Positions 1 through 64,000 of a DNA stretch of 64,000 bases are shown one piece after another. Numbering within the stretch: position 1 is the stretch's first letter; the number at the start of each line of letters is the position of its first letter. The stretch covers positions 384,001-448,000 of the forward strand of contig AL929603.2 in the NCBI GenBank assembly GCA_000002445.1, given 5' to 3'. Under the pieces are notes generated by a model. It was not told where the DNA came from, did not search any database, and saw nothing but the letters and a program-made list of their open reading frames with translations. This DNA is from Trypanosoma brucei (lineage: Eukaryota). Made by a program: the position numbers and the translations under genes.

Positions 1-1540
1 TGCTGAAAGCGCAGCATAAACAAATAAAGGTAAAGATAAGGTGAGGTAAAGGAAGTGAAGAAAAAAGGAAAAGTGAGATTGAAGATCTTTTTTTAAAAAA
101 AAAGATTGAGAGGGACACAAGAAGAAAAAAAAAATAGGTTGGAAGGAAGTGAGATACAAACTAAAAAAAGAATGTGTTAATGAATTTTTTAGGGTTGTAA
201 ATTTTTTCTCTTTTTCTTTTCTTTTCTTTATTCTGTTGTTGTTGTTGTTGTTTTCCTGAAAGGAGCTTTGACGAATTTTGAACTCCGATGGGCCAAGCGT
301 AAAAAAAAGGGGGAAGGGGAAATTAAACGTATATTTATGTGTAGTCACTACAATTTTTTCTTTTTCTTTTTTGTCTTCTTTTGCCTTGTTTTTTTTCTCT
401 ATTTCTCATAAATATTCTTCAAAGATTTCTATTCTTCTTCATTTTCATTTTCTTTTGTTGGTTTAAACAAGCGAGAAACCAAAAAAAAATCAACGACTGT
501 TGTTAATATTTTTCCGATTCTCTCTCTCTCTCTCTTTTTTTGTTTTTTTGAAAAGAAAACAAACACTTGTTTCATCTTCAATCTTCCCTTACTTTGTATT
601 TTCTTCATTCAATTGAAAACTGCTCCCCCCCTTCCCCCCTTCATGAACGCTCTGTTGTTATTATATGAAGTGCTTTTTTTCTTTTTTTTTTCCTTGATTT
701 AAAACTTCCTCATGTTTCCCACCCACCTCCTCCAAATTTTAATTTATTATGTTTATTCTGAAATGTTTCGTCCTGCGCTGATTGCTTGAAATGTTTTTGT
801 TTTTGTTTTACTCCCCATATTCTTCAAATGTTCCATTCTTATCCCTTTTCCCTACTGTTTCTTTTTCTTTTTCTTCTTTCTCTCCCTCTCTCTCTCTCTC
901 TTGTATTTGTAATATAACATTGCACATCATATATATTATATATATATGTATAATGTGTGTATGTGTTTCTGTACTTGTTCCTCGTATTAAAATATAACAA
1001 GATACGCTGCAGTACAATTTTTTTTTGGTGAGTGTAAACCAAAAAAAAAAAATAAAATAAAATAAAATAAAAGAAAGGGTGGAGGGAAATAATTATTTAG
1101 CGTGCCTTCCGTTAGCAAAGAAAAGTAATAGGTAGTAGAGACACAAGTACACAGTTCATATAAGCATATAAACATACACGTCACAAAAAGCTCAAAGGGA
1201 AAAGGATTTTTTTTAAAAAAAAAGAGAAAAGAGAAAGGGATTTATATTAAAGGAAAAGGTGAACAACAACAACAACAACAACAAAAAGGCGAAAGGAAAA
1301 GGGATCGGCCCTTCGACTCACGGGACTTGGAGTGGAGATAAAAGGAACTGCGGGATTTACGTATAAAACATTCGTTCCTTTTATTTTTTCCTTTTCCCCT
1401 TCACCCCCTCCTCCTCCTCCTCCTTGTGTATACGAACACAACTGCGAGGAATACTTATGGTTTAGTTGTTATAATTGTTGTCTTCGGTGTCGTTTGTTAT
1501 CATTATTTTTTTTATTGTTAGTTCGTTGTGAGCTTGATTG

Positions 1541-1542
<2 letters not shown>

Positions 1543-1576
<34 letters not shown>
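1543..1576. repeat. (TA)n microsatellite, about 17 units
   Basis: Direct reading: atatatat...atg. Confidence 0.9.
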
Positions 1577-1579
<3 letters not shown>

Positions 1580-1633
1580 CGTATGTGTGTTTCTTGTTTT
1601 TTGTAGCTTTGGACGGTGTTGTACATTTTCCGG

Positions 1634-1675
1634 ATCTTTTTTTCTTTTTTCTTTTTGTTTTGTCCCCTCCCCTCC
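1634..1675 (+). promoter_or_regulatory. Polypyrimidine tract plus AG upstream of the kinase ATG (putative SL trans-splice acceptor signal)
   Basis: Direct reading: tctttttttcttttttctttttgttttgtcccctcccctcc, 35 nt before the ATG. In kinetoplastids, polyY tracts direct trans-splicing and the coupled upstream polyadenylation. Confidence 0.5.
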
Positions 1676-1709
1676 AAAAAAAAAAGAAAAATCGTGTTGG
1701 TGAATTACC

Positions 1710-4700
1710 ATGGTTTCTAAAGAGGAGAATGCGAACATCAAAAAGGGGGAGGAAAGCGACGCATATTTGCAGGAGCGTGGGATAAATAATATTATCGAGA
1801 ACCTTTTGCACGATATCACAAAATGTAGACCGGATGATCACTTGGAGTTTATGAAAGAGTGGTTGGCGACTCGAGAAACTGGAAAAAAAGAATTTTCTGA
1901 TGGGAATGAAGCGAAGCAGATGATCGAATCACCACTTGAACGCGAGGCGACAGTTGGGGAAACGAGTGAATTCATTTCGGAAACAGTTCCCGAATTTGCC
2001 TTTTTCCAACCCGTGAAGAAACCATCAACGGTGTCGTGGGCGCTGGGTGCACGCGGTGTTGACAGCAGTCGTGCATTATTTACCTCCTCCAGAAAATCTC
2101 CGCAACCAATCGACTCGGTTAACACCACATCATCATCTTCAGGCAGCTCGGCACTTCAAAACAATTTAAGTGTTGCTGCTCAAGGCGTTTCAATGTGGGT
2201 CCCTTCCGCTGCTCCTCTTAAGGCATCGCCAGCAATTCCATCCAATCCATTACCTTTATCACCCACAACATCAGAAGGGCTCGTGAGTTGTGGAGAGCTG
2301 CCGTCGTCAGTGAAAAAAATAATAGAAGGAGTGCGGGGACTGTCGCCAGCCGACCACACAGCAGTAATAGCGTTTATTGACGGTTTGGCTAACAGAGCAG
2401 CAACCACACGATTAGGAAGGAGAAAGTTGTCAAATACGCGGGGATCATTCGGGGTTAATTTCAACGTTGATAGTTGTGGTCCCACCATGAGCGAGGGAGC
2501 CGTGCCACCATGTATTAGTTTGTTAGTGGATGATGACGGTAATGTGGGAGGGGAACGTAAACTCTCTTCGGTTCAATTACAACAATTAGTTGGCGATGCC
2601 TTAACAACAAGCATGATTGCAACTGGGGAAATATTCATGGAGGAGGAAAGAGCGGGTCAGTTGTCGGCCTCCACCACCCAAGGGGCGAGCACATTAGGAA
2701 GGAGGGTGAAAAAAGGAAGTAACTTGCAATTGGCACGTTTTACCGATTGTTTTTCCATGAGTGATCAGATTCTTCCTGGTTCGAACGGCGGCGTCGGCAG
2801 CGGCTCGGGTCCCAATGACGGAGCAACGGATTTGTCGCAAATGTTTTCGAGTGTTGATGAGTTTGCTGCCGTTCCAGTTAGTTTTATTCAACAATATATG
2901 CAACACAGTCGGCTCTCCTCAACCGTTAGTAGGGTTGATAGCGAGTACTCTTCGGGGGCGACCGTCAGCAGTGAGGATGAGGTAAGTGTGTTGCGTAAAG
3001 CTTTTCGGGCATGTAAGCGCTTCTCCGACTATAGCGAAACAGAAATAGAGGTACTCGCTCGTAATGCGCAAAGGTTGGAACTGCTTGCTGGTCACACATG
3101 TAACTTCAAGGACTCCATTTTCTACGTGCATAGTGGTTTGCTCCGCGTAGAGAACAATGAAGGTGTTCTTCGTGAACTTCCGGCAGGAACCTTCCTTGAT
3201 GCTCAATCCTGCGAGCAGCTTAATGATGCTAGGGAGCCGCTCGAGGTGCGTGCAGTATCTGATGCACTAGTTTTGATGTTGAAGGACGAGGCATTGGGAA
3301 CCATTCAGGAGAACGAAAAAAAACTGAAAAAACGGATGTTCGTAAGATGCCTGCAGAAGTCACCGCTTTTTGCAACAGTCCCGCTGAAACTTCTGAAAAA
3401 CATAGCCAATTATATGCATGTGCGAACGGTGGTCCAGGGAAAGGTATTGTTACGGAAAGGAGAGCATGTGGATTGGCTTTCAGTAGTTATCAGTGGCACG
3501 GTTAGTAGAGTAGTAGCCGGTGGCAATGGGAATCATGAAGTATTGCCGCAGAATAAGCAGAAAGGTGGCCCATCATCCTGTGCTGCTCCGTACATTTTAC
3601 CACCCGAATCCCAGAGCGGATTTGAGTTTGGTGAGCTTGAACTTCTGTTTAACTCGCCGATGCTTACGGATGTTGTTGCAACGACACCGGTAACTCTGGC
3701 ACGAGTTTGCACAGCATTTGTACACTCACTGCTACCCCACCAAATAATCAACGATATGAAATACGCTGTTGCTACCAATCCATCAGCTGGACCTCTTTTG
3801 ACCATAGCACCGGATGCAGTTCGTCACTCAGTTAAGATGTTTATGGAGCATTACTGTCAGTCAAAACGGTTGGGTGGAAGCCGACTGCGCAAAAGAATTA
3901 GTGTTAGCTCAACCGGGACAAATTCTACAAGAGGATTTGCAGATAGCGTCAGATGTGGAGTACTCGCATCCGGAGCCAAAGCGAGTGGCGGAGCAAACAA
4001 TCTCAAAGTGAGTTCGGCGGGAGAGATTGTGTATGCTGGAAAATGTAATTATTACCGCTTTCCTATAGCTGCTCTTGGGTTGGGGAACACAGTAGTGGTT
4101 GCCGTTGTATCGGATGGTACAATTATCCGCTGGAATGATAGCGCCGAGCGCATCACGGGGTTTTCGAGGCAGCAAGTGCTTGGGCACAGCGTCTTCTCTT
4201 CACTCACTACCGATTCTGCCCGGCGCTCCATGCGTGAGCAGTTGAAACTCGTGCGAAACGTTGCTGGGAACTGGAACCAGTACGTCAGTGCGGGTCTTTC
4301 TTCTCCACAAGTGTATCGTTTTCGTCAGGCGTCTGGAACACACTCCGTTGGGTTACTTTTGAGTGTTATTCCTTCTTCTGCGGGGTCCAATGAAGATGTT
4401 TTGTTACTTGTCGGGCGTGAAGCGGATAACAATGCCATGACAAGTTACGTTGAGGATACCACCCGGTGGTTGAATGACGTTCTGCGGCCGCAGCTGTCGG
4501 CGTTCCGTAAACGTGTGTGTGAATATGAAGAAAGGAAGTGGAATATTACTTTGGAGGAAGGCGCAAAGCTTCATGGCTATGTGGAGGCGTGTAACCAACT
4601 TATGGACCGTTACATGCGCCTTGCTAACCTAAACAAACATTCAGTAGATGCTCTGTGGAAACCGGTGCGGATGCAAAATGTGTTACGACAGTTTCTGCAG

Positions 4701-6938
4701 GAGGTGACACCTCATGTACAGCGGGCTGGGAACAAGCTTACCACAGACGTTGTGGCAGGGCCCAAGGGCGAGGTATTTCTTCATGTGGAATACGTGCTGG
4801 ATGTACTGCGTGGAATGGTACTTGATGCTAACAAGAATAGACCCAACTATCATATGCATATCGTTGTTGAGGCTGTTTTGCCCACCACTATGCATCAGGA
4901 TAGTACAACAATGCCCTGCCAGGGTGAAAAGTCCACTTCCTGTGACTTGGCATTTCACTCCGTCTTGGATCAATCGCGAGTGAGTCTCGACACACCCCAC
5001 TGCACAACATCGCAAATAACCGCGAGTGAAGACAGCATTCGACAACGCTCTGCTCACTCTCCCCGGCAATTAAGTAAATGGCCCTCATATATGCAGCTTA
5101 TTCGGTTTATATTTACGATTAGCGAAAGTGAGTCCGGCCTTTCGATGGCGAATGATAACACCAGTGGTGGGGCAGCTACCACCCCAAGTGGTGAAGTCCC
5201 GCGTAGCAGCAAAATTCATCATAGTTTTTATGCAGGAAAGGAATGTGGAGACCTTGTTGCTGCGATGGGAGGTGAGGTTTTTTCCGAGCAACGTGGAATG
5301 AACGGTTCGGGTCATTGTGTTACGGTAGAACTACCGCTATTACCGACGCCTTGGGAAGAGGAGGACGACGAAGATGAGGCACCTACATCTTCTACTACAG
5401 GACCGCCATTTGCTGTTATTCTTGCTGACAAGAATGAGAAGGAGCGCAACAGTGTCTGTAAATTGTTGTGGGCACGTCGGCACCCTGTTTTTTCTGTATC
5501 GTCATTGTCGGAAGTGATGATGAGGATTGAAAGCCCGGACATTGGTCTTCTCATTATAGATCCGTGTCATTTAGATATGACAGAGGGGGAAAGCAAGACA
5601 TTTGCCAAAGCTCCCTACCCATTCAACATGGAACATGGGGGAAATCATTTCGTTGTCCTTATTTACACCGAAGACTTCGACGACTGGAGGGTGCAAAAAA
5701 TGAAGAAGTGCAGTCACGTGATTGAGTTGCCCAAGCCAGCAACTACTTCACTGCTTCACTCCACTTTGTATGAAGCGGAGCGTATGGTTATTCGTGTGCG
5801 AGAGTACGAGGAGCGTGTGGCTCAAATGAGGTCTGCCTTTCGTGAGTTCCAAGCTGAGAGGTATGAAATGGGTAAAGTATTGGGCAGAGGATCGTATGGT
5901 GAGGTTTATGAAGTCGTTGATCGACTCACAGGTGGAAAGTTAGCCGTAAAGCGCATGACTCTTAGCGATGGTTTATTGGCTGCAGATGTTGCTGAGGAAT
6001 TTCTGTCTGTGACATCTATGCGGCATAAAAACATGATTCATTACTTCTATTGTGAGCAAGAGAGTGAGACAGTGCTGCGGTTATATATGGAGTTGGCATC
6101 TGGTGGGACTCTTAAAGATAAGATCCGTCAACATGGTGGACCGCTTCCGCTCCCAACTGTTGTGCAATACCTTGAGGATCTTTGTGACGGACTCGCTTAT
6201 ATCCACTCCAATTTGTTCGTGCATGGGGATATTAAAACTGCGAATGCGCTAGTTGATCAATATGGTCGTGTTAAAATTGGTGATTTTGGTACCGCAAAGC
6301 GTCTCAAACGAAAATCGGAAAAACTTTACAAATTTGTCGGAACCCCGCGTTTTATGGCACCCGAGCTCATTAACGCGGACGCCACACAGGGACATGGCTA
6401 CGATCAAAAGGGAGATATTTGGTCACTTGGATGTGTTGCTTTGGAGTTAGCGACGGGGAAACCACCATTTTGGCATATTGAAGAGGCACAAGGTATAGGT
6501 ATATTCAACTTCCTGATTAATTTGAAGGAAACACCAGATTTGTCGATAATCGAACATAGCGATCCTGACTTTTATGCATTTGTGAGGAGGTGCCTCCATG
6601 TTGATCCCAAGGAGCGACCAACAGCGCAGGAGTTATTGACAAGTAATCTCTTTCAGCGTGCGGGGACGAGTGTGAGGGATATGAGGTTGGCGCAGCAAAT
6701 ACAAGCTGCAACGAAGTTACATGAATATGCGGCGCTTAAGGAAGACAATAGTGACGATGAGAATGACGATGACGATGACGATGAAGATGATGATGATGAC
6801 GATATGTTCGTGGAGTGTGATTTTCCGTTAGTGTTCTCTGGAGTTGGCACATTTCCAAATGGCGACCAAAATGTTGCGACGAGTAACCGTGGCAATATTG
6901 ATAACGAAAAGAAAGGAACTGCAAAATTGAGTGGGTGA
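1710..6938 (+). CDS. Multidomain Ser/Thr protein kinase: RIIa-like N-terminus, two cNMP-binding-like domains, PAS domain, receiver(CheY)-like segment, C-terminal STE/MAP3K-like kinase domain, poly-Asp/Glu tail
   Basis: 1742-aa ORF starting at an ATG. The N-terminal YLQERGINNIIENLL...HLEFMKEWL resembles the RIIa docking/dimerisation motif. The cNMP-binding signature FGELELLFNSPMLTDVVATT is present, and a second cNMP-like block lies upstream. PAS-like segment: TIIRWNDSAERITGFSRQQVLGHSVF. Receiver-like segment: FAVILADKNE...IGLLIIDPCHLDMTEG...VVLIYTED. Kinase motifs: LGRGSYGEVYEV, AVKRM, HGDIKTANALV, DFG, GTPRFMAPE, DIWSLGCV. Acidic C-terminal tail: DDENDDDDDDEDDDDDD. Confidence 0.85.
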   Translation: MVSKEENANIKKGEESDAYLQERGINNIIENLLHDITKCRPDDHLEFMKEWLATRETGKKEFSDGNEAKQMIESPLEREATVGETSEFISETVPEFAFFQPVKKPSTVSWALGARGVDSSRALFTSSRKSPQPIDSVNTTSSSSGSSALQNNLSVAAQGVSMWVPSAAPLKASPAIPSNPLPLSPTTSEGLVSCGELPSSVKKIIEGVRGLSPADHTAVIAFIDGLANRAATTRLGRRKLSNTRGSFGVNFNVDSCGPTMSEGAVPPCISLLVDDDGNVGGERKLSSVQLQQLVGDALTTSMIATGEIFMEEERAGQLSASTTQGASTLGRRVKKGSNLQLARFTDCFSMSDQILPGSNGGVGSGSGPNDGATDLSQMFSSVDEFAAVPVSFIQQYMQHSRLSSTVSRVDSEYSSGATVSSEDEVSVLRKAFRACKRFSDYSETEIEVLARNAQRLELLAGHTCNFKDSIFYVHSGLLRVENNEGVLRELPAGTFLDAQSCEQLNDAREPLEVRAVSDALVLMLKDEALGTIQENEKKLKKRMFVRCLQKSPLFATVPLKLLKNIANYMHVRTVVQGKVLLRKGEHVDWLSVVISGTVSRVVAGGNGNHEVLPQNKQKGGPSSCAAPYILPPESQSGFEFGELELLFNSPMLTDVVATTPVTLARVCTAFVHSLLPHQIINDMKYAVATNPSAGPLLTIAPDAVRHSVKMFMEHYCQSKRLGGSRLRKRISVSSTGTNSTRGFADSVRCGVLASGAKASGGANNLKVSSAGEIVYAGKCNYYRFPIAALGLGNTVVVAVVSDGTIIRWNDSAERITGFSRQQVLGHSVFSSLTTDSARRSMREQLKLVRNVAGNWNQYVSAGLSSPQVYRFRQASGTHSVGLLLSVIPSSAGSNEDVLLLVGREADNNAMTSYVEDTTRWLNDVLRPQLSAFRKRVCEYEERKWNITLEEGAKLHGYVEACNQLMDRYMRLANLNKHSVDALWKPVRMQNVLRQFLQEVTPHVQRAGNKLTTDVVAGPKGEVFLHVEYVLDVLRGMVLDANKNRPNYHMHIVVEAVLPTTMHQDSTTMPCQGEKSTSCDLAFHSVLDQSRVSLDTPHCTTSQITASEDSIRQRSAHSPRQLSKWPSYMQLIRFIFTISESESGLSMANDNTSGGAATTPSGEVPRSSKIHHSFYAGKECGDLVAAMGGEVFSEQRGMNGSGHCVTVELPLLPTPWEEEDDEDEAPTSSTTGPPFAVILADKNEKERNSVCKLLWARRHPVFSVSSLSEVMMRIESPDIGLLIIDPCHLDMTEGESKTFAKAPYPFNMEHGGNHFVVLIYTEDFDDWRVQKMKKCSHVIELPKPATTSLLHSTLYEAERMVIRVREYEERVAQMRSAFREFQAERYEMGKVLGRGSYGEVYEVVDRLTGGKLAVKRMTLSDGLLAADVAEEFLSVTSMRHKNMIHYFYCEQESETVLRLYMELASGGTLKDKIRQHGGPLPLPTVVQYLEDLCDGLAYIHSNLFVHGDIKTANALVDQYGRVKIGDFGTAKRLKRKSEKLYKFVGTPRFMAPELINADATQGHGYDQKGDIWSLGCVALELATGKPPFWHIEEAQGIGIFNFLINLKETPDLSIIEHSDPDFYAFVRRCLHVDPKERPTAQELLTSNLFQRAGTSVRDMRLAQQIQAATKLHEYAALKEDNSDDENDDDDDDEDDDDDDMFVECDFPLVFSGVGTFPNGDQNVATSNRGNIDNEKKGTAKLSG

Positions 6939-6974
6939 AATGGACGATATCGTATGACTTGGTGTACATAAATA

Positions 6975-6980
<6 letters not shown>

Positions 6981-7006
<26 letters not shown>

Positions 7007-7030
7007 GCGTGTGTGTGTTTGTGTCGTTTC
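6981..7030. repeat. Compound (TA)13-(GT)n microsatellite just downstream of the kinase stop codon
   Basis: Direct reading: atatatatatatatatatatatatatgcgtgtgtgtgtttgtgtcg. Confidence 0.9.
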
Positions 7031-7370
7031 TGTCTTTAGGGGTCCCGCAATGAACGAGGGAAATTTTAGCAACATGTCCTCATGTTTTTTTTTATTATTT
7101 GACTCTGATAATTGTGAAAAGATGCAACCGCGGAAGCGGCGCAACTTGTGCTTTACTTTTTTTAATTCTCCCCTCCTTTGTCTTTCCTCAATTTTTTTTG
7201 TTTATTTATTTAATAACTTATTTACTTGTTTGGGCTTTTATGCAGGGCAATGGTGGAGCAAACATTGAATAAAAAGTAATTGTTAATTAGTCAAATGAGG
7301 CACGCGTATGTACATTTGTGTTTTTATATATTATGAAGGAGTAATATGTTGCTTAGAGAGAAAAAAAAAA

Positions 7371-7388
7371 AGAGAGAGAGAGAGAGAG
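7371..7388. repeat. (GA)9 microsatellite preceded by A11
   Basis: Direct reading: aaaaaaaaaaagagagagagagagagagg. Confidence 0.85.
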
Positions 7389-8423
7389 GCCTCTTACATG
7401 CAGGTTCCAAGCAAATTAAAAAGATTTTCCACATATGAAAAAAGAAAAAAGAAAAAAGAAAGAAAGGAGAAAACTTCGCAGTTATGCGTAGGTGGTATAA
7501 TTTATTTACGTGAGTGCGTGGGGAAAGCGGAGGGGGGGGAAGGGAAAATAATAAAAAGAATGAAGTTTTTTTTTTAGCTTTTGTCTTTTTTCCCCCGTTA
7601 TCGTTTAGTTATTTACGGGATTGAGCGATTACATTTTCCTAGTTGCGCTCGCTTACACAAATAAATGAAGGGATGTAAAACAAAACAAAACAAAAAAGGA
7701 AAAATAATAACAAAAAAATAGAATAGTAGAGGAAGTCAAACATGTGGTGGATGGTTATGCGGTGTCTTTTTGTTTTTAATTTTTACCTACACGGTGGTTA
7801 TTATAAGTTTTTTCGTTTGCTTTGTTGAACCCCATGTGAAATGATCGCAACATGCGGGCGTAATATATAAATACATAAATATAAATAAAAAATAAATGAA
7901 AAAAAATGGTTTTGGAGTGTTTGCGTTTATATATAAAATGCGGATATCATATTGTCCGGAAACACAGAACTTTCTTTTATATATATATATATATCTTTTT
8001 TTTTTGTAAAGAAAAAAAATTGTATGGGAGCTAAAAGGAGAAGGTTGACCCCGTGAGATCGCGTTATTTTAAACATAAATGAGCGAAACCGGAATGAAAG
8101 AAACATGTGTAACAATAAATTATAATGAGCGGAGCTGAACACATCCAAAAGTCCTTTTTTTTAAAAAAAAGGGAGGGAAGAAGAGTAAATAAATAAAATT
8201 ATTTATTTATATAAAAAAATGTAAACATGTAAATAGATAGGAATAAAAGAGCGAAAAGGGAAGAATTAAGAGAAGACAGAACAGAACACATTTCGGGTTG
8301 TATATATTTTTTAGACGTGAGTTTCGCACCTTTGAAAGGTATTTTTAAATAGGAAATTGCTTTGTTTGTTTGTTTGTATGTTTTTTTTCTTTTTTTTAAT
8401 ACCCCCCTTTGAAAGAAACATAA

Positions 8424-8425
<2 letters not shown>

Positions 8426-8466
<41 letters not shown>
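8426..8466. repeat. (TA)n microsatellite, about 20 units
   Basis: Direct reading: atatatatatatatatatatatatatatatatatatatatatac. Confidence 0.9.
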
Positions 8467-8469
<3 letters not shown>

Positions 8470-10805
8470 GAAGAAGGAGAAGTTATATAGGTGAAAAATG
8501 TTATGAATTTATGTGCGGATATTTGGAAGAAAAAAAAAGAAAGAGCTGGGAACGAGCGAAAGCAATGCCCCCAAACGGTAACTTATAAAAGAAAGAAGAT
8601 GATTAACAACAAAAGAAAAAAACTGTAAGGGGGGGGGGTAAAGGCGAAATAGAATGGAAAAAGGAAAGGTGAAGAGAGGGGGGGGAAGTTATAATATCAT
8701 TTTTTTTTTTTGAAAAAAATTAAAACTGAAAAAGCATTAAGAAAAAAAAATCCTCTTTACGCACAGAGCGTACGTTTCTTTCCCTTTTTTTTATAAGAAA
8801 AAAAACTTATTTCCTCATTCCTTTTTTTTTTCTCTCTTCCGTTTCGTTTCACTGCCTTCTGTTTTCTGGGCTGAGGATTTGTAGTTGATTGCGACATGTA
8901 AATGAATATACATAACATACGCATACTAATGTAAATGTACGAATTTTAAAAAAATTATAATTTATCATTATTACATAACTAAGCACATGCTTAAATAAGA
9001 AATTTACGGGAGAAGAGTAATAAATGATGAGTTGATGAACCTCAAAAGAAAAATCAAATAAAATAAAGGGGCAGCGGTACGGTGATGTTTTTGCTAAATG
9101 CACTTATAAATAAAAATTTATATTCTTATTTACACTCATGTTTCCAGTTTTAGGCACTTATTTATGAACCTATGTATTTTTTGTTAGGTTTATTCATTCA
9201 CTTATCGAGTTACTAATTTCATTTTCATCATGATCATGACAATAACGGTTTTTAGGTGAATTTTTAAGATTATTTTTGTCGTTGCATATTTCGTTTGGAT
9301 TTTTTTTTACCGTTTTCCACTTTTTTCGCTTGTTTGTTTGTTGCTGTTCCTTTCGACTTTCTTACATTTGAGCAATTCATTAGAAAAAAAAAGGAAAATG
9401 GATCACTGTGGATTGCCAACCAGTGGGATGGGATTGCTACATAACTTTGCCCATTACTCCTTTCTTTTTCTTTTTTTTTTAACTCACTCCCTCCTTTCAT
9501 TTCCGCTCCAATTGTAATTACAACTGCGGTTCAGTACTTTTACTATTATTATTATTATTATTGCCTTTGAAGTTATACGTTCCAGTTTTTATACATGTAT
9601 TTATACTCAATACCTCCTTTTTTCCTTTTTTTTCTTTTGTGTGCGTGTTTTAGTTGTGCTAACTGTTATTAGTTGTGTCTCTTTCTTCTTGTCCTTTATT
9701 ACAACTGCTTCATCTTTTTCTCTTTTTGGCTTTCTCTCTCTCTCTTTCTCTTTCTTTCTTTGTTTTTGCCTCTTTAATTAGTTTTCTTTGTGTGTTAATG
9801 TTAGGTCTAGTCTATTATTATTATGTCATCTTATTAGTGCTGGTGCTATAAGTAACTGAGGATTCCTCACTTCATTTTCTCGCACTCATTCCATTTACCA
9901 CAGTTTTTAAACACACATGTTAATATTTACACACACACCTACAGAAGGAAAAGGAAGGAATAGGAAGGAAAGAGAGAAATGAAGGGGAAATTTGCACCCC
10001 GTAGCGATGCATATGTGAAATAATCGCATCATTAAAAATACAATAATAATAATTATTATTATTATTTTCACTATGAGGTATAAAAAATGCAGGATTACCG
10101 CTGTTGTTGTTTTACCTTTCTCAGGGGGTTTGTGCACTCGTCACTGCATTTATGAGTTGTAGTCCCATAAACCTCTTGTGAAGAGGTAATGCGACAGGAA
10201 CTAAGGGATACGAAAGAAATATTATCGATAGTGATGTTAATATTACTGTTATTACCCTTAAGTATATTTATTTATTTATTTAAAAAAAAGAAATGGTGAA
10301 CAAATGGCGGAAACTATTGAATAAGTTGTGATGTGCGGGATATTTGCTACTTAATTGTCTTTTATTTTCTAGTTGCATTGTCGTTACATTCCACGCATGG
10401 TTAAAAGGGCTCGGCAAATCTTCATATATATATATATATCATTCTGTCTTATGTGTTTCCCTTTTTTTCTTTTAATATTTTTGTGTCATAGTTTATTTTT
10501 TTTTCCCGTGCTTGTCTCCCTATTTTCATTTTTTTTTGTTTTGGTTCTGAGCGCACGTGGTGGTAGTTGAATGTTTTGTGTTCTTTCGAACTTTGTTGGG
10601 CCCTTCTTTCATTTCTTTGTAACTTCTTTTTTCTCAAAAAAAAAAATGTATGCATAATAATATAATACCCTGTGCTGAAGTGTAAGTAGGTTGCAACGAT
10701 TCACATGTTTCGACGTAGGAGAGCATTTCCACTCTTTTTTTTTCTCTCTTTTGCATATATAATTAACGGGATCACTCAAGGCTTTGCGTGAGAAGGTTAT
10801 TGAGA

Positions 10806-12761
10806 ATGACAGAAAGAGAGCTTGTCACGTTGGCACTGGGAAATTACGCCACTTTGGTCGCCGCTCAATGGGCTAATGGTACAACAAGTTATGACGTGGC
10901 TCACAACACGCTTTACACCGAGCGACACCTCCGAGCCGTCTGCGGTGGGGCGGTTGATAATAACCGGAGTGAATTGCAAAGTGGCACGGATGGTTTGATA
11001 CGAGTGCCGCGATTGGTTCTTTTGGATGCGCCACACGCCACACGATTGCGGTGTAAACCATCACTCAATGCAGCTGCTGCTGTACAGAACGAGGAGAGCG
11101 AGGGGGAGCATGAGCAGAATGAAACTAGAATTTATGATGATGATGATGATGATGATGATGACGATGAAAGTGAAAGTGAAAAGGATGCGGGTGGCGATGA
11201 TGCAGAGTCTCGGTATTATACACGAGGTGAGGTGGGGACAGGAGTTTTCCTTCAAGGCGATTCATTGGCAATGAACTCTGAAACACATGAAACGGGGGCG
11301 TTTGATGCACAGAGAAGCACCTCGGAAACTGCTGTTTCGTCCTTTCAAAAATCACAACCTTCACTGAAAGCCATAAAAAGACGGTTATTCCGTGAGAAGG
11401 ATGATCTCATTCCATGGTGGCAGTACATTTGCAGTGGTGTCGCCTCCGATGCGGTACATGTGTTACATCCGCTGCATCGCATTGGCGGTATCCCCACAGC
11501 TGGTGGCAACGACATACCGCTGCTTCATAACTTTGGCTTTGGAATGAGCCACCTTCGCTCCTCCGTGAGTAGTAATGTTGCGGACGTAGTGGAGAGCCTT
11601 CGAAGGCAGTTGGAAGATGCAGATTTATTGCAAGGACTTCAATGTTTTGTTGATGGGGACTCCGCCTTCGGTGGGGCTGCATGCAACATCATGGAGGAGT
11701 TCTGGGAAGATGCCGGTTCAAAGGTGCCTGCAACGTTTTTTTGCTGTTTTCAGACACTTCCGGAGGAAGTTGCCGCGGCGCATAGTGATGTGGACTTTGC
11801 GGATAGGCGGAAGGACGAGCAGTGCCTTAATCGGCTTCTCGCCACCGCGAAGTTATCGAGCCACGATAGCGCCGTGTATGTGCCAATGGAGCTGGCGCAG
11901 TGGCGAACATCTTTTGCCTCTTCTTCTTCCTTGAATGGATCCACTCATTTGGCTCCCAAAGCTGCTGCCTGGCTTCAGGATGATACAGCCACAGCACAAG
12001 TGGTTGCATCGTTTGCTGATACCACCCTTTACGGGACTCGCGACGAGGGAAAACTAAACACAGGGGGGTGTGGTGGCCCAGCTTTTTACATGCAAGATTG
12101 GCAAGCCGCCGTCAGGCCCACAAGATGCCTGAGAGTCGCATCAGCCCTTACTTCCATGCCCATGCCTGTACATGACGTACGATTACCTCGAGGGGACTTG
12201 TGGGACTTCCTCCAGCGGAATCCGTTGCTTCAAACGAGTTGTGGCGAGGGCGGCGGCTATTTTGCACCACTAACACATGCTGTAAGCTCGGGACCAGAGA
12301 AAGAGTCGGGCCGCGTTCTGGGCCACGCGGTTACGCTCCGCGGTGCGGGTCAATTGCACGACTTGACATACCCACGCCAGGAAGCCCTTTTGCGTTATGC
12401 GCTTCCGCTGCGATCGGGGAATTATCTGCCACTTATCACTGACAATAGTTATCCCATATCATCCACATTCCCCCGTGACTTTGTGCTCCCTAATGAGTTA
12501 GTGTCATCAGGAGCTCTGCAGGGCATTGATATGGGCTCGCACATCGTGTCTACATACGACTCGGCACCCATGTTACAGTCTATAGTTGCTCAGGCACAAA
12601 AAGTGGTAAGGCGAAGCCGTCACCTCCACGAAGCGTCGTATGAGATGGACGGTGATGAGTGGAAGGAGGTGCTGGAGGATGTCATGGTCATTCGCGATGA
12701 CTATTATCACCCAGCTGATGAGGATTATGCCGATAACGGTGATGATATTAGCATGAACTGA
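10806..12761 (+). CDS. Misato/DML1-like tubulin-fold protein (mitochondrial distribution and morphology)
   Basis: The N-terminus MTERELVTLALGNYATLVAAQW matches the Misato segment-II pattern. The block FVDGDSAFGGAACNIMEEFWEDAGSK matches the Misato/DML1 tubulin-like motif. The ORF-track start 10788 is a GTG; the first ATG is at 10806. A poly-Asp insert is encoded by (GAT)n. Confidence 0.6.
   Translation: MTERELVTLALGNYATLVAAQWANGTTSYDVAHNTLYTERHLRAVCGGAVDNNRSELQSGTDGLIRVPRLVLLDAPHATRLRCKPSLNAAAAVQNEESEGEHEQNETRIYDDDDDDDDDDESESEKDAGGDDAESRYYTRGEVGTGVFLQGDSLAMNSETHETGAFDAQRSTSETAVSSFQKSQPSLKAIKRRLFREKDDLIPWWQYICSGVASDAVHVLHPLHRIGGIPTAGGNDIPLLHNFGFGMSHLRSSVSSNVADVVESLRRQLEDADLLQGLQCFVDGDSAFGGAACNIMEEFWEDAGSKVPATFFCCFQTLPEEVAAAHSDVDFADRRKDEQCLNRLLATAKLSSHDSAVYVPMELAQWRTSFASSSSLNGSTHLAPKAAAWLQDDTATAQVVASFADTTLYGTRDEGKLNTGGCGGPAFYMQDWQAAVRPTRCLRVASALTSMPMPVHDVRLPRGDLWDFLQRNPLLQTSCGEGGGYFAPLTHAVSSGPEKESGRVLGHAVTLRGAGQLHDLTYPRQEALLRYALPLRSGNYLPLITDNSYPISSTFPRDFVLPNELVSSGALQGIDMGSHIVSTYDSAPMLQSIVAQAQKVVRRSRHLHEASYEMDGDEWKEVLEDVMVIRDDYYHPADEDYADNGDDISMN
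11134..11168. repeat. Coding (GAT)n trinucleotide repeat encoding poly-Asp within the Misato-like gene
   Basis: Direct reading: atgatgatgatgatgatgatgatgatgacgatga, in frame as DDDDDDDDDDDE. Confidence 0.85.
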
Positions 12762-12906
12762 TCGGTTGCCCTATGTCCAAGGGAAACGCTAAATTGTCGT
12801 TTAAAGGATTAGCTTCTAACTTTAGCCAGTGCGGGTAAGGGTTTGTTGGGCATGCCCATGAGAGTCACAGGGGCAAGATATATGGCCTCAATGCCAAGTC
12901 TGAGGT

Positions 12907-13045
12907 GTTTTATTCTCCTTTTTTTTCCCCCCTTCAGCACCTCTTTGAATTTGACATTTTGCGTGTTGTTTTTTTTTCAGTTCGTACTGCCATTATTGTT
13001 CCGACATTTTCCTTTCCCCTCCGTTGCGCCCGTCTTTTCTATTCG
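12907..13045 (+). promoter_or_regulatory. Long polypyrimidine-rich region upstream of the TTLL gene (putative trans-splicing/polyadenylation signal)
   Basis: Runs of T/C with few purines (ttctccttttttttccccccttcagcacctctttgaatttgacattttgcgtgttgtttttttttcag...) lying between the Misato-like stop (12761) and the TTLL ATG (13190). Confidence 0.5.
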
Positions 13046-13189
13046 TTTGGATTATGTGTTATGCAGTATCAAGACTTAACACCTACGCTTGCCTCAGATT
13101 ATCCACAGCGTATCGTGTTTATTTGCATTCATTTTCCCTATTTTCACCTCCGCTACTGTTGTGATAACTTCGCAACTTAAGGTACAGAA

Positions 13190-15262
13190 ATGACAGACGG
13201 CGTTACATTACATGGAGAAACCGATGTGACGGTACAACGGCAGCAGCAGGAGCGGAACAAACGCATTGGAGGTGGTGCTTTCCACCCCACAACCCCTTCA
13301 GTGTACCGGTTTGAAAGCAGGGATGATTGTACAGTTTGGGAGACAACAAGTGCTCCACACACCCAGAAGCGCAGTGCTGCTGCGGACGAATATGTTACCG
13401 TATGTCTCAGCCCATTTCACGGTAGAAGACCCACAATACTATTTAAACCGTTTGATCGACCGTGTGACGATGATTTACTTGGAGCTGATAAACACATCTA
13501 TATTGAACCCTCACCACTGCCAAGGCTTCAAAGTGATGCAACTGAAGAAAGGAGTCAGGAAGAAGGTGTGTTTATTAAATGCCAGAGGACGGAGCAAATT
13601 GCCCGAACTGGACCGTACGGCACGCTCAGCTTTACGATGCCTGCCCCCGCAGTCCGCTTTTCTGCTGTTATGTGCGCTCTGGAGCGTGCGGGCTTTGTGG
13701 AAGACACAAGTTTACTCTCCAAATCCTGGTTGCTTAAATGGTGCAAACGCCCCGTACGCAGCGATTTTTCAAAACTGAGATTGTTTCAACGTATCAATCA
13801 CTTCCCGGGAACGTGGCGCCTCGGTAAGAAGGATGAGTTGCATCGGCACCTAGTCGCTGCAAGAGTGAGGTGGAACGCACAAATTGCTTCGGATAGTGGA
13901 GGCTACGGGGAAAGGCACCGCAGTAGCACTAACAGTAATGGTGACTGCTGTGAAGGAGGGAATAGCGAACATATGAATTTTTTCCCGGAAGCTTGGGTGT
14001 TGCCAGACGAACAGGAGGAACTGAATCGTGTACTGTGTGCGAAAGAAGAGCGTGGTAACGTGTTTATCGCTAAGCCCACAACAGCCGCATGTGGGCGAGG
14101 TATTCAACTCTTGGTAGCTGGGGAGCCTTCTCATTCCAGTTTAATGCGGCGACTAAATGGTGTACACAATAATTCGGATAGTACGCAGAGAGGACGTGGG
14201 GAAAACAACACACCCAACTTTCAATGTAGTAACGGTGCCGACATTCGTAGGTCATCTAATCGAATGATAGTGCAGCGCTACGTTTCGGATCCACTGTTAG
14301 TTGAAGGCTATAAGTTTGATTTGCGCCTCTATGTTGTTGTAACGTCATATGTACCTTTGCGCGCGTACCTCTACACGGAAGGGTTGGTGCGGTTCGCAAC
14401 TTCTCCATACCCAAACGACCCCGCCGGAGTCCGTGCTGAGGCGGTGATGGGTGAGAGGACGCTTACGGCACATCTTACAAATTTTACCATCAACAAGAAA
14501 TCGGAGGATTTCTTTTCGCCTGCCGGCGTGCACACCAACGATGCCGACGTTGAAGACACCGCGTCTGTAAACAGCGCTTCAAAGTGGACCCTTAGTGCTC
14601 TTGAAAGTCATTTTAACAAGCATGGTTTGGATTGGGATGGGACAATGAAACAAATACACGATATTCTCGTAAAAGTACTCCTTTCTGTGCAGCCCCACGT
14701 GAAGGCAGAAATGGACTCTATAGCCAGTGGCGGCAGTGGGAGCCGTGTGAGGGACAGTTGTTTTGAAGTTTACGGAGTGGATGTTTTGCTGCGCAGGCCA
14801 CCATCCTCGAAAGTAATACCGATTCCAGTTCTAATGGAAGTGAATATTATGCCGTCCCTCAGTACGCACTACTCGTTGCTTGATCAGTGTGTAAAGGGCA
14901 ATTTTGTTGCAGATATGCTCACGTTAGTTGGTCTTACTGCTGGTTCATCGCCTGTTAGCGCTGGTGGTACGCGCTGCAAAGGCAATGGCGACGGCAATAT
15001 GTCTCCGAGTGAAATTTACGGACATGCATTTCTTGATTCTTTGAATGATGTAACGGAGCGGGAGGCGTGTGTGAGAGCGGAGGAAGAGCAATTGCGAAGT
15101 AGGAACTTCATACGAATATGCCCAACATCAGAGTCATACAACCGCTATTGTGCTTTGTTTAGCGAGCCGGAAGGTGTGGGAAACAGATGCCGCTCGCTGG
15201 ATGAAGTGTTAAGCGCATGGGAACAGGCCAGACGTGACAACCCCCCATCGTGGGCTTCTTAA
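13190..15262 (+). CDS. Tubulin-tyrosine ligase-like (TTL/TTLL family, ATP-grasp) protein
   Basis: The block YKFDLRLYVVVTSYVPLRAYLYTEGLVRFATSPY...HLTNFTINKK is the hallmark TTL-family core. The ORF starts at an ATG and is 690 aa. Confidence 0.8.
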   Translation: MTDGVTLHGETDVTVQRQQQERNKRIGGGAFHPTTPSVYRFESRDDCTVWETTSAPHTQKRSAAADEYVTVCLSPFHGRRPTILFKPFDRPCDDDLLGADKHIYIEPSPLPRLQSDATEERSQEEGVFIKCQRTEQIARTGPYGTLSFTMPAPAVRFSAVMCALERAGFVEDTSLLSKSWLLKWCKRPVRSDFSKLRLFQRINHFPGTWRLGKKDELHRHLVAARVRWNAQIASDSGGYGERHRSSTNSNGDCCEGGNSEHMNFFPEAWVLPDEQEELNRVLCAKEERGNVFIAKPTTAACGRGIQLLVAGEPSHSSLMRRLNGVHNNSDSTQRGRGENNTPNFQCSNGADIRRSSNRMIVQRYVSDPLLVEGYKFDLRLYVVVTSYVPLRAYLYTEGLVRFATSPYPNDPAGVRAEAVMGERTLTAHLTNFTINKKSEDFFSPAGVHTNDADVEDTASVNSASKWTLSALESHFNKHGLDWDGTMKQIHDILVKVLLSVQPHVKAEMDSIASGGSGSRVRDSCFEVYGVDVLLRRPPSSKVIPIPVLMEVNIMPSLSTHYSLLDQCVKGNFVADMLTLVGLTAGSSPVSAGGTRCKGNGDGNMSPSEIYGHAFLDSLNDVTEREACVRAEEEQLRSRNFIRICPTSESYNRYCALFSEPEGVGNRCRSLDEVLSAWEQARRDNPPSWAS

Positions 15263-15675
15263 CATTATCGTGCGAAGGTTGCAAAGGGAAGGGGATGTAG
15301 CCGTTGTGGTGTTGGGCTCAAAAGTAGGCGAATCGGTTCAAACACAGAAAGAAATTACACAAGATTTTTTTTTACTTGGGGGGAGGGGGAAGGCGCGCTT
15401 CTTTTTTTTGTGTGTGTGTGTGAAACTTTTGTTGCTTTTGATGGTGCCGTCAGCGCTCATTTACGTAGATATGTGACCGCATTTTTTTTCATTTTGATCA
15501 TTGTCGTTATTGTTGCGTGGCTATTTATTCCCTCAGCATCAATTTTACTGTTTTCTCGACACAATTTCTGCCTTGCACAAGCACGCGCCGTGTGGAAGAT
15601 TTAAATAGACGGATAAATATAATAGGGAACAGACTACTTCCAAACAAAAACAAAAAAGAAAAGAGAAAAATAAAC

Positions 15676-17853
15676 ATGGGGAAAAGTTTTGTCGTACGGT
15701 CGGTCCTCACCGACGAGGATTCTTACGCCAACCGGATATACCTTAATCCCGCGGATAAGGCATTGTACAAACACCCTGATGGTGTTGTGATGATTAAAAA
15801 TTATCCCTTTACGATTGATGTCCGTGGCCCTATTGAGCGCGGGGAGGTCGCAATGAACAGCATTCAGCGCCGTTTAGTGGGCGTGACAACTACCGCAGGA
15901 AGCGTTGTGGAATTAGAGGATTATGTTGGCAGTGTAAGTTGCATTACAACCATGCATGTTTTGGTTGAACATGTTGCGGCATCCAAGAGGGGAGGAACCC
16001 TTGACTGTGATCTGTTCATTAAGACCTTCCGCAGACAATATAACTTTCAGTGCTTCCGCGATAAACAAGCTCTCGCTGTAAAGGTTGCAGACATGAAACT
16101 CTTGGTTACGATAACGAAGTTGGTCGTTGAAAATGACGGAACGGTTGGTCAAGTTTCTGAAAATATGGGTTTGATTGTGCGTGTTGGTGAAAAGAGTGAG
16201 ATAACGCTTAACAACCTGCCAGACGACCAGATAGACGCTCAGCAGCCACAAATACTGCAGACATTCAATCTTGAGGGACTTGGCATTGGTGGGCTTTCAA
16301 GTGAGTTTGCGCAGATATTCCGCCGTGCTTTTGCCAGCCGTCTGTTCCCGCAATCGTTTGTGAAAAAAGTTGGGGTGAAGCATGTCAAGGGTGTGTTGCT
16401 GTATGGGCCTCCTGGAACTGGTAAAACTCTTATTGCACGCAAAATCGGTGAAATTCTTAACTGTCGGCCTCCCAAAATAGTGAATGGACCTGAAGTGTTC
16501 AGCAAGTACGTTGGTGCAACTGAGGAGAATGTGCGAAAGTTGTTTGCTGATGCTGAGGCGGAAGCAGCTGCCAAAGGTGATCAATCGCAGTTGCATCTCA
16601 TCATTTTCGATGAGTTTGACTCCATTTGCAAACAGCGTGGAGCAACACGAGACTCCACAGGTGTCAACGATAATGTTGTAAATCAGCTTCTTTCCAAGAT
16701 TGATGGTGTTAATTCGCTAAACAACGTGTTGCTTATTGGAATGACAAACCGTATCGACCTTATCGACGAAGCGATTCTACGGCCAGGGCGATTTGAGGTC
16801 CACGTGGAAATTGGGTTGCCAAATGAAAAGGGTCGTGTGGAGATTCTCCGTATTCATACTCGCGGTATGCAGGAGAATAAAGTGCTGGGGAAGGATGTAG
16901 ACATTGAAAAACTCGCGGCGCTAACCAAAAACTACTCGGGTGCTGAGTTGGAGGGTGTTGTGCGCTCTGCTTCTTCCAATGCGTTCAACAGGCACATCAA
17001 CCTAGAAGATCCAAGTGAGATTATCAATCCACAAGACGTCTTTGTTACCCAAAACGATTTTCTGACAGCTATTGAAGAGCTGAAGCCGGCGTTTGGGCAA
17101 GCTAAGGAGGAATGCAACAATCTAAAGCGTGGTGGTATCATCAACTATGGCAAGGAATGGGTTGGTGTTGAGGATCGCTGCAGGCAATATGTGGATCAAC
17201 TGAAAAGTGAAGGTAAGCGAATCAACACCCTCACCGTTCTTATTGATGGGCGACCGGGCAGCGGCAAGTCTGCAGTGGCAGCTCATCTCGCAGATATGGC
17301 GGGTTTCCCGTACGTCCGTGTTATATCCAATGAGGATATGGTGGGATACGGTGAGGCACAAAAGGTGAACATCATTCGCAAAGCCTTTGACGACGCGGGC
17401 AAATCCCCGTTCAGTACCGTTATATTAGATGACGTGGAGCGCATTATTGAATTCTCTTACATGGGTGGGCGTTATAGCAATGCTATTCTCCAGGCTCTTT
17501 TAGTACTAATTAAGCGGCCACCACCAAATGAACGAAAGTTACTTGTTGTTGCGACTACCTCAATGTCTGAAGTGATGGACACTTTGGAACTCACTTCGTG
17601 TTTCTCGGTTAAAATGCATGTGCCGTGTGCCCCACAGAGTGCATTGGAGAAGATTGCACAGGAGATGGGACTGCAGTGGATGGATGAGCAAACCAAAGTA
17701 ACCTGCAAGACGGCCATAACGGAACCGATGCCCATCAAGCAGATGATGTTGTTGCTGGAAATGTCGGCGGAAAAGTGTGGAACGGGGCAACTTACAATAA
17801 TGGCTCAAACGTTCAGCCAAGCTCTCGATTCCATTGCGGGAAGGTCAGAGTAG
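15676..17853 (+). CDS. NSF: N-ethylmaleimide-sensitive factor (vesicle-fusing ATPase), two AAA domains
   Basis: D1 Walker A: GVLLYGPPGTGKTLIARKIG. NSF-specific block: NGPEVFSKYVGATEENVRKLFADAE. Walker B: IIFDEFD. D2 P-loop: GRPGSGKSAVAAHLA. The N-terminus MGKSFVVRSV...NRIYLNP is NSF-N-like. The track's upstream extension begins at a GTG (15517) and is low-complexity, so the start is placed at the first ATG, 15676. Confidence 0.9.
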   Translation: MGKSFVVRSVLTDEDSYANRIYLNPADKALYKHPDGVVMIKNYPFTIDVRGPIERGEVAMNSIQRRLVGVTTTAGSVVELEDYVGSVSCITTMHVLVEHVAASKRGGTLDCDLFIKTFRRQYNFQCFRDKQALAVKVADMKLLVTITKLVVENDGTVGQVSENMGLIVRVGEKSEITLNNLPDDQIDAQQPQILQTFNLEGLGIGGLSSEFAQIFRRAFASRLFPQSFVKKVGVKHVKGVLLYGPPGTGKTLIARKIGEILNCRPPKIVNGPEVFSKYVGATEENVRKLFADAEAEAAAKGDQSQLHLIIFDEFDSICKQRGATRDSTGVNDNVVNQLLSKIDGVNSLNNVLLIGMTNRIDLIDEAILRPGRFEVHVEIGLPNEKGRVEILRIHTRGMQENKVLGKDVDIEKLAALTKNYSGAELEGVVRSASSNAFNRHINLEDPSEIINPQDVFVTQNDFLTAIEELKPAFGQAKEECNNLKRGGIINYGKEWVGVEDRCRQYVDQLKSEGKRINTLTVLIDGRPGSGKSAVAAHLADMAGFPYVRVISNEDMVGYGEAQKVNIIRKAFDDAGKSPFSTVILDDVERIIEFSYMGGRYSNAILQALLVLIKRPPPNERKLLVVATTSMSEVMDTLELTSCFSVKMHVPCAPQSALEKIAQEMGLQWMDEQTKVTCKTAITEPMPIKQMMLLLEMSAEKCGTGQLTIMAQTFSQALDSIAGRSE

Positions 17854-19774
17854 GTCAGTATTTGGTGTCGGATCGTGCTTTGTTTTACTCGTGTTTAGTT
17901 GCAATGCTCCTTTGTTGCTGTTGTTGTTGCTGCTGCTTTTCATTTTCGTGTTCCTGTGATTTCGTTTCCAAATGTGTGGTGGGTTAACTTATCACCTCCT
18001 TGATAGGTTGTGGGTATGTCAGAAAAGGGTGGTGGAGAGTATGTGGTGCTGAAGGCTTGTATAAGATATCTCGCAAAATAGACAACAATATATGAGTGAT
18101 GGTACTGTTTTGTCAGTGGTTATTATTACCATGATGTTACTTGCTCTCCATACCTCAGGACTTGTTTAATTGGGCGATTTAATTATACAGCCCCCTTCGC
18201 ATTCTTCTCCCCTGTTTTTTTTTTCATTCTCTGCGCGGTACTCAACCTGGTCTGTTGCTTTCTCTAACGGGAGGAGCCCGTGATGCATTCGACACTCATA
18301 ATGTGTTGCCCTACATTTTACTGTTACTGTTTCTTTCGTTCTTTGGATGCGTCGTTTTTCTCATATGTGATTTCTGTTTTCCCTTTTTTGCCGTCGGATT
18401 ACCGTGGTTCAACTTATTTTCCCCTTTATTTTCTTTTCATTCACCCCACAATGCTGGGAGTACCGTACGGACGAGGGAGAAAAGAACAAGCACCAGCAAA
18501 AAAAAAACAAAAGAAAGGAAAGAGGATTGCGTGGAATACCGTTACAAACTTAAGGAACAAACATGGAAGGGGATCGTGATGGTCGACACCGCATGTATCA
18601 TATTAAAATAAACACGATGGCATGAAGCAGCACGTGCCGTGACAGCAATAACAGCAGTAAAAAAAAAAAAAAGCATATTTGCTTATATTTTGCTGTTTTA
18701 AAAAAAATGATAAAGGAGCGAATTCATGAGCCTAGTGTTTTGGAGGCATATTGGGGCGCATGTTCCTCTCTCATGCACGGTCAAGTAAAAATCTGCGCTT
18801 ATCTCTCCTTCCCTTAACTTTGCACTCCTCTTTTTCATTCATGAAGGTGAAAAATTACGGAGAAAATGCTTTTTTTTTTCTTTTCTGCGGTCAACTCGTA
18901 TTTTGTATGTGATACCTTACAATCTTTTTTTTGATGACAAAATTTCATTTCTTTCCTTCCTTCTCTTTTGTCTCTTACTCCTCATACGATGTGTTGTTGT
19001 TGTTTTTTTCGTATGGTACCACCTCATTGCAAAAGGGATATGGAATGATATTTTGGGAAATAACATAGTTTGATATGAAATAGTAGCAAAAAGGTAAGAA
19101 GGGTGAAAAATCGTTACTCCCCCCCTTTAAAAAAAAAAAAAGAACACACGTTTACTTTAGTTTCCTTTAGTTAATTTGTTCCACTGCTGACGATCGGTGA
19201 TGATCGTGTTGATCTGTTGTGACTTCCCTTCACTCGCCTCTGGTAGCACATGTTCCTGCGGTTAAGCTGCAGTTTTTTTTTTGTTGTTAAAGGTGAAAAG
19301 TTTAGCTTCCATTGTGAATGTAAGTGCGCGTGGGAAACAGACTGTCCCAAATGCCGCATCAACGGTAATCGTGAGAATTCTCCCACATGTGCTTTGAAAT
19401 GCTATTTTTTTTTTAAAAGCAAATATGCAAAAGTTACACTTTTCAGCCGGTGGGGTGTTAATATATTTGGACAAATACTCACATATATATATACGCATAT
19501 TCGCGGGGATATTGATGTGTGCATGAAGGGGAGAAAGGATTATTTTCTGCATTGTTACCATGAAATACAGGCAATTTTAGTGCAGAAGCCCGCACTTTTT
19601 CCTCTTAAAAAGTAGTGTTACGGCCCTTTCTGATTCCTTCATTCCCAAACAAATACAAAAACATGTAAGTGTGCAAGTATTAACATTCCTTTCGAGTGCC
19701 TTCTTTCTTTCTTTGTTGTTGTTTCTTTTTTATCGCTCCTATCACGATGACAGAAGAGGTTGAACAAATTTGAC

Positions 19775-20680
19775 ATGTCACTTCGGCGCCACGTGATTAC
19801 TCGGAGCATTTCAGTCCACAACCGCTTTATTTCTTCCAGTGGAGAACAAAAAACTGGAGGGTCGCGGGGTGGTTTCTTTTCGGTTCTTCGCTACGGACCT
19901 CGCAATCGAGCTGAACTATTCGGTCTCTGCCTCGGTTGTGCCATGTGCCCTTTATCGATTTATTTGATTAACTGGTGTGAAGGCTGCAGCAACAGGAATA
20001 ACAACACGCAACCGGAGTTGGTACTCGGTAATGAAACATTTGTAACTCATGGGGTTGCAGCTCCCGACAAGGGATCCAAATATCCTCTGGGAGGACCCTT
20101 TAGATTGCGCGAGAGCCGTACGGGAAATTATATCACCGATAAGGAACTCTTTCAGGATCATTGGACGCTATTATACTTCGGCTTCTCCAAGTGTGCGGAG
20201 GTGTGTCCATCTACGTTGCGTTTTATTACAGATGTCATGAAGGCATGTGATGAGAAACTGGCGGGTGACAAAAACTTATCGACAGAGGCTGCGAGGTTGC
20301 AGGCGGTGTTTCTTAGCGTTGATTCACGGCGTGACACGCCTGAGGTTCTTGAAGGGTTTGTTTCAAAATACGACCCTCGAGTCCGAGGACTTACCGGAAC
20401 CTCAAAGGAGATTGAGCAGGCGGCGAGGGCGTGGCGTGTGTATTATTCATCAATTGACGAAACGGATGAAGAAAAATCGGCGCGTGAGGCGAAGGGAGTG
20501 CCGATGGTGGGCGCCGATGATGATACGTACCAACTGGATCACAGTAGTGCAATATATCTTGTTGGAGTGGATGGAAAGTTGAAAGATTTCTTTTTCAAGG
20601 AAATGGGCGTTGCCGATGCCGTTGGAAGGTTGGAGGTGCATCTTCAAGATGTCTATGGATTTAAGGACACACGCGGTTGA
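19775..20680 (+). CDS. SCO1: SCO1/SenC-family copper chaperone (cytochrome c oxidase assembly)
   Basis: The thioredoxin-fold block WTLLYFGFSKCAEVCPSTL carries the CxxxCP copper motif. Further matches: VFLSVDSRRDTPEVLEGFVSKYDPRVRGLTGTSKEIEQAARAWRVYYS and the conserved His in QLDHSSAIYLVGVDGKL. A hydrophobic N-terminal segment suggests a mitochondrial inner-membrane anchor. The track start 19760 is a TTG; the first ATG is 19775. Confidence 0.8.
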   Translation: MSLRRHVITRSISVHNRFISSSGEQKTGGSRGGFFSVLRYGPRNRAELFGLCLGCAMCPLSIYLINWCEGCSNRNNNTQPELVLGNETFVTHGVAAPDKGSKYPLGGPFRLRESRTGNYITDKELFQDHWTLLYFGFSKCAEVCPSTLRFITDVMKACDEKLAGDKNLSTEAARLQAVFLSVDSRRDTPEVLEGFVSKYDPRVRGLTGTSKEIEQAARAWRVYYSSIDETDEEKSAREAKGVPMVGADDDTYQLDHSSAIYLVGVDGKLKDFFFKEMGVADAVGRLEVHLQDVYGFKDTRG

Positions 20681-21677
20681 AATAAATATATTTATTTATT
20701 TATTTATATTTCTCTTTATTATTTGAGGAAGGGAAGATTTTTTTTAGGGGGGAAGTAATCATCCGGTGAGCGGCGAAAACACGTGAAACTTTTCTTTTTT
20801 TTTTCTTCACAGTTCAAACACCACTGTTGTTCATTGTAGTTGCTTCGGTGTTTGTCTCCACTGTTTTCCTTCCTCCCGCATCTATTCTAGTCGTGGGATA
20901 CACGGTCGTGGGTGCTATCGTTTTTTTGTAAATGTTACATGAAGTTTCTTTTCTTTAGCTTATCTTTTCCTTTATTCTTTTGCATGTGTTGCTTTTGTTT
21001 TTCCTCTTATTATATTTTTTGCCCTTGTGTTGTTTGCGAAATTCCACTAGATTTGGAAGGAGACAGCGACTTATTGCGGCGGTGCTACGGATGGGATGGA
21101 CGAGTTAACGGAATACATGATGAGAGTATAATGAAGAAAGAGGCAACAGAAGGGTGTTTTTTTTCGCTTTTTTTTCTTATTTGTTTGTTCTCTCCACTTG
21201 AATGAAGAGATTGATATAATTGAGATTTATGAGGCTTGCTGCATCGGATGTTACTCACTCTTTTTATGTAGGTGCTGCATTGTTTTTTCCTCTTCTCTTG
21301 TTCTGTCTAATTTTTATGGATTTGTTTTTTTTTTTGTTACTTTAAAACAACTTTTGCTTCAGATTTTTTTTCTTTGTGTGTGTTTGTGTGTGTGTGTGCA
21401 CGCGTTTTCGTGGCAAATAATCCATCTGGGAGGTTTTGCTTCCCACTTGTGAGCCACCAAAAGGCGGCAGTGACGCTCGCGTGTGGTGGAGGTAACCTCT
21501 CTCCCGTTTCAGTATTTGGCCAGCAGCTCGTGTCAGTTGTTGGATCTGGTTGAGGCGCGGGGGAGAGGAGGATAAAGGGACATAGACATTTTCAAGAGAG
21601 GGAACTGCGTGACAGCTAACGGCCCTGCTGCGGTTGCTGCTGTCCAACAGGCCTCTAACGCATAGAATAGGGAGAAC

Positions 21678-24600
21678 ATGAAAAAGACGCTTTCATGTCG
21701 GAGGCGGCTAATTCTTGGAATGAGCATTGAAGATGCACAAAGTAAGTTTGATTCTCCCGAATCCCGCGTAGCCCTGCGACTTGCTCATGAGCGACATAAT
21801 CAAGGGGTTTACCACGAGCTCAACCTCGCACAACGACTGCGTAATAGGCTCCCAAGTGAGCGTAAGTACCATTTAGTTCGTCACACGAAACCTAGCGTCA
21901 AAGGCTTCCAGGCTTATATTAAATCCAGCCCAGACGACTACGTTGTGAAGGAGCTTTGGTATGGAAAGAAGGCAACTTTACCGAAACTAGCGGGGGATGT
22001 GGGCGCTGCCGCCGCCATTACCAGCGGACAGAGTGTTGTGGACAGTAGCCCAAATGTTATTCCTTCTATCATTCAAGAGAAGGGGGTTGGCGGTCCTGTG
22101 CCTTGCGATCCACTTTATAATGGTTATTCAAACCCTAGTGGGGTTGGTGCTGTGGTGGATAACCAAACTGGGCCTGTGTGTGGTGTTAATTCAAGTGACG
22201 AATGCGCGAGGGATGATACCAGCGCGGCCTCTGTGGAAGGCAGCAGCATGAGTAGTCAGGCGTCGGTGGAAGCTTATATAGGACCTCAGCTTGGCGAGGA
22301 GATGGACGCGTATTCACGACACCGTACCATATTTATGGCAGAATTGAAACGGGTTGCAAAAACACTAAGTAACGAAGCAAAGCGGCAGCTCCTTATACGA
22401 CGTAGCAAAGGAGCCGCACCATCTGCCAGGCAAATGTCTGTTGTCGACCGACTAGTTGAGGAGGTACGGGAGGCAGAGGAAAAAGGTTACACAAGCCTCT
22501 CATCCTCCTCGCATTTGTTGGAGCCGCTGGGGCTCTCCCTTAACGTCTGCACAAAAAGGGACAAACGAGTGCTGGAGGCATTCCGTAGTCCACTGCTTTG
22601 CGTTCCTGCGGAGGAGAACTACATCTCCATCTCACTATGGGTTGCAGGCGCTCTCATAGAGAATAACGAACTAGCGACAGAGTTTCCATACTACATCGCG
22701 AAACATGCGAGCCCTGATTTGGATGAGTGTGACGTCATCACGTCGCCTAACAGTGTCCCGAGGGCGAGCATAGACGTGTATTTTTCTCTGGAACTGTACA
22801 AGCTGCAGCAAAGCATAGGGGTTGATGGTGTTTTGGCGCTTCGACGATTTATTGGTAGGGCAATGATACGTCAGCACGATCCGTTGCCGACGACGCCGTC
22901 TATTGCGTTTAACATGCGATTAAAGCAGCGCGAATGTGGTGGGTTGTGCTCAGGGGAATCTACACAAATTCCTTGGTTGCATGTAATTAAGGCAAAGGTT
23001 GCCTCGATATCAGGCACGGTATTGGAAGTTTCCTCCGACGACTCACCATCTACTACTGTTATGCGAGAGGCAATAGGACATGTTTGGAGGACATGGGGGA
23101 ACCTCGTAAAGGATCTGCATGTACACGGTGATCTTGACTACCTCTATGTTTCCGTGCGACCGGAGGTAGATGTGCAAGTAGGAATGCCACTGCTGGGGGA
23201 TTCGACCGGGGGAGTGCTTAACTGTAGTAAAGGGAAAGTATTGTCAACGTCGACGTCGCTGGGGAATTCCTCTCAACAGCTACTTCAGGGTCAGGATGGT
23301 CAGGATTGGAAGGGTCAAAATGGTGGGTCGAACGGTGCTAATTTGGGTAGGGCAATTTCTGGAAAAGGAGGGAAAAACGGTTCCCTTTGGAATGGTTTTA
23401 ACTCTCGTAAAACACGAGCAACAAACGTCATTCTGCCAACAGATTTTGTTGTTGTTGAGTGTTTGCTTGAGAAAAGGGGGCTGCCTCATCGTCTAGTTGT
23501 TGAAGACATTACCGAAAGTCTTACGGAAATGCAAAGACAAGCAATGGAAGTGCAGCGCCTGGCTGTTATTGATGAGGCACATCAACAAAGCCAGCAGTAT
23601 GTTACTGAGAATGAGGAGGATGAGTCATGTGACGAAGGGATTGCCCAATTTCCCGTCGATGTGCGTCCAGTTCTGTACGCGCCAACGATAACGGTGTCTC
23701 ACGCGGGTGTGATCGACTCAGCATCACACAGTTTCCAGCGGATTCGTATCCGTGGGAGTTGCCTCGCACACATTGAGGCGCTTGCGAAGGCTTTGGGCAG
23801 CGGAGAACACTTCGTGGAACGTGAAGGAATACACTTGTACGCAACCAAAACTAGTAGCCAGGGTACTTCTTTACCTCAGCTTCCACCAAACCTTCATTTT
23901 TCCAGGACTCACGCGGATGTCAATGAACACGCAGCAACTAAGAGGCTGATTGGTCATCACGCTTCATCTAGTCATGCTGTAATGGAGCAACGTGCAGCGA
24001 GTGGATACTTTCATCCTTACCAAACGCTGAAACCAATGCAATATATGATCGCTGATCACGACGAAAGGGAGTTTTGGCGGGAGCACTTTTATAAACTATC
24101 AGATATTACACTTGTATTTCATGATCGTGTATGTGCTGCAGACATCAACAATTCGCGTCAGTGGTCTTCTACGCTGAAGTCTCAGTTGCTATCAATCGGC
24201 CGGCAGCGTAGTGGACAGATGGGACTGGAAGATGAGTCGGACGACACCGCGGTGAATGGACCGAAAGATGAAGAAGGTGATTCTGCTGGACGTGCGCGAA
24301 AGAAGAAACCGAAGAAAGGAAGAGGTAAGCGAGCAGCGCAGGGAGATCTGGAAGACGTAGTCTCCACCATGAGCCCTGAGAAGATATTTGAATACCTATG
24401 CTTTGACATGGAGGTTACTAGTGCATCGTATGATCTCCGTATGGGAGATAATGACGGTTATGATTATCGTGTAAAGCTGCGTCGAATTCCGCAGAGCCAC
24501 TTTCCACTTGTAAAACCAGCCATGGTCTCTCTTCAGAAGCATGGTTTCATCAATTACTTTGGACCGCAGCGATTTTCTTCATACACCAGATATAACATGC

Positions 24601-26249
24601 ATCCCGGCTTGCACCTGCTGAAAGGCGAGTTTCACGCCGCAGCCAGTATCATCGTACAGCAATTCTACATGGACTCTGACCTTGCAGCTGAGAAGAGACG
24701 AAACGGTCACACCATCGAGAAGATGTACAGCTCGAAGGGAGCAGGGTTCCGGTTGCCGGATATAGATCGCTCGTTTGGTGGCAGACGGTCCGTTACTGAA
24801 AATGGATCCGCTCTGCAATCTGTTCTCAGCAATGCACTCCAGGCATCGTCACTTCTTGGGCTAAATGAAAATTCGGCTGAAATGGAAAGTTATAGCTCCT
24901 CACCAAAAGACCAGCAGATCATGAACGTAACTAATGGTGCTTCGGTGTTAGACCCCTGTGGGGAAGCGTTTCTACGCGTTGTTGGACCCAAAGCATGTTC
25001 CATGCTCGTGCATGAGTTCCTTGCCTTCCTCTGGAATGACATCGTCAATCAGAGGTTGCAGCGGTACGGCACATTCGCCATTCTCCCCGGCGATCTCGTG
25101 CGCTTAAATCCATTAGCATCGCCCCACTCGAATGAATTCGGCCGCGTTGTATATGCTTCAAAGAACAGCATTGAGAAGGGTAAATACACGTGCTATGACG
25201 TAGTCCTACCGGTCCCTGGTGCCGGTGTTGAGCTTCCTGATAATCACACAGCTGACCTATACGTTGTTACACTGAAGCGCATGGGCATTCTGTTTAACCC
25301 TGAGTCCAAACAGTGGGATATTTTCCGATCGCGAAGCAACTTTGGTAACGATGGTGCTTTACATGACGGTGAAGCGGCCTTTGCATCGTCACCATACAAC
25401 CGTTTTTCAACTTCTTTTGCCCTCATGGAGGAGGAATTGGGCGGCGAAACAAGCGTGATGAATTTTGCACACGAAAGCCAGGTAGGCGAGGAGGGGGATG
25501 CCGGCGGTATGGTAACAGAAGGAGTTTTGTCGGACGGTCGAGGGCTCCGGCGCGACTTACGACATGAGGGAAACATGGGTAATCTTCTGGGAGTAAATAT
25601 ATGGTGCTCCTACAGGCATATGCTCGTCAACCCGTCCTCGCAACTACGCTGGAGATTTCAGTCAGGTCGCACCGGTGATCCATACCAGCGATGGGCATTC
25701 GGAGTTCGTAACACCTTCATGGGAAGGGAGACCAATGTTTCGTCCCTCTCTGGGGCTTTGTTGGATAAGGGCACTCTCGGTCGCAGTGCTGAGCAACCTC
25801 AGCAGCAACTGTTACTTTTAGGAAATGGCGCACCAGGGAGGTCAGGGAAGGACTCCAGGGGAGGAAAAAGACGAGCGCGTACATTACCGGCTGCACCGTA
25901 CTGGTTGCCGGAAAAGAATAATGGTTGTCTCGAGTTGTCCTTCCAACTCCCCTCTAGCGTCTACCCCAGCATGTTGTTGCGGGAGGTAACAAAAAGTGAC
26001 GTTAATAGCCCTGACGTGGTAGATCTCGACCGCCCGCTGATTGACACGCGCGCGGAGTCGTGGAACGGACTTACGGCGGACCAGCAGCAAACATACAGAC
26101 GATACCTGGCTAAGAAGCGGCAAAAGCTGTTTACAGAGGCACCACGAGCTATCAATATAGCACTTCTGCATCAGCACATCTTCCGTAGTGGCGGCATGAG
26201 GCGAGGCCTAATACCCTCCATGCGTGGCTATGATAATGTCTCGAAATGA
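21678..26249 (+). CDS. Pus7/TruD-family pseudouridine synthase, unusually large (1523 aa)
   Basis: Motif GFINYFGPQRFSS matches the TruD/Pus7 NYFGxQRFG signature. A candidate catalytic-Asp block is CTKRDKRVLEAF, compared with GTKDKRAITVQ in Pus7. Large insertions and extensions are typical of trypanosomatid orthologues. Confidence 0.7.
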   Translation: MKKTLSCRRRLILGMSIEDAQSKFDSPESRVALRLAHERHNQGVYHELNLAQRLRNRLPSERKYHLVRHTKPSVKGFQAYIKSSPDDYVVKELWYGKKATLPKLAGDVGAAAAITSGQSVVDSSPNVIPSIIQEKGVGGPVPCDPLYNGYSNPSGVGAVVDNQTGPVCGVNSSDECARDDTSAASVEGSSMSSQASVEAYIGPQLGEEMDAYSRHRTIFMAELKRVAKTLSNEAKRQLLIRRSKGAAPSARQMSVVDRLVEEVREAEEKGYTSLSSSSHLLEPLGLSLNVCTKRDKRVLEAFRSPLLCVPAEENYISISLWVAGALIENNELATEFPYYIAKHASPDLDECDVITSPNSVPRASIDVYFSLELYKLQQSIGVDGVLALRRFIGRAMIRQHDPLPTTPSIAFNMRLKQRECGGLCSGESTQIPWLHVIKAKVASISGTVLEVSSDDSPSTTVMREAIGHVWRTWGNLVKDLHVHGDLDYLYVSVRPEVDVQVGMPLLGDSTGGVLNCSKGKVLSTSTSLGNSSQQLLQGQDGQDWKGQNGGSNGANLGRAISGKGGKNGSLWNGFNSRKTRATNVILPTDFVVVECLLEKRGLPHRLVVEDITESLTEMQRQAMEVQRLAVIDEAHQQSQQYVTENEEDESCDEGIAQFPVDVRPVLYAPTITVSHAGVIDSASHSFQRIRIRGSCLAHIEALAKALGSGEHFVEREGIHLYATKTSSQGTSLPQLPPNLHFSRTHADVNEHAATKRLIGHHASSSHAVMEQRAASGYFHPYQTLKPMQYMIADHDEREFWREHFYKLSDITLVFHDRVCAADINNSRQWSSTLKSQLLSIGRQRSGQMGLEDESDDTAVNGPKDEEGDSAGRARKKKPKKGRGKRAAQGDLEDVVSTMSPEKIFEYLCFDMEVTSASYDLRMGDNDGYDYRVKLRRIPQSHFPLVKPAMVSLQKHGFINYFGPQRFSSYTRYNMHPGLHLLKGEFHAAASIIVQQFYMDSDLAAEKRRNGHTIEKMYSSKGAGFRLPDIDRSFGGRRSVTENGSALQSVLSNALQASSLLGLNENSAEMESYSSSPKDQQIMNVTNGASVLDPCGEAFLRVVGPKACSMLVHEFLAFLWNDIVNQRLQRYGTFAILPGDLVRLNPLASPHSNEFGRVVYASKNSIEKGKYTCYDVVLPVPGAGVELPDNHTADLYVVTLKRMGILFNPESKQWDIFRSRSNFGNDGALHDGEAAFASSPYNRFSTSFALMEEELGGETSVMNFAHESQVGEEGDAGGMVTEGVLSDGRGLRRDLRHEGNMGNLLGVNIWCSYRHMLVNPSSQLRWRFQSGRTGDPYQRWAFGVRNTFMGRETNVSSLSGALLDKGTLGRSAEQPQQQLLLLGNGAPGRSGKDSRGGKRRARTLPAAPYWLPEKNNGCLELSFQLPSSVYPSMLLREVTKSDVNSPDVVDLDRPLIDTRAESWNGLTADQQQTYRRYLAKKRQKLFTEAPRAINIALLHQHIFRSGGMRRGLIPSMRGYDNVSK

Positions 26250-27410
26250 GAATGCCTCACGCGGGGGAACCCTTAAGTGTAATTTCGTGTAAAAAGCTAA
26301 CAAAAGAAAAAAAAAGGAGAGTTATTCACATACTAAGGTAAGAGAGAGTGAGAAAAAAAAAAGGAGTATCAATCAGGGAGAGACACTTAATTCCTGCCTC
26401 TTGGTTCATCCGAACGCGGCCCTCCGGGGAGCTGTGTTAAGTTTGGCTCTGAAGCATTGTAGGTACTGCGCTGTGAGCGTAAAAGCGTATCGCAGTTTGG
26501 GGGGGGAGAAGGAAAGGTTCCGCAATGCTGCGTTTGCGCTCGTTTCACATACAGTCGCGTCATATGGTGCTGTACGCATTTAGATGGGAGATTGGACGGC
26601 TGATGCTACAGCGAAAGCCCCATTTTGCGTTGCTATACACATGTGTGCACCGAGCGCACTTCTCCTTTTTTAAAAAAAAGCGGTAGGGTGAAGGCTGGGA
26701 GAAGTGCCCTGTTTGATGGGTGCCTCATGTCAACGGTGGGTTCTAGCGCAGCTGAAGTGGGTTGGTGATCTCAGCTTATAAAACAATATGTTTCTTATTC
26801 ACTGTGGAAGCTTTATTACCCTCCGCATGTTCTTCCTTTTAAAATTTAACTGTTATTATTGTTGTTATTATTATCAATTTTGGTGACTTCCAGCATTCAT
26901 AGAACACTGTGTATATGTGACGACATCTAGTTCACCGTGCTACGGTTTGGAGGAGATGATGCAGCCACCCCACTTGGAGGTTGAGTGAGTGTGCTGCCCC
27001 ACGTTTGAACCCGATCCATGAGCATTCACTAATCAATCAACCATCAGGTTATTGTTTATCATGTCGTGCCCCTCGGTAGCTCTCTGAATGTTTCAGCACG
27101 TTGTCTTCTCTCTTCCCTTCAATGGTTCTCTATGTTTTTCCCATACGCTGCGCACGCTTGTGAATTTCGCACTTCAAATAAGCGGTAACGCGGTAAAATA
27201 GGGGAGAAAGTGAAAAGGGGCGGAGAGGACACCCAGGGACCAAGTTGTATCCGTGCATGGTGGTTTGTTAAAACCAGTGATAACCGACTGACCGTGTGTT
27301 CATAAGGATAGCAAAGTGACTTCGTCGATATACGGACAGACAAAAGCGCACGCAGTTAGGCTAAAATAGGTGATAACTATTAGTGGCAGGTGACCAAGAA
27401 AGTACCACCA

Positions 27411-28223
27411 ATGCAGCGCGATGTGTACGCGTCGCTCATTAAGAAGCGGCACAAACAAATGGTCCCGCTGTTGATCCACCAGGTCTCCGGCGACATCACC
27501 CGTGAGAATATTTTTGACGAAGTCTTTCATGGCTACAAACTTCGTCGGATTGTTCTGATGACGCACATGGCTGCAACACCTGCTACGCTTCCGAGACTCC
27601 CGCGTGATATCATTGTGTCCGACTTTGACAAGCTGAAAGCCATTCACCAACCACACTTTCACTACAAACTACTTCCCCTTCTGTGCACTGACTTTGAAGC
27701 GTTTTCTGCGCTTCAGGGAATTTGTGCGAGCGCCAACTCACCCTTTACAATAGAAGACCGCAAGGACCCTCAGGGGCTAACGCATCGGCTCTCCAATGGC
27801 TGTTCGGAGCGTCAAGCGTTGTGCGAATTTTTTGACCCCCATATCGCACCAGCAGAGAAGCTTGTGCCGGTGTTCTCACGCAAACTCCCTATTTCCGCCG
27901 TCGTATTTGATGGTTTGCTCCTCAAGCAAAACTATCCTAAGGTGGCCGCATTGCTCACAGTCCATGAGGCCGCTTCAGAGAAAAGTATAATAGAACGTGC
28001 TATCATGAGAGACTTCTTTGTGTCACCGCTGTATACCAAGGTGAGTGGTAACAGCGACGTGGCTCAGTCACTCCGCCTGGTGCATCATTGCACGCACTTC
28101 ATGGCTCTTAAGCGTGCGGTAGGTAGCGATGCTCCCAGTAGGCAGTCACTAATGCGACTCGCTGCGGAGAAGAAGTTGTTTATGTACGAAAAAATCGGCG
28201 ACGAGTACCAATTCGTTCACTGA
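27411..28223 (+). CDS. Hypothetical protein (no recognisable domain)
   Basis: The ORF has coding-like composition and lies in the same direction as the rest of the cluster. The track start is a GTG at 27390; the first ATG is 27411 (MQRDVYASL...). Confidence 0.45.
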   Translation: MQRDVYASLIKKRHKQMVPLLIHQVSGDITRENIFDEVFHGYKLRRIVLMTHMAATPATLPRLPRDIIVSDFDKLKAIHQPHFHYKLLPLLCTDFEAFSALQGICASANSPFTIEDRKDPQGLTHRLSNGCSERQALCEFFDPHIAPAEKLVPVFSRKLPISAVVFDGLLLKQNYPKVAALLTVHEAASEKSIIERAIMRDFFVSPLYTKVSGNSDVAQSLRLVHHCTHFMALKRAVGSDAPSRQSLMRLAAEKKLFMYEKIGDEYQFVH

Positions 28224-28959
28224 GCAGCGACTTGACCAATGAAAAGGGACCAGCTGGTTGAGGGGAAGTGCATATAGCGGCTGCAGTGGTATGAGGCAAT
28301 GCCTCGATTATTGTGTTTGGTACGGATGTTTGCGTCATTGGTTATGCATACATAAGTAGTTTGTCACAGATATTTTAAAGAAAGCAGCGCAGATGCGTTT
28401 CTACATGCTTACCTATCTGACGAAACGGTGGAGCGGCGGTGTGTGAACAGCGCATACGGGTCTGTTTCCGCCGCATTGAACTGTGTGTCTGCAAGTTGGG
28501 ATAAAATGAGCGGGGAAGTGCGTGGCTCACCAACCCTTACAAAATAACCCTTCGAAGTATTATGAACTTTCAAACATTTGTTACAACCCTTTCTCATCAA
28601 ATTGTGCTGTGCAGCTTTCCCTATTTATTTGAGTTAAACCGGACAATCTCACTAGTCCCTATTTGTTTCTGCGTTGTTATATTTCGGATGGAAGAGTAGG
28701 GGGAGCCCTTAAGTGGTGTGGAAAATTGAGATAACTGGTGCCCAAAGTTTTTTTTTAAGGGGCTGAAAGAATATATCTATATACATTCAAAAGGCGTTTG
28801 TGGCATCACATTACCACAGCAGGGTGCGAGGACTACATCTCGGCGAGGCGGAAGAAGCTACGGAGAAGTCCTGCAGTTGCGGCCCAGTAGTTAAAAACTT
28901 GTAAGTGATAGTAAGAAAGGGAGAGGGCTGTTGTTACTTGGCTGTTCATAATCTCTTAC

Positions 28960-31179
28960 ATGCTAAGTCCCTGGAATGATTGTGTGGGAGATGATCATCA
29001 ATGGATTCTTAAACCGCTGCAAAACCGACTTCGCTATGAAAGGCCGCTACCCGTCCAGCAGGCGGTGGTTCCAACGGTTCGGCGGGCATTGCTGAGTGGA
29101 TTGCCGATGGATGTTTGCCTCACCGCTCCAACTGGCAGTGGAAAGACCCTGTGTTATCTCCTTCCTCTCTTACAAATGATTACCGAGGCTAAGAAGGGCA
29201 CCAACCACACACGTCTTCTCGCATTGGTGCTGGTACCCACAAAGGCCTTAGGCCAGCAGGTAACGCACGAACTGCAACGACTTACCCGTGGAACAACCAT
29301 AACTACTGTCTCGCTCTGTGATGAAATGAGTGTAAAAGAGGAGGCTGCAGCGTTAGTACGGACTGTTCGTCTTGTGGGAAGCGGTACACATCAAACACAG
29401 GGCCACTACAGAAATGTGCCCTACATGAACATCTACAATGGCGATAGTGTTTCCCTCCCGAGCAACGCCGCTGGTGTGGCACACAATGAAGATGAATCTG
29501 AGGATGGTGCAAGTAGTAGTGACGGTGGTAATGGTGAGGAAGTGGGATATGACTCCATGGTGGACTCTTCTCTTCACTACTACTCACGTGCAGATATTGT
29601 AATATCAACGCCACAGCGTCTGCTTCGCCATCTTGATGGCACTCCCGGCTTCACACTCCTGCACCTCCGTCTATTAGTTATCGATGAGGCAGATCAAGTT
29701 CTCTCCGGGAACTTTGCCAACTTCGTGGCGAAAGTGGTTGAACGATTCGAGGAGGAGCAAGCGTCACGCGTTGGTAGCACCGGAGACCGACGGCGGCTTA
29801 CGCAATTAACATATAGTCTCCATAAATTCCTCTGTTCTGCAACATTGTCGTCGCATATTACGCGAATTTCGGAGGTTCGTCTGCGAAATTGCCGGCATTT
29901 CACATTGGACAGTTTCGGGACCGAAATTCAGCGGGAGGATGAAGGAGAACCCCTTCCACTTCCATCAACGGATGACACAGGGAGTAGAAAGAAGAACAAG
30001 CGGGATCAGGAGAGAGGAAACGCCAACACTAAGAATAAAAGAGGGGACGATGTGGGTAAAGGGGGCGAGGAAGACTCTTGTGAAGATGGCAATGAGGAAG
30101 TGAAACTGCCACTTTCTCGGCAGCAACTGGTGCGCACTTCGTTTGCACTTCCACCACGTCTTCAAGAGCACGTTGTCTTTGTGGAGGATTGGTACCGACA
30201 CGCTGTTTTACTAAAACTCGTCCGGGCAATTGTCGACAAGCAAAAGAAGGCTGAAGCCCTTGTTAAAGAACATAAGAGGCGGGAAGAAGGTCTAGCGGCG
30301 CAAGATGATGAAAGTGAAGGCACTGGCCTCGGAAGCAATGGTTACGGTACTTTTAGTCGTGAAAATGTCAGGGAGTGCGAAAGCACCGAGTTTCGGGCTT
30401 TGCCACATCGAAGGCGTGGAGCCTCAAAACTTGTCGGAGCATCTGATCCTTCCTACCCATCATGTGATGATGACGCTGGTAGGCGCATTGTCATTTTCTG
30501 CCGCTCTGCTGATGAGGCACGTGTGATGGGTCACTTTCTTCTCTCGGCAGGGGTTCAGGCGACGGAGTTCACGACTCTCGCCACCGAAAGTGAGCGGCGC
30601 CGTGCACTTCTTAAATCCCGTCCCGATTCGTGTGTTGTTGCCTCTGATGCCCTCATGCGTGGTGTGGATGTGCCAAATGTCGGCCATGTGATTATGTACA
30701 ATCCTCCGGAAACCCTTTCCCAATACGTCCATCGCGCGGGGCGTACTGCCCGGGCTATGCGGGCCGGTCACTTACATTTACTTTTACAAAAGCTTGGACC
30801 TAGTGGAACCATGAAGGATGGGGAGGTGGCTATGTTTAAAGCAATTAGTGCCGCCGTGTCTCGGATGCAACCAGTGCGGTACGAACGCCACTTTTTTATG
30901 TTTGATGTTGCACCCACTCAGTTGGGTAAAGTCGCGATTGAGTCCAGTCCTGAAGGTGGAAATAATGGGGAGGGTCGTGGTTTGGTGAAGGACAAGGCAC
31001 GATTACTCATTGAGGAAGCGGATAGATATCTGAAGGAAACGCAATTGCGGTTAACGGGTCGCTGGGTGTCGGCACTTGAAAGCGCTCGGAGGGGTGACGC
31101 CGTGGGAAATAAGCCGTCGTCAGCGACGTTTGGTGGCTCGAGGAGGTTTATATCACAAACAAAGAGAGAACGTGGCTGA
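28960..31179 (+). CDS. DEAD-box ATP-dependent RNA helicase (DDX51/Dbp6-like)
   Basis: Motif I APTGSGKTL. Ia: LVLVPTKALGQQ. II: LLVIDEADQVL. III: CSATLS. V: ASDALMRGVDVPNV. VI: HRAGRTARA. A long acidic/basic insertion separates the two RecA domains. Confidence 0.85.
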   Translation: MLSPWNDCVGDDHQWILKPLQNRLRYERPLPVQQAVVPTVRRALLSGLPMDVCLTAPTGSGKTLCYLLPLLQMITEAKKGTNHTRLLALVLVPTKALGQQVTHELQRLTRGTTITTVSLCDEMSVKEEAAALVRTVRLVGSGTHQTQGHYRNVPYMNIYNGDSVSLPSNAAGVAHNEDESEDGASSSDGGNGEEVGYDSMVDSSLHYYSRADIVISTPQRLLRHLDGTPGFTLLHLRLLVIDEADQVLSGNFANFVAKVVERFEEEQASRVGSTGDRRRLTQLTYSLHKFLCSATLSSHITRISEVRLRNCRHFTLDSFGTEIQREDEGEPLPLPSTDDTGSRKKNKRDQERGNANTKNKRGDDVGKGGEEDSCEDGNEEVKLPLSRQQLVRTSFALPPRLQEHVVFVEDWYRHAVLLKLVRAIVDKQKKAEALVKEHKRREEGLAAQDDESEGTGLGSNGYGTFSRENVRECESTEFRALPHRRRGASKLVGASDPSYPSCDDDAGRRIVIFCRSADEARVMGHFLLSAGVQATEFTTLATESERRRALLKSRPDSCVVASDALMRGVDVPNVGHVIMYNPPETLSQYVHRAGRTARAMRAGHLHLLLQKLGPSGTMKDGEVAMFKAISAAVSRMQPVRYERHFFMFDVAPTQLGKVAIESSPEGGNNGEGRGLVKDKARLLIEEADRYLKETQLRLTGRWVSALESARRGDAVGNKPSSATFGGSRRFISQTKRERG

Positions 31180-31684
31180 AGAAGAAAATGAAGGGGGAAA
31201 ATCGGAGAAGGTGCCTGTTTTTCCGCTACGCACGTGAGAACCTGACCTGAAATTGCCATCAAGGTCCCTGGAGCATGAAGGGCAACCCCACCGGAAAAGG
31301 GAGGGTGTTTTGTGTTGGTGTGGTTATCGTTTAAATTACCAGGGCAAGCAGGTGCAGATAAATACGTTATAAAAAAAAAAAACAGTCTAAAAGGAAACAG
31401 AAAGGAAAAAACATTCAGTAAATTTGTTACACGCTACACCCGAAAAAAGTACGTGGGAAAATAGCACCGTGGAACATCATGTCGTCACATTTTTGTTTCA
31501 TATGCTTTGAAAAACGTCACTTCCTGTGTTTTCCCGGTACTTTCCCTTTTCTTTTTTCCTTATCTTACCTTCGCACCGTTGAGGCTCCGGTAGGCTGATC
31601 TCTTTCTTGTTGATTTACGTGGAGTTTTTTTTTAAATTATTTTGTATACGCGTGTATATAAACATATACGTTTTTCTGATTGCA

Positions 31685-32167
31685 ATGGGTGGAACAAAGA
31701 AAAAGGCAACGGTACCTATTAAGAAGGAAAGTAAATACAAGATTCCTTCTCATTTTGATTGTCCCTTTTGCGACGCAAAGAAATCCATTGCCGTGAGGTT
31801 GAAACGCAGCGATGGCTTGGCGTCGGTGCACTGCCGTGTGTGTCGTGTTGGGGAAAATAGGCATTATAACTTCTCACCGTTGGAAAAACCTGTGGACGTT
31901 TTTTTCCGCTTTCGTGAAGAATTGATGGAAAAGGATCACGAACTTTTGCGGGCACACAACGTTGAAACGGGAGCTATGGCCGCCCGCACTGGCCTTGCAC
32001 AACTTGCGCCAAAAAATAGACAACAGGCAACGCTTGAAGAGGACATGGCCTCGGCGGAACCAAGCGATTATGACAACTTTTTAAGCACGGTAGAAAATAT
32101 TAGCAGGTCCGCCCTCCTGGCATCTGACATCCATGTCGATAGTGAGTACGATGAGCCGCTGTTTTGA
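31685..32167 (+). CDS. ELOF1: Transcription elongation factor 1 homologue (ELOF1/Elf1 zinc finger)
   Basis: MGGTKKKATVPIKKESKYKIPSHFDCPFCDAKKSIAVRLKRSDGLASVHCRVCRV has C-x2-C-x20-C-x2-C spacing identical to ELOF1. The following PVDVFF matches the conserved DVY/DWxD region, and an acidic C-terminal tail follows. The track's upstream extension starts at a TTG. Confidence 0.8.
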   Translation: MGGTKKKATVPIKKESKYKIPSHFDCPFCDAKKSIAVRLKRSDGLASVHCRVCRVGENRHYNFSPLEKPVDVFFRFREELMEKDHELLRAHNVETGAMAARTGLAQLAPKNRQQATLEEDMASAEPSDYDNFLSTVENISRSALLASDIHVDSEYDEPLF

Positions 32168-32751
32168 CCAGAAACGGGGGGAAAAGAGAAGATAAACGTG
32201 AGGGATGATGAGACACGTATCGGCGGACCCCTTTTGTGGAACAGGGTGAAGTGCCCCATCAACAACGGAAAGGGGTGAAACAGAACGTTAGCAAACTCCG
32301 ATGGTGTCACCATCCGGGAATGGACCGTTGAGGTCGGCGGTGCGTTACGAGCTGCGCATTTCATCTTTTATATGTTCCGTTTATGTTTTTTGTCTGCGAA
32401 AGAGGGATGGGATGGACGGATGGTGAGTGGGCGTTGTGAACCTGGACACAGCGGCTGCGTTGGGGTCAATGCAAATGATCGAGACTCCATGCGAGTGGTA
32501 CTTTTTCTTTTGTTTTTATCAACTTGCAGAGTTACTTTCACCTCCATCAAACACTTCAAAATCACCTCTTTTCTTCTTCGGTGTATTTTGTGTGCCTCTT
32601 CGGGACCTGCATTTCAGGTCGCCAAGCGTTGTCCCCGCTTGTCAAAGTAATTGATTACGCTGTGTTTGCTGAGTGGGGCTCAGGAATTGGGAAATAAAAT
32701 TTTGTAGAAACACGGTTCTTTACATACCACTTCTTCATTGCATGTAAGCCC

Positions 32752-33804
32752 ATGAAGTTTCTTGTTGTCGATGGTGATTGGCCCGTAACTCCGTACACAC
32801 TCACCCGTTCTGAATTAGTGTCACATTCAGTGGAGGAAGCAGACGGGGGTAGTGAAGGCGGTCAACTTATTATTCATGGCCATACGCTTGTTGCCCTCTG
32901 CCAGCAGCAGTTGCACACCTCGGTTGTAAGAGTGCGAGCAGCTCCTGATCTTTCCACATTGGGACTCACAATATTACACGAATCTTTAAGTGATAGCACT
33001 GGAAATATTCGCCTTGTCACTCCTAAGAGTCTCACGAGGCAGGTATTTGCAGTAGATGATCTGTTAGTGCACGGAAGGCTAATTGTTTTTACCTCCCGTT
33101 GGGAATCACTCGCTTCCGCCGCCATTGTTGGCGTGAAATCTGACCGAAGGGAAGAACACGAGCTAACTCGCAGAACCAAATCCAGGCCTGAGGAAACCAA
33201 GAATAGCGGTAGGGGTAACCATGACACTTCTGTGTCGCGGCCGAGCGTGTTTTCTGGGAGAAACCGAACGGCATTGCACAAGTTTACATGTGCTGAGACG
33301 TACTTTCAATCAATCCCCCCGGCTACGGTTCATGACTTGGATCTGTTGAATAATCTGATTCAAGCAGGAACCATTCGTCTCGACCCCCGCGTGGAAGTGT
33401 ACCTCTGTACCGTGTGCGGATTCCTACCGCGTCAAACGTTTACAACATCATGCTGCGGTGCTATCATGTGCGGCGCATGCACACCACTTATATCTACTTC
33501 CTCAGTGATGCCATCTGTCATGAGCGAAAGATATGTTTGCATAGCCTGCAAAGAGCTTCCATTTACAAGTCACACTGCCCATGTGAGCAGGGATGCAGAA
33601 GTGATGAAGCTAGTGCGTGAGCTCCGCGTGCTACATCATCCACAGCTGGCTTCGGCAGCCTCAGCCACTAGTTCCCACGGAATGGCTGAGAAGAGTCACG
33701 CATCATTGCCCTTCCTTTTGCACTCCATGGGAATCATGCCAGCAAAACGTGATGTGGGAGGCGCCGCGGCACCCGTTCTTGGGTCGGTATTTCCAAATCC
33801 GTGA
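32752..33804 (+). CDS. Hypothetical protein with C-terminal cysteine-rich (RING/zinc-binding-like) motif
   Basis: 350-aa ORF starting at an ATG. The cluster CTVCGF...SCCGAIMCGAC...YVCIACKELP has C-x2-C...CC-x4-C-x2-C...C-x2-C spacing. The fold is not assignable by eye. Confidence 0.45.
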   Translation: MKFLVVDGDWPVTPYTLTRSELVSHSVEEADGGSEGGQLIIHGHTLVALCQQQLHTSVVRVRAAPDLSTLGLTILHESLSDSTGNIRLVTPKSLTRQVFAVDDLLVHGRLIVFTSRWESLASAAIVGVKSDRREEHELTRRTKSRPEETKNSGRGNHDTSVSRPSVFSGRNRTALHKFTCAETYFQSIPPATVHDLDLLNNLIQAGTIRLDPRVEVYLCTVCGFLPRQTFTTSCCGAIMCGACTPLISTSSVMPSVMSERYVCIACKELPFTSHTAHVSRDAEVMKLVRELRVLHHPQLASAASATSSHGMAEKSHASLPFLLHSMGIMPAKRDVGGAAAPVLGSVFPNP

Positions 33805-34000
33805 AAATCTACAATCAGAACCATATTCTGCCGGTTAGTTGTATACCCACATTAGTGAATATGAGGTTGGTTCTCACATAACCATGGGGAGCCGCACACA
33901 TCATCAATACCCGATAATAAACCTGTACAGCTTAATGTATACTTAAACTTCTATGCTCTTTCCCCCCCTTTTTTTACCATTCTCACTACTGTGAACAGTA

Positions 34001-34510
34001 ATGTGGCGGGTGAAACCCTTAGTTTGGTTGGCTGCTCGCGATGTCAACACCCTCCGTACTGTCTCTTCACTTCACTCCCGAACCCGGCAAGAGGATGTCA
34101 CCATCAGTGGAAATGACAAAGTGACAAGAAATAGGGAGCGTAACTACGCAGCGGCACCATCTGGATGCTTTCGCTTTGATTTACCAACTGCATCGCTGCA
34201 TTCGGAACTTTCAAGAGGCCGTCGTTATGACGTACCGAAGGGAAAATCATGTAGCGGCCAATGGGCCTCAAAAGGTAAAATATGCACAACTACCAATAAT
34301 GGGAGAGCTGCAGTGGGAACAGGTAAGGAACCTTCAATGGGACCGCTTCCATCTTCCCGGAGTTCCGGCACCCGATTCCCAGTTGATTATCGACGGATGA
34401 AAGAGTCTCACAAGGTGGAGGCTGGTAATGCTGTGAATTCAACAATATCGAGTAGTGACAGCAGGGCACCGTCGAAACGAATTAATGTTCGAGTCATCGC
34501 TTTGGAGTGA
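34001..34510 (+). CDS. Small basic Ser/Arg-rich hypothetical protein (uncertain)
   Basis: 169-aa ORF starting at an ATG, with a polypyrimidine tract and AG immediately upstream (33950-34000). A new polyY-AG signal follows its stop, ahead of the next gene. It is in the same frame as the downstream ESCO gene but separated from it by a stop codon. Confidence 0.3.
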   Translation: MWRVKPLVWLAARDVNTLRTVSSLHSRTRQEDVTISGNDKVTRNRERNYAAAPSGCFRFDLPTASLHSELSRGRRYDVPKGKSCSGQWASKGKICTTTNNGRAAVGTGKEPSMGPLPSSRSSGTRFPVDYRRMKESHKVEAGNAVNSTISSSDSRAPSKRINVRVIALE

Positions 34511-34530
34511 CCGGAACAAACATCGTCACC

Positions 34531-34646
34531 CCCTCCCTTTTATTCATCACACACATAGTTTCTTCACAGTTATTTTGTTTTCTCGTACCATTGCTCGCTC
34601 GATTGTACTCTTTTCTCTGCCTAATTTGTTTCTTTTATTTTGCAGA
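34531..34646 (+). promoter_or_regulatory. Polypyrimidine tract ending in ttttgcAG upstream of the ESCO-like gene (putative trans-splice acceptor)
   Basis: Direct reading: ccctcccttttattcatcac...ttctctgcctaatttgtttcttttattttgcag, followed by the ATG at 34829. Confidence 0.5.
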
Positions 34647-34828
34647 TTGTGGCGAGGTTGTTACCTGCCATTGGCTCACTATGTCCCTCGTGTCCTGTTG
34701 CCGATTTACTAAAATGTTATGTTGTTGTCTGTATCACCCTAAACCAATTCTTTTTTTTTTTGATTCTTGGGCCCTCTCCAAAGGGACGTGGGCTTACCTG
34801 TTTAAGATCATGCTAATATTACGAACAC

Positions 34829-35716
34829 ATGCACAATAGTGTTCCAGCATCCAACACATGTTCTCCGTTTAGGGAGGAAACCGTGTCGAAAAGAGGAAAG
34901 CGGTCACGTGGAACTGGAGGGGATGACAAAATAACTCGCGGCACGTGCTCTCAGCCGTTTAGTGTCATCACACTCCCCCCGGGAAAACTTCTCGAATGGC
35001 TGGTGTGTTCTCCCTGCCGAGTATATGATGTCAACCTTCCTCGTTCCCGTAATAATGATAATAACATATCCTCATTGCAGTGTGCCGTTTTACCGAACTT
35101 CTTTGTGGAATATGGTGGGCGCTCATACTCTTGTGTCGCAAAGGTGTGCAAACCGCAGCTACGCAAGGTATTGCTGCGGGCTCTTGCGGCAGTGCGTCAA
35201 GAGATGGGCTCTGTTGACGATATCCCCCACGACTCACTTCTTGTTGTTGCTGTTTCTCCCATTAATGCCTTTTCCTCGGAGTGCATTCATGATGCATCGC
35301 GTACTGCAATGCCAAGAGCACGTGAGGGTTGTAAGATTGTGGGATTGTGCGTGGCGCGGGAACTGAGTGCGCCGCATCGAATGCACTGTGAGTCTAATTG
35401 GTCACACGAGAAGAGTGAAGCCTCGGGTGTGGGGGCAGCCGTACAGGAGGGTCTCGGGGACTGTTGGGAGGAGGATGCCACGCGTGTTGGAGGCACTAAT
35501 AATGTGAGAAAAGCATTTTGTGGTGTGCAGCTTGTGTGGGTGGCGGATTGCTATCGGCGCCATGGCGTAGCCAAAGTACTTGTCGATACAGCGCGCCGGC
35601 ACATTAGCTACGGGTTTGAGGTTCCAGTTGAACGGGTTGCTTTTTCTGAGCCGACTTCGCTTGGGAAGCTGTTCGCGAAAAGCTACAGTGGACGGCCTGA
35701 TTTTCTTATATTTTGA
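34829..35716 (+). CDS. ESCO/Eco1-family N-acetyltransferase (cohesin acetyltransferase)
   Basis: The C-terminal block CGVQLVWVADCYRRHGVAKVLVDTARRHISYGFEVPVERVAFSEPTSLGKLFAKSYSGRPDFLIF aligns with the ESCO acetyltransferase core ...RIWV...RRKGIA...AFSDPTPDGKLFA...FLVY. An upstream Cys pair in CSPCRVYDV may belong to the ESCO zinc finger. Confidence 0.7.
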   Translation: MHNSVPASNTCSPFREETVSKRGKRSRGTGGDDKITRGTCSQPFSVITLPPGKLLEWLVCSPCRVYDVNLPRSRNNDNNISSLQCAVLPNFFVEYGGRSYSCVAKVCKPQLRKVLLRALAAVRQEMGSVDDIPHDSLLVVAVSPINAFSSECIHDASRTAMPRAREGCKIVGLCVARELSAPHRMHCESNWSHEKSEASGVGAAVQEGLGDCWEEDATRVGGTNNVRKAFCGVQLVWVADCYRRHGVAKVLVDTARRHISYGFEVPVERVAFSEPTSLGKLFAKSYSGRPDFLIF

Positions 35717-36034
35717 TGTGCGATCGAGAGTTATTACTCAGTTTAGGCGACTTCCTGGAGGATAGAAGTTAATTATTCTGTAAGTGCATTGGAGAAGGAC
35801 TCTATCACATCATACCAACGTTGGTGACTCCTGTGCTGCCGTTCATTTCACATCGCCTTTCAAATTCTTTTCATCTCACCTTATTTGTTTTTCTTTGTGT
35901 GCTATAGAGTATCATTTACTTTCTACCAGTGGGTGGAGGTACATAGCCAGCTTCTGCACTGTGGACTTCGGGATACCTGTTGATCAAATAATAAAAAAAG
36001 AAAAAATAAACCCAATAAGTTGCCACTTCCCGAT

Positions 36035-39000
36035 ATGTTGACAGGTGACATCTTGTTGCAAGAAATTGAGAGTCTGGGAAGGGTCGAGAGGTACGAACGG
36101 GTGGTGGAGGTCGGCCGCGCCGCGCGTGCTGGTGGTGATGTGTGCAAGGAGCGCCTCGCATTGATTGAGCTTTCGCGTTCATGTGTGCCATACGAACGAC
36201 TGACTGCTGCGTTGGGGTTATGGCAGAGTGGGTGTAGTTCGGAAACACTAAGGCTTCTGAAAGACCCTTGTGGCCGTGTTTCGCGGTTGGCTATGCTCCC
36301 AGCGGCGGAGGCGTTGCCGGATGCGGATTTGTTGAAAGTGTTTGGTGAACTGCCGGTGCAACGCCTCGCGATGTTCTGCGGTTACCTCGAGCGGAAGGGG
36401 AGAGTAACAGGTTTGGTTGACAGGTACGTGGCAGCCGTGACCCCTGTGCTGCAAAAGGGTCCTGGACTAACGCTGCTTTGTTGGGCGTCTGTCAGCATGT
36501 TGGCTGCACAACCCACCAGCACCTTCTACCTTCTGAGGAAGAGTGAGTGGGGCACACTTGTGCGACGGAATCCAAACTTCGCTGCGACACTAGTGAAGGC
36601 GAATATAAACAGTGGCACCGAAGCAAATCCCTCTGCTATCACGCAAGCTCATACTGTACTGGCGCAGCTTCGCCGATTTCACCCGTCGGTTGGATCGCAG
36701 TTACTGGGTTGTGTGCTACCGCGAGTACGAGTGAGCAATGAATGTATAGAAGCATATGCTAAAATGTACCCTGTTGAGGTGACACAAATGCTTTTGAAGC
36801 ATAAGTTGGAGGAAACTTTGGACGTAAGCCACTTTTTTAAAAAGTTGGATCCAGATACACTTCTTACCCTTTTCAGTGCCGGTGTGTTCCGTGGGAAGGA
36901 TTTCAAAGAGTGTTTTGCTTATGCCCCACATAACTTGCGAATGATTTTGTATAAGCGGTATCGAAAGGAACTACTTGATCCTGATGGGTCGATGGATATT
37001 TCCATGATTGAGTTGATCCCTAACCGTGAGGAGCGTGAGCGCGAGGCTCTACGTGCGCTGAATGAATCTGAGAGTCTGCGATTGGATCCAAAGAGATGGG
37101 TATCGTTCCTCTCTCCGTTACCTCTCTCACAGGCGGTGGAGGTAGGGAAGCAGTATTTGAAGGAAAAGGATGTCCATGTACGGGCTGAACTTATTGCCGC
37201 AATTGCGTATGGTGGTCAGTACCACCGAGAATGCTTAGATGATATTCTCGACTTCTGCATTGCTCGTGGGAATGATAATGATGTTGTGCGGAGGAAGTTC
37301 CTGATGAGGCTATCGATGATTTCCCGCAGCAAGTGGGAGGAGCGGCACATACCCAAACTCGCTGAAATTGTTAAAGCGGCATTGGACGCAAGAGATTCCT
37401 CCTCCTCTTCTTTGGACACGTGCATGTCACTGGTGTTGGGCACGGCTCATCTTTCCACGAAGGTGATTGAAAGCTCTTTTCTCCCACTTGTGCGAAGGGT
37501 GGGACCTCCTTTTAACCTGGGGAAATACCATTTGCCGAAGTCTGCTCTGTTGTGCATTTGGTCATGCCTTGAGCCCGTGATGAAAAAGGAAGCACAATCG
37601 GATCAGCATATGAAGGAAAGAATCATGTGGATGTTCTCCTCCCGCTTGCGGGACATTGGTGACGTTGTTATTCCGTACCTTAAGGGGCTTTGTGAGAGTG
37701 AGGACGATCTAGTCTTCTGTGGAATCAGCACCCTGCTGAAACACTTCCCCACCATCGGGTCACAGATGTTGCCAAACCTTGTGGTTAAAAGGCCTGATGT
37801 GATAAGCGTACCAGAGGTATGCTTTAAAGTAAGCAACAGCATACAAGGTGAGCTTTTGGAGAGGTGTCTTATGCGGGAGGCACTTGAGGATATTGTGTGC
37901 AGAGGAAGGTTTCCACATTCGGCACTCAGTGGCCGCTACTGGACTGCCGCGAAGCAGCAGATGTATGCTAATTCCACAGTTGAAATTTTGCTGGAAAAGG
38001 AAGAGGAATGGTTTGAGGCTCAGTGCTTGCTGAAACCCCTCGAATCCTTGTACAGTGTTGATGTGGCGAAGATCGCCTCTGTTCTGTTGGGCGAGGACAG
38101 CAAACCACCGCTGCTACGGGACCGACTTATTGAACTCCTTGGAAGAGCGGAGAATCCGGAGTCCCTACAGTTCCTGCTCAGCGCTCTTAATGACAACAGG
38201 TCACGCGTGGCCATCCATGCCATCAGTAAACGCGCTGGCGCTCTTTCCACTGCTCAGGTTCTGCAAATAGTGGATAAGGCTATGCACTCCAAATTGGTAG
38301 CCGTTCAGAAGGTGGCAGTTCGTCTCGGTGCCTTGAATGGTGACGAGGCGAGTTATAACTTTCTCATGCAACTGCGGAAGGGTGGAAGAATGAATGCGGA
38401 TGTGGAGGCTGTGTGGGTGCAAGCGATGTTTAACTTTCTGGGTAAGGAGGATGTGTGGGTGTTTTTCCACAATGCCGCGCAGGATGAGCGTAGGGCAGTG
38501 GCTCTCGCCGTGGTGGATATTCCTAGCGGCACGCTTGAGGCGTGTTGGCAGTTGACTGCGCTGTGTAAGTTATTCGTTTTGCTGCTGAACCACGATGACG
38601 CCTATGTGACTGTTCAAGCGCTGAAGAAGCTATCGAAAAGTAAGCTACCGAGCTACGACGAGGAACTGATTAGTTGCCTTTTCCACCTCCTTGACACACG
38701 AAGACAATCGGATTATTTTCCCGACATTCTGCTTGCGCTCGCAAATTCATCTGCGGATGCTCGTGAGTTAGCCCAACGCCTAGTGGATGTTGACCTCGAC
38801 TCAGTACTAAGTGTCAATGCCCACACTCATTGTGGTTCTATGGCTTCCCATGGAGAGCGGTTCAGAAATATTGTTTCGTCAATGGTGGAGCTGTTGGTGG
38901 AAGAGGGCCGGCAGCCGGCAATCGTATGCCATCTCATCTGTTGGCTGCATCCGACTGTGGCTGGTGAGTATTTGATGAAACTTTGTGAGAAGGGTCATCT

Positions 39001-39280
39001 CCATCCGGGATGTGTGTACGCCATCGTGGAAGCCGCAGGGAATTTCGGTTCCGAAACTGATGGGGTGAGTGCCCTTGAGGAGCAGCTGCGTGGTCACAGT
39101 AATCCCATCATGCAACGCATTGGACTGGAGCTGCTTCGTCGTATGGCATCTTCGGCAGGATGGGACGGGACGCTCTGCGAAGCGTTAGAGGTGTACCGAT
39201 CTGCAAGTGATCCGTGGGTGAGAGATACGGCCAAAGTCATATCCGCTGAAGATTTGAACGAGTCGTGTTCATCCTACTGA
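36035..39280 (+). CDS. Large conserved hypothetical protein, predicted alpha-helical (HEAT/ARM-like) repeat architecture
   Basis: ORF of about 1081 aa with no catalytic motif. It is Leu/Ala-rich with periodic helical segments. The track start 36020 is a TTG; the first ATG is 36035. Confidence 0.55.
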   Translation: MLTGDILLQEIESLGRVERYERVVEVGRAARAGGDVCKERLALIELSRSCVPYERLTAALGLWQSGCSSETLRLLKDPCGRVSRLAMLPAAEALPDADLLKVFGELPVQRLAMFCGYLERKGRVTGLVDRYVAAVTPVLQKGPGLTLLCWASVSMLAAQPTSTFYLLRKSEWGTLVRRNPNFAATLVKANINSGTEANPSAITQAHTVLAQLRRFHPSVGSQLLGCVLPRVRVSNECIEAYAKMYPVEVTQMLLKHKLEETLDVSHFFKKLDPDTLLTLFSAGVFRGKDFKECFAYAPHNLRMILYKRYRKELLDPDGSMDISMIELIPNREEREREALRALNESESLRLDPKRWVSFLSPLPLSQAVEVGKQYLKEKDVHVRAELIAAIAYGGQYHRECLDDILDFCIARGNDNDVVRRKFLMRLSMISRSKWEERHIPKLAEIVKAALDARDSSSSSLDTCMSLVLGTAHLSTKVIESSFLPLVRRVGPPFNLGKYHLPKSALLCIWSCLEPVMKKEAQSDQHMKERIMWMFSSRLRDIGDVVIPYLKGLCESEDDLVFCGISTLLKHFPTIGSQMLPNLVVKRPDVISVPEVCFKVSNSIQGELLERCLMREALEDIVCRGRFPHSALSGRYWTAAKQQMYANSTVEILLEKEEEWFEAQCLLKPLESLYSVDVAKIASVLLGEDSKPPLLRDRLIELLGRAENPESLQFLLSALNDNRSRVAIHAISKRAGALSTAQVLQIVDKAMHSKLVAVQKVAVRLGALNGDEASYNFLMQLRKGGRMNADVEAVWVQAMFNFLGKEDVWVFFHNAAQDERRAVALAVVDIPSGTLEACWQLTALCKLFVLLLNHDDAYVTVQALKKLSKSKLPSYDEELISCLFHLLDTRRQSDYFPDILLALANSSADARELAQRLVDVDLDSVLSVNAHTHCGSMASHGERFRNIVSSMVELLVEEGRQPAIVCHLICWLHPTVAGEYLMKLCEKGHLHPGCVYAIVEAAGNFGSETDGVSALEEQLRGHSNPIMQRIGLELLRRMASSAGWDGTLCEALEVYRSASDPWVRDTAKVISAEDLNESCSSY

Positions 39281-40665
39281 TGAATTTAACGGCGGGATGA
39301 AAACAATGATATCGGGGCAGTGCTTACCAAGGTCGTGTAGTCGTCGTTTATACATACACATATATTTTTTAACGGGATGCAGCGACAAAGTGTGGGTTAT
39401 TAGTTTCCTTTAAATATCTACCTGAATTCTTGTTAGTATTCCTCTGTGGTTGGTTTTCGACTTGATATTTGTGTTTAAAGACTCTCTTTTATGATACTGA
39501 TCCATTGTTTGAAAATTTCCTCCGAATTATGGTCCGATGTTACGCTTGTCACCGCTGTGACACGAATATGCCACACCGTGGCTACCGGTCACTGAGACTG
39601 TGTGAGTGTGTGGCCAGAGGAGTACATACAAATGCGTGAGAGTATGTTTCCAAATAATTGCTACAAGACGTCGATTAACCTTGTCGTAATACTCTTGACT
39701 GCTCCTCACTTGTAGTTCAGGTCGCTGGTCTGCATATTGGTTGGTGATGGGGCAGAGTTAGGTTACGCAGTTTTCTTGTTGTTCTTTACCCCCCTTACAA
39801 ATTCACTTTCATTGCAGGTACGGACAATAATTTATGTCTCCCTGTATCATACTTTTTTGATTCATTTGCCACAAATTTGAAGCCGTGAAATAAATGAGAA
39901 ACGGTACAACTCTCCTTCATTAATATATGTATTTTTGTTTCATGTCTAAAGGTGGTTTCCCTTCAAGCTTTATCTACCCTTTCGTTCTGCTGCTTTCTGA
40001 CCTCTATTGTTTTGTACTGCATGAATGGAGATGGAGAGAGGCGGTTACAGGGAAATGGGAGGATTTATGGTTTGTCGGTTTACTTCATCCCACTTGGCAA
40101 CTGTCAATGTTGTGCAATAACTACATGATGATGTTGCAATCATGAACCCATTCTCTGACGAGCGCGCAACGAACGTTAATATTGGCTTACCCTAATGAAA
40201 CGAACAACCGTAGAACTGGTTCACCATCGTGTGGGACGTCGGTTAGGTCAGTGACCGTATTTTATATATGCGCATACGCTTCCTCTTAATCAAACGTACG
40301 GGGCGGCTGCCGGTAAAGATATTTGTGGTGGGGGTTAAGAGTAATATTGAAAACGGAAGTGAGAAAGAGACTTTTCCTGAGTTAATATATTGCGTTACTG
40401 TTGTTGATTCTGAATACAGAGCTGCTTGTTCTTCTGTGATTTTCAACCCTAACTTGTTATTAAAGCAAACAACGCCGACTCGCTTTTACTTTTTCCCTCC
40501 TTTATTAACATTATTATCATTGGTCTTAACTTTCTAGTACAAATAGGTGTCCTTTTTTTAAAAAAAAACTGCGTGTAAGTTTCGTTGTCACGACAGAAGA
40601 GGATCTTCATCCGCTATCCTGCTCCTTAACCGCAGTCCCCCCCGTCTGTTCCTACAACGTGGAGC

Positions 40666-41379
40666 ATGTCGTCAAGCAAAGGTGGTGAAACCAACAACGC
40701 CGCCGGCGCTGACGCATCATCTCCTCAACTGTCCCGTAATAGCCGAACGTTTCTTCGAACGAAGCTACAAAAACGTGCGAAAAAGAACAGCAATGAGGGA
40801 AAGGGGGACAGTAGCGGTGGTGCCAAATTTCAGAAACGTAGTCTGCAGTGCTTGAAGAAGTTCACCTGCCCAGTTTGTCGGATGAAGGGTGCCGTTCGCA
40901 TTGATGTAAACGCGAAGGAGCAGCAGGCGGTAGTATCATGTAGCTATTGCATGCAACTGAAGCCGCGGCCCGTTGATTTACCGTACCCTTTCACAACATC
41001 GTTTCTGCCAAAACTGCAGAACCGTGCCGATGTTTTCTTTGAGTTTAACGAGTTGTATCGCAGATTGCAACTACAAGCGAACTCCATTGAGTGTGCTGGG
41101 GAAGACGTTTCAGGTCTTAATACCAGTCACCTCCTGAGGGATGGTGTGTTAGGCCTCACTGGTTTGGCAACCGGTGGCGTAACGAACGAAAATAATGAAT
41201 GTGAGGAGGGAAACGATTACGAGGAGGGCGGTGATTACGAGGAAGATGCTAGTGATGATGATGAAACTGTTGCAATCGGATGTGGTAATGAAGCGACTGT
41301 AAACGTGGCAGAGGAGGAAACGGTTACCAGCGACGTCGCAGTGGACGACGTTAATGCATTCTTTGACGAAAGTGACTAG
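40666..41379 (+). CDS. Divergent ELOF1/Elf1-like zinc-finger protein (second paralogue) with basic N-terminal extension and acidic tail
   Basis: FTCPVCRMKGAVRIDVNAKEQQAVVSCSYCMQ has the same C-x2-C-x20-C-x2-C spacing as ELOF1. ADVFFEF downstream parallels PVDVFFRF of the canonical copy at 31685. A basic, Lys-rich N-terminus is followed by an Asp/Glu-rich C-terminus. Confidence 0.6.
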   Translation: MSSSKGGETNNAAGADASSPQLSRNSRTFLRTKLQKRAKKNSNEGKGDSSGGAKFQKRSLQCLKKFTCPVCRMKGAVRIDVNAKEQQAVVSCSYCMQLKPRPVDLPYPFTTSFLPKLQNRADVFFEFNELYRRLQLQANSIECAGEDVSGLNTSHLLRDGVLGLTGLATGGVTNENNECEEGNDYEEGGDYEEDASDDDETVAIGCGNEATVNVAEEETVTSDVAVDDVNAFFDESD

Positions 41380-41786
41380 GTTCATTGGAGCCATGCGTAT
41401 GCATTTATACAACCCGCTCACAAGGAATTGGATATAAGTTATGTGCCGCTCCTGGAAAGGATCTAATATCTTGAAAAAACTCCTGCACCATTTCATTTAA
41501 CGTTTACAGTTCCCGTGGATTAAGAGGCCTTTTCAGACAAAACGCCTGTGTTCGGGTACCAACGAATGCCTTCGCCTGTCCGCGGGGCCATCGGGTGCAC
41601 ATCCTTACCTCCTCACCTGCCTGTACGTCTGTGTTTTACGTGAATGAAAAGGAGTAAAAAAGCATTACCATGGTGTTGCTTAATTACGGTCCCCCCATAT
41701 TTCATATGTCTTTTCAATGCTTGAATTCTCCCTATCCTCTTCGACATCCGTTGGTCGTCTTTGCATTGCTAAGTGGCTAAAGGTAG

Positions 41787-44240
<2,454 letters not shown>

Positions 44241-44875
44241 TAATTATTTGGATGATGAGGTAATACACGGGAGGGTGTTATTTTTCACTGCAGTATCCGT
44301 CATTGTTCGGTTGCTAACGTAGTTTGTGATGAGTGAATTCTCACTTGTAGGTCCCGGTAAGTCTGCAGCTAACCACATTGCTCTCGGGTTAATGTCACTT
44401 CCACTTATGTGAGCGGAAGTCTGTTCTTTAATCAACCGCGTTAACACATTGAAGCACTAAAGGAGTGCAATGTCCTCCACTCATGTACACGTGCAAGGAT
44501 GGGGAATATGCATGACGGTGATGTCATTTCGTGAGTTTGAGGTTGGATGTGATGGTACACGAGACGTGTTTTTTTTTTTTGGTACCGTTTCTTTTCTTCG
44601 CAGAGGAAAGTTCGTGGTGGCACCCTTAGTTGTGAATATTTTATGTTACCCATTAGGGTGGGTACCTTTTAGTTTCTACCTTGTTACGTAGGATACACTA
44701 CGAAATGTAAAGATGTTTCATATGTCACTTATCTTTGCGCGTTTTAACGAATTTTTTCCCATTCGCTTTCATTTGTTTTTTTTTGGCCACCTACGATACC
44801 AAGCAGACGTGCCGTACAGAAAATTTGCGTGCTTCAGCAACCATCAGCCTGACTTAGTAATAGGGGGTGTAAATC

Positions 44876-46357
44876 ATGTCTACACGTAGCGGTAAGCAGG
44901 CATCGATGTGTGGGAAGAAGCGGCTGAAGTCGGTGAGCGACATTATCAACGAACAGTTTAGTGGGAATGGTGCTGAGAGGAATGATATGGACGCGTGGGA
45001 TGAGCTGGGTGGCGACAAGCCGCAGATTGACGACTATTACGAGGGAAATGACAGCGGTAATGAGGGAGCGGATGACTTTGATGGAATGCCCCCACTATCA
45101 ACTACCAAGCGCCGTCGCACAGAACACAAACTTCCACAACGAAAAGAAGAAAAACGCCTTCGTCGGCGCGGTCCGTTAGATCCATCACTCTCTGCGGGAG
45201 ATTACGCCGCCACTCCGGTCGACGTGGAGGCAGCAATGGACGGGATATTTGGAGCACTCGAAATGGGCGAGGACGATGAGGAGGACATATCGGGTGAAGG
45301 CGATGCCAAAGGTTCAAAAAGGGGGGGAGGACGCAAGTACGAGACGGAGGAGCAATACGTCAAGTGGCTGGAGGCGCAGCAGGCGAAAAAATTATCGAAG
45401 CGTCCTGATTCTGGTCTTACAGAGGAAGATGATATTCTACAACAGTTGGAATCGTTGCGCAGTGCGCAGGTGGAGTTGCTACATAAGCAGGAATCAGGCG
45501 ATACCTCTAACCCGCAGGCAAGAGAGCGGGAGCAAGTACAAAAGGCCATTCACCACTATGTGATGGTGTACTCGCAGTTGCTTAGGATGCGTATAAAGCT
45601 TCAACCCGTGGTCGCGCGCGCAGTTACCTTCCCGCAATATTATGCACTGAAAGACTTTCTTCAAAATGGTGATGAAACAATAAAGAAAGAGACGAAGGTA
45701 GTTACAGGCTCCCTCAAGGAACTCCTCGGCACCTTTCTTTCCTTGGCAGCAGGGGGAAAGAAGGGGGAGGACAACGGCAAACCCACGACTCGAGGCACTG
45801 TGCCCAGTTTTAAGGAGGTTAACGTAATTCACAAACGTTTTATAGCTGGGGCCGATGCGTGCATTGAGCACTGGGGGGCCAAATTTGTGCAATCAAATAG
45901 TGCTAAACTTCACACCGTTTCACAGCCACTCATACAACAAATTCGCACTATACTATCCAGTAGGGCACCTCTGCGTGCGAGGGTACAGAAAAACAGGGCA
46001 CATGTGACAATACTGGGGCACCCGGAGCATTACCGTGCCACACAGTCCGGAGAACACAAGGCGGCCCGTGCCCTCCACATTGCCGATGGGGATATTGATG
46101 GCGAAATATATGATGATGGTGAGTTTCTCCGTGAAGTGGTTCGCCGTGGTGGTGCTGTAAAATTGCAGCAGCAACTTCAAGAAATACAGCGTGAGCTGCA
46201 GTCCAGTGAGGAACCAGCGAAGCGTGGCTTTCATAGGTTGACTAAAGGTAAGGCAGTTAATTACGAACCGCGGCCCAAGTTGGTTGGTTTCCTTCTACCT
46301 GTGCCGTTCGCAGTGAATGGGCAGCATGAGGTGTTGTTCAAGTCTTTATTCCAATAA
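44876..46357 (+). CDS. AATF/Che-1/Bfr2-like nucleolar protein (TRAUB domain)
   Basis: Acidic N-terminal half. The central block matches the AATF leucine-zipper region: IHHYVMVYSQLLRMRIKLQPVV. The C-terminal motif GEIYDDGEFLREVV...HRLTKGKAVNYEPRPKLVGFLLPVP matches the AATF/TRAUB domain. Confidence 0.6.
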   Translation: MSTRSGKQASMCGKKRLKSVSDIINEQFSGNGAERNDMDAWDELGGDKPQIDDYYEGNDSGNEGADDFDGMPPLSTTKRRRTEHKLPQRKEEKRLRRRGPLDPSLSAGDYAATPVDVEAAMDGIFGALEMGEDDEEDISGEGDAKGSKRGGGRKYETEEQYVKWLEAQQAKKLSKRPDSGLTEEDDILQQLESLRSAQVELLHKQESGDTSNPQAREREQVQKAIHHYVMVYSQLLRMRIKLQPVVARAVTFPQYYALKDFLQNGDETIKKETKVVTGSLKELLGTFLSLAAGGKKGEDNGKPTTRGTVPSFKEVNVIHKRFIAGADACIEHWGAKFVQSNSAKLHTVSQPLIQQIRTILSSRAPLRARVQKNRAHVTILGHPEHYRATQSGEHKAARALHIADGDIDGEIYDDGEFLREVVRRGGAVKLQQQLQEIQRELQSSEEPAKRGFHRLTKGKAVNYEPRPKLVGFLLPVPFAVNGQHEVLFKSLFQ

Positions 46358-46680
46358 AGCAGTGACGGCACGACTGTTTAAGGTAGAGCCGAGCGAATAC
46401 GCGTCGCAACCGCACGGAACCGGGACGAGGTTACTAAGATTTAGCATGATACGGGATGATTACCAAAAGAAGAAAAGAAAAAAGGGTATCTAGTGAAGGA
46501 GGGAAGTGAGCCGTCATATGGAAATATCTTTGAAACTATAAAATTAATTCGGTTAAGGCACATCTAACAACATGCACCTTCTCTCTGATTGTGCGTTAGG
46601 CTGGGGGACGAATGACGGAAGGTGCGTGCTTGTTAATCGTTACTCAATGAGCTTGTGAAGGGAGAGGTAATGTGTATTCG

Positions 46681-46702
46681 CGTTGTGTGTGTGTGTGTGT
46701 GT
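46681..46702. repeat. (GT)9 microsatellite
   Basis: Direct reading: cgttgtgtgtgtgtgtgtgtgtttg. Confidence 0.85.
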
Positions 46703-46942
46703 TTGACAAATTCCTGTTTCCTTGGTTTTGTAAAAAAAGAAAAAAACTTTTAAAGTACGATGTGAGGCGCTTCTGACGTTTATCTTCTTTTCGTGGAACA
46801 CAACAATAGACCCTAAAACAATTGAAGCGTCATACAGCAGCAGCCGTTTCAACAGGAAGAAAAAGAGCAGCCCAGCACTTAACGAAGAAAGTTGCGGACA
46901 TCGCTAATTTGTTAACTTATCTTTTTTTTTTTGAAGTCCTCT

Positions 46943-49900
46943 ATGGAGAAACAGCTCTTCGCCATCTTAAGCAGTGGTAGTAGAAAAGGTGGGAGTGCGG
47001 GGGAGAGACGGCAAGCCTTTTCTACGGCATTTGAAGCTTCATTATTTTCCACCACGTACAATGAACCTGCTAGCGCGAAAAAGGGGTCAAAGCGCCCCAA
47101 AGCCACAGACAAGGAAACCCGTGAAGATGAGTGTCTACGGCATGCTGTGAACTCATTTTTTACTATGCCGACACCGGGGCCACTAGAAACATTCTTTTTG
47201 CGAGCTGCAGCGATGCTTCACTCCTACACGCTGCTGCTTCCCGAAAAGGACGGAGAAGCAGGGGAGTTACCCGGTGTTGTAAAAGAGGCAGCTATCGCAT
47301 TTTCCAGCGCAATATTCGCGCCACGGTTGCGTGCTGCGTGCGAAAGCCTTAAAGTCGAGGAAAAATGTTCTGCTTGGGTGTCAACAAATAATTGTGGCGC
47401 GGGTGCAGAGGCATTGAATCATCCTCTTTGGCACTGTTTTTTGTGTATATTTCTACAACAACTTTCAGCACGGGGTGGTAGCATTGCTTCTTGGCGGAAA
47501 TTCATCTCCGATTGCGCAGATGGGTCACATGCATCGGCGCATCCACAAGAAGGTGATTGTGGCCGCGACGAAAGTGAGGAAGACAAGGGAAGTAGCACCA
47601 ACATCACCTGTGAAGATGAGTGCACACGCCTTGCTGTAGCTGCGTGGGGAGCTGTCTCCCTAAAACTACTTGACGCAACCGTAGGACGCACGCGTTACCG
47701 ACGTACGGCTGTACTTTGTCGCTCTGTTTGCCCGCACATCGTGGCACAGGCCCCCGGTACCACATATCAATTACTTGATATCTTGCATGGATTTATGAGC
47801 GCTTGGAGGGAGCGATACAGCAAGGCATCGTCAAATGGAAGAGAAGGAAAGAAGGAAGATGACGACAACACGGAGGATGAAACGGGGGCCACCATCGTGA
47901 CGCTCTACGCGGAGCGTCTTGGTCACATTGTTGGTGACGGTCAAACGCACGCCATGCTTCTTGTCACTGCCATTGGTGCTGTACTCAGTGCAACATATGT
48001 CCTTCCGAAGCGCCAAAGACACGGAACTGTGGGGAGTGGCGATCCCTCGAAGTGGTATCCGCCGCGCTGCGAAGACCCCTCGTTAGGGCTTACGGAAAGC
48101 GAATGGCGTGCAACACACTTTCCCCCTATTGGCCGGTTGTTGCAATGCTTACACATTCATTCACTACTGAGTGTTCACGTTTTTGCATTCTGTATGCAAC
48201 TACGGATCGGCCTATCCTCTTCGCAACACGCGGAAGTCCGACAAAGGTTGGCACTGTGCTTCTACCTGACAGAGGTCTGTCCGGTCCATGTCGCACTCGC
48301 TATTTATTACTATGCCACTTCTCCTCAGAATGCACTCGCGCAAGGCTCTGGAGAGTTGCCAGGGGATGGACTGATGGCGTACACAAAGGCCCTTGACCAC
48401 TTCGTGACTGCGGCTCATAGTGAGTTGCTATTCTCCGTAACAGATTTACCAACCGGGCGTCGACGGCAACGTCACAACACGCGTGCTGCATCCGGTACAA
48501 AGGACGGCGGCCCTGATGATGATGATGATGATGAACCCACAGCAGTAGATGGTGAGTTGAAGGGCCCACGCTTCACAAAGATGGAATTCCCCGTGAGCTG
48601 CCCGACGTGGTCTCAGTACTTGACAGAGGGCACTGCAGGGAAGGCAACAAGTGGGCCAGCAGGACCTGCAACGAAACCAGTTGCAGGCACACTGCAGGTG
48701 GCTCCTTGCCGCTTCGTCGTGGAGCTGTTAGAGATTGGGCTGCCAATGCTTTCTGGGGCCACGATACATCTGTTGCAAAACGAAATGGATATGGACGTGT
48801 GCGCGGTGTCAACCGCAGCCATGCCTGCGGAGTGTGGAAGAGGTGTGGCAGCAATCATAATGGATCATTTTCATTCTATTTTTAGCAGGACAAACCCTAG
48901 CACCGCGTGCGTGGGTCCACTCCCAACAGAACGGCATTGGAATACTTCCATGATTCGTGTGCTTGGGGAGTATCTTCCCCTTCTGGAGGCTGTGTACGGC
49001 TACGTCGCGTCACAGTCGTTTATATCCTTTGTGCTAGAGCAGATCACGAAGGGATGTAAGGATTTCTTGTCAGCAGTTTTGGACCGACATAGCTGTAGCA
49101 CAGACGAAAGTAAACAAAGTGTGCAAGCACTGGCGAGAAAAGCATTAGCCTTGGCAGAGCGTTATCTCATTACAGTTGTCATGCCCTGTATGCGGGTGAT
49201 GTCACCCTCACCAATCGTATACGACCGACTGCAAGCGCTGTTTAATCTCTTCAAAGAGGAAGCCCCGAAAGTAAGTTTTGGTACCAGTCCAGCGGAGTTC
49301 CTGCACACAAGCGTATTCTGCAGCGCATTGCTTGCCACTGGGGTTTCCAACGACACACTTTCTTACCGCGCCCCGCACGAGAGGTTACGGTCAAAAGAAC
49401 TCGATGCACTTTTTACACAGTCACTGAAACGACTCACTCTTGGAAACGTTAACCGCTACCGCTGTATGCTGCGGCCCTCCATATATGCCAACCCGTTGCT
49501 AGCTGCTGAAAAGATGTTTAAGCAAGCTGTGGGGTACAATAACAACTTTTTACTGATTCACACGCAACTGCTGCGCGGCGCTCCTCCAGCTGTAATGACT
49601 CTCATCGCACACATGGGCCTCCACCACATGCAACACTATGCAGAAAATGAAAGATTTGGTACTGCCGATAGCACTCGTGTTTCTTGCATTGCGACGTTCC
49701 TCGCTGTGCTATGGCGGGAAAATCCAAACTCCTTTGACGGTGGGCTGCTTTTGCGGGCGGCAGAACACTCACTAAGACGTGAGGGGCGTGCATCCGTTGT
49801 TTTCGGTCTTGAGTTGCTGCGTGCTATCTTACATGAATTACTAGATACAAAATTGGAGCATGAGGGGAAGTTTACCCCAGAGCAACTGCAGGCGCTCGTC

Positions 49901-52303
49901 GCCCCTCATCGCACGCAGTGGTTTGTAAAGGGTGCGGCAGAGTCGTTTCGATGCGGCCGGTGGGACTCAACGTTTACACCAGTGGTGTTATCTGCTTCGG
50001 AAGCGAATCTGCGGAGTGCGCTGCAGCAACGTTGTATTATTCCGGCGGAGAAGGAAAGCAGTGACGACGATGCCGCTGCGGCCAATTGTGGAGACGGAAC
50101 GACGTGTAACGATAACGAAGAAAAGAAGGAGGAAGAAGTCGCACACAACAACACAACTGAGGATCAACAGTGTGGAGGTAGTTGGTCGTCGGTGGTGGAG
50201 GTCACGTTAGGGCAAGCCATCTTGCTGCACTTGTGTCGGCTACACAGCCGCATATATGCCGTACAGTCGGATCTCTCTGCACCGATGCAGCTTCTATTGC
50301 TTACCTGTGCCCGTGATTATAATGTAATCAATGACCTCCTTCTTTGTATGGAGACTTTGCTGACACAAGGCCCACCGCCAAAAGAGATTTACATGGTTGC
50401 AATGCCACACATTGCGCTTCGCCTCACTGCCCGCTTTGCAGCGAATGGAATAGTACGGCAAAGGCCGGAACAAAAGCATAACGGGCACTTGGCAGCAACT
50501 GAACCTTCTCATTGTGAGGGTGACGCCAATAACCATCATCTATGCGCCACTGTGGAAAGCATTTTCACTGTGATGCCGGCTGAGATTGGTGATCATATGG
50601 GAGACATGGCGTCCCTATGTAATATGGGTGGAAATATCTCCTTTGCACTCCTACAGAAGCTATCGTGCTACACTGCTGCGCACTTTGTATTCGAAGAGTC
50701 TGTGTACGTTGCGGCAGGAAAGGAACTTAACCGTTTTTACGTGATCGGTAACAAAAAGCAGAAGAACAGAGACGACGTACCTAACACTGGTGTGAACGTG
50801 CAGAAGGAATGCTTCCTGTTGTGGATGCAGGAACAGACCCGACAACTAAGGTATGAGAGGGAGTCACACCGCACCTTATATCAGAGGAGTGCCGAATCTT
50901 TGGGACAGCTCCTTGACGAATTGCGAAGCGGTGGTGTACTTACTGAGCCTGTTGAATTTGCGAAAGCCTATCTTTTGCCGCGTGCACTGATTAGTCTGGA
51001 GGACACGTTATTTGTATTTCACTTCCTCAGCTGGATGCTGAACAGCACTGAGGGTGATGAGCGGAACCGGGTCATAGACATTGCGCTTTCGCTCGTAACG
51101 GCGGGTATGAGCTTCTTTGTGGGGCTTACCGATGGGGAGTGCATGCGCTTAGGTGTTCTGCTAAGTTTTCTTCTCACACTTGTAGAAGACTGTGCGATAG
51201 ACCTCTCAGGTAACACGGGAGCTTCTGATAGTGACGAGGGCACCGGTGGTGGTAGCGCTGCGGATGGTGCAGCTTCAACATATCAACCACCTGGTATTAC
51301 CGCTGAGGCACTGAGAGCTCATTTGGATCCCGAAGCGCGGACTTTTCTAAACGTTCTTTCAGCAAGGGTCCAGGAGGAAGACGAGAAGGGGGATGAGGAG
51401 GCCGACAATCAGGTGCAGGAGGGTCCAACAGCTCCTTCCTACAGCAAGGTAGCGGCATATCCTCTGCAGCTGGAAGCGTATCTCTGTCGTGCTTTGGTGC
51501 AGGTGCTTGTGCACCAGTGGGACGTTCAGTACCTTCACCGTAACGCCTTTATTGTTCTTGAACACCTTACAAAAGGTAAGCATCGGTTCCCGTCCACGCT
51601 GTGCGCAGCGGACTGGCTTATTACCGTCGTTTCGCTACATGCAGTGAAAAGCTCGTCGTCATACGCCTCAGCAACGGCAGTGCTCCAAGCGCTCAAGGAG
51701 AACCGCCAACGACGTTGTGAGTTGGTGGAGAGAAGGAAGAGCGCGGGAAACTCGGTGAAGAAGACGAACAGATGGCTGAAGCTACTGAAGGACAGAGAGG
51801 AATTCATGCAACTGTTGTTGGCTCCGGATATGGCAGCAGCTGAAAAGAAGATCTGCGAGAGGGAAGCTGTCATCGCTAGCAGTGTGGCACTGGCCGACGC
51901 TGAGGGTGACGAGGAAGGGGCGGTTGCGGTTGAGGAAGGCGCAGTGAATGATAATGTGGAAAAGAATGAAGAACCAAACGAATCGGAGGGAGCTGAGGAT
52001 TTAGATGATAACAGTGATGCCGCGGACGATGCGCACAGCTCCGTTACCGGAGACAGGAGGGGAAGCAGTGGAGGTGAGTCAAGTTTCGAGGAGGAGGAGG
52101 AGGGGGAGGATGAAGAAAGGAGTCCATCAGCATCTGCATCTCATGGAGACCCAAACCATGGCTCTATAACGGATGGCAAGGGCCGCAACTCAACTTCTCC
52201 TCCACCGGAAGAGCCTGAAGCAAATGAGGTAGCAAATGCGAAATCACGAAAGAGACCCCGAGAGGGCAGCGTGGAGCGCACCGGTGGCGAAGAGGAGACG
52301 TGA
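46943..52303 (+). CDS. Very large conserved hypothetical protein (about 1786 aa) with acidic C-terminal tail
   Basis: Continuous 5.4-kb ORF with coding composition. No recognisable catalytic motif. Internal poly-Asp (DDDDDDE) and a C-terminal Glu/Asp-rich region. The track start is a TTG at 46931; the first ATG is 46943. Confidence 0.55.
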   Translation: MEKQLFAILSSGSRKGGSAGERRQAFSTAFEASLFSTTYNEPASAKKGSKRPKATDKETREDECLRHAVNSFFTMPTPGPLETFFLRAAAMLHSYTLLLPEKDGEAGELPGVVKEAAIAFSSAIFAPRLRAACESLKVEEKCSAWVSTNNCGAGAEALNHPLWHCFLCIFLQQLSARGGSIASWRKFISDCADGSHASAHPQEGDCGRDESEEDKGSSTNITCEDECTRLAVAAWGAVSLKLLDATVGRTRYRRTAVLCRSVCPHIVAQAPGTTYQLLDILHGFMSAWRERYSKASSNGREGKKEDDDNTEDETGATIVTLYAERLGHIVGDGQTHAMLLVTAIGAVLSATYVLPKRQRHGTVGSGDPSKWYPPRCEDPSLGLTESEWRATHFPPIGRLLQCLHIHSLLSVHVFAFCMQLRIGLSSSQHAEVRQRLALCFYLTEVCPVHVALAIYYYATSPQNALAQGSGELPGDGLMAYTKALDHFVTAAHSELLFSVTDLPTGRRRQRHNTRAASGTKDGGPDDDDDDEPTAVDGELKGPRFTKMEFPVSCPTWSQYLTEGTAGKATSGPAGPATKPVAGTLQVAPCRFVVELLEIGLPMLSGATIHLLQNEMDMDVCAVSTAAMPAECGRGVAAIIMDHFHSIFSRTNPSTACVGPLPTERHWNTSMIRVLGEYLPLLEAVYGYVASQSFISFVLEQITKGCKDFLSAVLDRHSCSTDESKQSVQALARKALALAERYLITVVMPCMRVMSPSPIVYDRLQALFNLFKEEAPKVSFGTSPAEFLHTSVFCSALLATGVSNDTLSYRAPHERLRSKELDALFTQSLKRLTLGNVNRYRCMLRPSIYANPLLAAEKMFKQAVGYNNNFLLIHTQLLRGAPPAVMTLIAHMGLHHMQHYAENERFGTADSTRVSCIATFLAVLWRENPNSFDGGLLLRAAEHSLRREGRASVVFGLELLRAILHELLDTKLEHEGKFTPEQLQALVAPHRTQWFVKGAAESFRCGRWDSTFTPVVLSASEANLRSALQQRCIIPAEKESSDDDAAAANCGDGTTCNDNEEKKEEEVAHNNTTEDQQCGGSWSSVVEVTLGQAILLHLCRLHSRIYAVQSDLSAPMQLLLLTCARDYNVINDLLLCMETLLTQGPPPKEIYMVAMPHIALRLTARFAANGIVRQRPEQKHNGHLAATEPSHCEGDANNHHLCATVESIFTVMPAEIGDHMGDMASLCNMGGNISFALLQKLSCYTAAHFVFEESVYVAAGKELNRFYVIGNKKQKNRDDVPNTGVNVQKECFLLWMQEQTRQLRYERESHRTLYQRSAESLGQLLDELRSGGVLTEPVEFAKAYLLPRALISLEDTLFVFHFLSWMLNSTEGDERNRVIDIALSLVTAGMSFFVGLTDGECMRLGVLLSFLLTLVEDCAIDLSGNTGASDSDEGTGGGSAADGAASTYQPPGITAEALRAHLDPEARTFLNVLSARVQEEDEKGDEEADNQVQEGPTAPSYSKVAAYPLQLEAYLCRALVQVLVHQWDVQYLHRNAFIVLEHLTKGKHRFPSTLCAADWLITVVSLHAVKSSSSYASATAVLQALKENRQRRCELVERRKSAGNSVKKTNRWLKLLKDREEFMQLLLAPDMAAAEKKICEREAVIASSVALADAEGDEEGAVAVEEGAVNDNVEKNEEPNESEGAEDLDDNSDAADDAHSSVTGDRRGSSGGESSFEEEEEGEDEERSPSASASHGDPNHGSITDGKGRNSTSPPPEEPEANEVANAKSRKRPREGSVERTGGEEET

Positions 52304-52939
52304 GGAGAGGTTTTTGTGGTGTTGGGATAAAGGGGGAAAGGCGATCCATGAGGAAGGCGACTGTAAGAGTTGTCAGGTCCTTTAACGTTGCAGTGTTTGC
52401 ATTGCTGCAGTTATTCCCGCTTTTGAGTCTCAGTAACAAGGAATGGAGCGGGAAAGGGTTCTGGTGAAACCAGCAACAGGGGTAATGCGAATTTTCTAAT
52501 ACGAGAACTAACGGCTCCACGTTGTGCCCATTTCGTGGTGAAATTTATGAGGAAAAATTATACATTTCCAGGGTACCTTTAACGCCGGCGCTAAAATGAG
52601 TCTCTTTTTTTTTTTGGTGTGTAATTGAACGGGAACTTGTGAATGAATATCCGCAGTTGAAGGGGGTGGTTGCGTCAAAGTGCTTAATGGGCTTGTCACC
52701 ACCATCACCCCTTATTTTCCCCCTCCCTCCCCCCCTTTTCCGCACCAACCGAAAAGCAGTTGAAACACAACTGAAGGCACGCATAGGGTGAGAAGAGGGA
52801 AAGTTAAATTGCTCAGCCGCACCGAAGAGCTGTTAGGAAAAGGGAGGTATTTAGCAAGCAGCGATATATTGATATGTGTGACCTATTTTCATCGTCTTCT
52901 GTTTTCTCCTTTTGCTCTTCGGCTTTTGAGAGGTTTAGT

Positions 52940-54166
52940 ATGCAAGCTACACTGGGGTTTGCCTTCCCCCATCCGCAACGAAAACAGCAGGTCTATGAAA
53001 TCTCCATAACCGTGTTTGTGCCAGCACCGGAGACACGACCCCGCACAGTGGCCAATTTCTATTATATGTGCACAGGGGAGCTTCCTCCCACGTATCCCAC
53101 GTATGGAGCGGTCGTTGGTAACAATAACACAGTTTGTGGTGCCCTTCCATCACTGGAGGCTATAAAATCAAATGCTAGTTTGAAACCGTTCGAGGGGAGT
53201 GCGGTGGTACGCATCGAAAAGGGTGTTGTTCTAGAAATTGGAAGCAGCACAACAAAAACAATATTCGGTGGTTTTACAGAAGATGAGTCGTCCCCTTTGG
53301 CGAAAGAGTCAGCGTCAGTGGGCGCAAGTAAAGCAGCGGCTGGGCGACAGTCAGTAAGCGCTTCAATGCAGGAGCTGCGAGCGGGGACGCTTCTCATCGG
53401 AAACATGGGGATACCCAATTCCAATGGTAGCCGCTATTATATCCTCTTACAGGATGCTTCAGTAAATGAAAGGAAGGCAGAGTTCAGTCCATACAAGCCA
53501 CTCGGTTTTGTCATTTCCGGTATGGAGGCACTACAGGCGGCGTGTGCGTCAGTTGCAGTACACCCACGGACACTGGTACCCACGCAAAAGGTGAAGATGT
53601 TGGTATCTGAGGTTCATTTTCGCCGCAGCGTCATGCAACCGGCGGAAGCTATGGCAAAGCAGAGACTTGCGAATATTGCTCCAACGGCCGGTCGTACACG
53701 ATGTCGCGACGAGTTCGAAGGGAGTGAAATTGCAAAGGAAGGACTTGATAGTAACACGAGTGTTTTCTTTGATCATACCCGCAAATTCCCATTGTGGGGC
53801 AACGAATCGCATGGCGGTGCGAATGGTGAGAGCGGCGGCAATCTCCCACAGGCTAAGCGACCACGCACCGAAAGGGTTGTTAGTAATGATGACGGCAGCG
53901 TGTCACTGCGTAAAACGGCGGTAGAGGGCCCAGCGGGCGAGCCATTTGACTACATGGCAGCGCAGGAGGCGGTGTTCCTCAATGATATAGATCTCATAGC
54001 AGAAACCCAAGCTGTTCGACACCGCCGTCGCGCAAAACGGCAGCAAAAGAAGCGAAAACACGCAGGAAGTGGACAGAGTAAGTCGGCGGGAGCGGACAAT
54101 AGCAAAAAGGGAAAGCATGCTGTGCCCCCTTCAGGTGGAGGAAAGGTTCTGCGAAGGCGATACTAA
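52940..54166 (+). CDS. Cyclophilin-type peptidyl-prolyl isomerase-like protein, probably catalytically degenerate, with basic C-terminal tail
   Basis: VYEISITVFVPAPETRPRTVANFYYMCTGE aligns with cyclophilin VFFDI...TAENFRALCTGE. LLIGNMGIPNSNGSRYYILL aligns with LSMANAGPNTNGSQFFI. The block containing the catalytic Gln/Phe (GFMCQGGDF) is replaced by KGVVLEIGSS. The C-terminus is Lys/Arg-rich. The start is placed at the ATG at 52940 rather than 52874, because the intervening 22 codons are a pyrimidine tract. Confidence 0.6.
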   Translation: MQATLGFAFPHPQRKQQVYEISITVFVPAPETRPRTVANFYYMCTGELPPTYPTYGAVVGNNNTVCGALPSLEAIKSNASLKPFEGSAVVRIEKGVVLEIGSSTTKTIFGGFTEDESSPLAKESASVGASKAAAGRQSVSASMQELRAGTLLIGNMGIPNSNGSRYYILLQDASVNERKAEFSPYKPLGFVISGMEALQAACASVAVHPRTLVPTQKVKMLVSEVHFRRSVMQPAEAMAKQRLANIAPTAGRTRCRDEFEGSEIAKEGLDSNTSVFFDHTRKFPLWGNESHGGANGESGGNLPQAKRPRTERVVSNDDGSVSLRKTAVEGPAGEPFDYMAAQEAVFLNDIDLIAETQAVRHRRRAKRQQKKRKHAGSGQSKSAGADNSKKGKHAVPPSGGGKVLRRRY

Positions 54167-54708
54167 ATGGTACCAGCCGCAGTTTTAGGGAGGCGATAAA
54201 GAAAATGCAAGCAAGAGAAAGAGGTTTATGGGGAAACGTTCCCCTCCTCCTATTTTTTCCCCCTCCATGTACCACGCCCAAGCATAAATGGGTTAAGCTG
54301 ATGCAGCTGCTGCAAATCCAAGATGTTCCATGCCTACTGGATATTTTAATCTCTGGTGGGCTCTGATCGTACCGATGGTTATTTCATATCCCCCTTTTCA
54401 CCCTTCACCACGGTAGGGGTGCCACTTCCTTAACCCACAGCGGTTGTTTAATCACACAAGTGTGTATACCTTTCTTCCTTTTTGTTCAGCACGCGCTTAC
54501 GTTTCTCTTCTGTTTCTGTAAGCCGTTTGGCGCACACTTTTTTTAAAAAAACAAATAGCGGTCACTTTTGGACAAACCGACAGGCCGCTCCTCAGCGTTG
54601 GGCGCTTTATTCCTACGAAAAGATAAGAAGTGAAGAAACGCCTGTACATACGTCCATAGATTAATAACACCGCGGGAAAGAAGGAATATAATAAGCAATT
54701 AAGTTGGT

Positions 54709-56790
54709 ATGTTGCGCTACACCAGCTGCGCAGCTAATATGCTCTATGCACGCGGTGCGCTACGCGTCTTGGCTGGCGAAGAGAGTCTAATGTCGCATAA
54801 ACTGCTCGTCATCACGGCTCCACTGCTCAGCGCGCGATGCGTTCGCATGGCGTCAACTGGAGCCCCCGGCGCTGCCGAAAGTTTGGATAACAGTAACGTC
54901 GGTAGCGGCAGTAACATGCAATGCCGTGAGGCCTCCATCCGCCGGCTAGCGGTCGTGCGTCCCGATTTGGTTGGCGAATGGGTACCCGAGTTGAACGATA
55001 GTGACGTCTCCTCGGTTCTCTGTACGAGTACGATCGATGCGTGGTGGCGCTGTAATGCGTGCGGCACAAACTATCGGGCCACAGTGAAAGACCGTGCAAC
55101 CATTGAAAAGGGGTGCCCCGAGTGTGCGAGCACCCGTACGCTTAGGCAAAACCATGTTTCCTCTGACAGTTGTACCGGCACGGCCGCAGTCAGTGAAAGA
55201 ACTAACGAAACAGCGAAGGGATCCCTCAAGGAAACACATCCCGCTATCGCCGATCGTTGGGATTACGAGAGGAACGGCCTACTGCTCCCAACAGATGTTG
55301 ACGCCGCAAGTGAACTGAATGTTTGGTGGAAGCCGGCACCGGGTAGACCCTCACGTGAGCGATCGTTTCGCCGTCCAGTGTTCGCCTTCGTTGAGACACC
55401 CTACAGCGAAGAGGAGCAGCTGGAGGCCCAAACCGCTTTGGAGTTAGATGTATTGCAGCAAGTTCGGCAGGCATCCAAGATTACCACCGCTCGCGAAAAT
55501 CACGCTCTACCTGCAGCCGCGCGAATGCTGGATGACATTGTTTTTCGGAATAACAGCAGCAGTTCTTCTGAGCACACTTCCGCGACAACAAACATTGCGG
55601 CGTCGAGTGAACCGATGATTACTGAAGGAGCACAAGGGAACCGCTGTAATCTCGATGGGGAGGATCTGTACAAAGCTGTCGAGTTGTGGGAACGGAAACA
55701 TAAGACTAAGGCTGGATTGGAAACCCGACCGATGTTCTACTCCACAGAGAATTGTGACGGTGCTGCAATAGCGCGCGGGCAAGTGCTCACCGCTTATCAC
55801 CGCTTCGTCTCCGACCGTAAGCCTAAAGTGTGTACTGCACATGACGGCAATGAAAATGACCAACTCCCTATCCCTTCCGCCATTGAAGACCCCGACTGGT
55901 TGCAACACTTCACGCTGCGTGTAGATGATGTTGCCATCGGTCACAGCGCCTCCTCTGCACGTCTTGTTCTTCCCGACAATGTGGCGTTTGTGTCTGCGGT
56001 GGATCACGAGAAGCATACGACAGTCGCTAGTAATGGTGCTTCGAGGAAGAGCCGAATGGCCACACTGCCACCACCACCAGAGGAGTACGGAAGTGAGGTG
56101 CGCACAACGTTTGCTGTTCAAAAACGGTCGTATCCCCGCAGACCGCCCCAACCACCCGCACGGGAGGATGACGTGACGGAGGCAGTGCCGAAGGCTACGG
56201 AAGCTGCAGGCGAAAGAGCAATTGGATCCTTTCCACGTCACACGGGATCAGGCGCTGCACGGAACAATGGTCTACCCGAGGCCTCGTTCGCAGTAGTAAG
56301 TCTTTCGGGGGCACAAAGTCTCGCGCGGGAATACAACAGTGGTACAACGGACAATATAGACGCGCTTTTCGATGCCAAGGGTGAAGAACTTCAGAGACAA
56401 ACACTTCTTGGTCCCACCGCAATTAGTTCCATGACTGAGGAGCAGGTGCGAGCGCTGCAATACAACCGTGGGTCCCCTCGCCCTCGTCGCACAGGTCGCT
56501 TCAGGCTTCGACCTCCAGTTGAGACTGATAGTGGTTCTACTGAAGTTGTTAGGAAGGGGGATGTCCTAACTTCCACGTTTGGTTCAGGGGTGCTATCAGC
56601 AGCAGATGCGCCCACGCAAGATGAAGATAAAGACCTCAAGATTATTCAGGCGCCTGGTGCGCCCCGGAAAGTGTCGCGGCCCAAGAGAAAAAAGGCAGAG
56701 GAAGCAGCTCCTGGGGATGATTATGGTAATAATGCAGTTCGCGCTGCTGCTGGTGATGCGTCTAAAGATAAAGTAGCAGCTCCAGCTTAA
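54709..56790 (+). CDS. Hypothetical protein with predicted mitochondrial presequence and zinc-ribbon motif
   Basis: The N-terminus MLRYTSCAANMLYARGALRV...LLSARCVRMAS is presequence-like. WWRCNACGTNYRATVKDRATIEKGCPECAS has C-x2-C...C-x2-C ribbon spacing. The rest is low-complexity and Ser/Ala-rich. Confidence 0.5.
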   Translation: MLRYTSCAANMLYARGALRVLAGEESLMSHKLLVITAPLLSARCVRMASTGAPGAAESLDNSNVGSGSNMQCREASIRRLAVVRPDLVGEWVPELNDSDVSSVLCTSTIDAWWRCNACGTNYRATVKDRATIEKGCPECASTRTLRQNHVSSDSCTGTAAVSERTNETAKGSLKETHPAIADRWDYERNGLLLPTDVDAASELNVWWKPAPGRPSRERSFRRPVFAFVETPYSEEEQLEAQTALELDVLQQVRQASKITTARENHALPAAARMLDDIVFRNNSSSSSEHTSATTNIAASSEPMITEGAQGNRCNLDGEDLYKAVELWERKHKTKAGLETRPMFYSTENCDGAAIARGQVLTAYHRFVSDRKPKVCTAHDGNENDQLPIPSAIEDPDWLQHFTLRVDDVAIGHSASSARLVLPDNVAFVSAVDHEKHTTVASNGASRKSRMATLPPPPEEYGSEVRTTFAVQKRSYPRRPPQPPAREDDVTEAVPKATEAAGERAIGSFPRHTGSGAARNNGLPEASFAVVSLSGAQSLAREYNSGTTDNIDALFDAKGEELQRQTLLGPTAISSMTEEQVRALQYNRGSPRPRRTGRFRLRPPVETDSGSTEVVRKGDVLTSTFGSGVLSAADAPTQDEDKDLKIIQAPGAPRKVSRPKRKKAEEAAPGDDYGNNAVRAAAGDASKDKVAAPA

Positions 56791-57388
56791 GAGCACTTTG
56801 AATATTTGTTTGTGTCTGCTCGTACGGAGACGTACTGTGAGTAAAGAAGAAGGAAATCAACGCGAGGATCTGAGGAGGGAAGGAAAGAGGGGCGAAGTGA
56901 AGTGAACCCACACCCGCATCTTCCGCTGTTTGTCTGGTGGCCACAACTTCCTTTCACCGTTTCTTGGTTGCCTGTGGAACGTGGCATCAATGAACTTCGT
57001 GTGCTTTTTAAGTAGAAACCCCTCTGCGACTACTGTCTGTTCTTCTCTTCCTCACACCCGTCTCTATTTCCCTTTTCCTCTTTCTTTTGCTTCCCCAAAG
57101 CAACCAACCTGGAAGTCATTACGGGGGATCTTGTACTATTTTCATTATTTGTTTTTATTGCTTTTGCTACTGCCGTTGGTGGTTGCACAACGTTTGTACC
57201 AAATATACATATAAAGGGGAGGGAAAGAAAGTCGAAATAACGATAATAATAACAGACGCAACAAAGTTGGAAAAAAGACTTGGAGCATTGACGGGAGGGG
57301 GTAGTGGGTGTGAGTATTTTCAGCAAGGTAAAGATTTTGAAACGCCAAGAGTTGCATACACACAGACAAACAGAGGAAAGAGAAGACA

Positions 57389-60300
57389 ATGTCGTATTAT
57401 AATAATCAACAACAGTCGCTCCCGTTTCAACCACTTCTTTCATCCAGAAGCTTCAGAACGGTACGCAGCCATGTAACGCGAACAAGTAACCTTCACTGTA
57501 GCACTGCAAGGGACGATGTTGATGCCACCTGCAGCGATACCACCATGAGTTTACACCATAGTGATACGAAAAGTTGTACCGATTTAGATTGTGCCACGAT
57601 GACCTCAAGGAGGAGACAACGATTGCCTTGCTTTGTTTGGAGCAAGAAAACTATTCCTCAACACCCCCAAGACTGGTCCAAGTCGAGACCAGATAGCTTC
57701 CGACATGATGATACCAGCCTTCTTAAGCAAGAGGGAGACTCGTTGCCCAGTGCACGAAGGGATGTACAACTACACTGCCAGGGACACCCAACACGGCCGC
57801 TCGTTTCCGCGCGGTCTGGGGGGAAAACGCGAACAAGGACTGTTTATAATAACAGTACCGTTACATGTACAACGTGCGCCACAGGTAGGAAGTTATCATA
57901 CCCACTATCAGTGGAAGCACATAATGATCACGCATTGTGCACGTGCGTCCCATGGCTCAGGTCTCTTGAGGCACTTCATCACCACGACGTAACCCCTGAA
58001 AAGGGCTGGGAATGCATATCCATTGAACGGGACGCGTTCAACCGCTCAACAGTTAGCTCCATTTCACCACCGTTATCACCGTATCTACCAGCGAAAACAC
58101 AGGGGAAAAAGGGACAAATGACAAATTTACTCTCACCACGAAGGTTGTACGCCGCCGTCAATAGCGCTAAAACCAAAAGCGACAGAGACGTATTTGCAGT
58201 TAGTGCCCGACCACATAAAACCAGTATGGGAAGCAGTGTAAACACAGCACGGCAGTATACAAAATATGTTAAAACAGCAAGAGAAGCATCACGAAAACCA
58301 CTTACTGTGCGCCATATCAATGACACAAATCCAATATATACCTTCTCAAATGAAAACAAGCAGAGGAATAAAGAAAATGCACTTCAGGATACGAAGAAGC
58401 CTGAAACAAAACCAGAAATAGAAATCTCCACAGCAACAACGGACGGACCTACGTACAACGAAAAAATAACAAAATGCAGAATGGAATCGCCTGCACTACG
58501 AAAAACAAAAAAAGAAGCTACGACCGAAAACCAAACTCAATGCACAAAACAGAAGGCACCAGCGACAAAAAATACATCTTCCATTCAAAAAAAATACGAA
58601 CTCAGTACCACACAAAAACAACAACTGGAAATAAAAAAAAAAGAAAAAAAGAAAAAAAAGAGTAGTATCAACACTAAAAACCCAATCACACAACAACAAA
58701 ACACAAAGCAACGTACATCGCTTACGCAGAACCTACAAAACAATTCAACATCAGAAAAGGAATTTAACCACATTCGAATAAACTCAACCAAAACCATCAT
58801 GGACGAGGCACCATGCGCCCCGGAGGACTTCCTAGCGGAGGAATCCCAGCAACACACTGCGAGGAGTGAAGCTGACATTGATGAAGAGCAGCAGCCGCAG
58901 GAGCAGCAAACCGAAGCCATCATGGACGAGGCACCATGCGCCCCGGAGGACTTCATAGCGGAGGAATCCCAGCAACACACTGCGAGGAGTGAAGCTGACA
59001 TTGATGAAGAGCAGCAGCCGCAGGAGCAGCAAACCGAAACCATCATGGACGAGGCACCATGCGCCCCGGAGGACTTCCTAGCGGAGGAATCCCAGCAACA
59101 CACTGCGAGGAGTGAAGCTGACATTGATGAAGAGCAGCAGCCGCAGGAGCAGCAAACCGAAACCATCATGGACGAGGCACCATGCGCCCCGGAGGACTTC
59201 CTAGCGGAGGAATCCCAGCAACACACTGCGAGGAGTGAAGCTGACATTGATGAAGAGCAGCAGCCGCAGGAGCAGCAAACCGAAACCATCATGGACGAGG
59301 CACCATGCGCCCCGGAGGACTTCCTAGCGGAGGAATCCCAGCAACACACTGCGAGGAGTGAAGCTGACATTGATGAAGAGCAGCAGCCGCAGGAGCAGCA
59401 AACCGAAACCATCATGGACGAGGCACCATGCGCCCCGGAGGACTTCCTAGCGGAGGAATCCCAGCAACACACTGCGAGGAGTGAAGCTGACATTGATGAA
59501 GAGCAGCAGCCGCAGGAGCAGCAAACCGAAACCATCATGGACGAGGCACCATGCGCCCCGGAGGACTTCCTAGCGGAGGAATCCCAGCAACACACTGCGA
59601 GGAGTGAAGCTGACATTGATGAAGAGCAGCAGCCGCAGGAGCAGCAAACCGAAGCCATCATGGACGAGGCACCATGCGCCCCGGAGGACTTCCTAGCGGA
59701 GGAATCCCAGCAACACACTGCGAGGAGTGAAGCTGACATTGATGAAGAGCAGCAGCCGCAGGAGCAGCAAACCGAAGCCATCATGGACGAGGCATCATGC
59801 GCCCCGGAGGACTTCATAGCGGAGGAATCCCAGCAACACACTGCGAGGAGTGAAGCTGACATTGATGAAGAGCAGCAGCCGCAGGAGCAGCAAACCGAAG
59901 CCATCATGGACGAGGCACCATGCGCCCCGGAGGACTTCCTAGCGGAGGAATCCCAGCAACACACTGCGAGGAGTGAAGCTGACATTGATGAAGAGCAGCA
60001 GCCGCAGGAGCAGCAAACCGAAGCCATCATGGACGAGGCACCATGCGCCCCGGAGGACTTCCTAGCGGAGGAATCCCAGCAACACACTGCGAGGAGTGAA
60101 GCTGACATTGATGAAGAGCAGCAGCCGCAGGAGCAGCAAACCGAAACCATCATGGACGAGGCACCATGCGCCCCGGAGGACTTCCTAGCGGAGGAATCCC
60201 AGCAACACACTGCGAGGAGTGAAGCTGACATTGATGAAGAGCAGCAGCCGCAGGAGCAGCAAACCGAAACCATCATGGACGAGGCACCATGCGCCCCGGA

Positions 60301-63300
60301 GGACTTCCTAGCGGAGGAATCCCAGCAACACACTGCGAGGAGTGAAGCTGACATTGATGAAGAGCAGCAGCCGCAGGAGCAGCAAACCGAAACCATCATG
60401 GACGAGGCACCATGCGCCCCGGAGGACTTCCTAGCGGAGGAATCCCAGCAACACACTGCGAGGAGTGAAGCTGACATTGATGAAGAGCAGCAGCCGCAGG
60501 AGCAGCAAACCGAAACCATCATGGACGAGGCACCATGCGCTCCGGAGGACTTCCTAGCGGAGGAATCCCAGCAACACACTGCGAGGAGTGAAGCTGACAT
60601 TGATGAAGAGCAGCAGCCGCAGGAGCAGCAAACCGAAACCATCATGGACGAGGCACCATGCGCCCCGGAGGACTTCCTAGCGGAGGAATCCCAGCAACAC
60701 ACTGCGAGGAGTGAAGCTGACATTGATGAAGAGCAGCAGCCGCAGGAGCAGCAAACCGAAACCATCATGGACGAGGCACCATGCGCTCCGGAGGACTTCC
60801 TAGCGGAGGAATCCCAGCAACACACTGCGAGGAGTGAAGCTGACATTGATGAAGAGCAGCAGCCGCAGGAGCAGCAAACCGAAACCATCATGGACGAGGC
60901 ACCATGCGCTCCGGAGGACTTCCTAGCGGAGGAATCCCAGCAACACACTGCGAGGAGTGAAGCTGACATTGATGAAGAGCAGCAGCCGCAGGAGCAGCAA
61001 ACCGAAACCATCATGGACGAGGCACCATGCGCTCCGGAGGACTTCATAGCGGAGGAATCCCAGCAACACACTGCGAGGAGTGAAGCTGACATTGATGAAG
61101 AGCAGCAGCCGCAGGAGCAGCAAACCGAAACCATCATGGACGAGGCACCATGCGCTCCGGAGGACTTCCTAGCGGAGGAATCCCAGCAACACACTGCGAG
61201 GAGTGAAGCTGACATTGATGAAGAGCAGCAGCCGCAGGAGCAGCAAACCGAAACCATCATGGACGAGGCACCATGCGCTCCGGAGGACTTCCTAGCGGAG
61301 GAATCCCAGCAACACACTGCGAGGAGTGAAGCTGACATTGACGAAGAGCAGCAGCCGCAGGAGCAGCAAACCGAAACCATCATGGACGAGGCACCATGCG
61401 CCCCGGAGGACTTCCTAGCGGAGGAATCCCAGCAACACACTGCGAGGAGTGAAGCTGACATTGATGAAGAGCAGCAGCCGCAGGAGCAGCAAACCGAAAC
61501 CATCATGGACGAGGCACCATGCGCCCCGGAGGACTTCCTAGCGGAGGAATCCCAGCAACACACTGCGAGGAGTGAAGCTGACATTGATGAAGAGCAGCAG
61601 CCGCAGGAGCAGCAAACCGAAACCATCATGGACGAGGCACCATGCGCCCCGGAGGACTTCCTAGCGGAGGAATCCCAGCAACACACTGCGAGGAGTGAAG
61701 CTGACATTGATGAAGAGCAGCAGCCGCAGGAGCAGCAAACCGAAACCATCATGGACGAGGCACCATGCGCTCCGGAGGACTTCCTAGCGGAGGAATCCCA
61801 GCAACACACTGCGAGGAGTGAAGCTGACATTGATGAAGAGCAGCAGCCGCAGGAGCAGCAAACCGAAACCATCATGGACGAGGCACCATGCGCTCCGGAG
61901 GACTTCCTAGCGGAGGAATCCCAGCAACACACTGCGAGGAGTGAAGCTGACATTGATGAAGAGCAGCAGCCGCAGGAGCAGCAAACCGAAACCATCATGG
62001 ACGAGGCACCATGCGCCCCGGAGGACTTCCTAGCGGAGGAATCCCAGCAACACACTGCGAGGAGTGAAGCTGACATTGATGAAGAGCAGCAGCCGCAGGA
62101 GCAGCAAACCGAAACCATCATGGACGAGGCACCATGCGCCCCGGAGGACTTCCTAGCGGAGGAATCCCAGCAACACACTGCGAGGAGTGAAGCTGACATT
62201 GATGAAGAGCAGCAGCCGCAGGAGCAGCAAACCGAAACCATCATGGACGAGGCACCATGCGCCCCGGAGGACTTCCTAGCGGAGGAATCCCAGCAACACA
62301 CTGCGAGGAGTGAAGCTGACATTGATGAAGAGCAGCAGCCGCAGGAGCAGCAAACCGAAACCATCATGGACGAGGCACCATGCGCCCCGGAGGACTTCCT
62401 AGCGGAGGAATCCCAGCAACACACTGCGAGGAGTGAAGCTGACATTGATGAAGAGCAGCAGCCGCAGGAGCAGCAAACCGAAGCCATCATGGACGAGGCA
62501 CCATGCGCCCCGGAGGACTTCATAGCGGAGGAATCCCAGCAACACACTGCGAGGAGTGAAGCTGACATTGATGAAGAGCAGCAGCCGCAGGAGCAGCAAA
62601 CCGAAACCATCATGGACGAGGCACCATGCGCCCCGGAGGACTTCCTAGCGGAGGAATCCCAGCAACACACTGCGAGGAGTGAAGCTGACATTGATGAAGA
62701 GCAGCAGCCGCAGGAGCAGCAAACCGAAACCATCATGGACGAGGCACCATGCGCCCCGGAGGACTTCCTAGCGGAGGAATCCCAGCAACACACTGCGAGA
62801 AGTGAAGCTGACATTGATGAAGAGCAGCAGCCGCAGGAGCAGCAAACCGAAACCATCATGGACGAGGCACCATGCGCCCCGGAGGACTTCCTAGCGGAGG
62901 AATCCCAGCAACACACTGCGAGAAGTGAAGCTGACATTGATGAAGAGCAGCAGCCGCAGGAGCAGCAAACCGAAACCATCATGGACGAGGCACCATGCGC
63001 CCCGGAGGACTTCCTAGCGGAGGAATCCCAGCAACACACTGCGAGGAGTGAAGCTGACATTGATGAAGAGCAGCAGCCGCAGGAGCAGCAAACCGAAACC
63101 ATCATGGACGAGGCACCATGCGCCCCGGAGGACTTCCTAGCGGAGGAATCCCAGCAACACACTGCGAGGAGTGAAGCTGACATTGATGAAGAGCAGCAGC
63201 CGCAGGAGCAGCAAACCGAAACCATCATGGACGAGGCACCATGCGCCCCGGAGGACTTCCTAGCGGAGGAATCCCAGCAACACACTGCGAGAAGTGAAGC

Positions 63301-64000
63301 TGACATTGATGAAGAGCAGCAGCCGCAGGAGCAGCAAACCGAAACCATCATGGACGAGGCACCATGCGCCCCGGAGGACTTCCTAGCGGAGGAATCCCAG
63401 CAACACACTGCGAGGAGTGAAGCTGACATTGATGAAGAGCAGCAGCCGCAGGAGCAGCAAACCGAAACCATCATGGACGAGGCACCATGCGCCCCGGAGG
63501 ACTTCCTAGCGGAGGAATCCCAGCAACACACTGCGAGGAGTGAAGCTGACATTGATGAAGAGCAGCAGCCGCAGGAGCAGCAAACCGAAACCATCATGGA
63601 CGAGGCACCATGCGCCCCGGAGGACTTCCTAGCGGAGGAATCCCAGCAACACACTGCGAGGAGTGAAGCTGACATTGATGAAGAGCAGCAGCCGCAGGAG
63701 CAGCAAACCGAAACCATCATGGACGAGGCACCATGCGCCCCGGAGGACTTCCTAGCGGAGGAATCCCAGCAACACACTGCGAGGAGTGAAGCTGACATTG
63801 ATGAAGAGCAGCAGCCGCAGGAGCAGCAAACCGAAGCCATCATGGACGAGGCACCATGCGCCCCGGAGGACTTCCTAGCGGAGGAATCCCAGCAACACAC
63901 TGCGAGGAGTGAAGCTGACATTGATGAAGAGCAGCAGCCGCAGGAGCAGCAAACCGAAGCCATCATGGACGAGGCACCATGCGCCCCGGAGGACTTCCTA
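57389..64000 (+). CDS. Large repetitive protein (3'-partial): roughly 470-aa unique N-terminal region followed by at least 42 tandem 41-aa acidic repeats (consensus TE[AT]IMDEAPCAPEDF[LI]AEESQQHTARSEADIDEEQQPQEQQ)
   Basis: Frame 2 is open from the ATG at 57389 to the window end with no stop. I hand-translated 57389-58800 and it runs in frame into the repeats. Every repeat unit keeps the frame open. Amino-acid variants between units are conservative in this frame (A/T, L/I, P/S) but non-conservative in the antisense frame (R/M, G/D). The gene is co-directional with the whole cluster. The ORF track misses it because it has no stop within the window. Confidence 0.7.
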   Translation, partial: MSYYNNQQQSLPFQPLLSSRSFRTVRSHVTRTSNLHCSTARDDVDATCSDTTMSLHHSDTKSCTDLDCATMTSRRRQRLPCFVWSKKTIPQHPQDWSKSRPDSFRHDDTSLLKQEGDSLPSARRDVQLHCQGHPTRPLVSARSGGKTRTRTVYNNSTVTCTTCATGRKLSYPLSVEAHNDHALCTCVPWLRSLEALHHHDVTPEKGWECISIERDAFNRSTVSSISPPLSPYLPAKTQGKKGQMTNLLSPRRLYAAVNSAKTKSDRDVFAVSARPHKTSMGSSVNTARQYTKYVKTAREASRKPLTVRHINDTNPIYTFSNENKQRNKENALQDTKKPETKPEIEISTATTDGPTYNEKITKCRMESPALRKTKKEATTENQTQCTKQKAPATKNTSSIQKKYELSTTQKQQLEIKKKEKKKKKSSINTKNPITQQQNTKQRTSLTQNLQNNSTSEKEFNHIRINSTKTIMDEAPCAPEDFLAEESQQHTARSEADIDEEQQPQEQQTEAIMDEAPCAPEDFIAEESQQHTARSEADIDEEQQPQEQQTETIMDEAPCAPEDFLAEESQQHTARSEADIDEEQQPQEQQTETIMDEAPCAPEDFLAEESQQHTARSEADIDEEQQPQEQQTETIMDEAPCAPEDFLAEESQQHTARSEADIDEEQQPQEQQTETIMDEAPCAPEDFLAEESQQHTARSEADIDEEQQPQEQQTETIMDEAPCAPEDFLAEESQQHTARSEADIDEEQQPQEQQTEAIMDEAPCAPEDFLAEESQQHTARSEADIDEEQQPQEQQTEAIMDEASCAPEDFIAEESQQHTARSEADIDEEQQPQEQQTEAIMDEAPCAPEDFLAEESQQHTARSEADIDEEQQPQEQQTEAIMDEAPCAPEDFLAEESQQHTARSEADIDEEQQPQEQQTETIMDEAPCAPEDFLAEESQQHTARSEADIDEEQQPQEQQTETIMDEAPCAPEDFLAEESQQHTARSEADIDEEQQPQEQQTETIMDEAPCAPEDFLAEESQQHTARSEADIDEEQQPQEQQTETIMDEAPCAPEDFLAEESQQHTARSEADIDEEQQPQEQQTETIMDEAPCAPEDFLAEESQQHTARSEADIDEEQQPQEQQTETIMDEAPCAPEDFLAEESQQHTARSEADIDEEQQPQEQQTETIMDEAPCAPEDFLAEESQQHTARSEADIDEEQQPQEQQTETIMDEAPCAPEDFIAEESQQHTARSEADIDEEQQPQEQQTETIMDEAPCAPEDFLAEESQQHTARSEADIDEEQQPQEQQTETIMDEAPCAPEDFLAEESQQHTARSEADIDEEQQPQEQQTETIMDEAPCAPEDFLAEESQQHTARSEADIDEEQQPQEQQTETIMDEAPCAPEDFLAEESQQHTARSEADIDEEQQPQEQQTETIMDEAPCAPEDFLAEESQQHTARSEADIDEEQQPQEQQTETIMDEAPCAPEDFLAEESQQHTARSEADIDEEQQPQEQQTETIMDEAPCAPEDFLAEESQQHTARSEADIDEEQQPQEQQTETIMDEAPCAPEDFLAEESQQHTARSEADIDEEQQPQEQQTETIMDEAPCAPEDFLAEESQQHTARSEADIDEEQQPQEQQTETIMDEAPCAPEDFLAEESQQHTARSEADIDEEQQPQEQQTETIMDEAPCAPEDFLAEESQQHTARSEADIDEEQQPQEQQTEAIMDEAPCAPEDFIAEESQQHTARSEADIDEEQQPQEQQTETIMDEAPCAPEDFLAEESQQHTARSEADIDEEQQPQEQQTETIMDEAPCAPEDFLAEESQQHTARSEADIDEEQQPQEQQTETIMDEAPCAPEDFLAEESQQHTARSEADIDEEQQPQEQQTETIMDEAPCAPEDFLAEESQQHTARSEADIDEEQQPQEQQTETIMDEAPCAPEDFLAEESQQHTARSEADIDEEQQPQEQQTETIMDEAPCAPEDFLAEESQQHTARSEADIDEEQQPQEQQTETIMDEAPCAPEDFLAEESQQHTARSEADIDEEQQPQEQQTETIMDEAPCAPEDFLAEESQQHTARSEADIDEEQQPQEQQTETIMDEAPCAPEDFLAEESQQHTARSEADIDEEQQPQEQQTETIMDEAPCAPEDFLAEESQQHTARSEADIDEEQQPQEQQTEAIMDEAPCAPEDFLAEESQQHTARSEADIDEEQQPQEQQTEAIMDEAPCAPEDFL
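58780..64000. repeat. Tandem array of 123-bp units, at least 42 copies, above 97% identical, truncated by the window end
   Basis: The ATCATGGACGAG landmark recurs at 58796, 58919, 59042 and onward, a period of 123 bp. Only about six polymorphic sites distinguish units, and the variants are shared by adjacent units in blocks. Confidence 0.95.

What the first reader, a model, noticed from the sequence alone, without database searches (positions are those of the whole stretch)
1710..6938. Kinase fusing RIIa docking, tandem cNMP-binding, PAS and receiver-like domains to a MAP3K-like catalytic domain
The 1742-aa protein appears to join a PKA-regulatory-subunit-like module (RIIa plus two cyclic-nucleotide-binding domains) and PAS and CheY-like sensor domains to an STE-group kinase. 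The catalytic loop reads HGD instead of HRD. This is a regulatory-subunit/catalytic-subunit fusion rarely seen outside protists. It is interesting because cAMP signalling in trypanosomes is non-canonical. A 3.9-kb spacer follows the gene, consistent with a long, regulated 3' UTR.
Basis: partly seen in the sequence, partly recalled or inferred. Interest (0 to 1): 0.6.

Follow-up and report, generated by a model that had tools for sequence, protein, structure and literature searches.

The report
Multi-sensor MAP3K-like kinase Tb927.1.1530
This is the annotated but uncharacterised Trypanosoma brucei kinase Tb927.1.1530, in which a decayed copy of a protein kinase A regulatory subunit and a dead bacterial-type histidine-kinase cassette sit in front of an intact MAP3K-like kinase domain; it is very unlikely to be a cAMP sensor.

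Summary
The ORF is real (1710..6938, +, 1742 aa). It is Tb927.1.1530 on T. brucei TREU927 chromosome 1: the sequence is identical to XP_001218855.1, and a published phosphopeptide and published RNAi primers map to it.

- An RI/RII-type docking helix pair is supported, but only at family-profile level.
- Two tandem CNB domains, a PAS domain, a receiver domain and an STE-group kinase with HGD are all supported.
Together these form a hybrid-histidine-kinase-like cassette.

The cAMP reading is not supported. Neither CNB domain has the phosphate-binding arginine, and CNB-A has lost its whole cassette. CNB-B reads GELELLFNSPMLT, the "ribose-binding cassette" of kinetoplastid PKAR, which binds nucleosides and not cAMP. 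[quoted passage not shown]

Bodo and environmental relatives keep an RI-type inhibitor site (RRIAISA), intact cassettes, capping tyrosines and ATP-lid motifs. The T. brucei copy has lost these, and the H-box histidine is absent family-wide. It keeps the receiver Asp/Thr/Lys and all kinase catalytic residues.

The cNMP+PAS+STE architecture was published for Leishmania in 2005, and an HK-cassette+kinase paralogue (DAK) in 2021. RNAi gave no fitness loss in bloodstream forms. Interest is moderate.

The parts
1710..6938 (+). Complete ORF of Tb927.1.1530 (1742 aa), an STE-group protein kinase
1761..1865 (+). RI/RIIa-type dimerisation/docking (D/D) helix-turn-helix motif, aa 18-52 (AYLQERGINNIIENLLHDITKCRPDDHLEFMKEWL)
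   Evidence: Pfam RIIa is sub-threshold. The family profile hits the PKA RI-alpha D/D domain 2EZW at E = 8e-6. The motif is conserved as far as Bodo.
1866..2981 (+). Low-complexity linker, aa 53-424. It carries pSer321 (nt 2670-2672) and small conserved islands. The ancestral PKA inhibitor site is lost here (HSRLSSTVS, aa 399-407).
2982..3359 (+). CNB-A domain, aa ~425-550. The fold is kept, but the ligand cassette is degenerate (aa 493-516, GTFLDAQSCEQLNDAREPLEVRAV): no Gly-Glu and no aligned Arg.
3360..3884 (+). CNB-B domain plus C-terminal helices, aa ~551-725. The cassette F640-GELELLFNSPMLTD-654 is of the kinetoplastid PKAR ribose-binding type: E644 is present and Arg is replaced by M651. 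The capping and alpha-D tyrosines are lost (NPSAGPLLTI, aa 690-699).
4023..4421 (+). PAS domain, aa ~772-904
   Evidence: Pfam PAS_9/PAS above cut-off; AF2 model pLDDT 85-92; PDB profile hits to RpfR, phytochrome and ThkA PAS domains
4428..4640 (+). DHp-like two-helix hairpin, aa ~907-977. The H-box remnant is RWLNDVLRPQL (aa 919-929), with Asp923 where the phospho-acceptor His should be.
4656..5336 (+). Degenerate HATPase_c-like (CA) domain, aa ~983-1209, with two disordered insertions. The N-box Asn is replaced by D1039, and the G1 and G2 boxes are lost.
   Evidence: HATPase_c Pfam hits in 7 of 16 aligned relatives, best 7.6e-19; motif alignment; AF2 model plus Foldseek hits to PAS/LOV histidine kinases, E down to 3e-13
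5412..5744 (+). Receiver (REC) domain, aa ~1235-1345. D1240, phospho-acceptor-position D1284 (IIDP), T1320 and K1342-P1343 are conserved.
5745..5861 (+). Long helical connector from the last REC helix into the kinase domain, aa ~1346-1384
   Evidence: AF2 helix 584-618 of the fragment; conserved in the family
5862..6650 (+). Protein kinase domain, aa 1385-1647, STE group/MAP3K-like. All catalytic residues are present (G-loop 1392-1397, K1414, E1430, D1507, N1512, D1525, E1552). It is non-RD (H1505-G1506-D1507).
6753..6803 (+). Acidic Asp/Glu tract in the C-terminal tail (aa 1682-1698), encoded by a TGACGA-type repeat
6939..10805 (+). 3867-nt AT-rich intergenic spacer: 3' UTR of the kinase plus the pyrimidine-rich splice-acceptor region of the next gene. 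It contains no ORF of 90 aa or more and no Rfam family.

Best explanation
Tb927.1.1530 is a soluble, probably dimeric, catalytically competent non-RD STE-group (MAP3K-like) Ser/Thr kinase. Its 1380-aa N-terminal region is a chain of sensor and transmitter modules inherited from a kinetoplastid-wide family.

The family architecture is: RI-type D/D domain, PKA inhibitor site, CNB-A, CNB-B (the two CNB domains most like kinetoplastid PKAR), PAS, DHp, HATPase-like CA, receiver, STE kinase.

In the T. brucei copy most ligand-binding and phosphotransfer chemistry has decayed:
- The inhibitor site is lost.
- The CNB-A cassette is lost.
- The CNB-B purine cap is lost.
- The H-box has no His.
- The ATP-lid G1 and G2 boxes are lost.

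The folds, the CNB-B ribose-type cassette (GELEL, no Arg), the receiver Asp/Thr/Lys and the kinase active site are kept.

The most likely mode of action is inference, not shown. The D/D motif and the DHp hairpin hold two chains in parallel. Conformational changes in the sensor part (PAS and/or CNB-B, or phosphorylation of the linker, for example at Ser321) pass through the DHp/CA/REC pseudo-phosphorelay and the long REC-kinase helix. They set the activity of the paired kinase domains. Because these are non-RD kinases, they may not need activation-loop phosphorylation (textbook generalisation about non-RD kinases, not tested here).

It is not a cAMP/cGMP effector. If CNB-B still binds a small molecule, an uncharged riboside of the nucleoside type is more plausible than a cyclic nucleotide.
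For: Shown by tools.
- ORF and identity.
- Kinase domain at 199 bits, with ASK1/MAP3K5, MST and MEKK2 as the best PDB matches. All catalytic residues are invariant across the seven aligned sequences.
- Non-RD (HCD/HGD/HSD) throughout the CNB-bearing family.
- CNB pair: Pfam 47.9 bits. The best PDB sequence hit for the T. brucei sequence alone is T. cruzi PKAR (E 2.3e-4). [quoted passage not shown] The AF2 model has pLDDT 83 and its top Foldseek hit is 6HYI.
- Cassette comparison with the published RBC-A GELELMYQTPTVA and RBC-B GELEFLNNHANVA.
- D/D motif.
- Inhibitor site RR[IAVN][AG][IV]SA in 16 relatives and absent from Trypanosoma.
- PAS.
- HK cassette: AF2 topology; Foldseek top hits to LOV-HK YF1, ThkA, ShkA, VicK, the phytochrome HK-related domain, RetS and DivL; HATPase_c in 7 of 16 and Response_reg in 2 of 16 aligned relatives; motif decay.
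- No TM segment.

From the literature.
- Protein expressed and phosphorylated in bloodstream forms.
- Published precedent for PAS-DHp-CA-REC-ePK in the paralogue Tb927.9.3120/DAK, which also lacks the His and keeps the REC Asp.
Against: - No experiment addresses ligand binding, dimerisation or activity of this protein.
- RNAi gave no loss of fitness in cultured bloodstream forms, so function is not demonstrated in that stage.
- The canonical ribose-binding Glu (E642) is replaced in T. vivax (L), T. conorhini (V) and T. rangeli (I). The capping tyrosines are missing in all Trypanosoma. CNB-B may therefore bind nothing.
- The AF2 models rest on shallow alignments (16 and 21 sequences), and inter-domain geometry is unreliable (pTM 0.52).
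- The RIIa assignment is below Pfam's threshold for every single sequence tested.
Confidence: 0.6

Rival explanations
1. It is a cyclic-nucleotide-regulated kinase: cAMP or cGMP binds the tandem CNB domains and releases or activates the C-terminal kinase, as in PKG or PKA. This is the reading implied by the first reader.
For: Two CNB folds lie N-terminal to a kinase on one chain. T. brucei lacks a cAMP-dependent PKA, so effectors are being sought.
Against: The PBC consensus F-G-E-[LIV]-A-L-x(4)-[PV]-R-[ANQV]-A is violated at the Arg in both sites (M651 in B, none aligned in A). In site A it is also violated at Gly-Glu. Site B has Glu644 where mammals have Ala; in TbPKAR this Glu clashes with the cyclic phosphate, and mutating it together with restoring the Arg was needed to regain cNMP response. 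The nearest homologues are the cAMP-independent kinetoplastid PKARs.
Confidence: 0.05
2. It is a nucleoside-sensing MAP3K-like kinase. CNB-B (and CNB-A in relatives) binds inosine, guanosine or adenosine as kinetoplastid PKAR does, coupling purine nucleoside levels directly to an STE kinase.
For: The CNB-B cassette GELELLFNSPMLT follows the PKAR ribose-binding cassette pattern: G-E-L-E, no Arg, and a hydrophobic residue after the Arg position. E644 is invariant in all 21 family members. The family consensus GELEFLFNHLTVADVVA is nearly identical to T. cruzi PKAR GELEFLNNHRTVADVVATT, and relatives keep the Y-x-x-Y of the capping/alpha-D region.
Against: In T. brucei and all other Trypanosoma orthologues the capping Tyr and alpha-D Tyr positions are non-aromatic (A, L). 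CNB-A is destroyed. E642 is lost in three sister species. In TbPKAR the alpha-D helix and pi-stacking contribute 80- to 120-fold in affinity. The idea may hold for Bodo-type relatives rather than for T. brucei.
Confidence: 0.15
3. It is an alternative PKA regulatory/anchoring subunit. The R-like module binds a PKA catalytic subunit (or AKAP-like partners through the D/D domain), tethering PKA-C to an STE kinase.
For: The order of elements is that of a full R subunit: RI-type D/D motif, an RI-type pseudosubstrate RRIAISA about 30 residues upstream of CNB-A in 16 relatives, and tandem PKAR-like CNB domains. The predicted CNB pair superposes best (TM 0.57-0.62) on C-subunit-bound holoenzyme conformations.
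Against: The inhibitor site is absent in T. brucei (HSRLSSTVSRVD, a single Arg) and in every Trypanosoma orthologue. The holoenzyme-like conformation may be an AlphaFold default. No interaction data exist.
Confidence: 0.08
4. The upstream domains are evolutionary relics with no regulatory role, and the protein is simply a large constitutive (or phosphorylation-regulated) STE kinase.
For: There is widespread motif decay in the T. brucei copy. RNAi shows no fitness phenotype. Overall divergence between Trypanosoma species is high, at 38-42% identity.
Against: Domain order and fold-determining residues are conserved across the six Trypanosoma sequences and Bodo over the whole 1380 aa, including invariant E644, D1284, K1342 and many PAS/DHp positions. 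Relics without function would be expected to be deleted.
Confidence: 0.12

Closest known systems
LmjF15.1200 / LmxM.15.1200, the 'very large STE kinase' of Leishmania with two cNMP-binding domains and a PAS domain (Parsons et al. 2005; Baker et al. as cited in PMC7618733)
   Same: Same colinear architecture of CNB-A, CNB-B, PAS and STE kinase. Large trypanosomatid-type proteins with this architecture (P0035-P0042, 2.3-4.5 kaa; taxon not given) are the sister clade of the Trypanosoma proteins in the kinase tree and share 50-58% kinase identity.
   Different: The T. brucei protein is much shorter (1742 aa) because it lacks the huge low-complexity inserts. Parsons 2005 stated that T. brucei has no orthologue, and a later review calls the Leishmania gene Leishmania-unique; the present data argue otherwise. 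I could not retrieve the LmjF15.1200 sequence itself, so equating it with the P0035-type proteins is an inference. Its deletion impairs sand-fly colonisation; no phenotype is known for Tb927.1.1530.
Kinetoplastid PKA regulatory subunit (TbPKAR Tb927.11.4610; structures 6FLO, 6HYI), the nucleoside-binding, cAMP-independent R subunit
   Same: It is the closest solved relative of the CNB pair. Site B (and site A in relatives) has the same cassette signature: Glu replacing Ala, and no Arg.
   Different: TbPKAR has an LRR N-terminus instead of a D/D domain, an RRTTV substrate-type inhibitor site, and is a free subunit that binds PKAC. Tb927.1.1530 has a D/D motif and no inhibitor site, lacks the capping and alpha-D tyrosines, has a destroyed site A, and is covalently fused to other modules and an STE kinase.
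DAK, 'dual ancestor kinase' Tb927.9.3120 (Jensen et al. 2021)
   Same: PAS, DHp, CA, REC and a eukaryotic protein kinase on one chain. The conserved His is missing and the receiver Asp is retained. It is conserved to Bodo. DAK-like relatives (P0079, P0092) were recovered by the same search.
   Different: DAK is about 1000 aa, has predicted transmembrane segments and localises to the ER. It has no D/D or CNB domains, and its relatives keep HRD and canonical G1/G2 boxes. Tb927.1.1530 has no TM segment.
cGMP-dependent protein kinase (PKG)
   Same: Tandem CNB domains N-terminal to a kinase domain in one polypeptide, with an N-terminal dimerisation element. PKGs are among the strong profile and fold hits.
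   Different: PKG has an AGC kinase domain, canonical PBC arginines and an autoinhibitory sequence. It has no PAS or HK cassette.
Plant phytochromes and other pseudo-histidine kinases (RetS, DivL)
   Same: PAS followed by a DHp/CA module that has lost His-kinase chemistry and serves as a structural or allosteric transmitter. They are the top Foldseek matches.
   Different: They have no CNB domains and no fused eukaryotic protein kinase domain, and they have different sensory inputs.

Membership tests
Eukaryotic protein kinase (Pkinase, PF00069) | Profile match above the gathering score, plus G-loop, VAIK Lys, alpha-C Glu, catalytic Asp, Asn, DFG and APE | tested here: met
   199.3 bits against 31.7. 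G1392/G1394/G1397, K1414, E1430, D1507, N1512, D1525 and E1552 are invariant in the seven aligned sequences.
RD kinases | Arg immediately before the catalytic Asp (HRD) | tested here: not met
   H1505-G1506-D1507. The family is mostly HCD/HGD/HSD.
STE group / MAP3K (STE11-like) | Catalytic domain closest to MAP3K/STE kinases | tested here: met
   The best PDB matches are ASK1/MAP3K5 (E 4e-43), then MST3/4 and MEKK2. It is classified STE in the T. brucei phosphoproteome and kinome papers.
STE group / MAP3K (STE11-like) | Phosphorylates a MAP2K, so that it sits at the top of a MAPK cascade | not testable with these tools
   No substrate data. The kinome paper lists it as 'STE' without an STE11 sub-family label.
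PKA regulatory subunit | N-terminal RIIa-type dimerisation/docking domain | tested here: inconclusive
   The single sequence is sub-threshold (12.4-12.9 bits against 22.4). The family profile hits the RI-alpha D/D domain at E = 8e-6.
PKA regulatory subunit | Inhibitor (pseudo)substrate site RRxA/S-hydrophobic upstream of CNB-A | tested here: not met
   Absent in T. brucei and the other Trypanosoma. Present as RR[IAVN][AG][IV]SA in Bodo and 15 other relatives.
PKA regulatory subunit | Two tandem CNB domains | tested here: met
   Pfam. AF2 pLDDT 83 and Foldseek top 50, of which about 40 are PKA R subunits and the rest PKG CNB regions.
Canonical cyclic-nucleotide-binding domain | Phosphate-binding cassette with Gly-Glu and the invariant Arg | tested here: not met
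   Site A: FLDAQSCEQLNDAREPLEV. Site B: GELELLFNSPMLT, with Arg replaced by Met651.
Kinetoplastid PKAR-type ribose-binding cassette (nucleoside site) | Glu in place of the PBC Ala, non-Arg at the Arg position, Val-like next residue | tested here: met
   Site B only: E644, M651, L652. Site A is not met in T. brucei but is met in Bodo-type relatives (GELELMY...CAAT).
Kinetoplastid PKAR-type ribose-binding cassette (nucleoside site) | Capping Tyr and alpha-D Tyr residues that stack on and seal the purine | tested here: not met
   NPSAGPLLTI in T. brucei against K-Y-E-H-Y-L in relatives and N-Y-E-Y-Y in TbPKAR.
Kinetoplastid PKAR-type ribose-binding cassette (nucleoside site) | Measured nucleoside binding | not testable with these tools
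   Needs ITC or nanoDSF on recombinant protein.
PAS domain | Profile match above the gathering score and a PAS fold | tested here: met
   PAS_9 at 35.2 bits against 27, and PAS at 33.1 against 22.6. The model has pLDDT 85-92.
Hybrid histidine kinase | DHp helical hairpin followed by a Bergerat-fold CA domain | tested here: met
   AF2 topology. Foldseek hits to PAS/LOV-HKs at E down to 3e-13 over ~450-480 columns. HATPase_c hits in 7 of 16 aligned relatives.
Hybrid histidine kinase | Phospho-acceptor His in the H-box | tested here: not met
   Asp923 in T. brucei. No conserved His anywhere in the family.
Hybrid histidine kinase | ATP-binding N, G1 and G2 boxes | tested here: not met
   D1039 at the N position, and G1/G2 unrecognisable in Trypanosoma. 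G1 (D-x-G-x-G) is present in about seven relatives, but a G2-like motif only in the DAK-like P0079 and P0162 and in P0060, for example P0079 DTGSGI...GFGLPK.
Hybrid histidine kinase | Receiver domain with acidic pocket, phospho-acceptor Asp, Thr/Ser and Lys | tested here: met
   D1240, D1284, T1320 and K1342-P and a (beta-alpha)5 model. Whether it is phosphorylated is not testable here.
DAK (Tb927.9.3120) type | Transmembrane segments N-terminal to the PAS-HK cassette | tested here: not met
   The maximum 19-residue Kyte-Doolittle mean is 1.62, inside the PAS core, against 2.5-2.9 in DAK-like relatives.

The most novel reading that the evidence does not exclude
The CNB-PAS-HK-REC-STE kinase family, of which Tb927.1.1530 is the T. 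brucei member, may be a second kinetoplastid signalling protein, besides PKA, whose CNB domains sense purine nucleosides rather than cyclic nucleotides. It would have arisen by fusing a whole PKAR-like subunit to a MAP3K-like kinase. In basal members this subunit has an RI-type D/D domain, an RRIAISA pseudosubstrate and ribose-binding cassettes. The fusion would wire nucleoside signals, and possibly PKA-C binding, directly into a kinase cascade. In T. brucei a weakened site B may still do this.
Probability: 0.15. Interest if true: 0.75.

Novelty: new member of a known kind. Interest (0 to 1): 0.45.

Why it matters
Trypanosomes make cAMP, but their PKA ignores it and binds nucleosides instead, and the downstream wiring of both signals is an open problem. 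This work shows that a second protein family carries PKAR-type ribose-binding cassettes and is fused to an STE kinase through a pseudo two-component cassette. That gives a concrete candidate effector to test, best in Bodo- or Leishmania-type members where the pockets are intact. It also gives a natural series of progressive sensor decay in Trypanosoma. In addition, it corrects the literature statement that T. brucei lacks an orthologue of the Leishmania cNMP+PAS STE kinase, whose deletion impairs sand-fly colonisation. For T. brucei itself the gene is annotated, dispensable in cultured bloodstream forms and largely degenerate in its sensor chemistry, so the immediate impact is moderate.

Tried and rejected
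1. All three homologous-protein searches returned only the query's own cluster plus unrelated kinases: full length, N-terminal 1380 aa and the orthologue alignment. Orthologues came only from the exhaustive representative search.
2. My first guess was that the gene was MEKK1 (Tb927.2.2720) of the quorum-sensing pathway. I rejected it: MEKK1 is a flagellar membrane protein on chromosome 2, whereas this gene is Tb927.1.1530.
3. My second guess was DAK (Tb927.9.3120). I rejected it: in DAK the kinase domain is at aa 737-980 and there are TM segments.
4. A single-sequence PDB search of aa 891-1380 found nothing at E <= 10. The orthologue profile found only PAS hits and weak receiver hits, and no DHp/CA hits. 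The HK assignment therefore rests on the family alignment, Pfam hits in relatives and the predicted fold.
6. An Rfam scan of the flanks and spacer found nothing.
7. A look-up of the contig encoding relative P0045 gave no taxonomic information, so the taxonomic range of the environmental relatives is unknown.
8. The Paulinella hit P0034 matches only through PAS repeats and is not a family member.


Full report
**Observation.** The window is a piece of Trypanosoma brucei brucei TREU927 chromosome 1. Ten proteins translated from it are exact matches to TREU927 GenBank/RefSeq entries on a 1,064,672-bp contig, including KREPB1/MP90 at 41787-44237. All credible genes lie on the + strand, as expected for a kinetoplastid polycistron.

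The ORF 1710..6938 (+) is intact and encodes 1742 aa. It is XP_001218855.1/CAJ16132.1 'protein kinase, putative'. Two lines of evidence identify it as Tb927.1.1530:
- The bloodstream-form phosphopeptide AGQLSApSTTQGASTLGR (Ser321), reported for Tb927.1.1530, is aa 315-331 of this ORF.
- The kinome-screen RNAi primers for Tb927.1.1530 map to 4284-4303 (+) and 4667-4686 (-).

**Domain inventory, N to C.**

(i) *D/D motif, aa 18-52.* AYLQERGINNIIENLLHDITKCRPDDHLEFMKEWL matches Pfam RIIa only below threshold (E about 0.1). The motif is conserved in all Trypanosoma orthologues, in Bodo saltans and in environmental relatives. A profile of 13 such N-termini hits the PKA RI-alpha dimerisation/docking domain (2EZW) at E = 8e-6, followed by RI-beta, RII-beta, SP17, FAP385 and DPY30. 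I accept an RI/RIIa-fold docking motif at family level.

(ii) *Linker, aa 53-424.* This is a low-complexity linker that carries pSer321.

(iii) *Tandem CNB domains, aa ~425-725.* Pfam cNMP_binding scores 47.9 bits against 27.5. An AlphaFold model built on a 21-sequence alignment has mean pLDDT 83. Of its top 50 Foldseek matches about 40 are PKA R subunits and the rest are PKG CNB regions, led by inosine-bound T. cruzi PKAR 6HYI.

(iv) *PAS, aa ~772-904.* Above Pfam cut-offs.

(v) *aa ~907-1209.* No profile recognises this region in the T. brucei sequence.

(vi) *Receiver-like region, aa ~1235-1345.*

(vii) *Kinase domain, aa 1385-1647.* It scores 199 bits. The best solved relatives are ASK1/MAP3K5, MST3/4 and MEKK2. 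All catalytic residues are present and invariant across the seven aligned sequences, six Trypanosoma and Bodo. H1505-G1506-D1507 replaces HRD.

(viii) *Acidic tail.*

An exhaustive HMMER search with aa 420-1380 found three kinds of relative:
- Full-length orthologues in T. vivax, T. congolense, T. rangeli, T. melophagium and T. conorhini (38-42% identity) and in Bodo saltans (30%).
- A clade of very large (2.3-4.5 kaa) proteins with the same colinear domains.
- About twenty more distant relatives, mostly JGI metagenome gene calls.

In a 16-sequence alignment of the PAS-to-kinase segment, 7 members hit Pfam HATPase_c (best E 7.6e-19) and 2 hit Response_reg.

The AlphaFold model of aa 763-1385 (pLDDT 71) shows, in order:
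- a PAS domain;
- a two-helix hairpin;
- an alpha/beta domain with two disordered inserts;
- a (beta-alpha)5 domain whose last helix runs on towards the kinase.

Foldseek against the PDB returns only PAS/LOV histidine kinases and pseudo-histidine kinases at the top, with E down to 3e-13 over about 450-480 aligned columns. These include phytochrome HK-related domains, YF1 4GCZ, ThkA 3A0R, ShkA 6QRJ, VicK 4I5S, RetS and DivL.

So PAS to REC is a hybrid-histidine-kinase-like cassette. The same arrangement was published for the shorter, membrane-bound paralogue Tb927.9.3120 ('DAK').

Motif by motif:
- The H-box remnant RWLNDVLRPQL has Asp923 where the phospho-acceptor His belongs. No family member conserves a His there.
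- The N-box Asn position is D1039.
- The G1 and G2 boxes are unrecognisable in Trypanosoma. Several relatives keep a G1 box (P0045 VVDTGPGIS), and the DAK-like P0079 keeps both G1 and G2 (SDTGSGIS...GFGLPK).
- The receiver keeps D1240, the phospho-acceptor-position D1284 (IIDP), T1320 and K1342-P1343.

The T. brucei cassette is therefore a pseudo-phosphorelay: the folds are kept and the His-kinase chemistry is lost. There is no transmembrane segment.

**The CNB pockets.** The published PKA consensus is F-G-E-[LIV]-A-L-x(4)-[PV]-R-[ANQV]-A.
- CNB-A of Tb927.1.1530 reads GTFLDAQSCEQLNDAREPLEVRAV. Gly-Glu is gone and no Arg aligns. The cassette is equally scrambled in every Trypanosoma orthologue.
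- CNB-B reads F-G-E-L-E-L-L-F-N-S-P-M-L-T-D. The Ala is replaced by Glu644 and the Arg by Met651.

[quoted passage not shown] There the Glu binds the ribose 3'/5' hydroxyls and clashes with a cyclic phosphate. Restoring the Arg and removing the Glu were needed to regain a cyclic-nucleotide response.

The resemblance reflects homology and not chance:
- The T. brucei CNB pair alone has T. cruzi PKAR as its best PDB sequence hit (E 2.3e-4, spanning both domains).
[quoted passage not shown] It scores 176-180 bits on mammalian RI and 157 bits on Euglena PKAR.
- The family CNB-B consensus GELEFLFNHLTVADVVA is almost identical to T. cruzi PKAR GELEFLNNHRTVADVVATT.
- Relatives outside Trypanosoma also keep GELELMY...CAAT in site A and the Y-x-x-Y of the capping/alpha-D region.
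- G641, E644, F647 and D654 are invariant in all 21 sequences.

The T. brucei protein has lost more than the Arg:
- The capping and alpha-D tyrosine positions read A and L (NPSAGPLLTI, aa 690-699). In TbPKAR those elements contribute about two orders of magnitude in affinity.
- The canonical ribose Glu (E642) is replaced in T. vivax, T. conorhini and T. rangeli.

Whether site B still binds an uncharged riboside is open.

**A whole R subunit was fused.** About 30 residues upstream of CNB-A, Bodo and 15 other relatives carry RR[IAVN][AG][IV]SA, for example RRRIAISATP. This is the RI-type pseudosubstrate (mammalian RI-alpha RRGAISAE, from my own knowledge; TbPKAR has RRTTV).

With the RI-type D/D motif and two PKAR-like CNB domains, the ancestral N-terminal half is a complete PKA regulatory subunit. 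TbPKAR itself has an LRR N-terminus and no D/D domain. The inhibitor site is absent from all Trypanosoma orthologues (T. brucei HSRLSSTVSRVD).

**Relationships.** In a neighbour-joining tree of kinase domains the Trypanosoma proteins are sister to the large proteins P0035-P0042 (50-58% identity). Bodo's kinase domain failed the extraction filter and is not in the tree. The remaining CNB-bearing relatives branch further out, and the DAK-like proteins (TM, no CNB, HRD) are outside. Non-RD (HCD/HGD/HSD) is the family norm, so HGD is inherited and is not a T. brucei peculiarity.

Parsons et al. [quoted passage not shown] They said it is likely conserved in T. cruzi, 'no orthologue is present in T. 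brucei'. A 2022 review calls LmxM.15.1200 Leishmania-unique and reports that its deletion reduces sand-fly infection.

The search recovered only one such gene per Trypanosoma species, and the T. cruzi-clade proteins group with Tb927.1.1530. I therefore infer that Tb927.1.1530 is the missed, shortened and divergent orthologue. I could not obtain the LmjF15.1200 sequence to prove it.

**How it most likely works.** What is shown:
- an intact non-RD STE kinase domain;
- conserved folds for every upstream module;
- expression and phosphorylation in bloodstream forms.

What is inferred:
- The D/D motif and DHp hairpin make a parallel homodimer.
- The sensor end (PAS, possibly CNB-B, or linker phosphorylation) changes the packing of the DHp/CA/REC block.
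- The long REC-to-kinase helix transmits this to the paired kinase domains.

This is how pseudo-histidine kinases such as phytochrome HKRD, DivL and RetS act as allosteric transmitters, which is an analogy from established knowledge. The AlphaFold CNB pair superposes best on C-subunit-bound, extended R-subunit conformations (TM 0.57-0.62 against 0.34-0.42 for ligand-bound forms). That may only be a modelling default.

**Function.** RNAi caused no loss of fitness in cultured bloodstream forms. The Leishmania relative's vector-stage phenotype suggests looking in insect stages.

**The spacer.** The segment 6939..10805 (3867 nt) is AT-rich (GC 27-34%) and has no ORF of 90 aa or more and no Rfam family. 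Its distal part is pyrimidine-rich on the + strand, with AT skew -0.2 to -0.33 at 9000-10000 and (TCTCTTTC)n at 9713-9761. This is typical of the trans-splicing signal of the next gene. The kinase 3' UTR could therefore be at most about 2-2.8 kb. Its real length and any regulatory role need RNA-end mapping.

**Verdict.** The architecture is richer than reported because it contains a full pseudo hybrid-HK cassette and has a complete R-subunit ancestry. The cAMP interpretation is not supported. The gene is annotated, and its family's unusual cNMP+PAS+STE combination and the HK-cassette+ePK combination are both already published. The new points are:
- the T. brucei orthology;
- the R-subunit completeness in basal relatives;
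- the PKAR-type ribose-binding cassettes;
- the stepwise decay in Trypanosoma.

Interest is moderate.

Noticed in passing
window 58786-64000 (runs off the window end): There is a 123-bp tandem repeat of at least 42 copies at 99% identity. One + strand frame is open through it and encodes a 41-aa acidic repeat (TIMDEAPCAPEDFLAEESQQHTARSEADIDEEQQPQEQQTE). The 1793-aa minus-strand ORF 58585..63966 (Cys/Ser-rich) is probably a repeat artefact. The repeat also explains the AT skew of +0.49 there.
   Followed up: partly
window 1986-2981 (aa ~93-424 of the kinase): Small conserved islands lie in the otherwise disordered linker: PEFAFFQPV (aa ~94-102), LSPADHTAVIAFIDGL (aa ~211-226) and LQQLVGDALTTSMIA (aa ~291-305). 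The first and third are conserved among the Trypanosoma orthologues only. The second also has counterparts in Bodo and, by eye, in relatives P0045-P0047. Their function is unknown and they could be docking motifs.
   Followed up: no
protein P0171 (1787 aa), not in the window: This unrelated-architecture protein matches the CNB-pair profile five times in tandem (E 1e-19 to 1e-35 each). It is a chain of about ten CNB domains.
   Followed up: no
window 1-1709: The upstream region has no ORF longer than 150 aa. It has a strongly pyrimidine-rich stretch (501-1000: GC skew -0.44, AT skew -0.41), an (AT)17 repeat at 1543-1576 and a poly-pyrimidine tract at ~1630-1680, just before the ATG at 1710. This suggests a very short 5' UTR.
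   Followed up: no
window 10788-56790: The downstream polycistron, all on the + strand, includes a tubulin-like (Tubulin_3) protein, a tubulin-tyrosine ligase-like protein, an AAA ATPase, SCO1, a 1523-aa TruD-domain protein, a DEAD-box helicase, an ESCO-type acetyltransferase, a HEAT-repeat protein, Elf1-like, KREPB1/MP90, an AATF-like protein and a cyclophilin-type protein.
   Followed up: partly
locus L001 / protein P0001 (Logan ERR7929157): The cluster representative P0001, assembled from a public sequencing run, differs from the TREU927 protein at a few residues (for example A68V and T344S), so it is a strain variant. Its 5304-bp contig ends in the TA/AT microsatellites flanking the gene.
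   Followed up: no

What the first reader, a model, noticed from the sequence alone, without database searches (positions are those of the whole stretch)
57389..64000. Giant tandem-repeat protein gene read on the wrong strand by the ORF track
A 123-bp unit repeated at least 42 times (over 5.2 kb, array truncated by the window) is fused in frame to a unique N-terminal region of about 470 aa that starts at the ATG at 57389. The repeat is acidic and Glu/Gln-rich (IMDEAPCAPEDFLAEESQQHTARSEADIDEEQQPQEQQTE). It resembles the repetitive antigen and cytoskeleton-associated proteins known in trypanosomatids, but I cannot match it to a named family. The ORF track shows only the antisense Cys/Ser-rich frame (58585..63966), which is very likely an artefact. 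The sense frame is the one co-directional with the polycistron, it connects to a real N-terminal domain, and its inter-repeat substitutions are conservative. Near-identical units imply concerted evolution. True copy number and the C-terminus lie outside the window and may be collapsed in assemblies.
Basis: seen in the sequence. Interest (0 to 1): 0.7.

Follow-up and report, generated by a model that had tools for sequence, protein, structure and literature searches.

The report
Known giant trypanosome repeat-protein gene Tb927.1.1740

Summary
A 123-bp unit is repeated 42.4 times (58786-64000, 99% identical) and is fused in frame to a 466-codon unique region that starts at ATG 57389.

The gene is Tb927.1.1740 / Tb427.01.1740 on T. 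brucei chromosome 1. It is published as a 7,154-aa hypothetical protein with 132 perfect repeats of LAEESQQHTARSEADIDE. It is also the third-longest ORF in T. brucei (21,465 nt) and encodes a 22.2-kb mRNA used as a single-molecule FISH reporter under the name "FUTSCH".

Antisense FISH probes to both unique ends and to the repeats detect the plus-sense mRNA. The published 288-nt 5' UTR matches exactly the first AG (57099-57100) after the polypyrimidine tract.

The "wrong strand" call is a listing artefact: ORFs that run off the window are not listed.

New here:
- N-terminal residues 1-340 are under purifying selection (omega 0.06 against T. b. gambiense).
- The A-rich linker evolves about neutrally, at roughly seven times the local silent rate.
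- The gambiense label "T. brucei spp.-specific" is wrong. Syntenic orthologues with the same architecture occur in T. vivax and T. cruzi. Sequence relatives occur in six further Trypanosoma species.
- No MAP1B/Futsch domain was found.

Both the N-terminus and the repeats are predicted to be disordered. Interest is low.

The parts
57040..57100 (+). Polypyrimidine tracts (57040-57053, 57067-57088) followed by the first AG (57099-57100): the spliced-leader acceptor site of the gene
   Evidence: One search finds the tracts and the first downstream AG. The resulting 5' UTR of 288 nt equals the published value (PMC5397161).
57101..57388 (+). 5' UTR, 288 nt, with no ATG
   Evidence: There are no differences from T. 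b. gambiense in this stretch.
57389..58408 (+). Conserved, basic N-terminal region, residues 1-340 (pI 9.7, about +22 charge), under purifying selection
   Evidence: dS 0.040, dN 0.0025, omega 0.06 against gambiense. Nine of 11 differences are at codon position 3. AlphaFold2 mean pLDDT is 30.8, so no confident fold.
57611..57712 (+). Family motif RRQRLPCFVWSKKTIPQHPQDWSKSRPDSFRHDD (residues 75-108), shared across the genus
   Evidence: Pairwise and tblastn matches to T. vivax and T. cruzi; alignment A4. A profile built only from stercorarian species scores the T. brucei N-terminus at 20.9 bits, E 8.6e-9; none of 500 shuffles reached that score.
58409..58785 (+). A-rich, Lys/Thr/Gln/Asn-rich basic linker, residues 341-466 (pI 10, about +15); fast-evolving but kept open
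   Evidence: GC 0.34-0.41 and AT skew up to 0.66. Divergence from gambiense is 6.1%, with omega 0.93 and no indels. Only 13 of 3,000 shuffles were stop-free. Orthologues have linkers of similar composition.
58786..64000 (+). Array of 42.4 copies of a 123-bp (41-aa) unit, about -10.5 charge per unit; continues beyond the window (estimated total about 158 units; see the full report)
   Evidence: Published as 7,154 aa with 132 perfect repeats (PMC2254594) and an ORF of 21,465 nt (PMC5397161).
58585..63966 (-). Antisense Cys/Ser-rich ORF (1,793 aa): a compositional by-product, not a gene
   Evidence: It lies opposite to a polycistron that is otherwise entirely + strand. Its only unique sequence is a 201-bp tail past the array boundary, ending at 58585. 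Antisense frames are likewise open in the T. vivax and T. cruzi arrays. FISH detects the + sense mRNA.
54709..56790 (+). Upstream neighbour Tb927.1.1730 (DUF4379 treble-clef zinc finger protein), used as the synteny anchor
   Evidence: Pfam PF14311, E 1.5e-21. Orthologues across Trypanosoma were used to fetch the syntenic loci.

Best explanation
**Identity (about 0.97).** The region is the 5' UTR, the start codon, the unique N-terminal coding part and the first 42 or so repeat units of Tb927.1.1740 / Tb427.01.1740 on T. brucei chromosome 1. It is transcribed with the rest of the plus-strand polycistron. It is trans-spliced at the AG at 57099-57100 and translated from the first AUG (57389) into a protein of about 7,150 residues.

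**Architecture (shown).**
- A basic N-terminal head of about 340 residues, which carries the one motif conserved across the genus.
- A basic, Lys/Thr/Gln/Asn-rich, fast-evolving linker of 126 residues.
- An array of 41-aa units, estimated at about 158, each carrying about -10.5 charge and kept nearly identical by concerted evolution.
- A conserved C-terminal tail that lies outside the window. In gambiense it ends ...DSDDEDAAESYHGWWTFLSVPFFKTHRR.

**Mechanism (inferred, about 0.3).** I think the protein is a giant, intrinsically disordered polyanionic spacer or brush. The conserved termini would act as the anchoring or interaction modules: the basic head would bind an acidic surface such as microtubules, and the hydrophobic, basic (Cys-rich in other species) tail would bind a membrane or a partner. 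The repeat array would supply length and negative charge rather than a specific fold. This resembles the projection domains of MAP1B/Futsch or neurofilament side-arms in the way it would work, without being related to them.
For: **Identity**
- The peptide LAEESQQHTARSEADIDE is published for Tb927.1.1740 (PMC2254594).
- The gambiense chromosome 1 orthologue is 95% identical.
- The published 288-nt 5' UTR is reproduced exactly by the sequence.

**Strand and translation**
- Antisense FISH probes detect the mRNA, and cycloheximide stabilises it.
- Omega is 0.06 over residues 1-340.
- None of 5,000 shuffles was stop-free.

**Family**
- T. vivax has a 1,938-aa gene between the DUF4379 gene and the Tb927.1.1750 orthologue, with a 424-aa N-terminus, 34 repeats of 38 aa and a 213-aa C-terminus.
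- The T. cruzi orthologue has 39-aa repeats and is followed by the 1750-like, glutaredoxin and PIN genes, as in T. brucei.
- An exhaustive profile search found 8 hits, all from Trypanosoma.
- Profiles built only from stercorarian species recognise the T. brucei N-terminus and the gambiense and T. vivax C-termini.

**Disorder and charge**
- AlphaFold2 pLDDT is 30.8 for the N-terminus and 45.3 for five repeats, with no secondary structure in the repeats.
- pI is 9.7 and 10 for the head and linker, and 4.05 for the repeat unit.

**Concerted evolution:**
Against: **Function is untested.** I found no localisation, proteomic or knockout evidence:
- The TrypTag supplementary files that are held do not mention the gene.
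- Only four papers name it, all as an mRNA reporter or a repeat statistic.

**Expression is low.** There are about 4 mRNA molecules per cell, of which about 1 is intact, and the half-life is under 15 min. The protein may therefore be scarce.

**The disorder call is weak.** The AlphaFold2 runs used one and four sequences, so low confidence does not prove disorder.

**Polyanionic character may not be conserved.**
- Stercorarian repeat units are Ala-rich and much less acidic.
- The T. brucei C-terminal tail lacks the Cys pair seen in other species.
Confidence: 0.85

Rival explanations
1. The real gene is the antisense Cys/Ser-rich ORF (58585-63966, minus strand), and the plus-frame ORF is the by-product.
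For: It is the only ORF shown by the listing. It is open across the whole array. The repeat variants are equally "silent" in that frame.
Against: - Every other ORF of at least 200 aa in the 64 kb is on the + strand, apart from one that overlaps a + gene.
- The antisense ORF has no unique domain beyond a 201-bp tail.
- Antisense FISH probes detect a + sense 22-kb mRNA.
- The + frame joins N- and C-terminal regions conserved across Trypanosoma.
- Antisense frames are open in the unrelated-sequence arrays of T. vivax and T. cruzi too, which points to a composition effect.
Confidence: 0.01
2. The 466-codon "N-terminal domain" is not translated. It would be a long A-rich leader, with translation starting at a Met inside the repeats (each unit contains IMDEA).
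For: - The last 377 nt before the array look like a UTR: GC 0.34, strong A excess.
- That stretch evolves at omega of about 0.93.
- AlphaFold2 finds no fold.
Against: - ATG 57389 is the first AUG of the mapped mRNA.
- Residues 1-340 have omega 0.06, with 9 of 11 differences at third positions.
- The motif PQDWSKSRPDSFRHDD is conserved in seven other species.
- None of 5,000 shuffles kept the frame open. Even the linker alone stays open in only 13 of 3,000 shuffles, and it has no indels against gambiense despite its poly-A runs.
Confidence: 0.03
3. The gene is expressed, but the huge array has no selected function. On this view it is a neutrally expanded minisatellite inside a small conserved protein. 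Its practical importance would be as a repetitive B-cell antigen or decoy, or as nothing at all.
For: - Copy number and unit sequence turn over quickly: 41, 38 and 39-aa units with little similarity between lineages.
- mRNA abundance is very low and the half-life is short.
- The gene was listed among the most repetitive pathogen proteins in a survey aimed at antigens (PMC2254594).
- No functional data were found.
Against: - An ORF of more than 21 kb with no stop or frameshift is costly to keep.
- Arrays with a period of 38-41 aa are retained at the same place in the protein in every species that has the gene.
- The long-read T. vivax assembly also has at least 34 units.
- The protein has no signal peptide or transmembrane segment, so antigenicity would be incidental.
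Confidence: 0.15
4. It is a true homologue of Drosophila Futsch / vertebrate MAP1B, that is, a microtubule-associated protein by descent, as the database name "microtubule-associated protein FUTSCH, putative" implies.
For: - The name is used in PMC6326799.
- The giant size, central repeats and basic terminus are superficially alike.
- Other giant T. brucei repeat proteins (GB4, and the MARPs from my own knowledge) are cytoskeletal (for GB4).
Against: - No Pfam family was found for the N-terminus, the repeats or any orthologue, including MAP1B_neuraxin.
- No PDB sequence relative was found.
- Word-indexed searches and the exhaustive HMMER search returned only Trypanosoma proteins.
Confidence: 0.03

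Closest known systems
Tb927.1.1740 / Tb427.01.1740 (T. brucei; "hypothetical protein", also labelled "microtubule-associated protein FUTSCH, putative"); gambiense copy labelled "T. brucei spp.-specific protein"
   Same: It is the same gene. The repeat peptide is identical to the published one. It sits at the same chromosome 1 locus and is 95% identical to the gambiense protein. The 288-nt 5' UTR is the same.
   Different: Nothing differs in kind. The window holds only about 27% of the array and lacks the C-terminus. The gambiense model is truncated by an assembly gap.
Syntenic Trypanosoma orthologues: T. vivax 1,938-aa gene (SOPI01000403.1), T. cruzi XP_817198.1, T. grayi DQ04_02971040, T. melophagium LSM04_007185, T. 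rangeli TraAM80_03301, T. theileri TM35_000142030, T. conorhini Tco025E_01093
   Same: - The same genomic neighbourhood, shown directly for T. vivax and T. cruzi.
- A unique N-terminus of about 420-470 aa. The Q[DE]WSKS[RK]PxSFHRD motif is clear in the stercorarian species and T. brucei but degenerate in T. vivax, whose N-terminus does not score against the stercorarian profile.
- An Asn/Thr/Lys-rich linker, then repeats of 38-41 aa.
- In the species whose models reach it, a C-terminus with an acidic DSDD-like patch, a hydrophobic patch and a basic tail.
   Different: - The unit sequence is barely alignable between the salivarian and stercorarian groups.
- Stercorarian units are Ala-rich and only mildly acidic.
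- Stercorarian species have a kinase gene inserted upstream.
- T. brucei has much the largest reported array and lacks the C-terminal Cys pair.
Drosophila Futsch / vertebrate MAP1B
   Same: A giant protein with a long central repeat region flanked by unique termini. A disordered, charged projection domain is a plausible functional analogy.
   Different: No detectable sequence or domain similarity. Microtubule binding is untested. The name appears to be an annotation transfer without support.
Giant repetitive cytoskeletal proteins of T. brucei (GB4; MARP-1/2 and FAZ proteins, from my own knowledge)
   Same: A very long ORF with a unique 5' part followed by a near-perfect tandem array. GB4 has 37 repeats of 600 nt and localises to the posterior cortical cytoskeleton (PMC5397161).
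   Different: - No sequence similarity was found.
- The repeats here are strongly acidic, whereas microtubule-binding repeats are usually basic.
- The localisation of this protein is unknown.

Membership tests
Tb927.1.1740 orthologue group (Trypanosoma giant repeat protein) | Lies directly downstream of Tb927.1.1730 (DUF4379) in the same polycistron, upstream of Tb927.1.1750, glutaredoxin and PIN genes | tested here: met
   The upstream side is seen in the window. The downstream side is seen in the 99%-identical gambiense locus. The same order holds in T. vivax and, with an extra kinase gene, in T. cruzi.
Tb927.1.1740 orthologue group (Trypanosoma giant repeat protein) | Published repeat peptide LAEESQQHTARSEADIDE and a 288-nt 5' UTR | tested here: met
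   The peptide is present in the units and matches PMC2254594. The distance from the AG at 57099-57100 to ATG 57389 is 288 nt, matching PMC5397161.
Tb927.1.1740 orthologue group (Trypanosoma giant repeat protein) | N-terminal motif ...W...Q[DE]WSKS[RK]PxSFHRD[DE] | tested here: met
   Residues 75-108. The stercorarian-only profile scores 20.9 bits, E 8.6e-9, and none of 500 shuffles reached that.
Tb927.1.1740 orthologue group (Trypanosoma giant repeat protein) | Conserved C-terminal tail (acidic DSDD-like patch, hydrophobic patch, basic end) | not testable with these tools
   The C-terminus lies outside the window. In the gambiense locus it is present: 16.5 bits against the stercorarian C-terminal profile, with none of 500 shuffles reaching that score.
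Futsch / MAP1B microtubule-associated proteins | MAP1B-type N- and C-terminal homology domains or MAP1B_neuraxin repeats | tested here: not met
   No Pfam family matched the N-terminus plus repeats (E up to 0.01) or the orthologues (E up to 0.1-1). There were no PDB relatives. The exhaustive HMMER search found only Trypanosoma proteins.
Futsch / MAP1B microtubule-associated proteins | Binds microtubules | not testable with these tools
   This needs co-sedimentation or localisation experiments. No such data turned up in the literature searches.
Trypanosomatid tandem-repeat B-cell antigens (a functional class) | Long, near-identical tandem amino-acid repeats | tested here: met
   It is ranked the most repetitive protein in the pathogen table of PMC2254594.
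Trypanosomatid tandem-repeat B-cell antigens (a functional class) | Recognised by sera from infected hosts | not testable with these tools
   No serological data were found. Searching for the repeat peptides returned only PMC2254594.

The most novel reading that the evidence does not exclude
The most novel reading my evidence allows has three parts.

- Tb927.1.1740 is the extreme member of a so-far undescribed, genus-wide Trypanosoma family of giant repeat proteins. The family is defined by conserved terminal motifs and a fixed repeat period of about 40 aa, with the unit sequence replaced lineage by lineage.
- Both current labels, "T. brucei spp.-specific" and "FUTSCH", are therefore wrong.
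- The boundary of the array is a local mutation hotspot. Silent divergence there is about seven times that of neighbouring genes and rises towards the repeats, which suggests recombination-associated mutagenesis spilling into the flanking coding sequence.
Probability: 0.4. Interest if true: 0.35.

Novelty: already known. Interest (0 to 1): 0.2.

Why it matters
For the genome scan, this flag resolves to an annotated, published gene and needs no further attention as a discovery.

It has modest value in four respects:
- It shows that an ORF listing which omits ORFs running off a window will present the antisense frame of a truncated repeat gene as the only ORF.
- It corrects two database labels. 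The gene is not specific to T. brucei, and nothing here supports homology with Futsch.
- It defines conserved N- and C-terminal motifs. These give a rational basis for tagging or truncation experiments on a protein of about 7,150 residues whose function is still unknown, even though its mRNA is a widely used reporter.
- The raised substitution rate next to the array is a small, testable observation about minisatellite-flank mutagenesis in a trypanosome.

Tried and rejected
- **Repeat variants as a frame test.** Rejected. The silent sites are third codon positions in both open frames.
- **Domain and structure searches.** Pfam on the N-terminus, the repeats and the orthologues gave nothing real. 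The hits to RsmB-F, Ribosomal_L34 and others have no individually significant stretch and come from summing over repeats. The PDB sequence search found nothing.
- **Structure prediction.** AlphaFold2 gave pLDDT 30.8 for the N-terminus and 45.3 for five repeats. That is too low to justify a fold search, so none was run.
- **Word-indexed protein search.** It found only the gambiense protein, and with a profile only partial T. cruzi proteins. It missed the TREU927 protein and most orthologues. The exhaustive HMMER search was needed to find them.
- **T. vivax N-terminus.** It does not score against the stercorarian profile (-23 bits). Its orthology rests on both-flank synteny, the C-terminal profile hit, the architecture and a weak pairwise match to T. 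brucei (E 5e-4).
- **Repeat-unit homology between salivarian and stercorarian groups.** Only 3-21% identity, so I make no claim.
- **Localisation.** The TrypTag supplementary files have no entry for the gene.
- **Orthologue repeat peptides in the literature.** No paper holds them.
- **gambiense C-terminus of P0001.** Rejected as an artefact of a low-quality read tail before an N gap.
- **Weak Tho2 hit in a neighbouring gene.** Checked against PDB sequences with no result, and left there.

Full report

Yes. Tandem Repeats Finder reports a single array at 58786-64000, with period 123, 42.4 copies, 99% matches and no indels. Translating 57389-64000 on the plus strand gives 2,204 codons with no stop. 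These are 466 unique residues followed by 41-aa units of the form TETIMDEAPCAPEDFLAEESQQHTARSEADIDEEQQPQEQQ.

Only two of the six frames are open through the unit: this one, and one minus frame that reads CCSCGCCSSS.... The unique part is not open by chance. None of 5,000 dinucleotide-preserving shuffles of 57389-58785 lacked a stop (mean 20.9 stops), and the other two plus frames contain 11 and 32 stops.

The ORF listing shows only the minus ORF 58585..63966. By its own rule the tool leaves out ORFs that run off the source. The "wrong strand" in the title is therefore a listing artefact, not an annotation error.

**2. What is it?**

The window is a one-directional block of housekeeping genes. 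Every ORF of at least 200 aa is on the plus strand, apart from two antisense shadows.

A protein search with the N-terminus plus two repeats returned one hit. It is an 831-aa "T. brucei spp.-specific protein" of Trypanosoma brucei gambiense DAL972, 95% identical and starting at the same Met. It is encoded on chromosome 1 (FN554964.1) in the same gene order.

A full-text search for the repeat peptide and for candidate gene identifiers settled the identity:
- Fankhauser et al. 2007 (PMC2254594) list [quoted passage not shown] at the top of their table of the most repetitive pathogen proteins.
- Kramer 2017 (PMC5397161) describes Tb427.01.1740 as the third-longest ORF of T. brucei. It is 21,465 nt long, has a repetitive interior and unique ends, and has UTRs of 288 nt (5') and 444 nt (3'). 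She used it as a dual-colour single-molecule FISH reporter.
- Goos et al. [quoted passage not shown]

**3. Strand, start and translation**

[quoted passage not shown] They detect a cytoplasmic and nuclear mRNA, so the transcript is plus-sense.
- In the window, two polypyrimidine tracts (57040-57053 and 57067-57088) are followed by the first AG at 57099-57100. From 57101 to the ATG at 57389 is exactly 288 nt, the published 5' UTR length, and that leader contains no ATG.
- Cycloheximide stabilises the mRNA and puromycin does not, which fits an mRNA engaged by ribosomes.

Comparison with the gambiense DNA gives independent evidence that the N-terminus is coding. In codons 1-340 there are 11 differences. 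Nine of them are at third positions (binomial p = 0.0014) and only two change the protein. This gives dS 0.040, dN 0.0025 and omega 0.06.

The silent variants among the repeat units fall on third positions in both open frames, so they do not distinguish the frames.

**4. Anatomy**

| Part | Window coordinates | Properties |
|---|---|---|
| N-terminal head, residues 1-340 | 57389-58408 | Basic (pI 9.7, about +22), Ser/Thr/Arg-rich |
| Linker, residues 341-466 | 58409-58785 | Encoded by A-rich DNA (GC 0.34-0.41); Lys/Thr/Gln/Asn-rich, pI 10, about +15 |
| Repeat array | 58786-64000 and beyond | Each unit has pI 4.05 and about -10.5 charge; the 42 units in the window carry about -500 |

From the published length, the array should hold about (7154 - 466 - about 200)/41, or roughly 158 units. 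The window therefore shows about a quarter of it.

Structure prediction gave no confident model:
- AlphaFold2 finds no confident fold in the N-terminus. Mean pLDDT is 30.8 with a four-sequence alignment, and only a weak helix at residues 397-425.
- It finds no secondary structure in five repeats (pLDDT 45.3, single sequence).
- With such shallow input this is suggestive of disorder, not proof.

There is no Pfam family and no PDB sequence relative.

**5. Concerted evolution and assembly collapse**

All eight readable gambiense units share the same four or five differences from the window consensus. Two of them convert Leu (CTA) to Met (ATG). The ATA (Ile) variant, which occurs in five window units, is the intermediate step.

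Variants within the window cluster in neighbouring units.

The gambiense array stops after eight units in a degraded sequence, followed by an N at L001 12529. The C-terminus of the 831-aa model is therefore an artefact. The real C-terminal coding part is the unannotated ORF that ends at L001 13143 (...ESYHGWWTFLSVPFFKTHRR). The published 444-nt 3' UTR and the next gene's splice signal fit behind it.

The T. cruzi G assembly also breaks its array with an N gap, and several orthologues are annotated as "partial".

**6. The gene is not specific to T. brucei**

I used the upstream neighbour (Tb927.1.1730, DUF4379) to fetch the syntenic loci.

*T. vivax.* The slot between the DUF4379 gene and the orthologue of Tb927.1.1750 (E 4e-19) holds a 1,938-aa gene with the same plan:
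- a 424-aa N-terminus ending in an Asn/Lys/Thr-rich linker;
- 34 repeats of 38 aa (114 bp, 99% identical), acidic and Gln-rich;
- a 213-aa C-terminus.

*T. cruzi.* A large kinase gene intervenes. The next gene then carries PQDWSNSRPDTFHRDE, to be compared with PQDWSKSRPDSFRHDD in T. brucei. It has 39-aa repeats and is followed by the 1750-like, glutaredoxin and PIN genes, in the same order as T. brucei.

*Wider search.* An exhaustive profile search of 1.84 billion representative proteins found eight hits. All are from Trypanosoma and all are labelled hypothetical: T. b. gambiense, two T. cruzi entries, T. rangeli, T. grayi, T. theileri, T. conorhini and T. melophagium. No Leishmania protein was found.

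*Independent profiles.* Profiles built only from stercorarian species gave these scores:

| Profile | Target | Bits | E-value (single comparison) | Shuffles reaching that score |
|---|---|---|---|---|
| Stercorarian N-terminus | T. brucei N-terminus | 20.9 | 8.6e-9 | 0 of 500 |
| Stercorarian N-terminus | T. vivax N-terminus | -23.1 | 1.0 | 452 of 500 |
| Stercorarian C-terminus | T. vivax C-terminus | 22.6 | 3.8e-9 | 0 of 500 |
| Stercorarian C-terminus | gambiense C-terminus | 16.5 | 2.9e-7 | 0 of 500 |

The T. vivax N-terminus matches only T. brucei, and weakly (E 5e-4).

The repeat period is conserved (41, 38 and 39 aa), but the unit sequence is not.

**7. An unexplained side observation**

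Divergence from gambiense rises towards the array.

| Stretch | Divergence | dS | omega |
|---|---|---|---|
| 57040-57844 | none | - | - |
| 57845-58408 | 2.0% | 0.074 | 0.03 |
| 58409-58785 | 6.1%, no indels | 0.068 | 0.93 |
| Repeat unit | 4-5 fixed differences per 123 bp | - | - |
| Neighbouring genes | 0.55-0.77% | about 0.01 | 0.6-0.7 |
| Intergenic DNA | 1.2-1.5% | - | - |

The silent-site excess is significant (Fisher p = 8e-6). Relaxed constraint explains the omega of about 1 in the linker, but not the raised dS. The candidates are recombination-associated mutagenesis at the array boundary, or old allelic lineages. I could not reach other T. brucei strains to decide between them.

**8. 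How it most likely works**

*Shown:* a plus-sense, trans-spliced, low-abundance, short-lived 22-kb mRNA. There are about 4 molecules per cell and the half-life is under 15 min. It has an ORF whose N-terminal 340 codons are under purifying selection.

*Inferred, about 0.3:* the protein is a giant disordered polyanionic spacer or brush. The conserved basic head and the conserved hydrophobic-basic C-terminal tail would attach it to cellular structures, and the array would supply length and charge. This parallels MAP projection domains in how it works, without homology to them.

*Against:* there are no localisation or proteomic data. Stercorarian units are far less acidic, so strong negative charge may be a salivarian speciality.

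*Rivals:*

| Rival | Probability |
|---|---|
| Neutral expansion, or merely an incidental antigen | 0.15 |
| The leader is not translated | 0.03 |
| True Futsch/MAP1B homologue | 0.03 |
| The antisense ORF is the gene | 0.01 |

**9. Verdict**

The increments from this work are the genus-wide orthology with its terminal motifs, the lack of support for the "FUTSCH" and "T. brucei spp.-specific" labels, and the raised divergence at the array boundary. Interest is 0.2.

Noticed in passing
window 57845-58947: Divergence from T. b. gambiense rises towards the repeat array. dS is about 0.07, against about 0.01 in neighbouring genes, and total divergence reaches 6.1% in 58409-58785 with no indels. By contrast, 57040-57844 is identical in the two genomes. 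This could reflect mutagenesis at the array boundary or old alleles.
   Followed up: partly
window 46931-52303: A 1,790-aa ORF has a weak, sub-threshold Pfam Tho2 match (E 0.0013; 18.4 bits against a cut-off of 23.1). It is conserved in synteny in T. vivax, T. cruzi and T. theileri as proteins of 1,822-1,929 aa. It has no PDB sequence relative. Trypanosomes are reported to lack homologues of most proteins of the nuclear mRNA export-control systems of yeast and humans (PMC6326799 abstract).
   Followed up: partly
L004 12656-17932; L005 12814-16458 and 19588 onwards: In T. cruzi and T. theileri, one or two large protein-kinase genes lie between the DUF4379 gene and the 1740-like gene. That slot has no kinase gene in T. 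brucei or T. vivax. This is a local synteny difference between stercorarian and salivarian trypanosomes.
   Followed up: partly
L001 12380-13266 (T. b. gambiense FN554964.1): The gambiense gene model ends in a degraded read tail before an N gap at L001 12529. The true C-terminal coding part (about 12631-13143) is unannotated, and a probably spurious 139-aa minus-strand gene call (12847-13266) overlaps it.
   Followed up: yes
L002 14162-18094 (-); L006 3322-4879 (-); window 58585-63966 (-): Long antisense ORFs run through the repeat arrays of T. brucei, T. vivax and T. cruzi, even though the unit sequences differ. This points to a codon-composition effect that would mislead any six-frame ORF listing.
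   Followed up: partly
(search behaviour): The word-indexed protein search did not return the 7,154-aa TREU927 protein or most orthologues. The profile query did not even return the gambiense protein again. The exhaustive HMMER search did find the orthologues. A single hit from the indexed search should therefore not be read as lineage specificity.
   Followed up: yes
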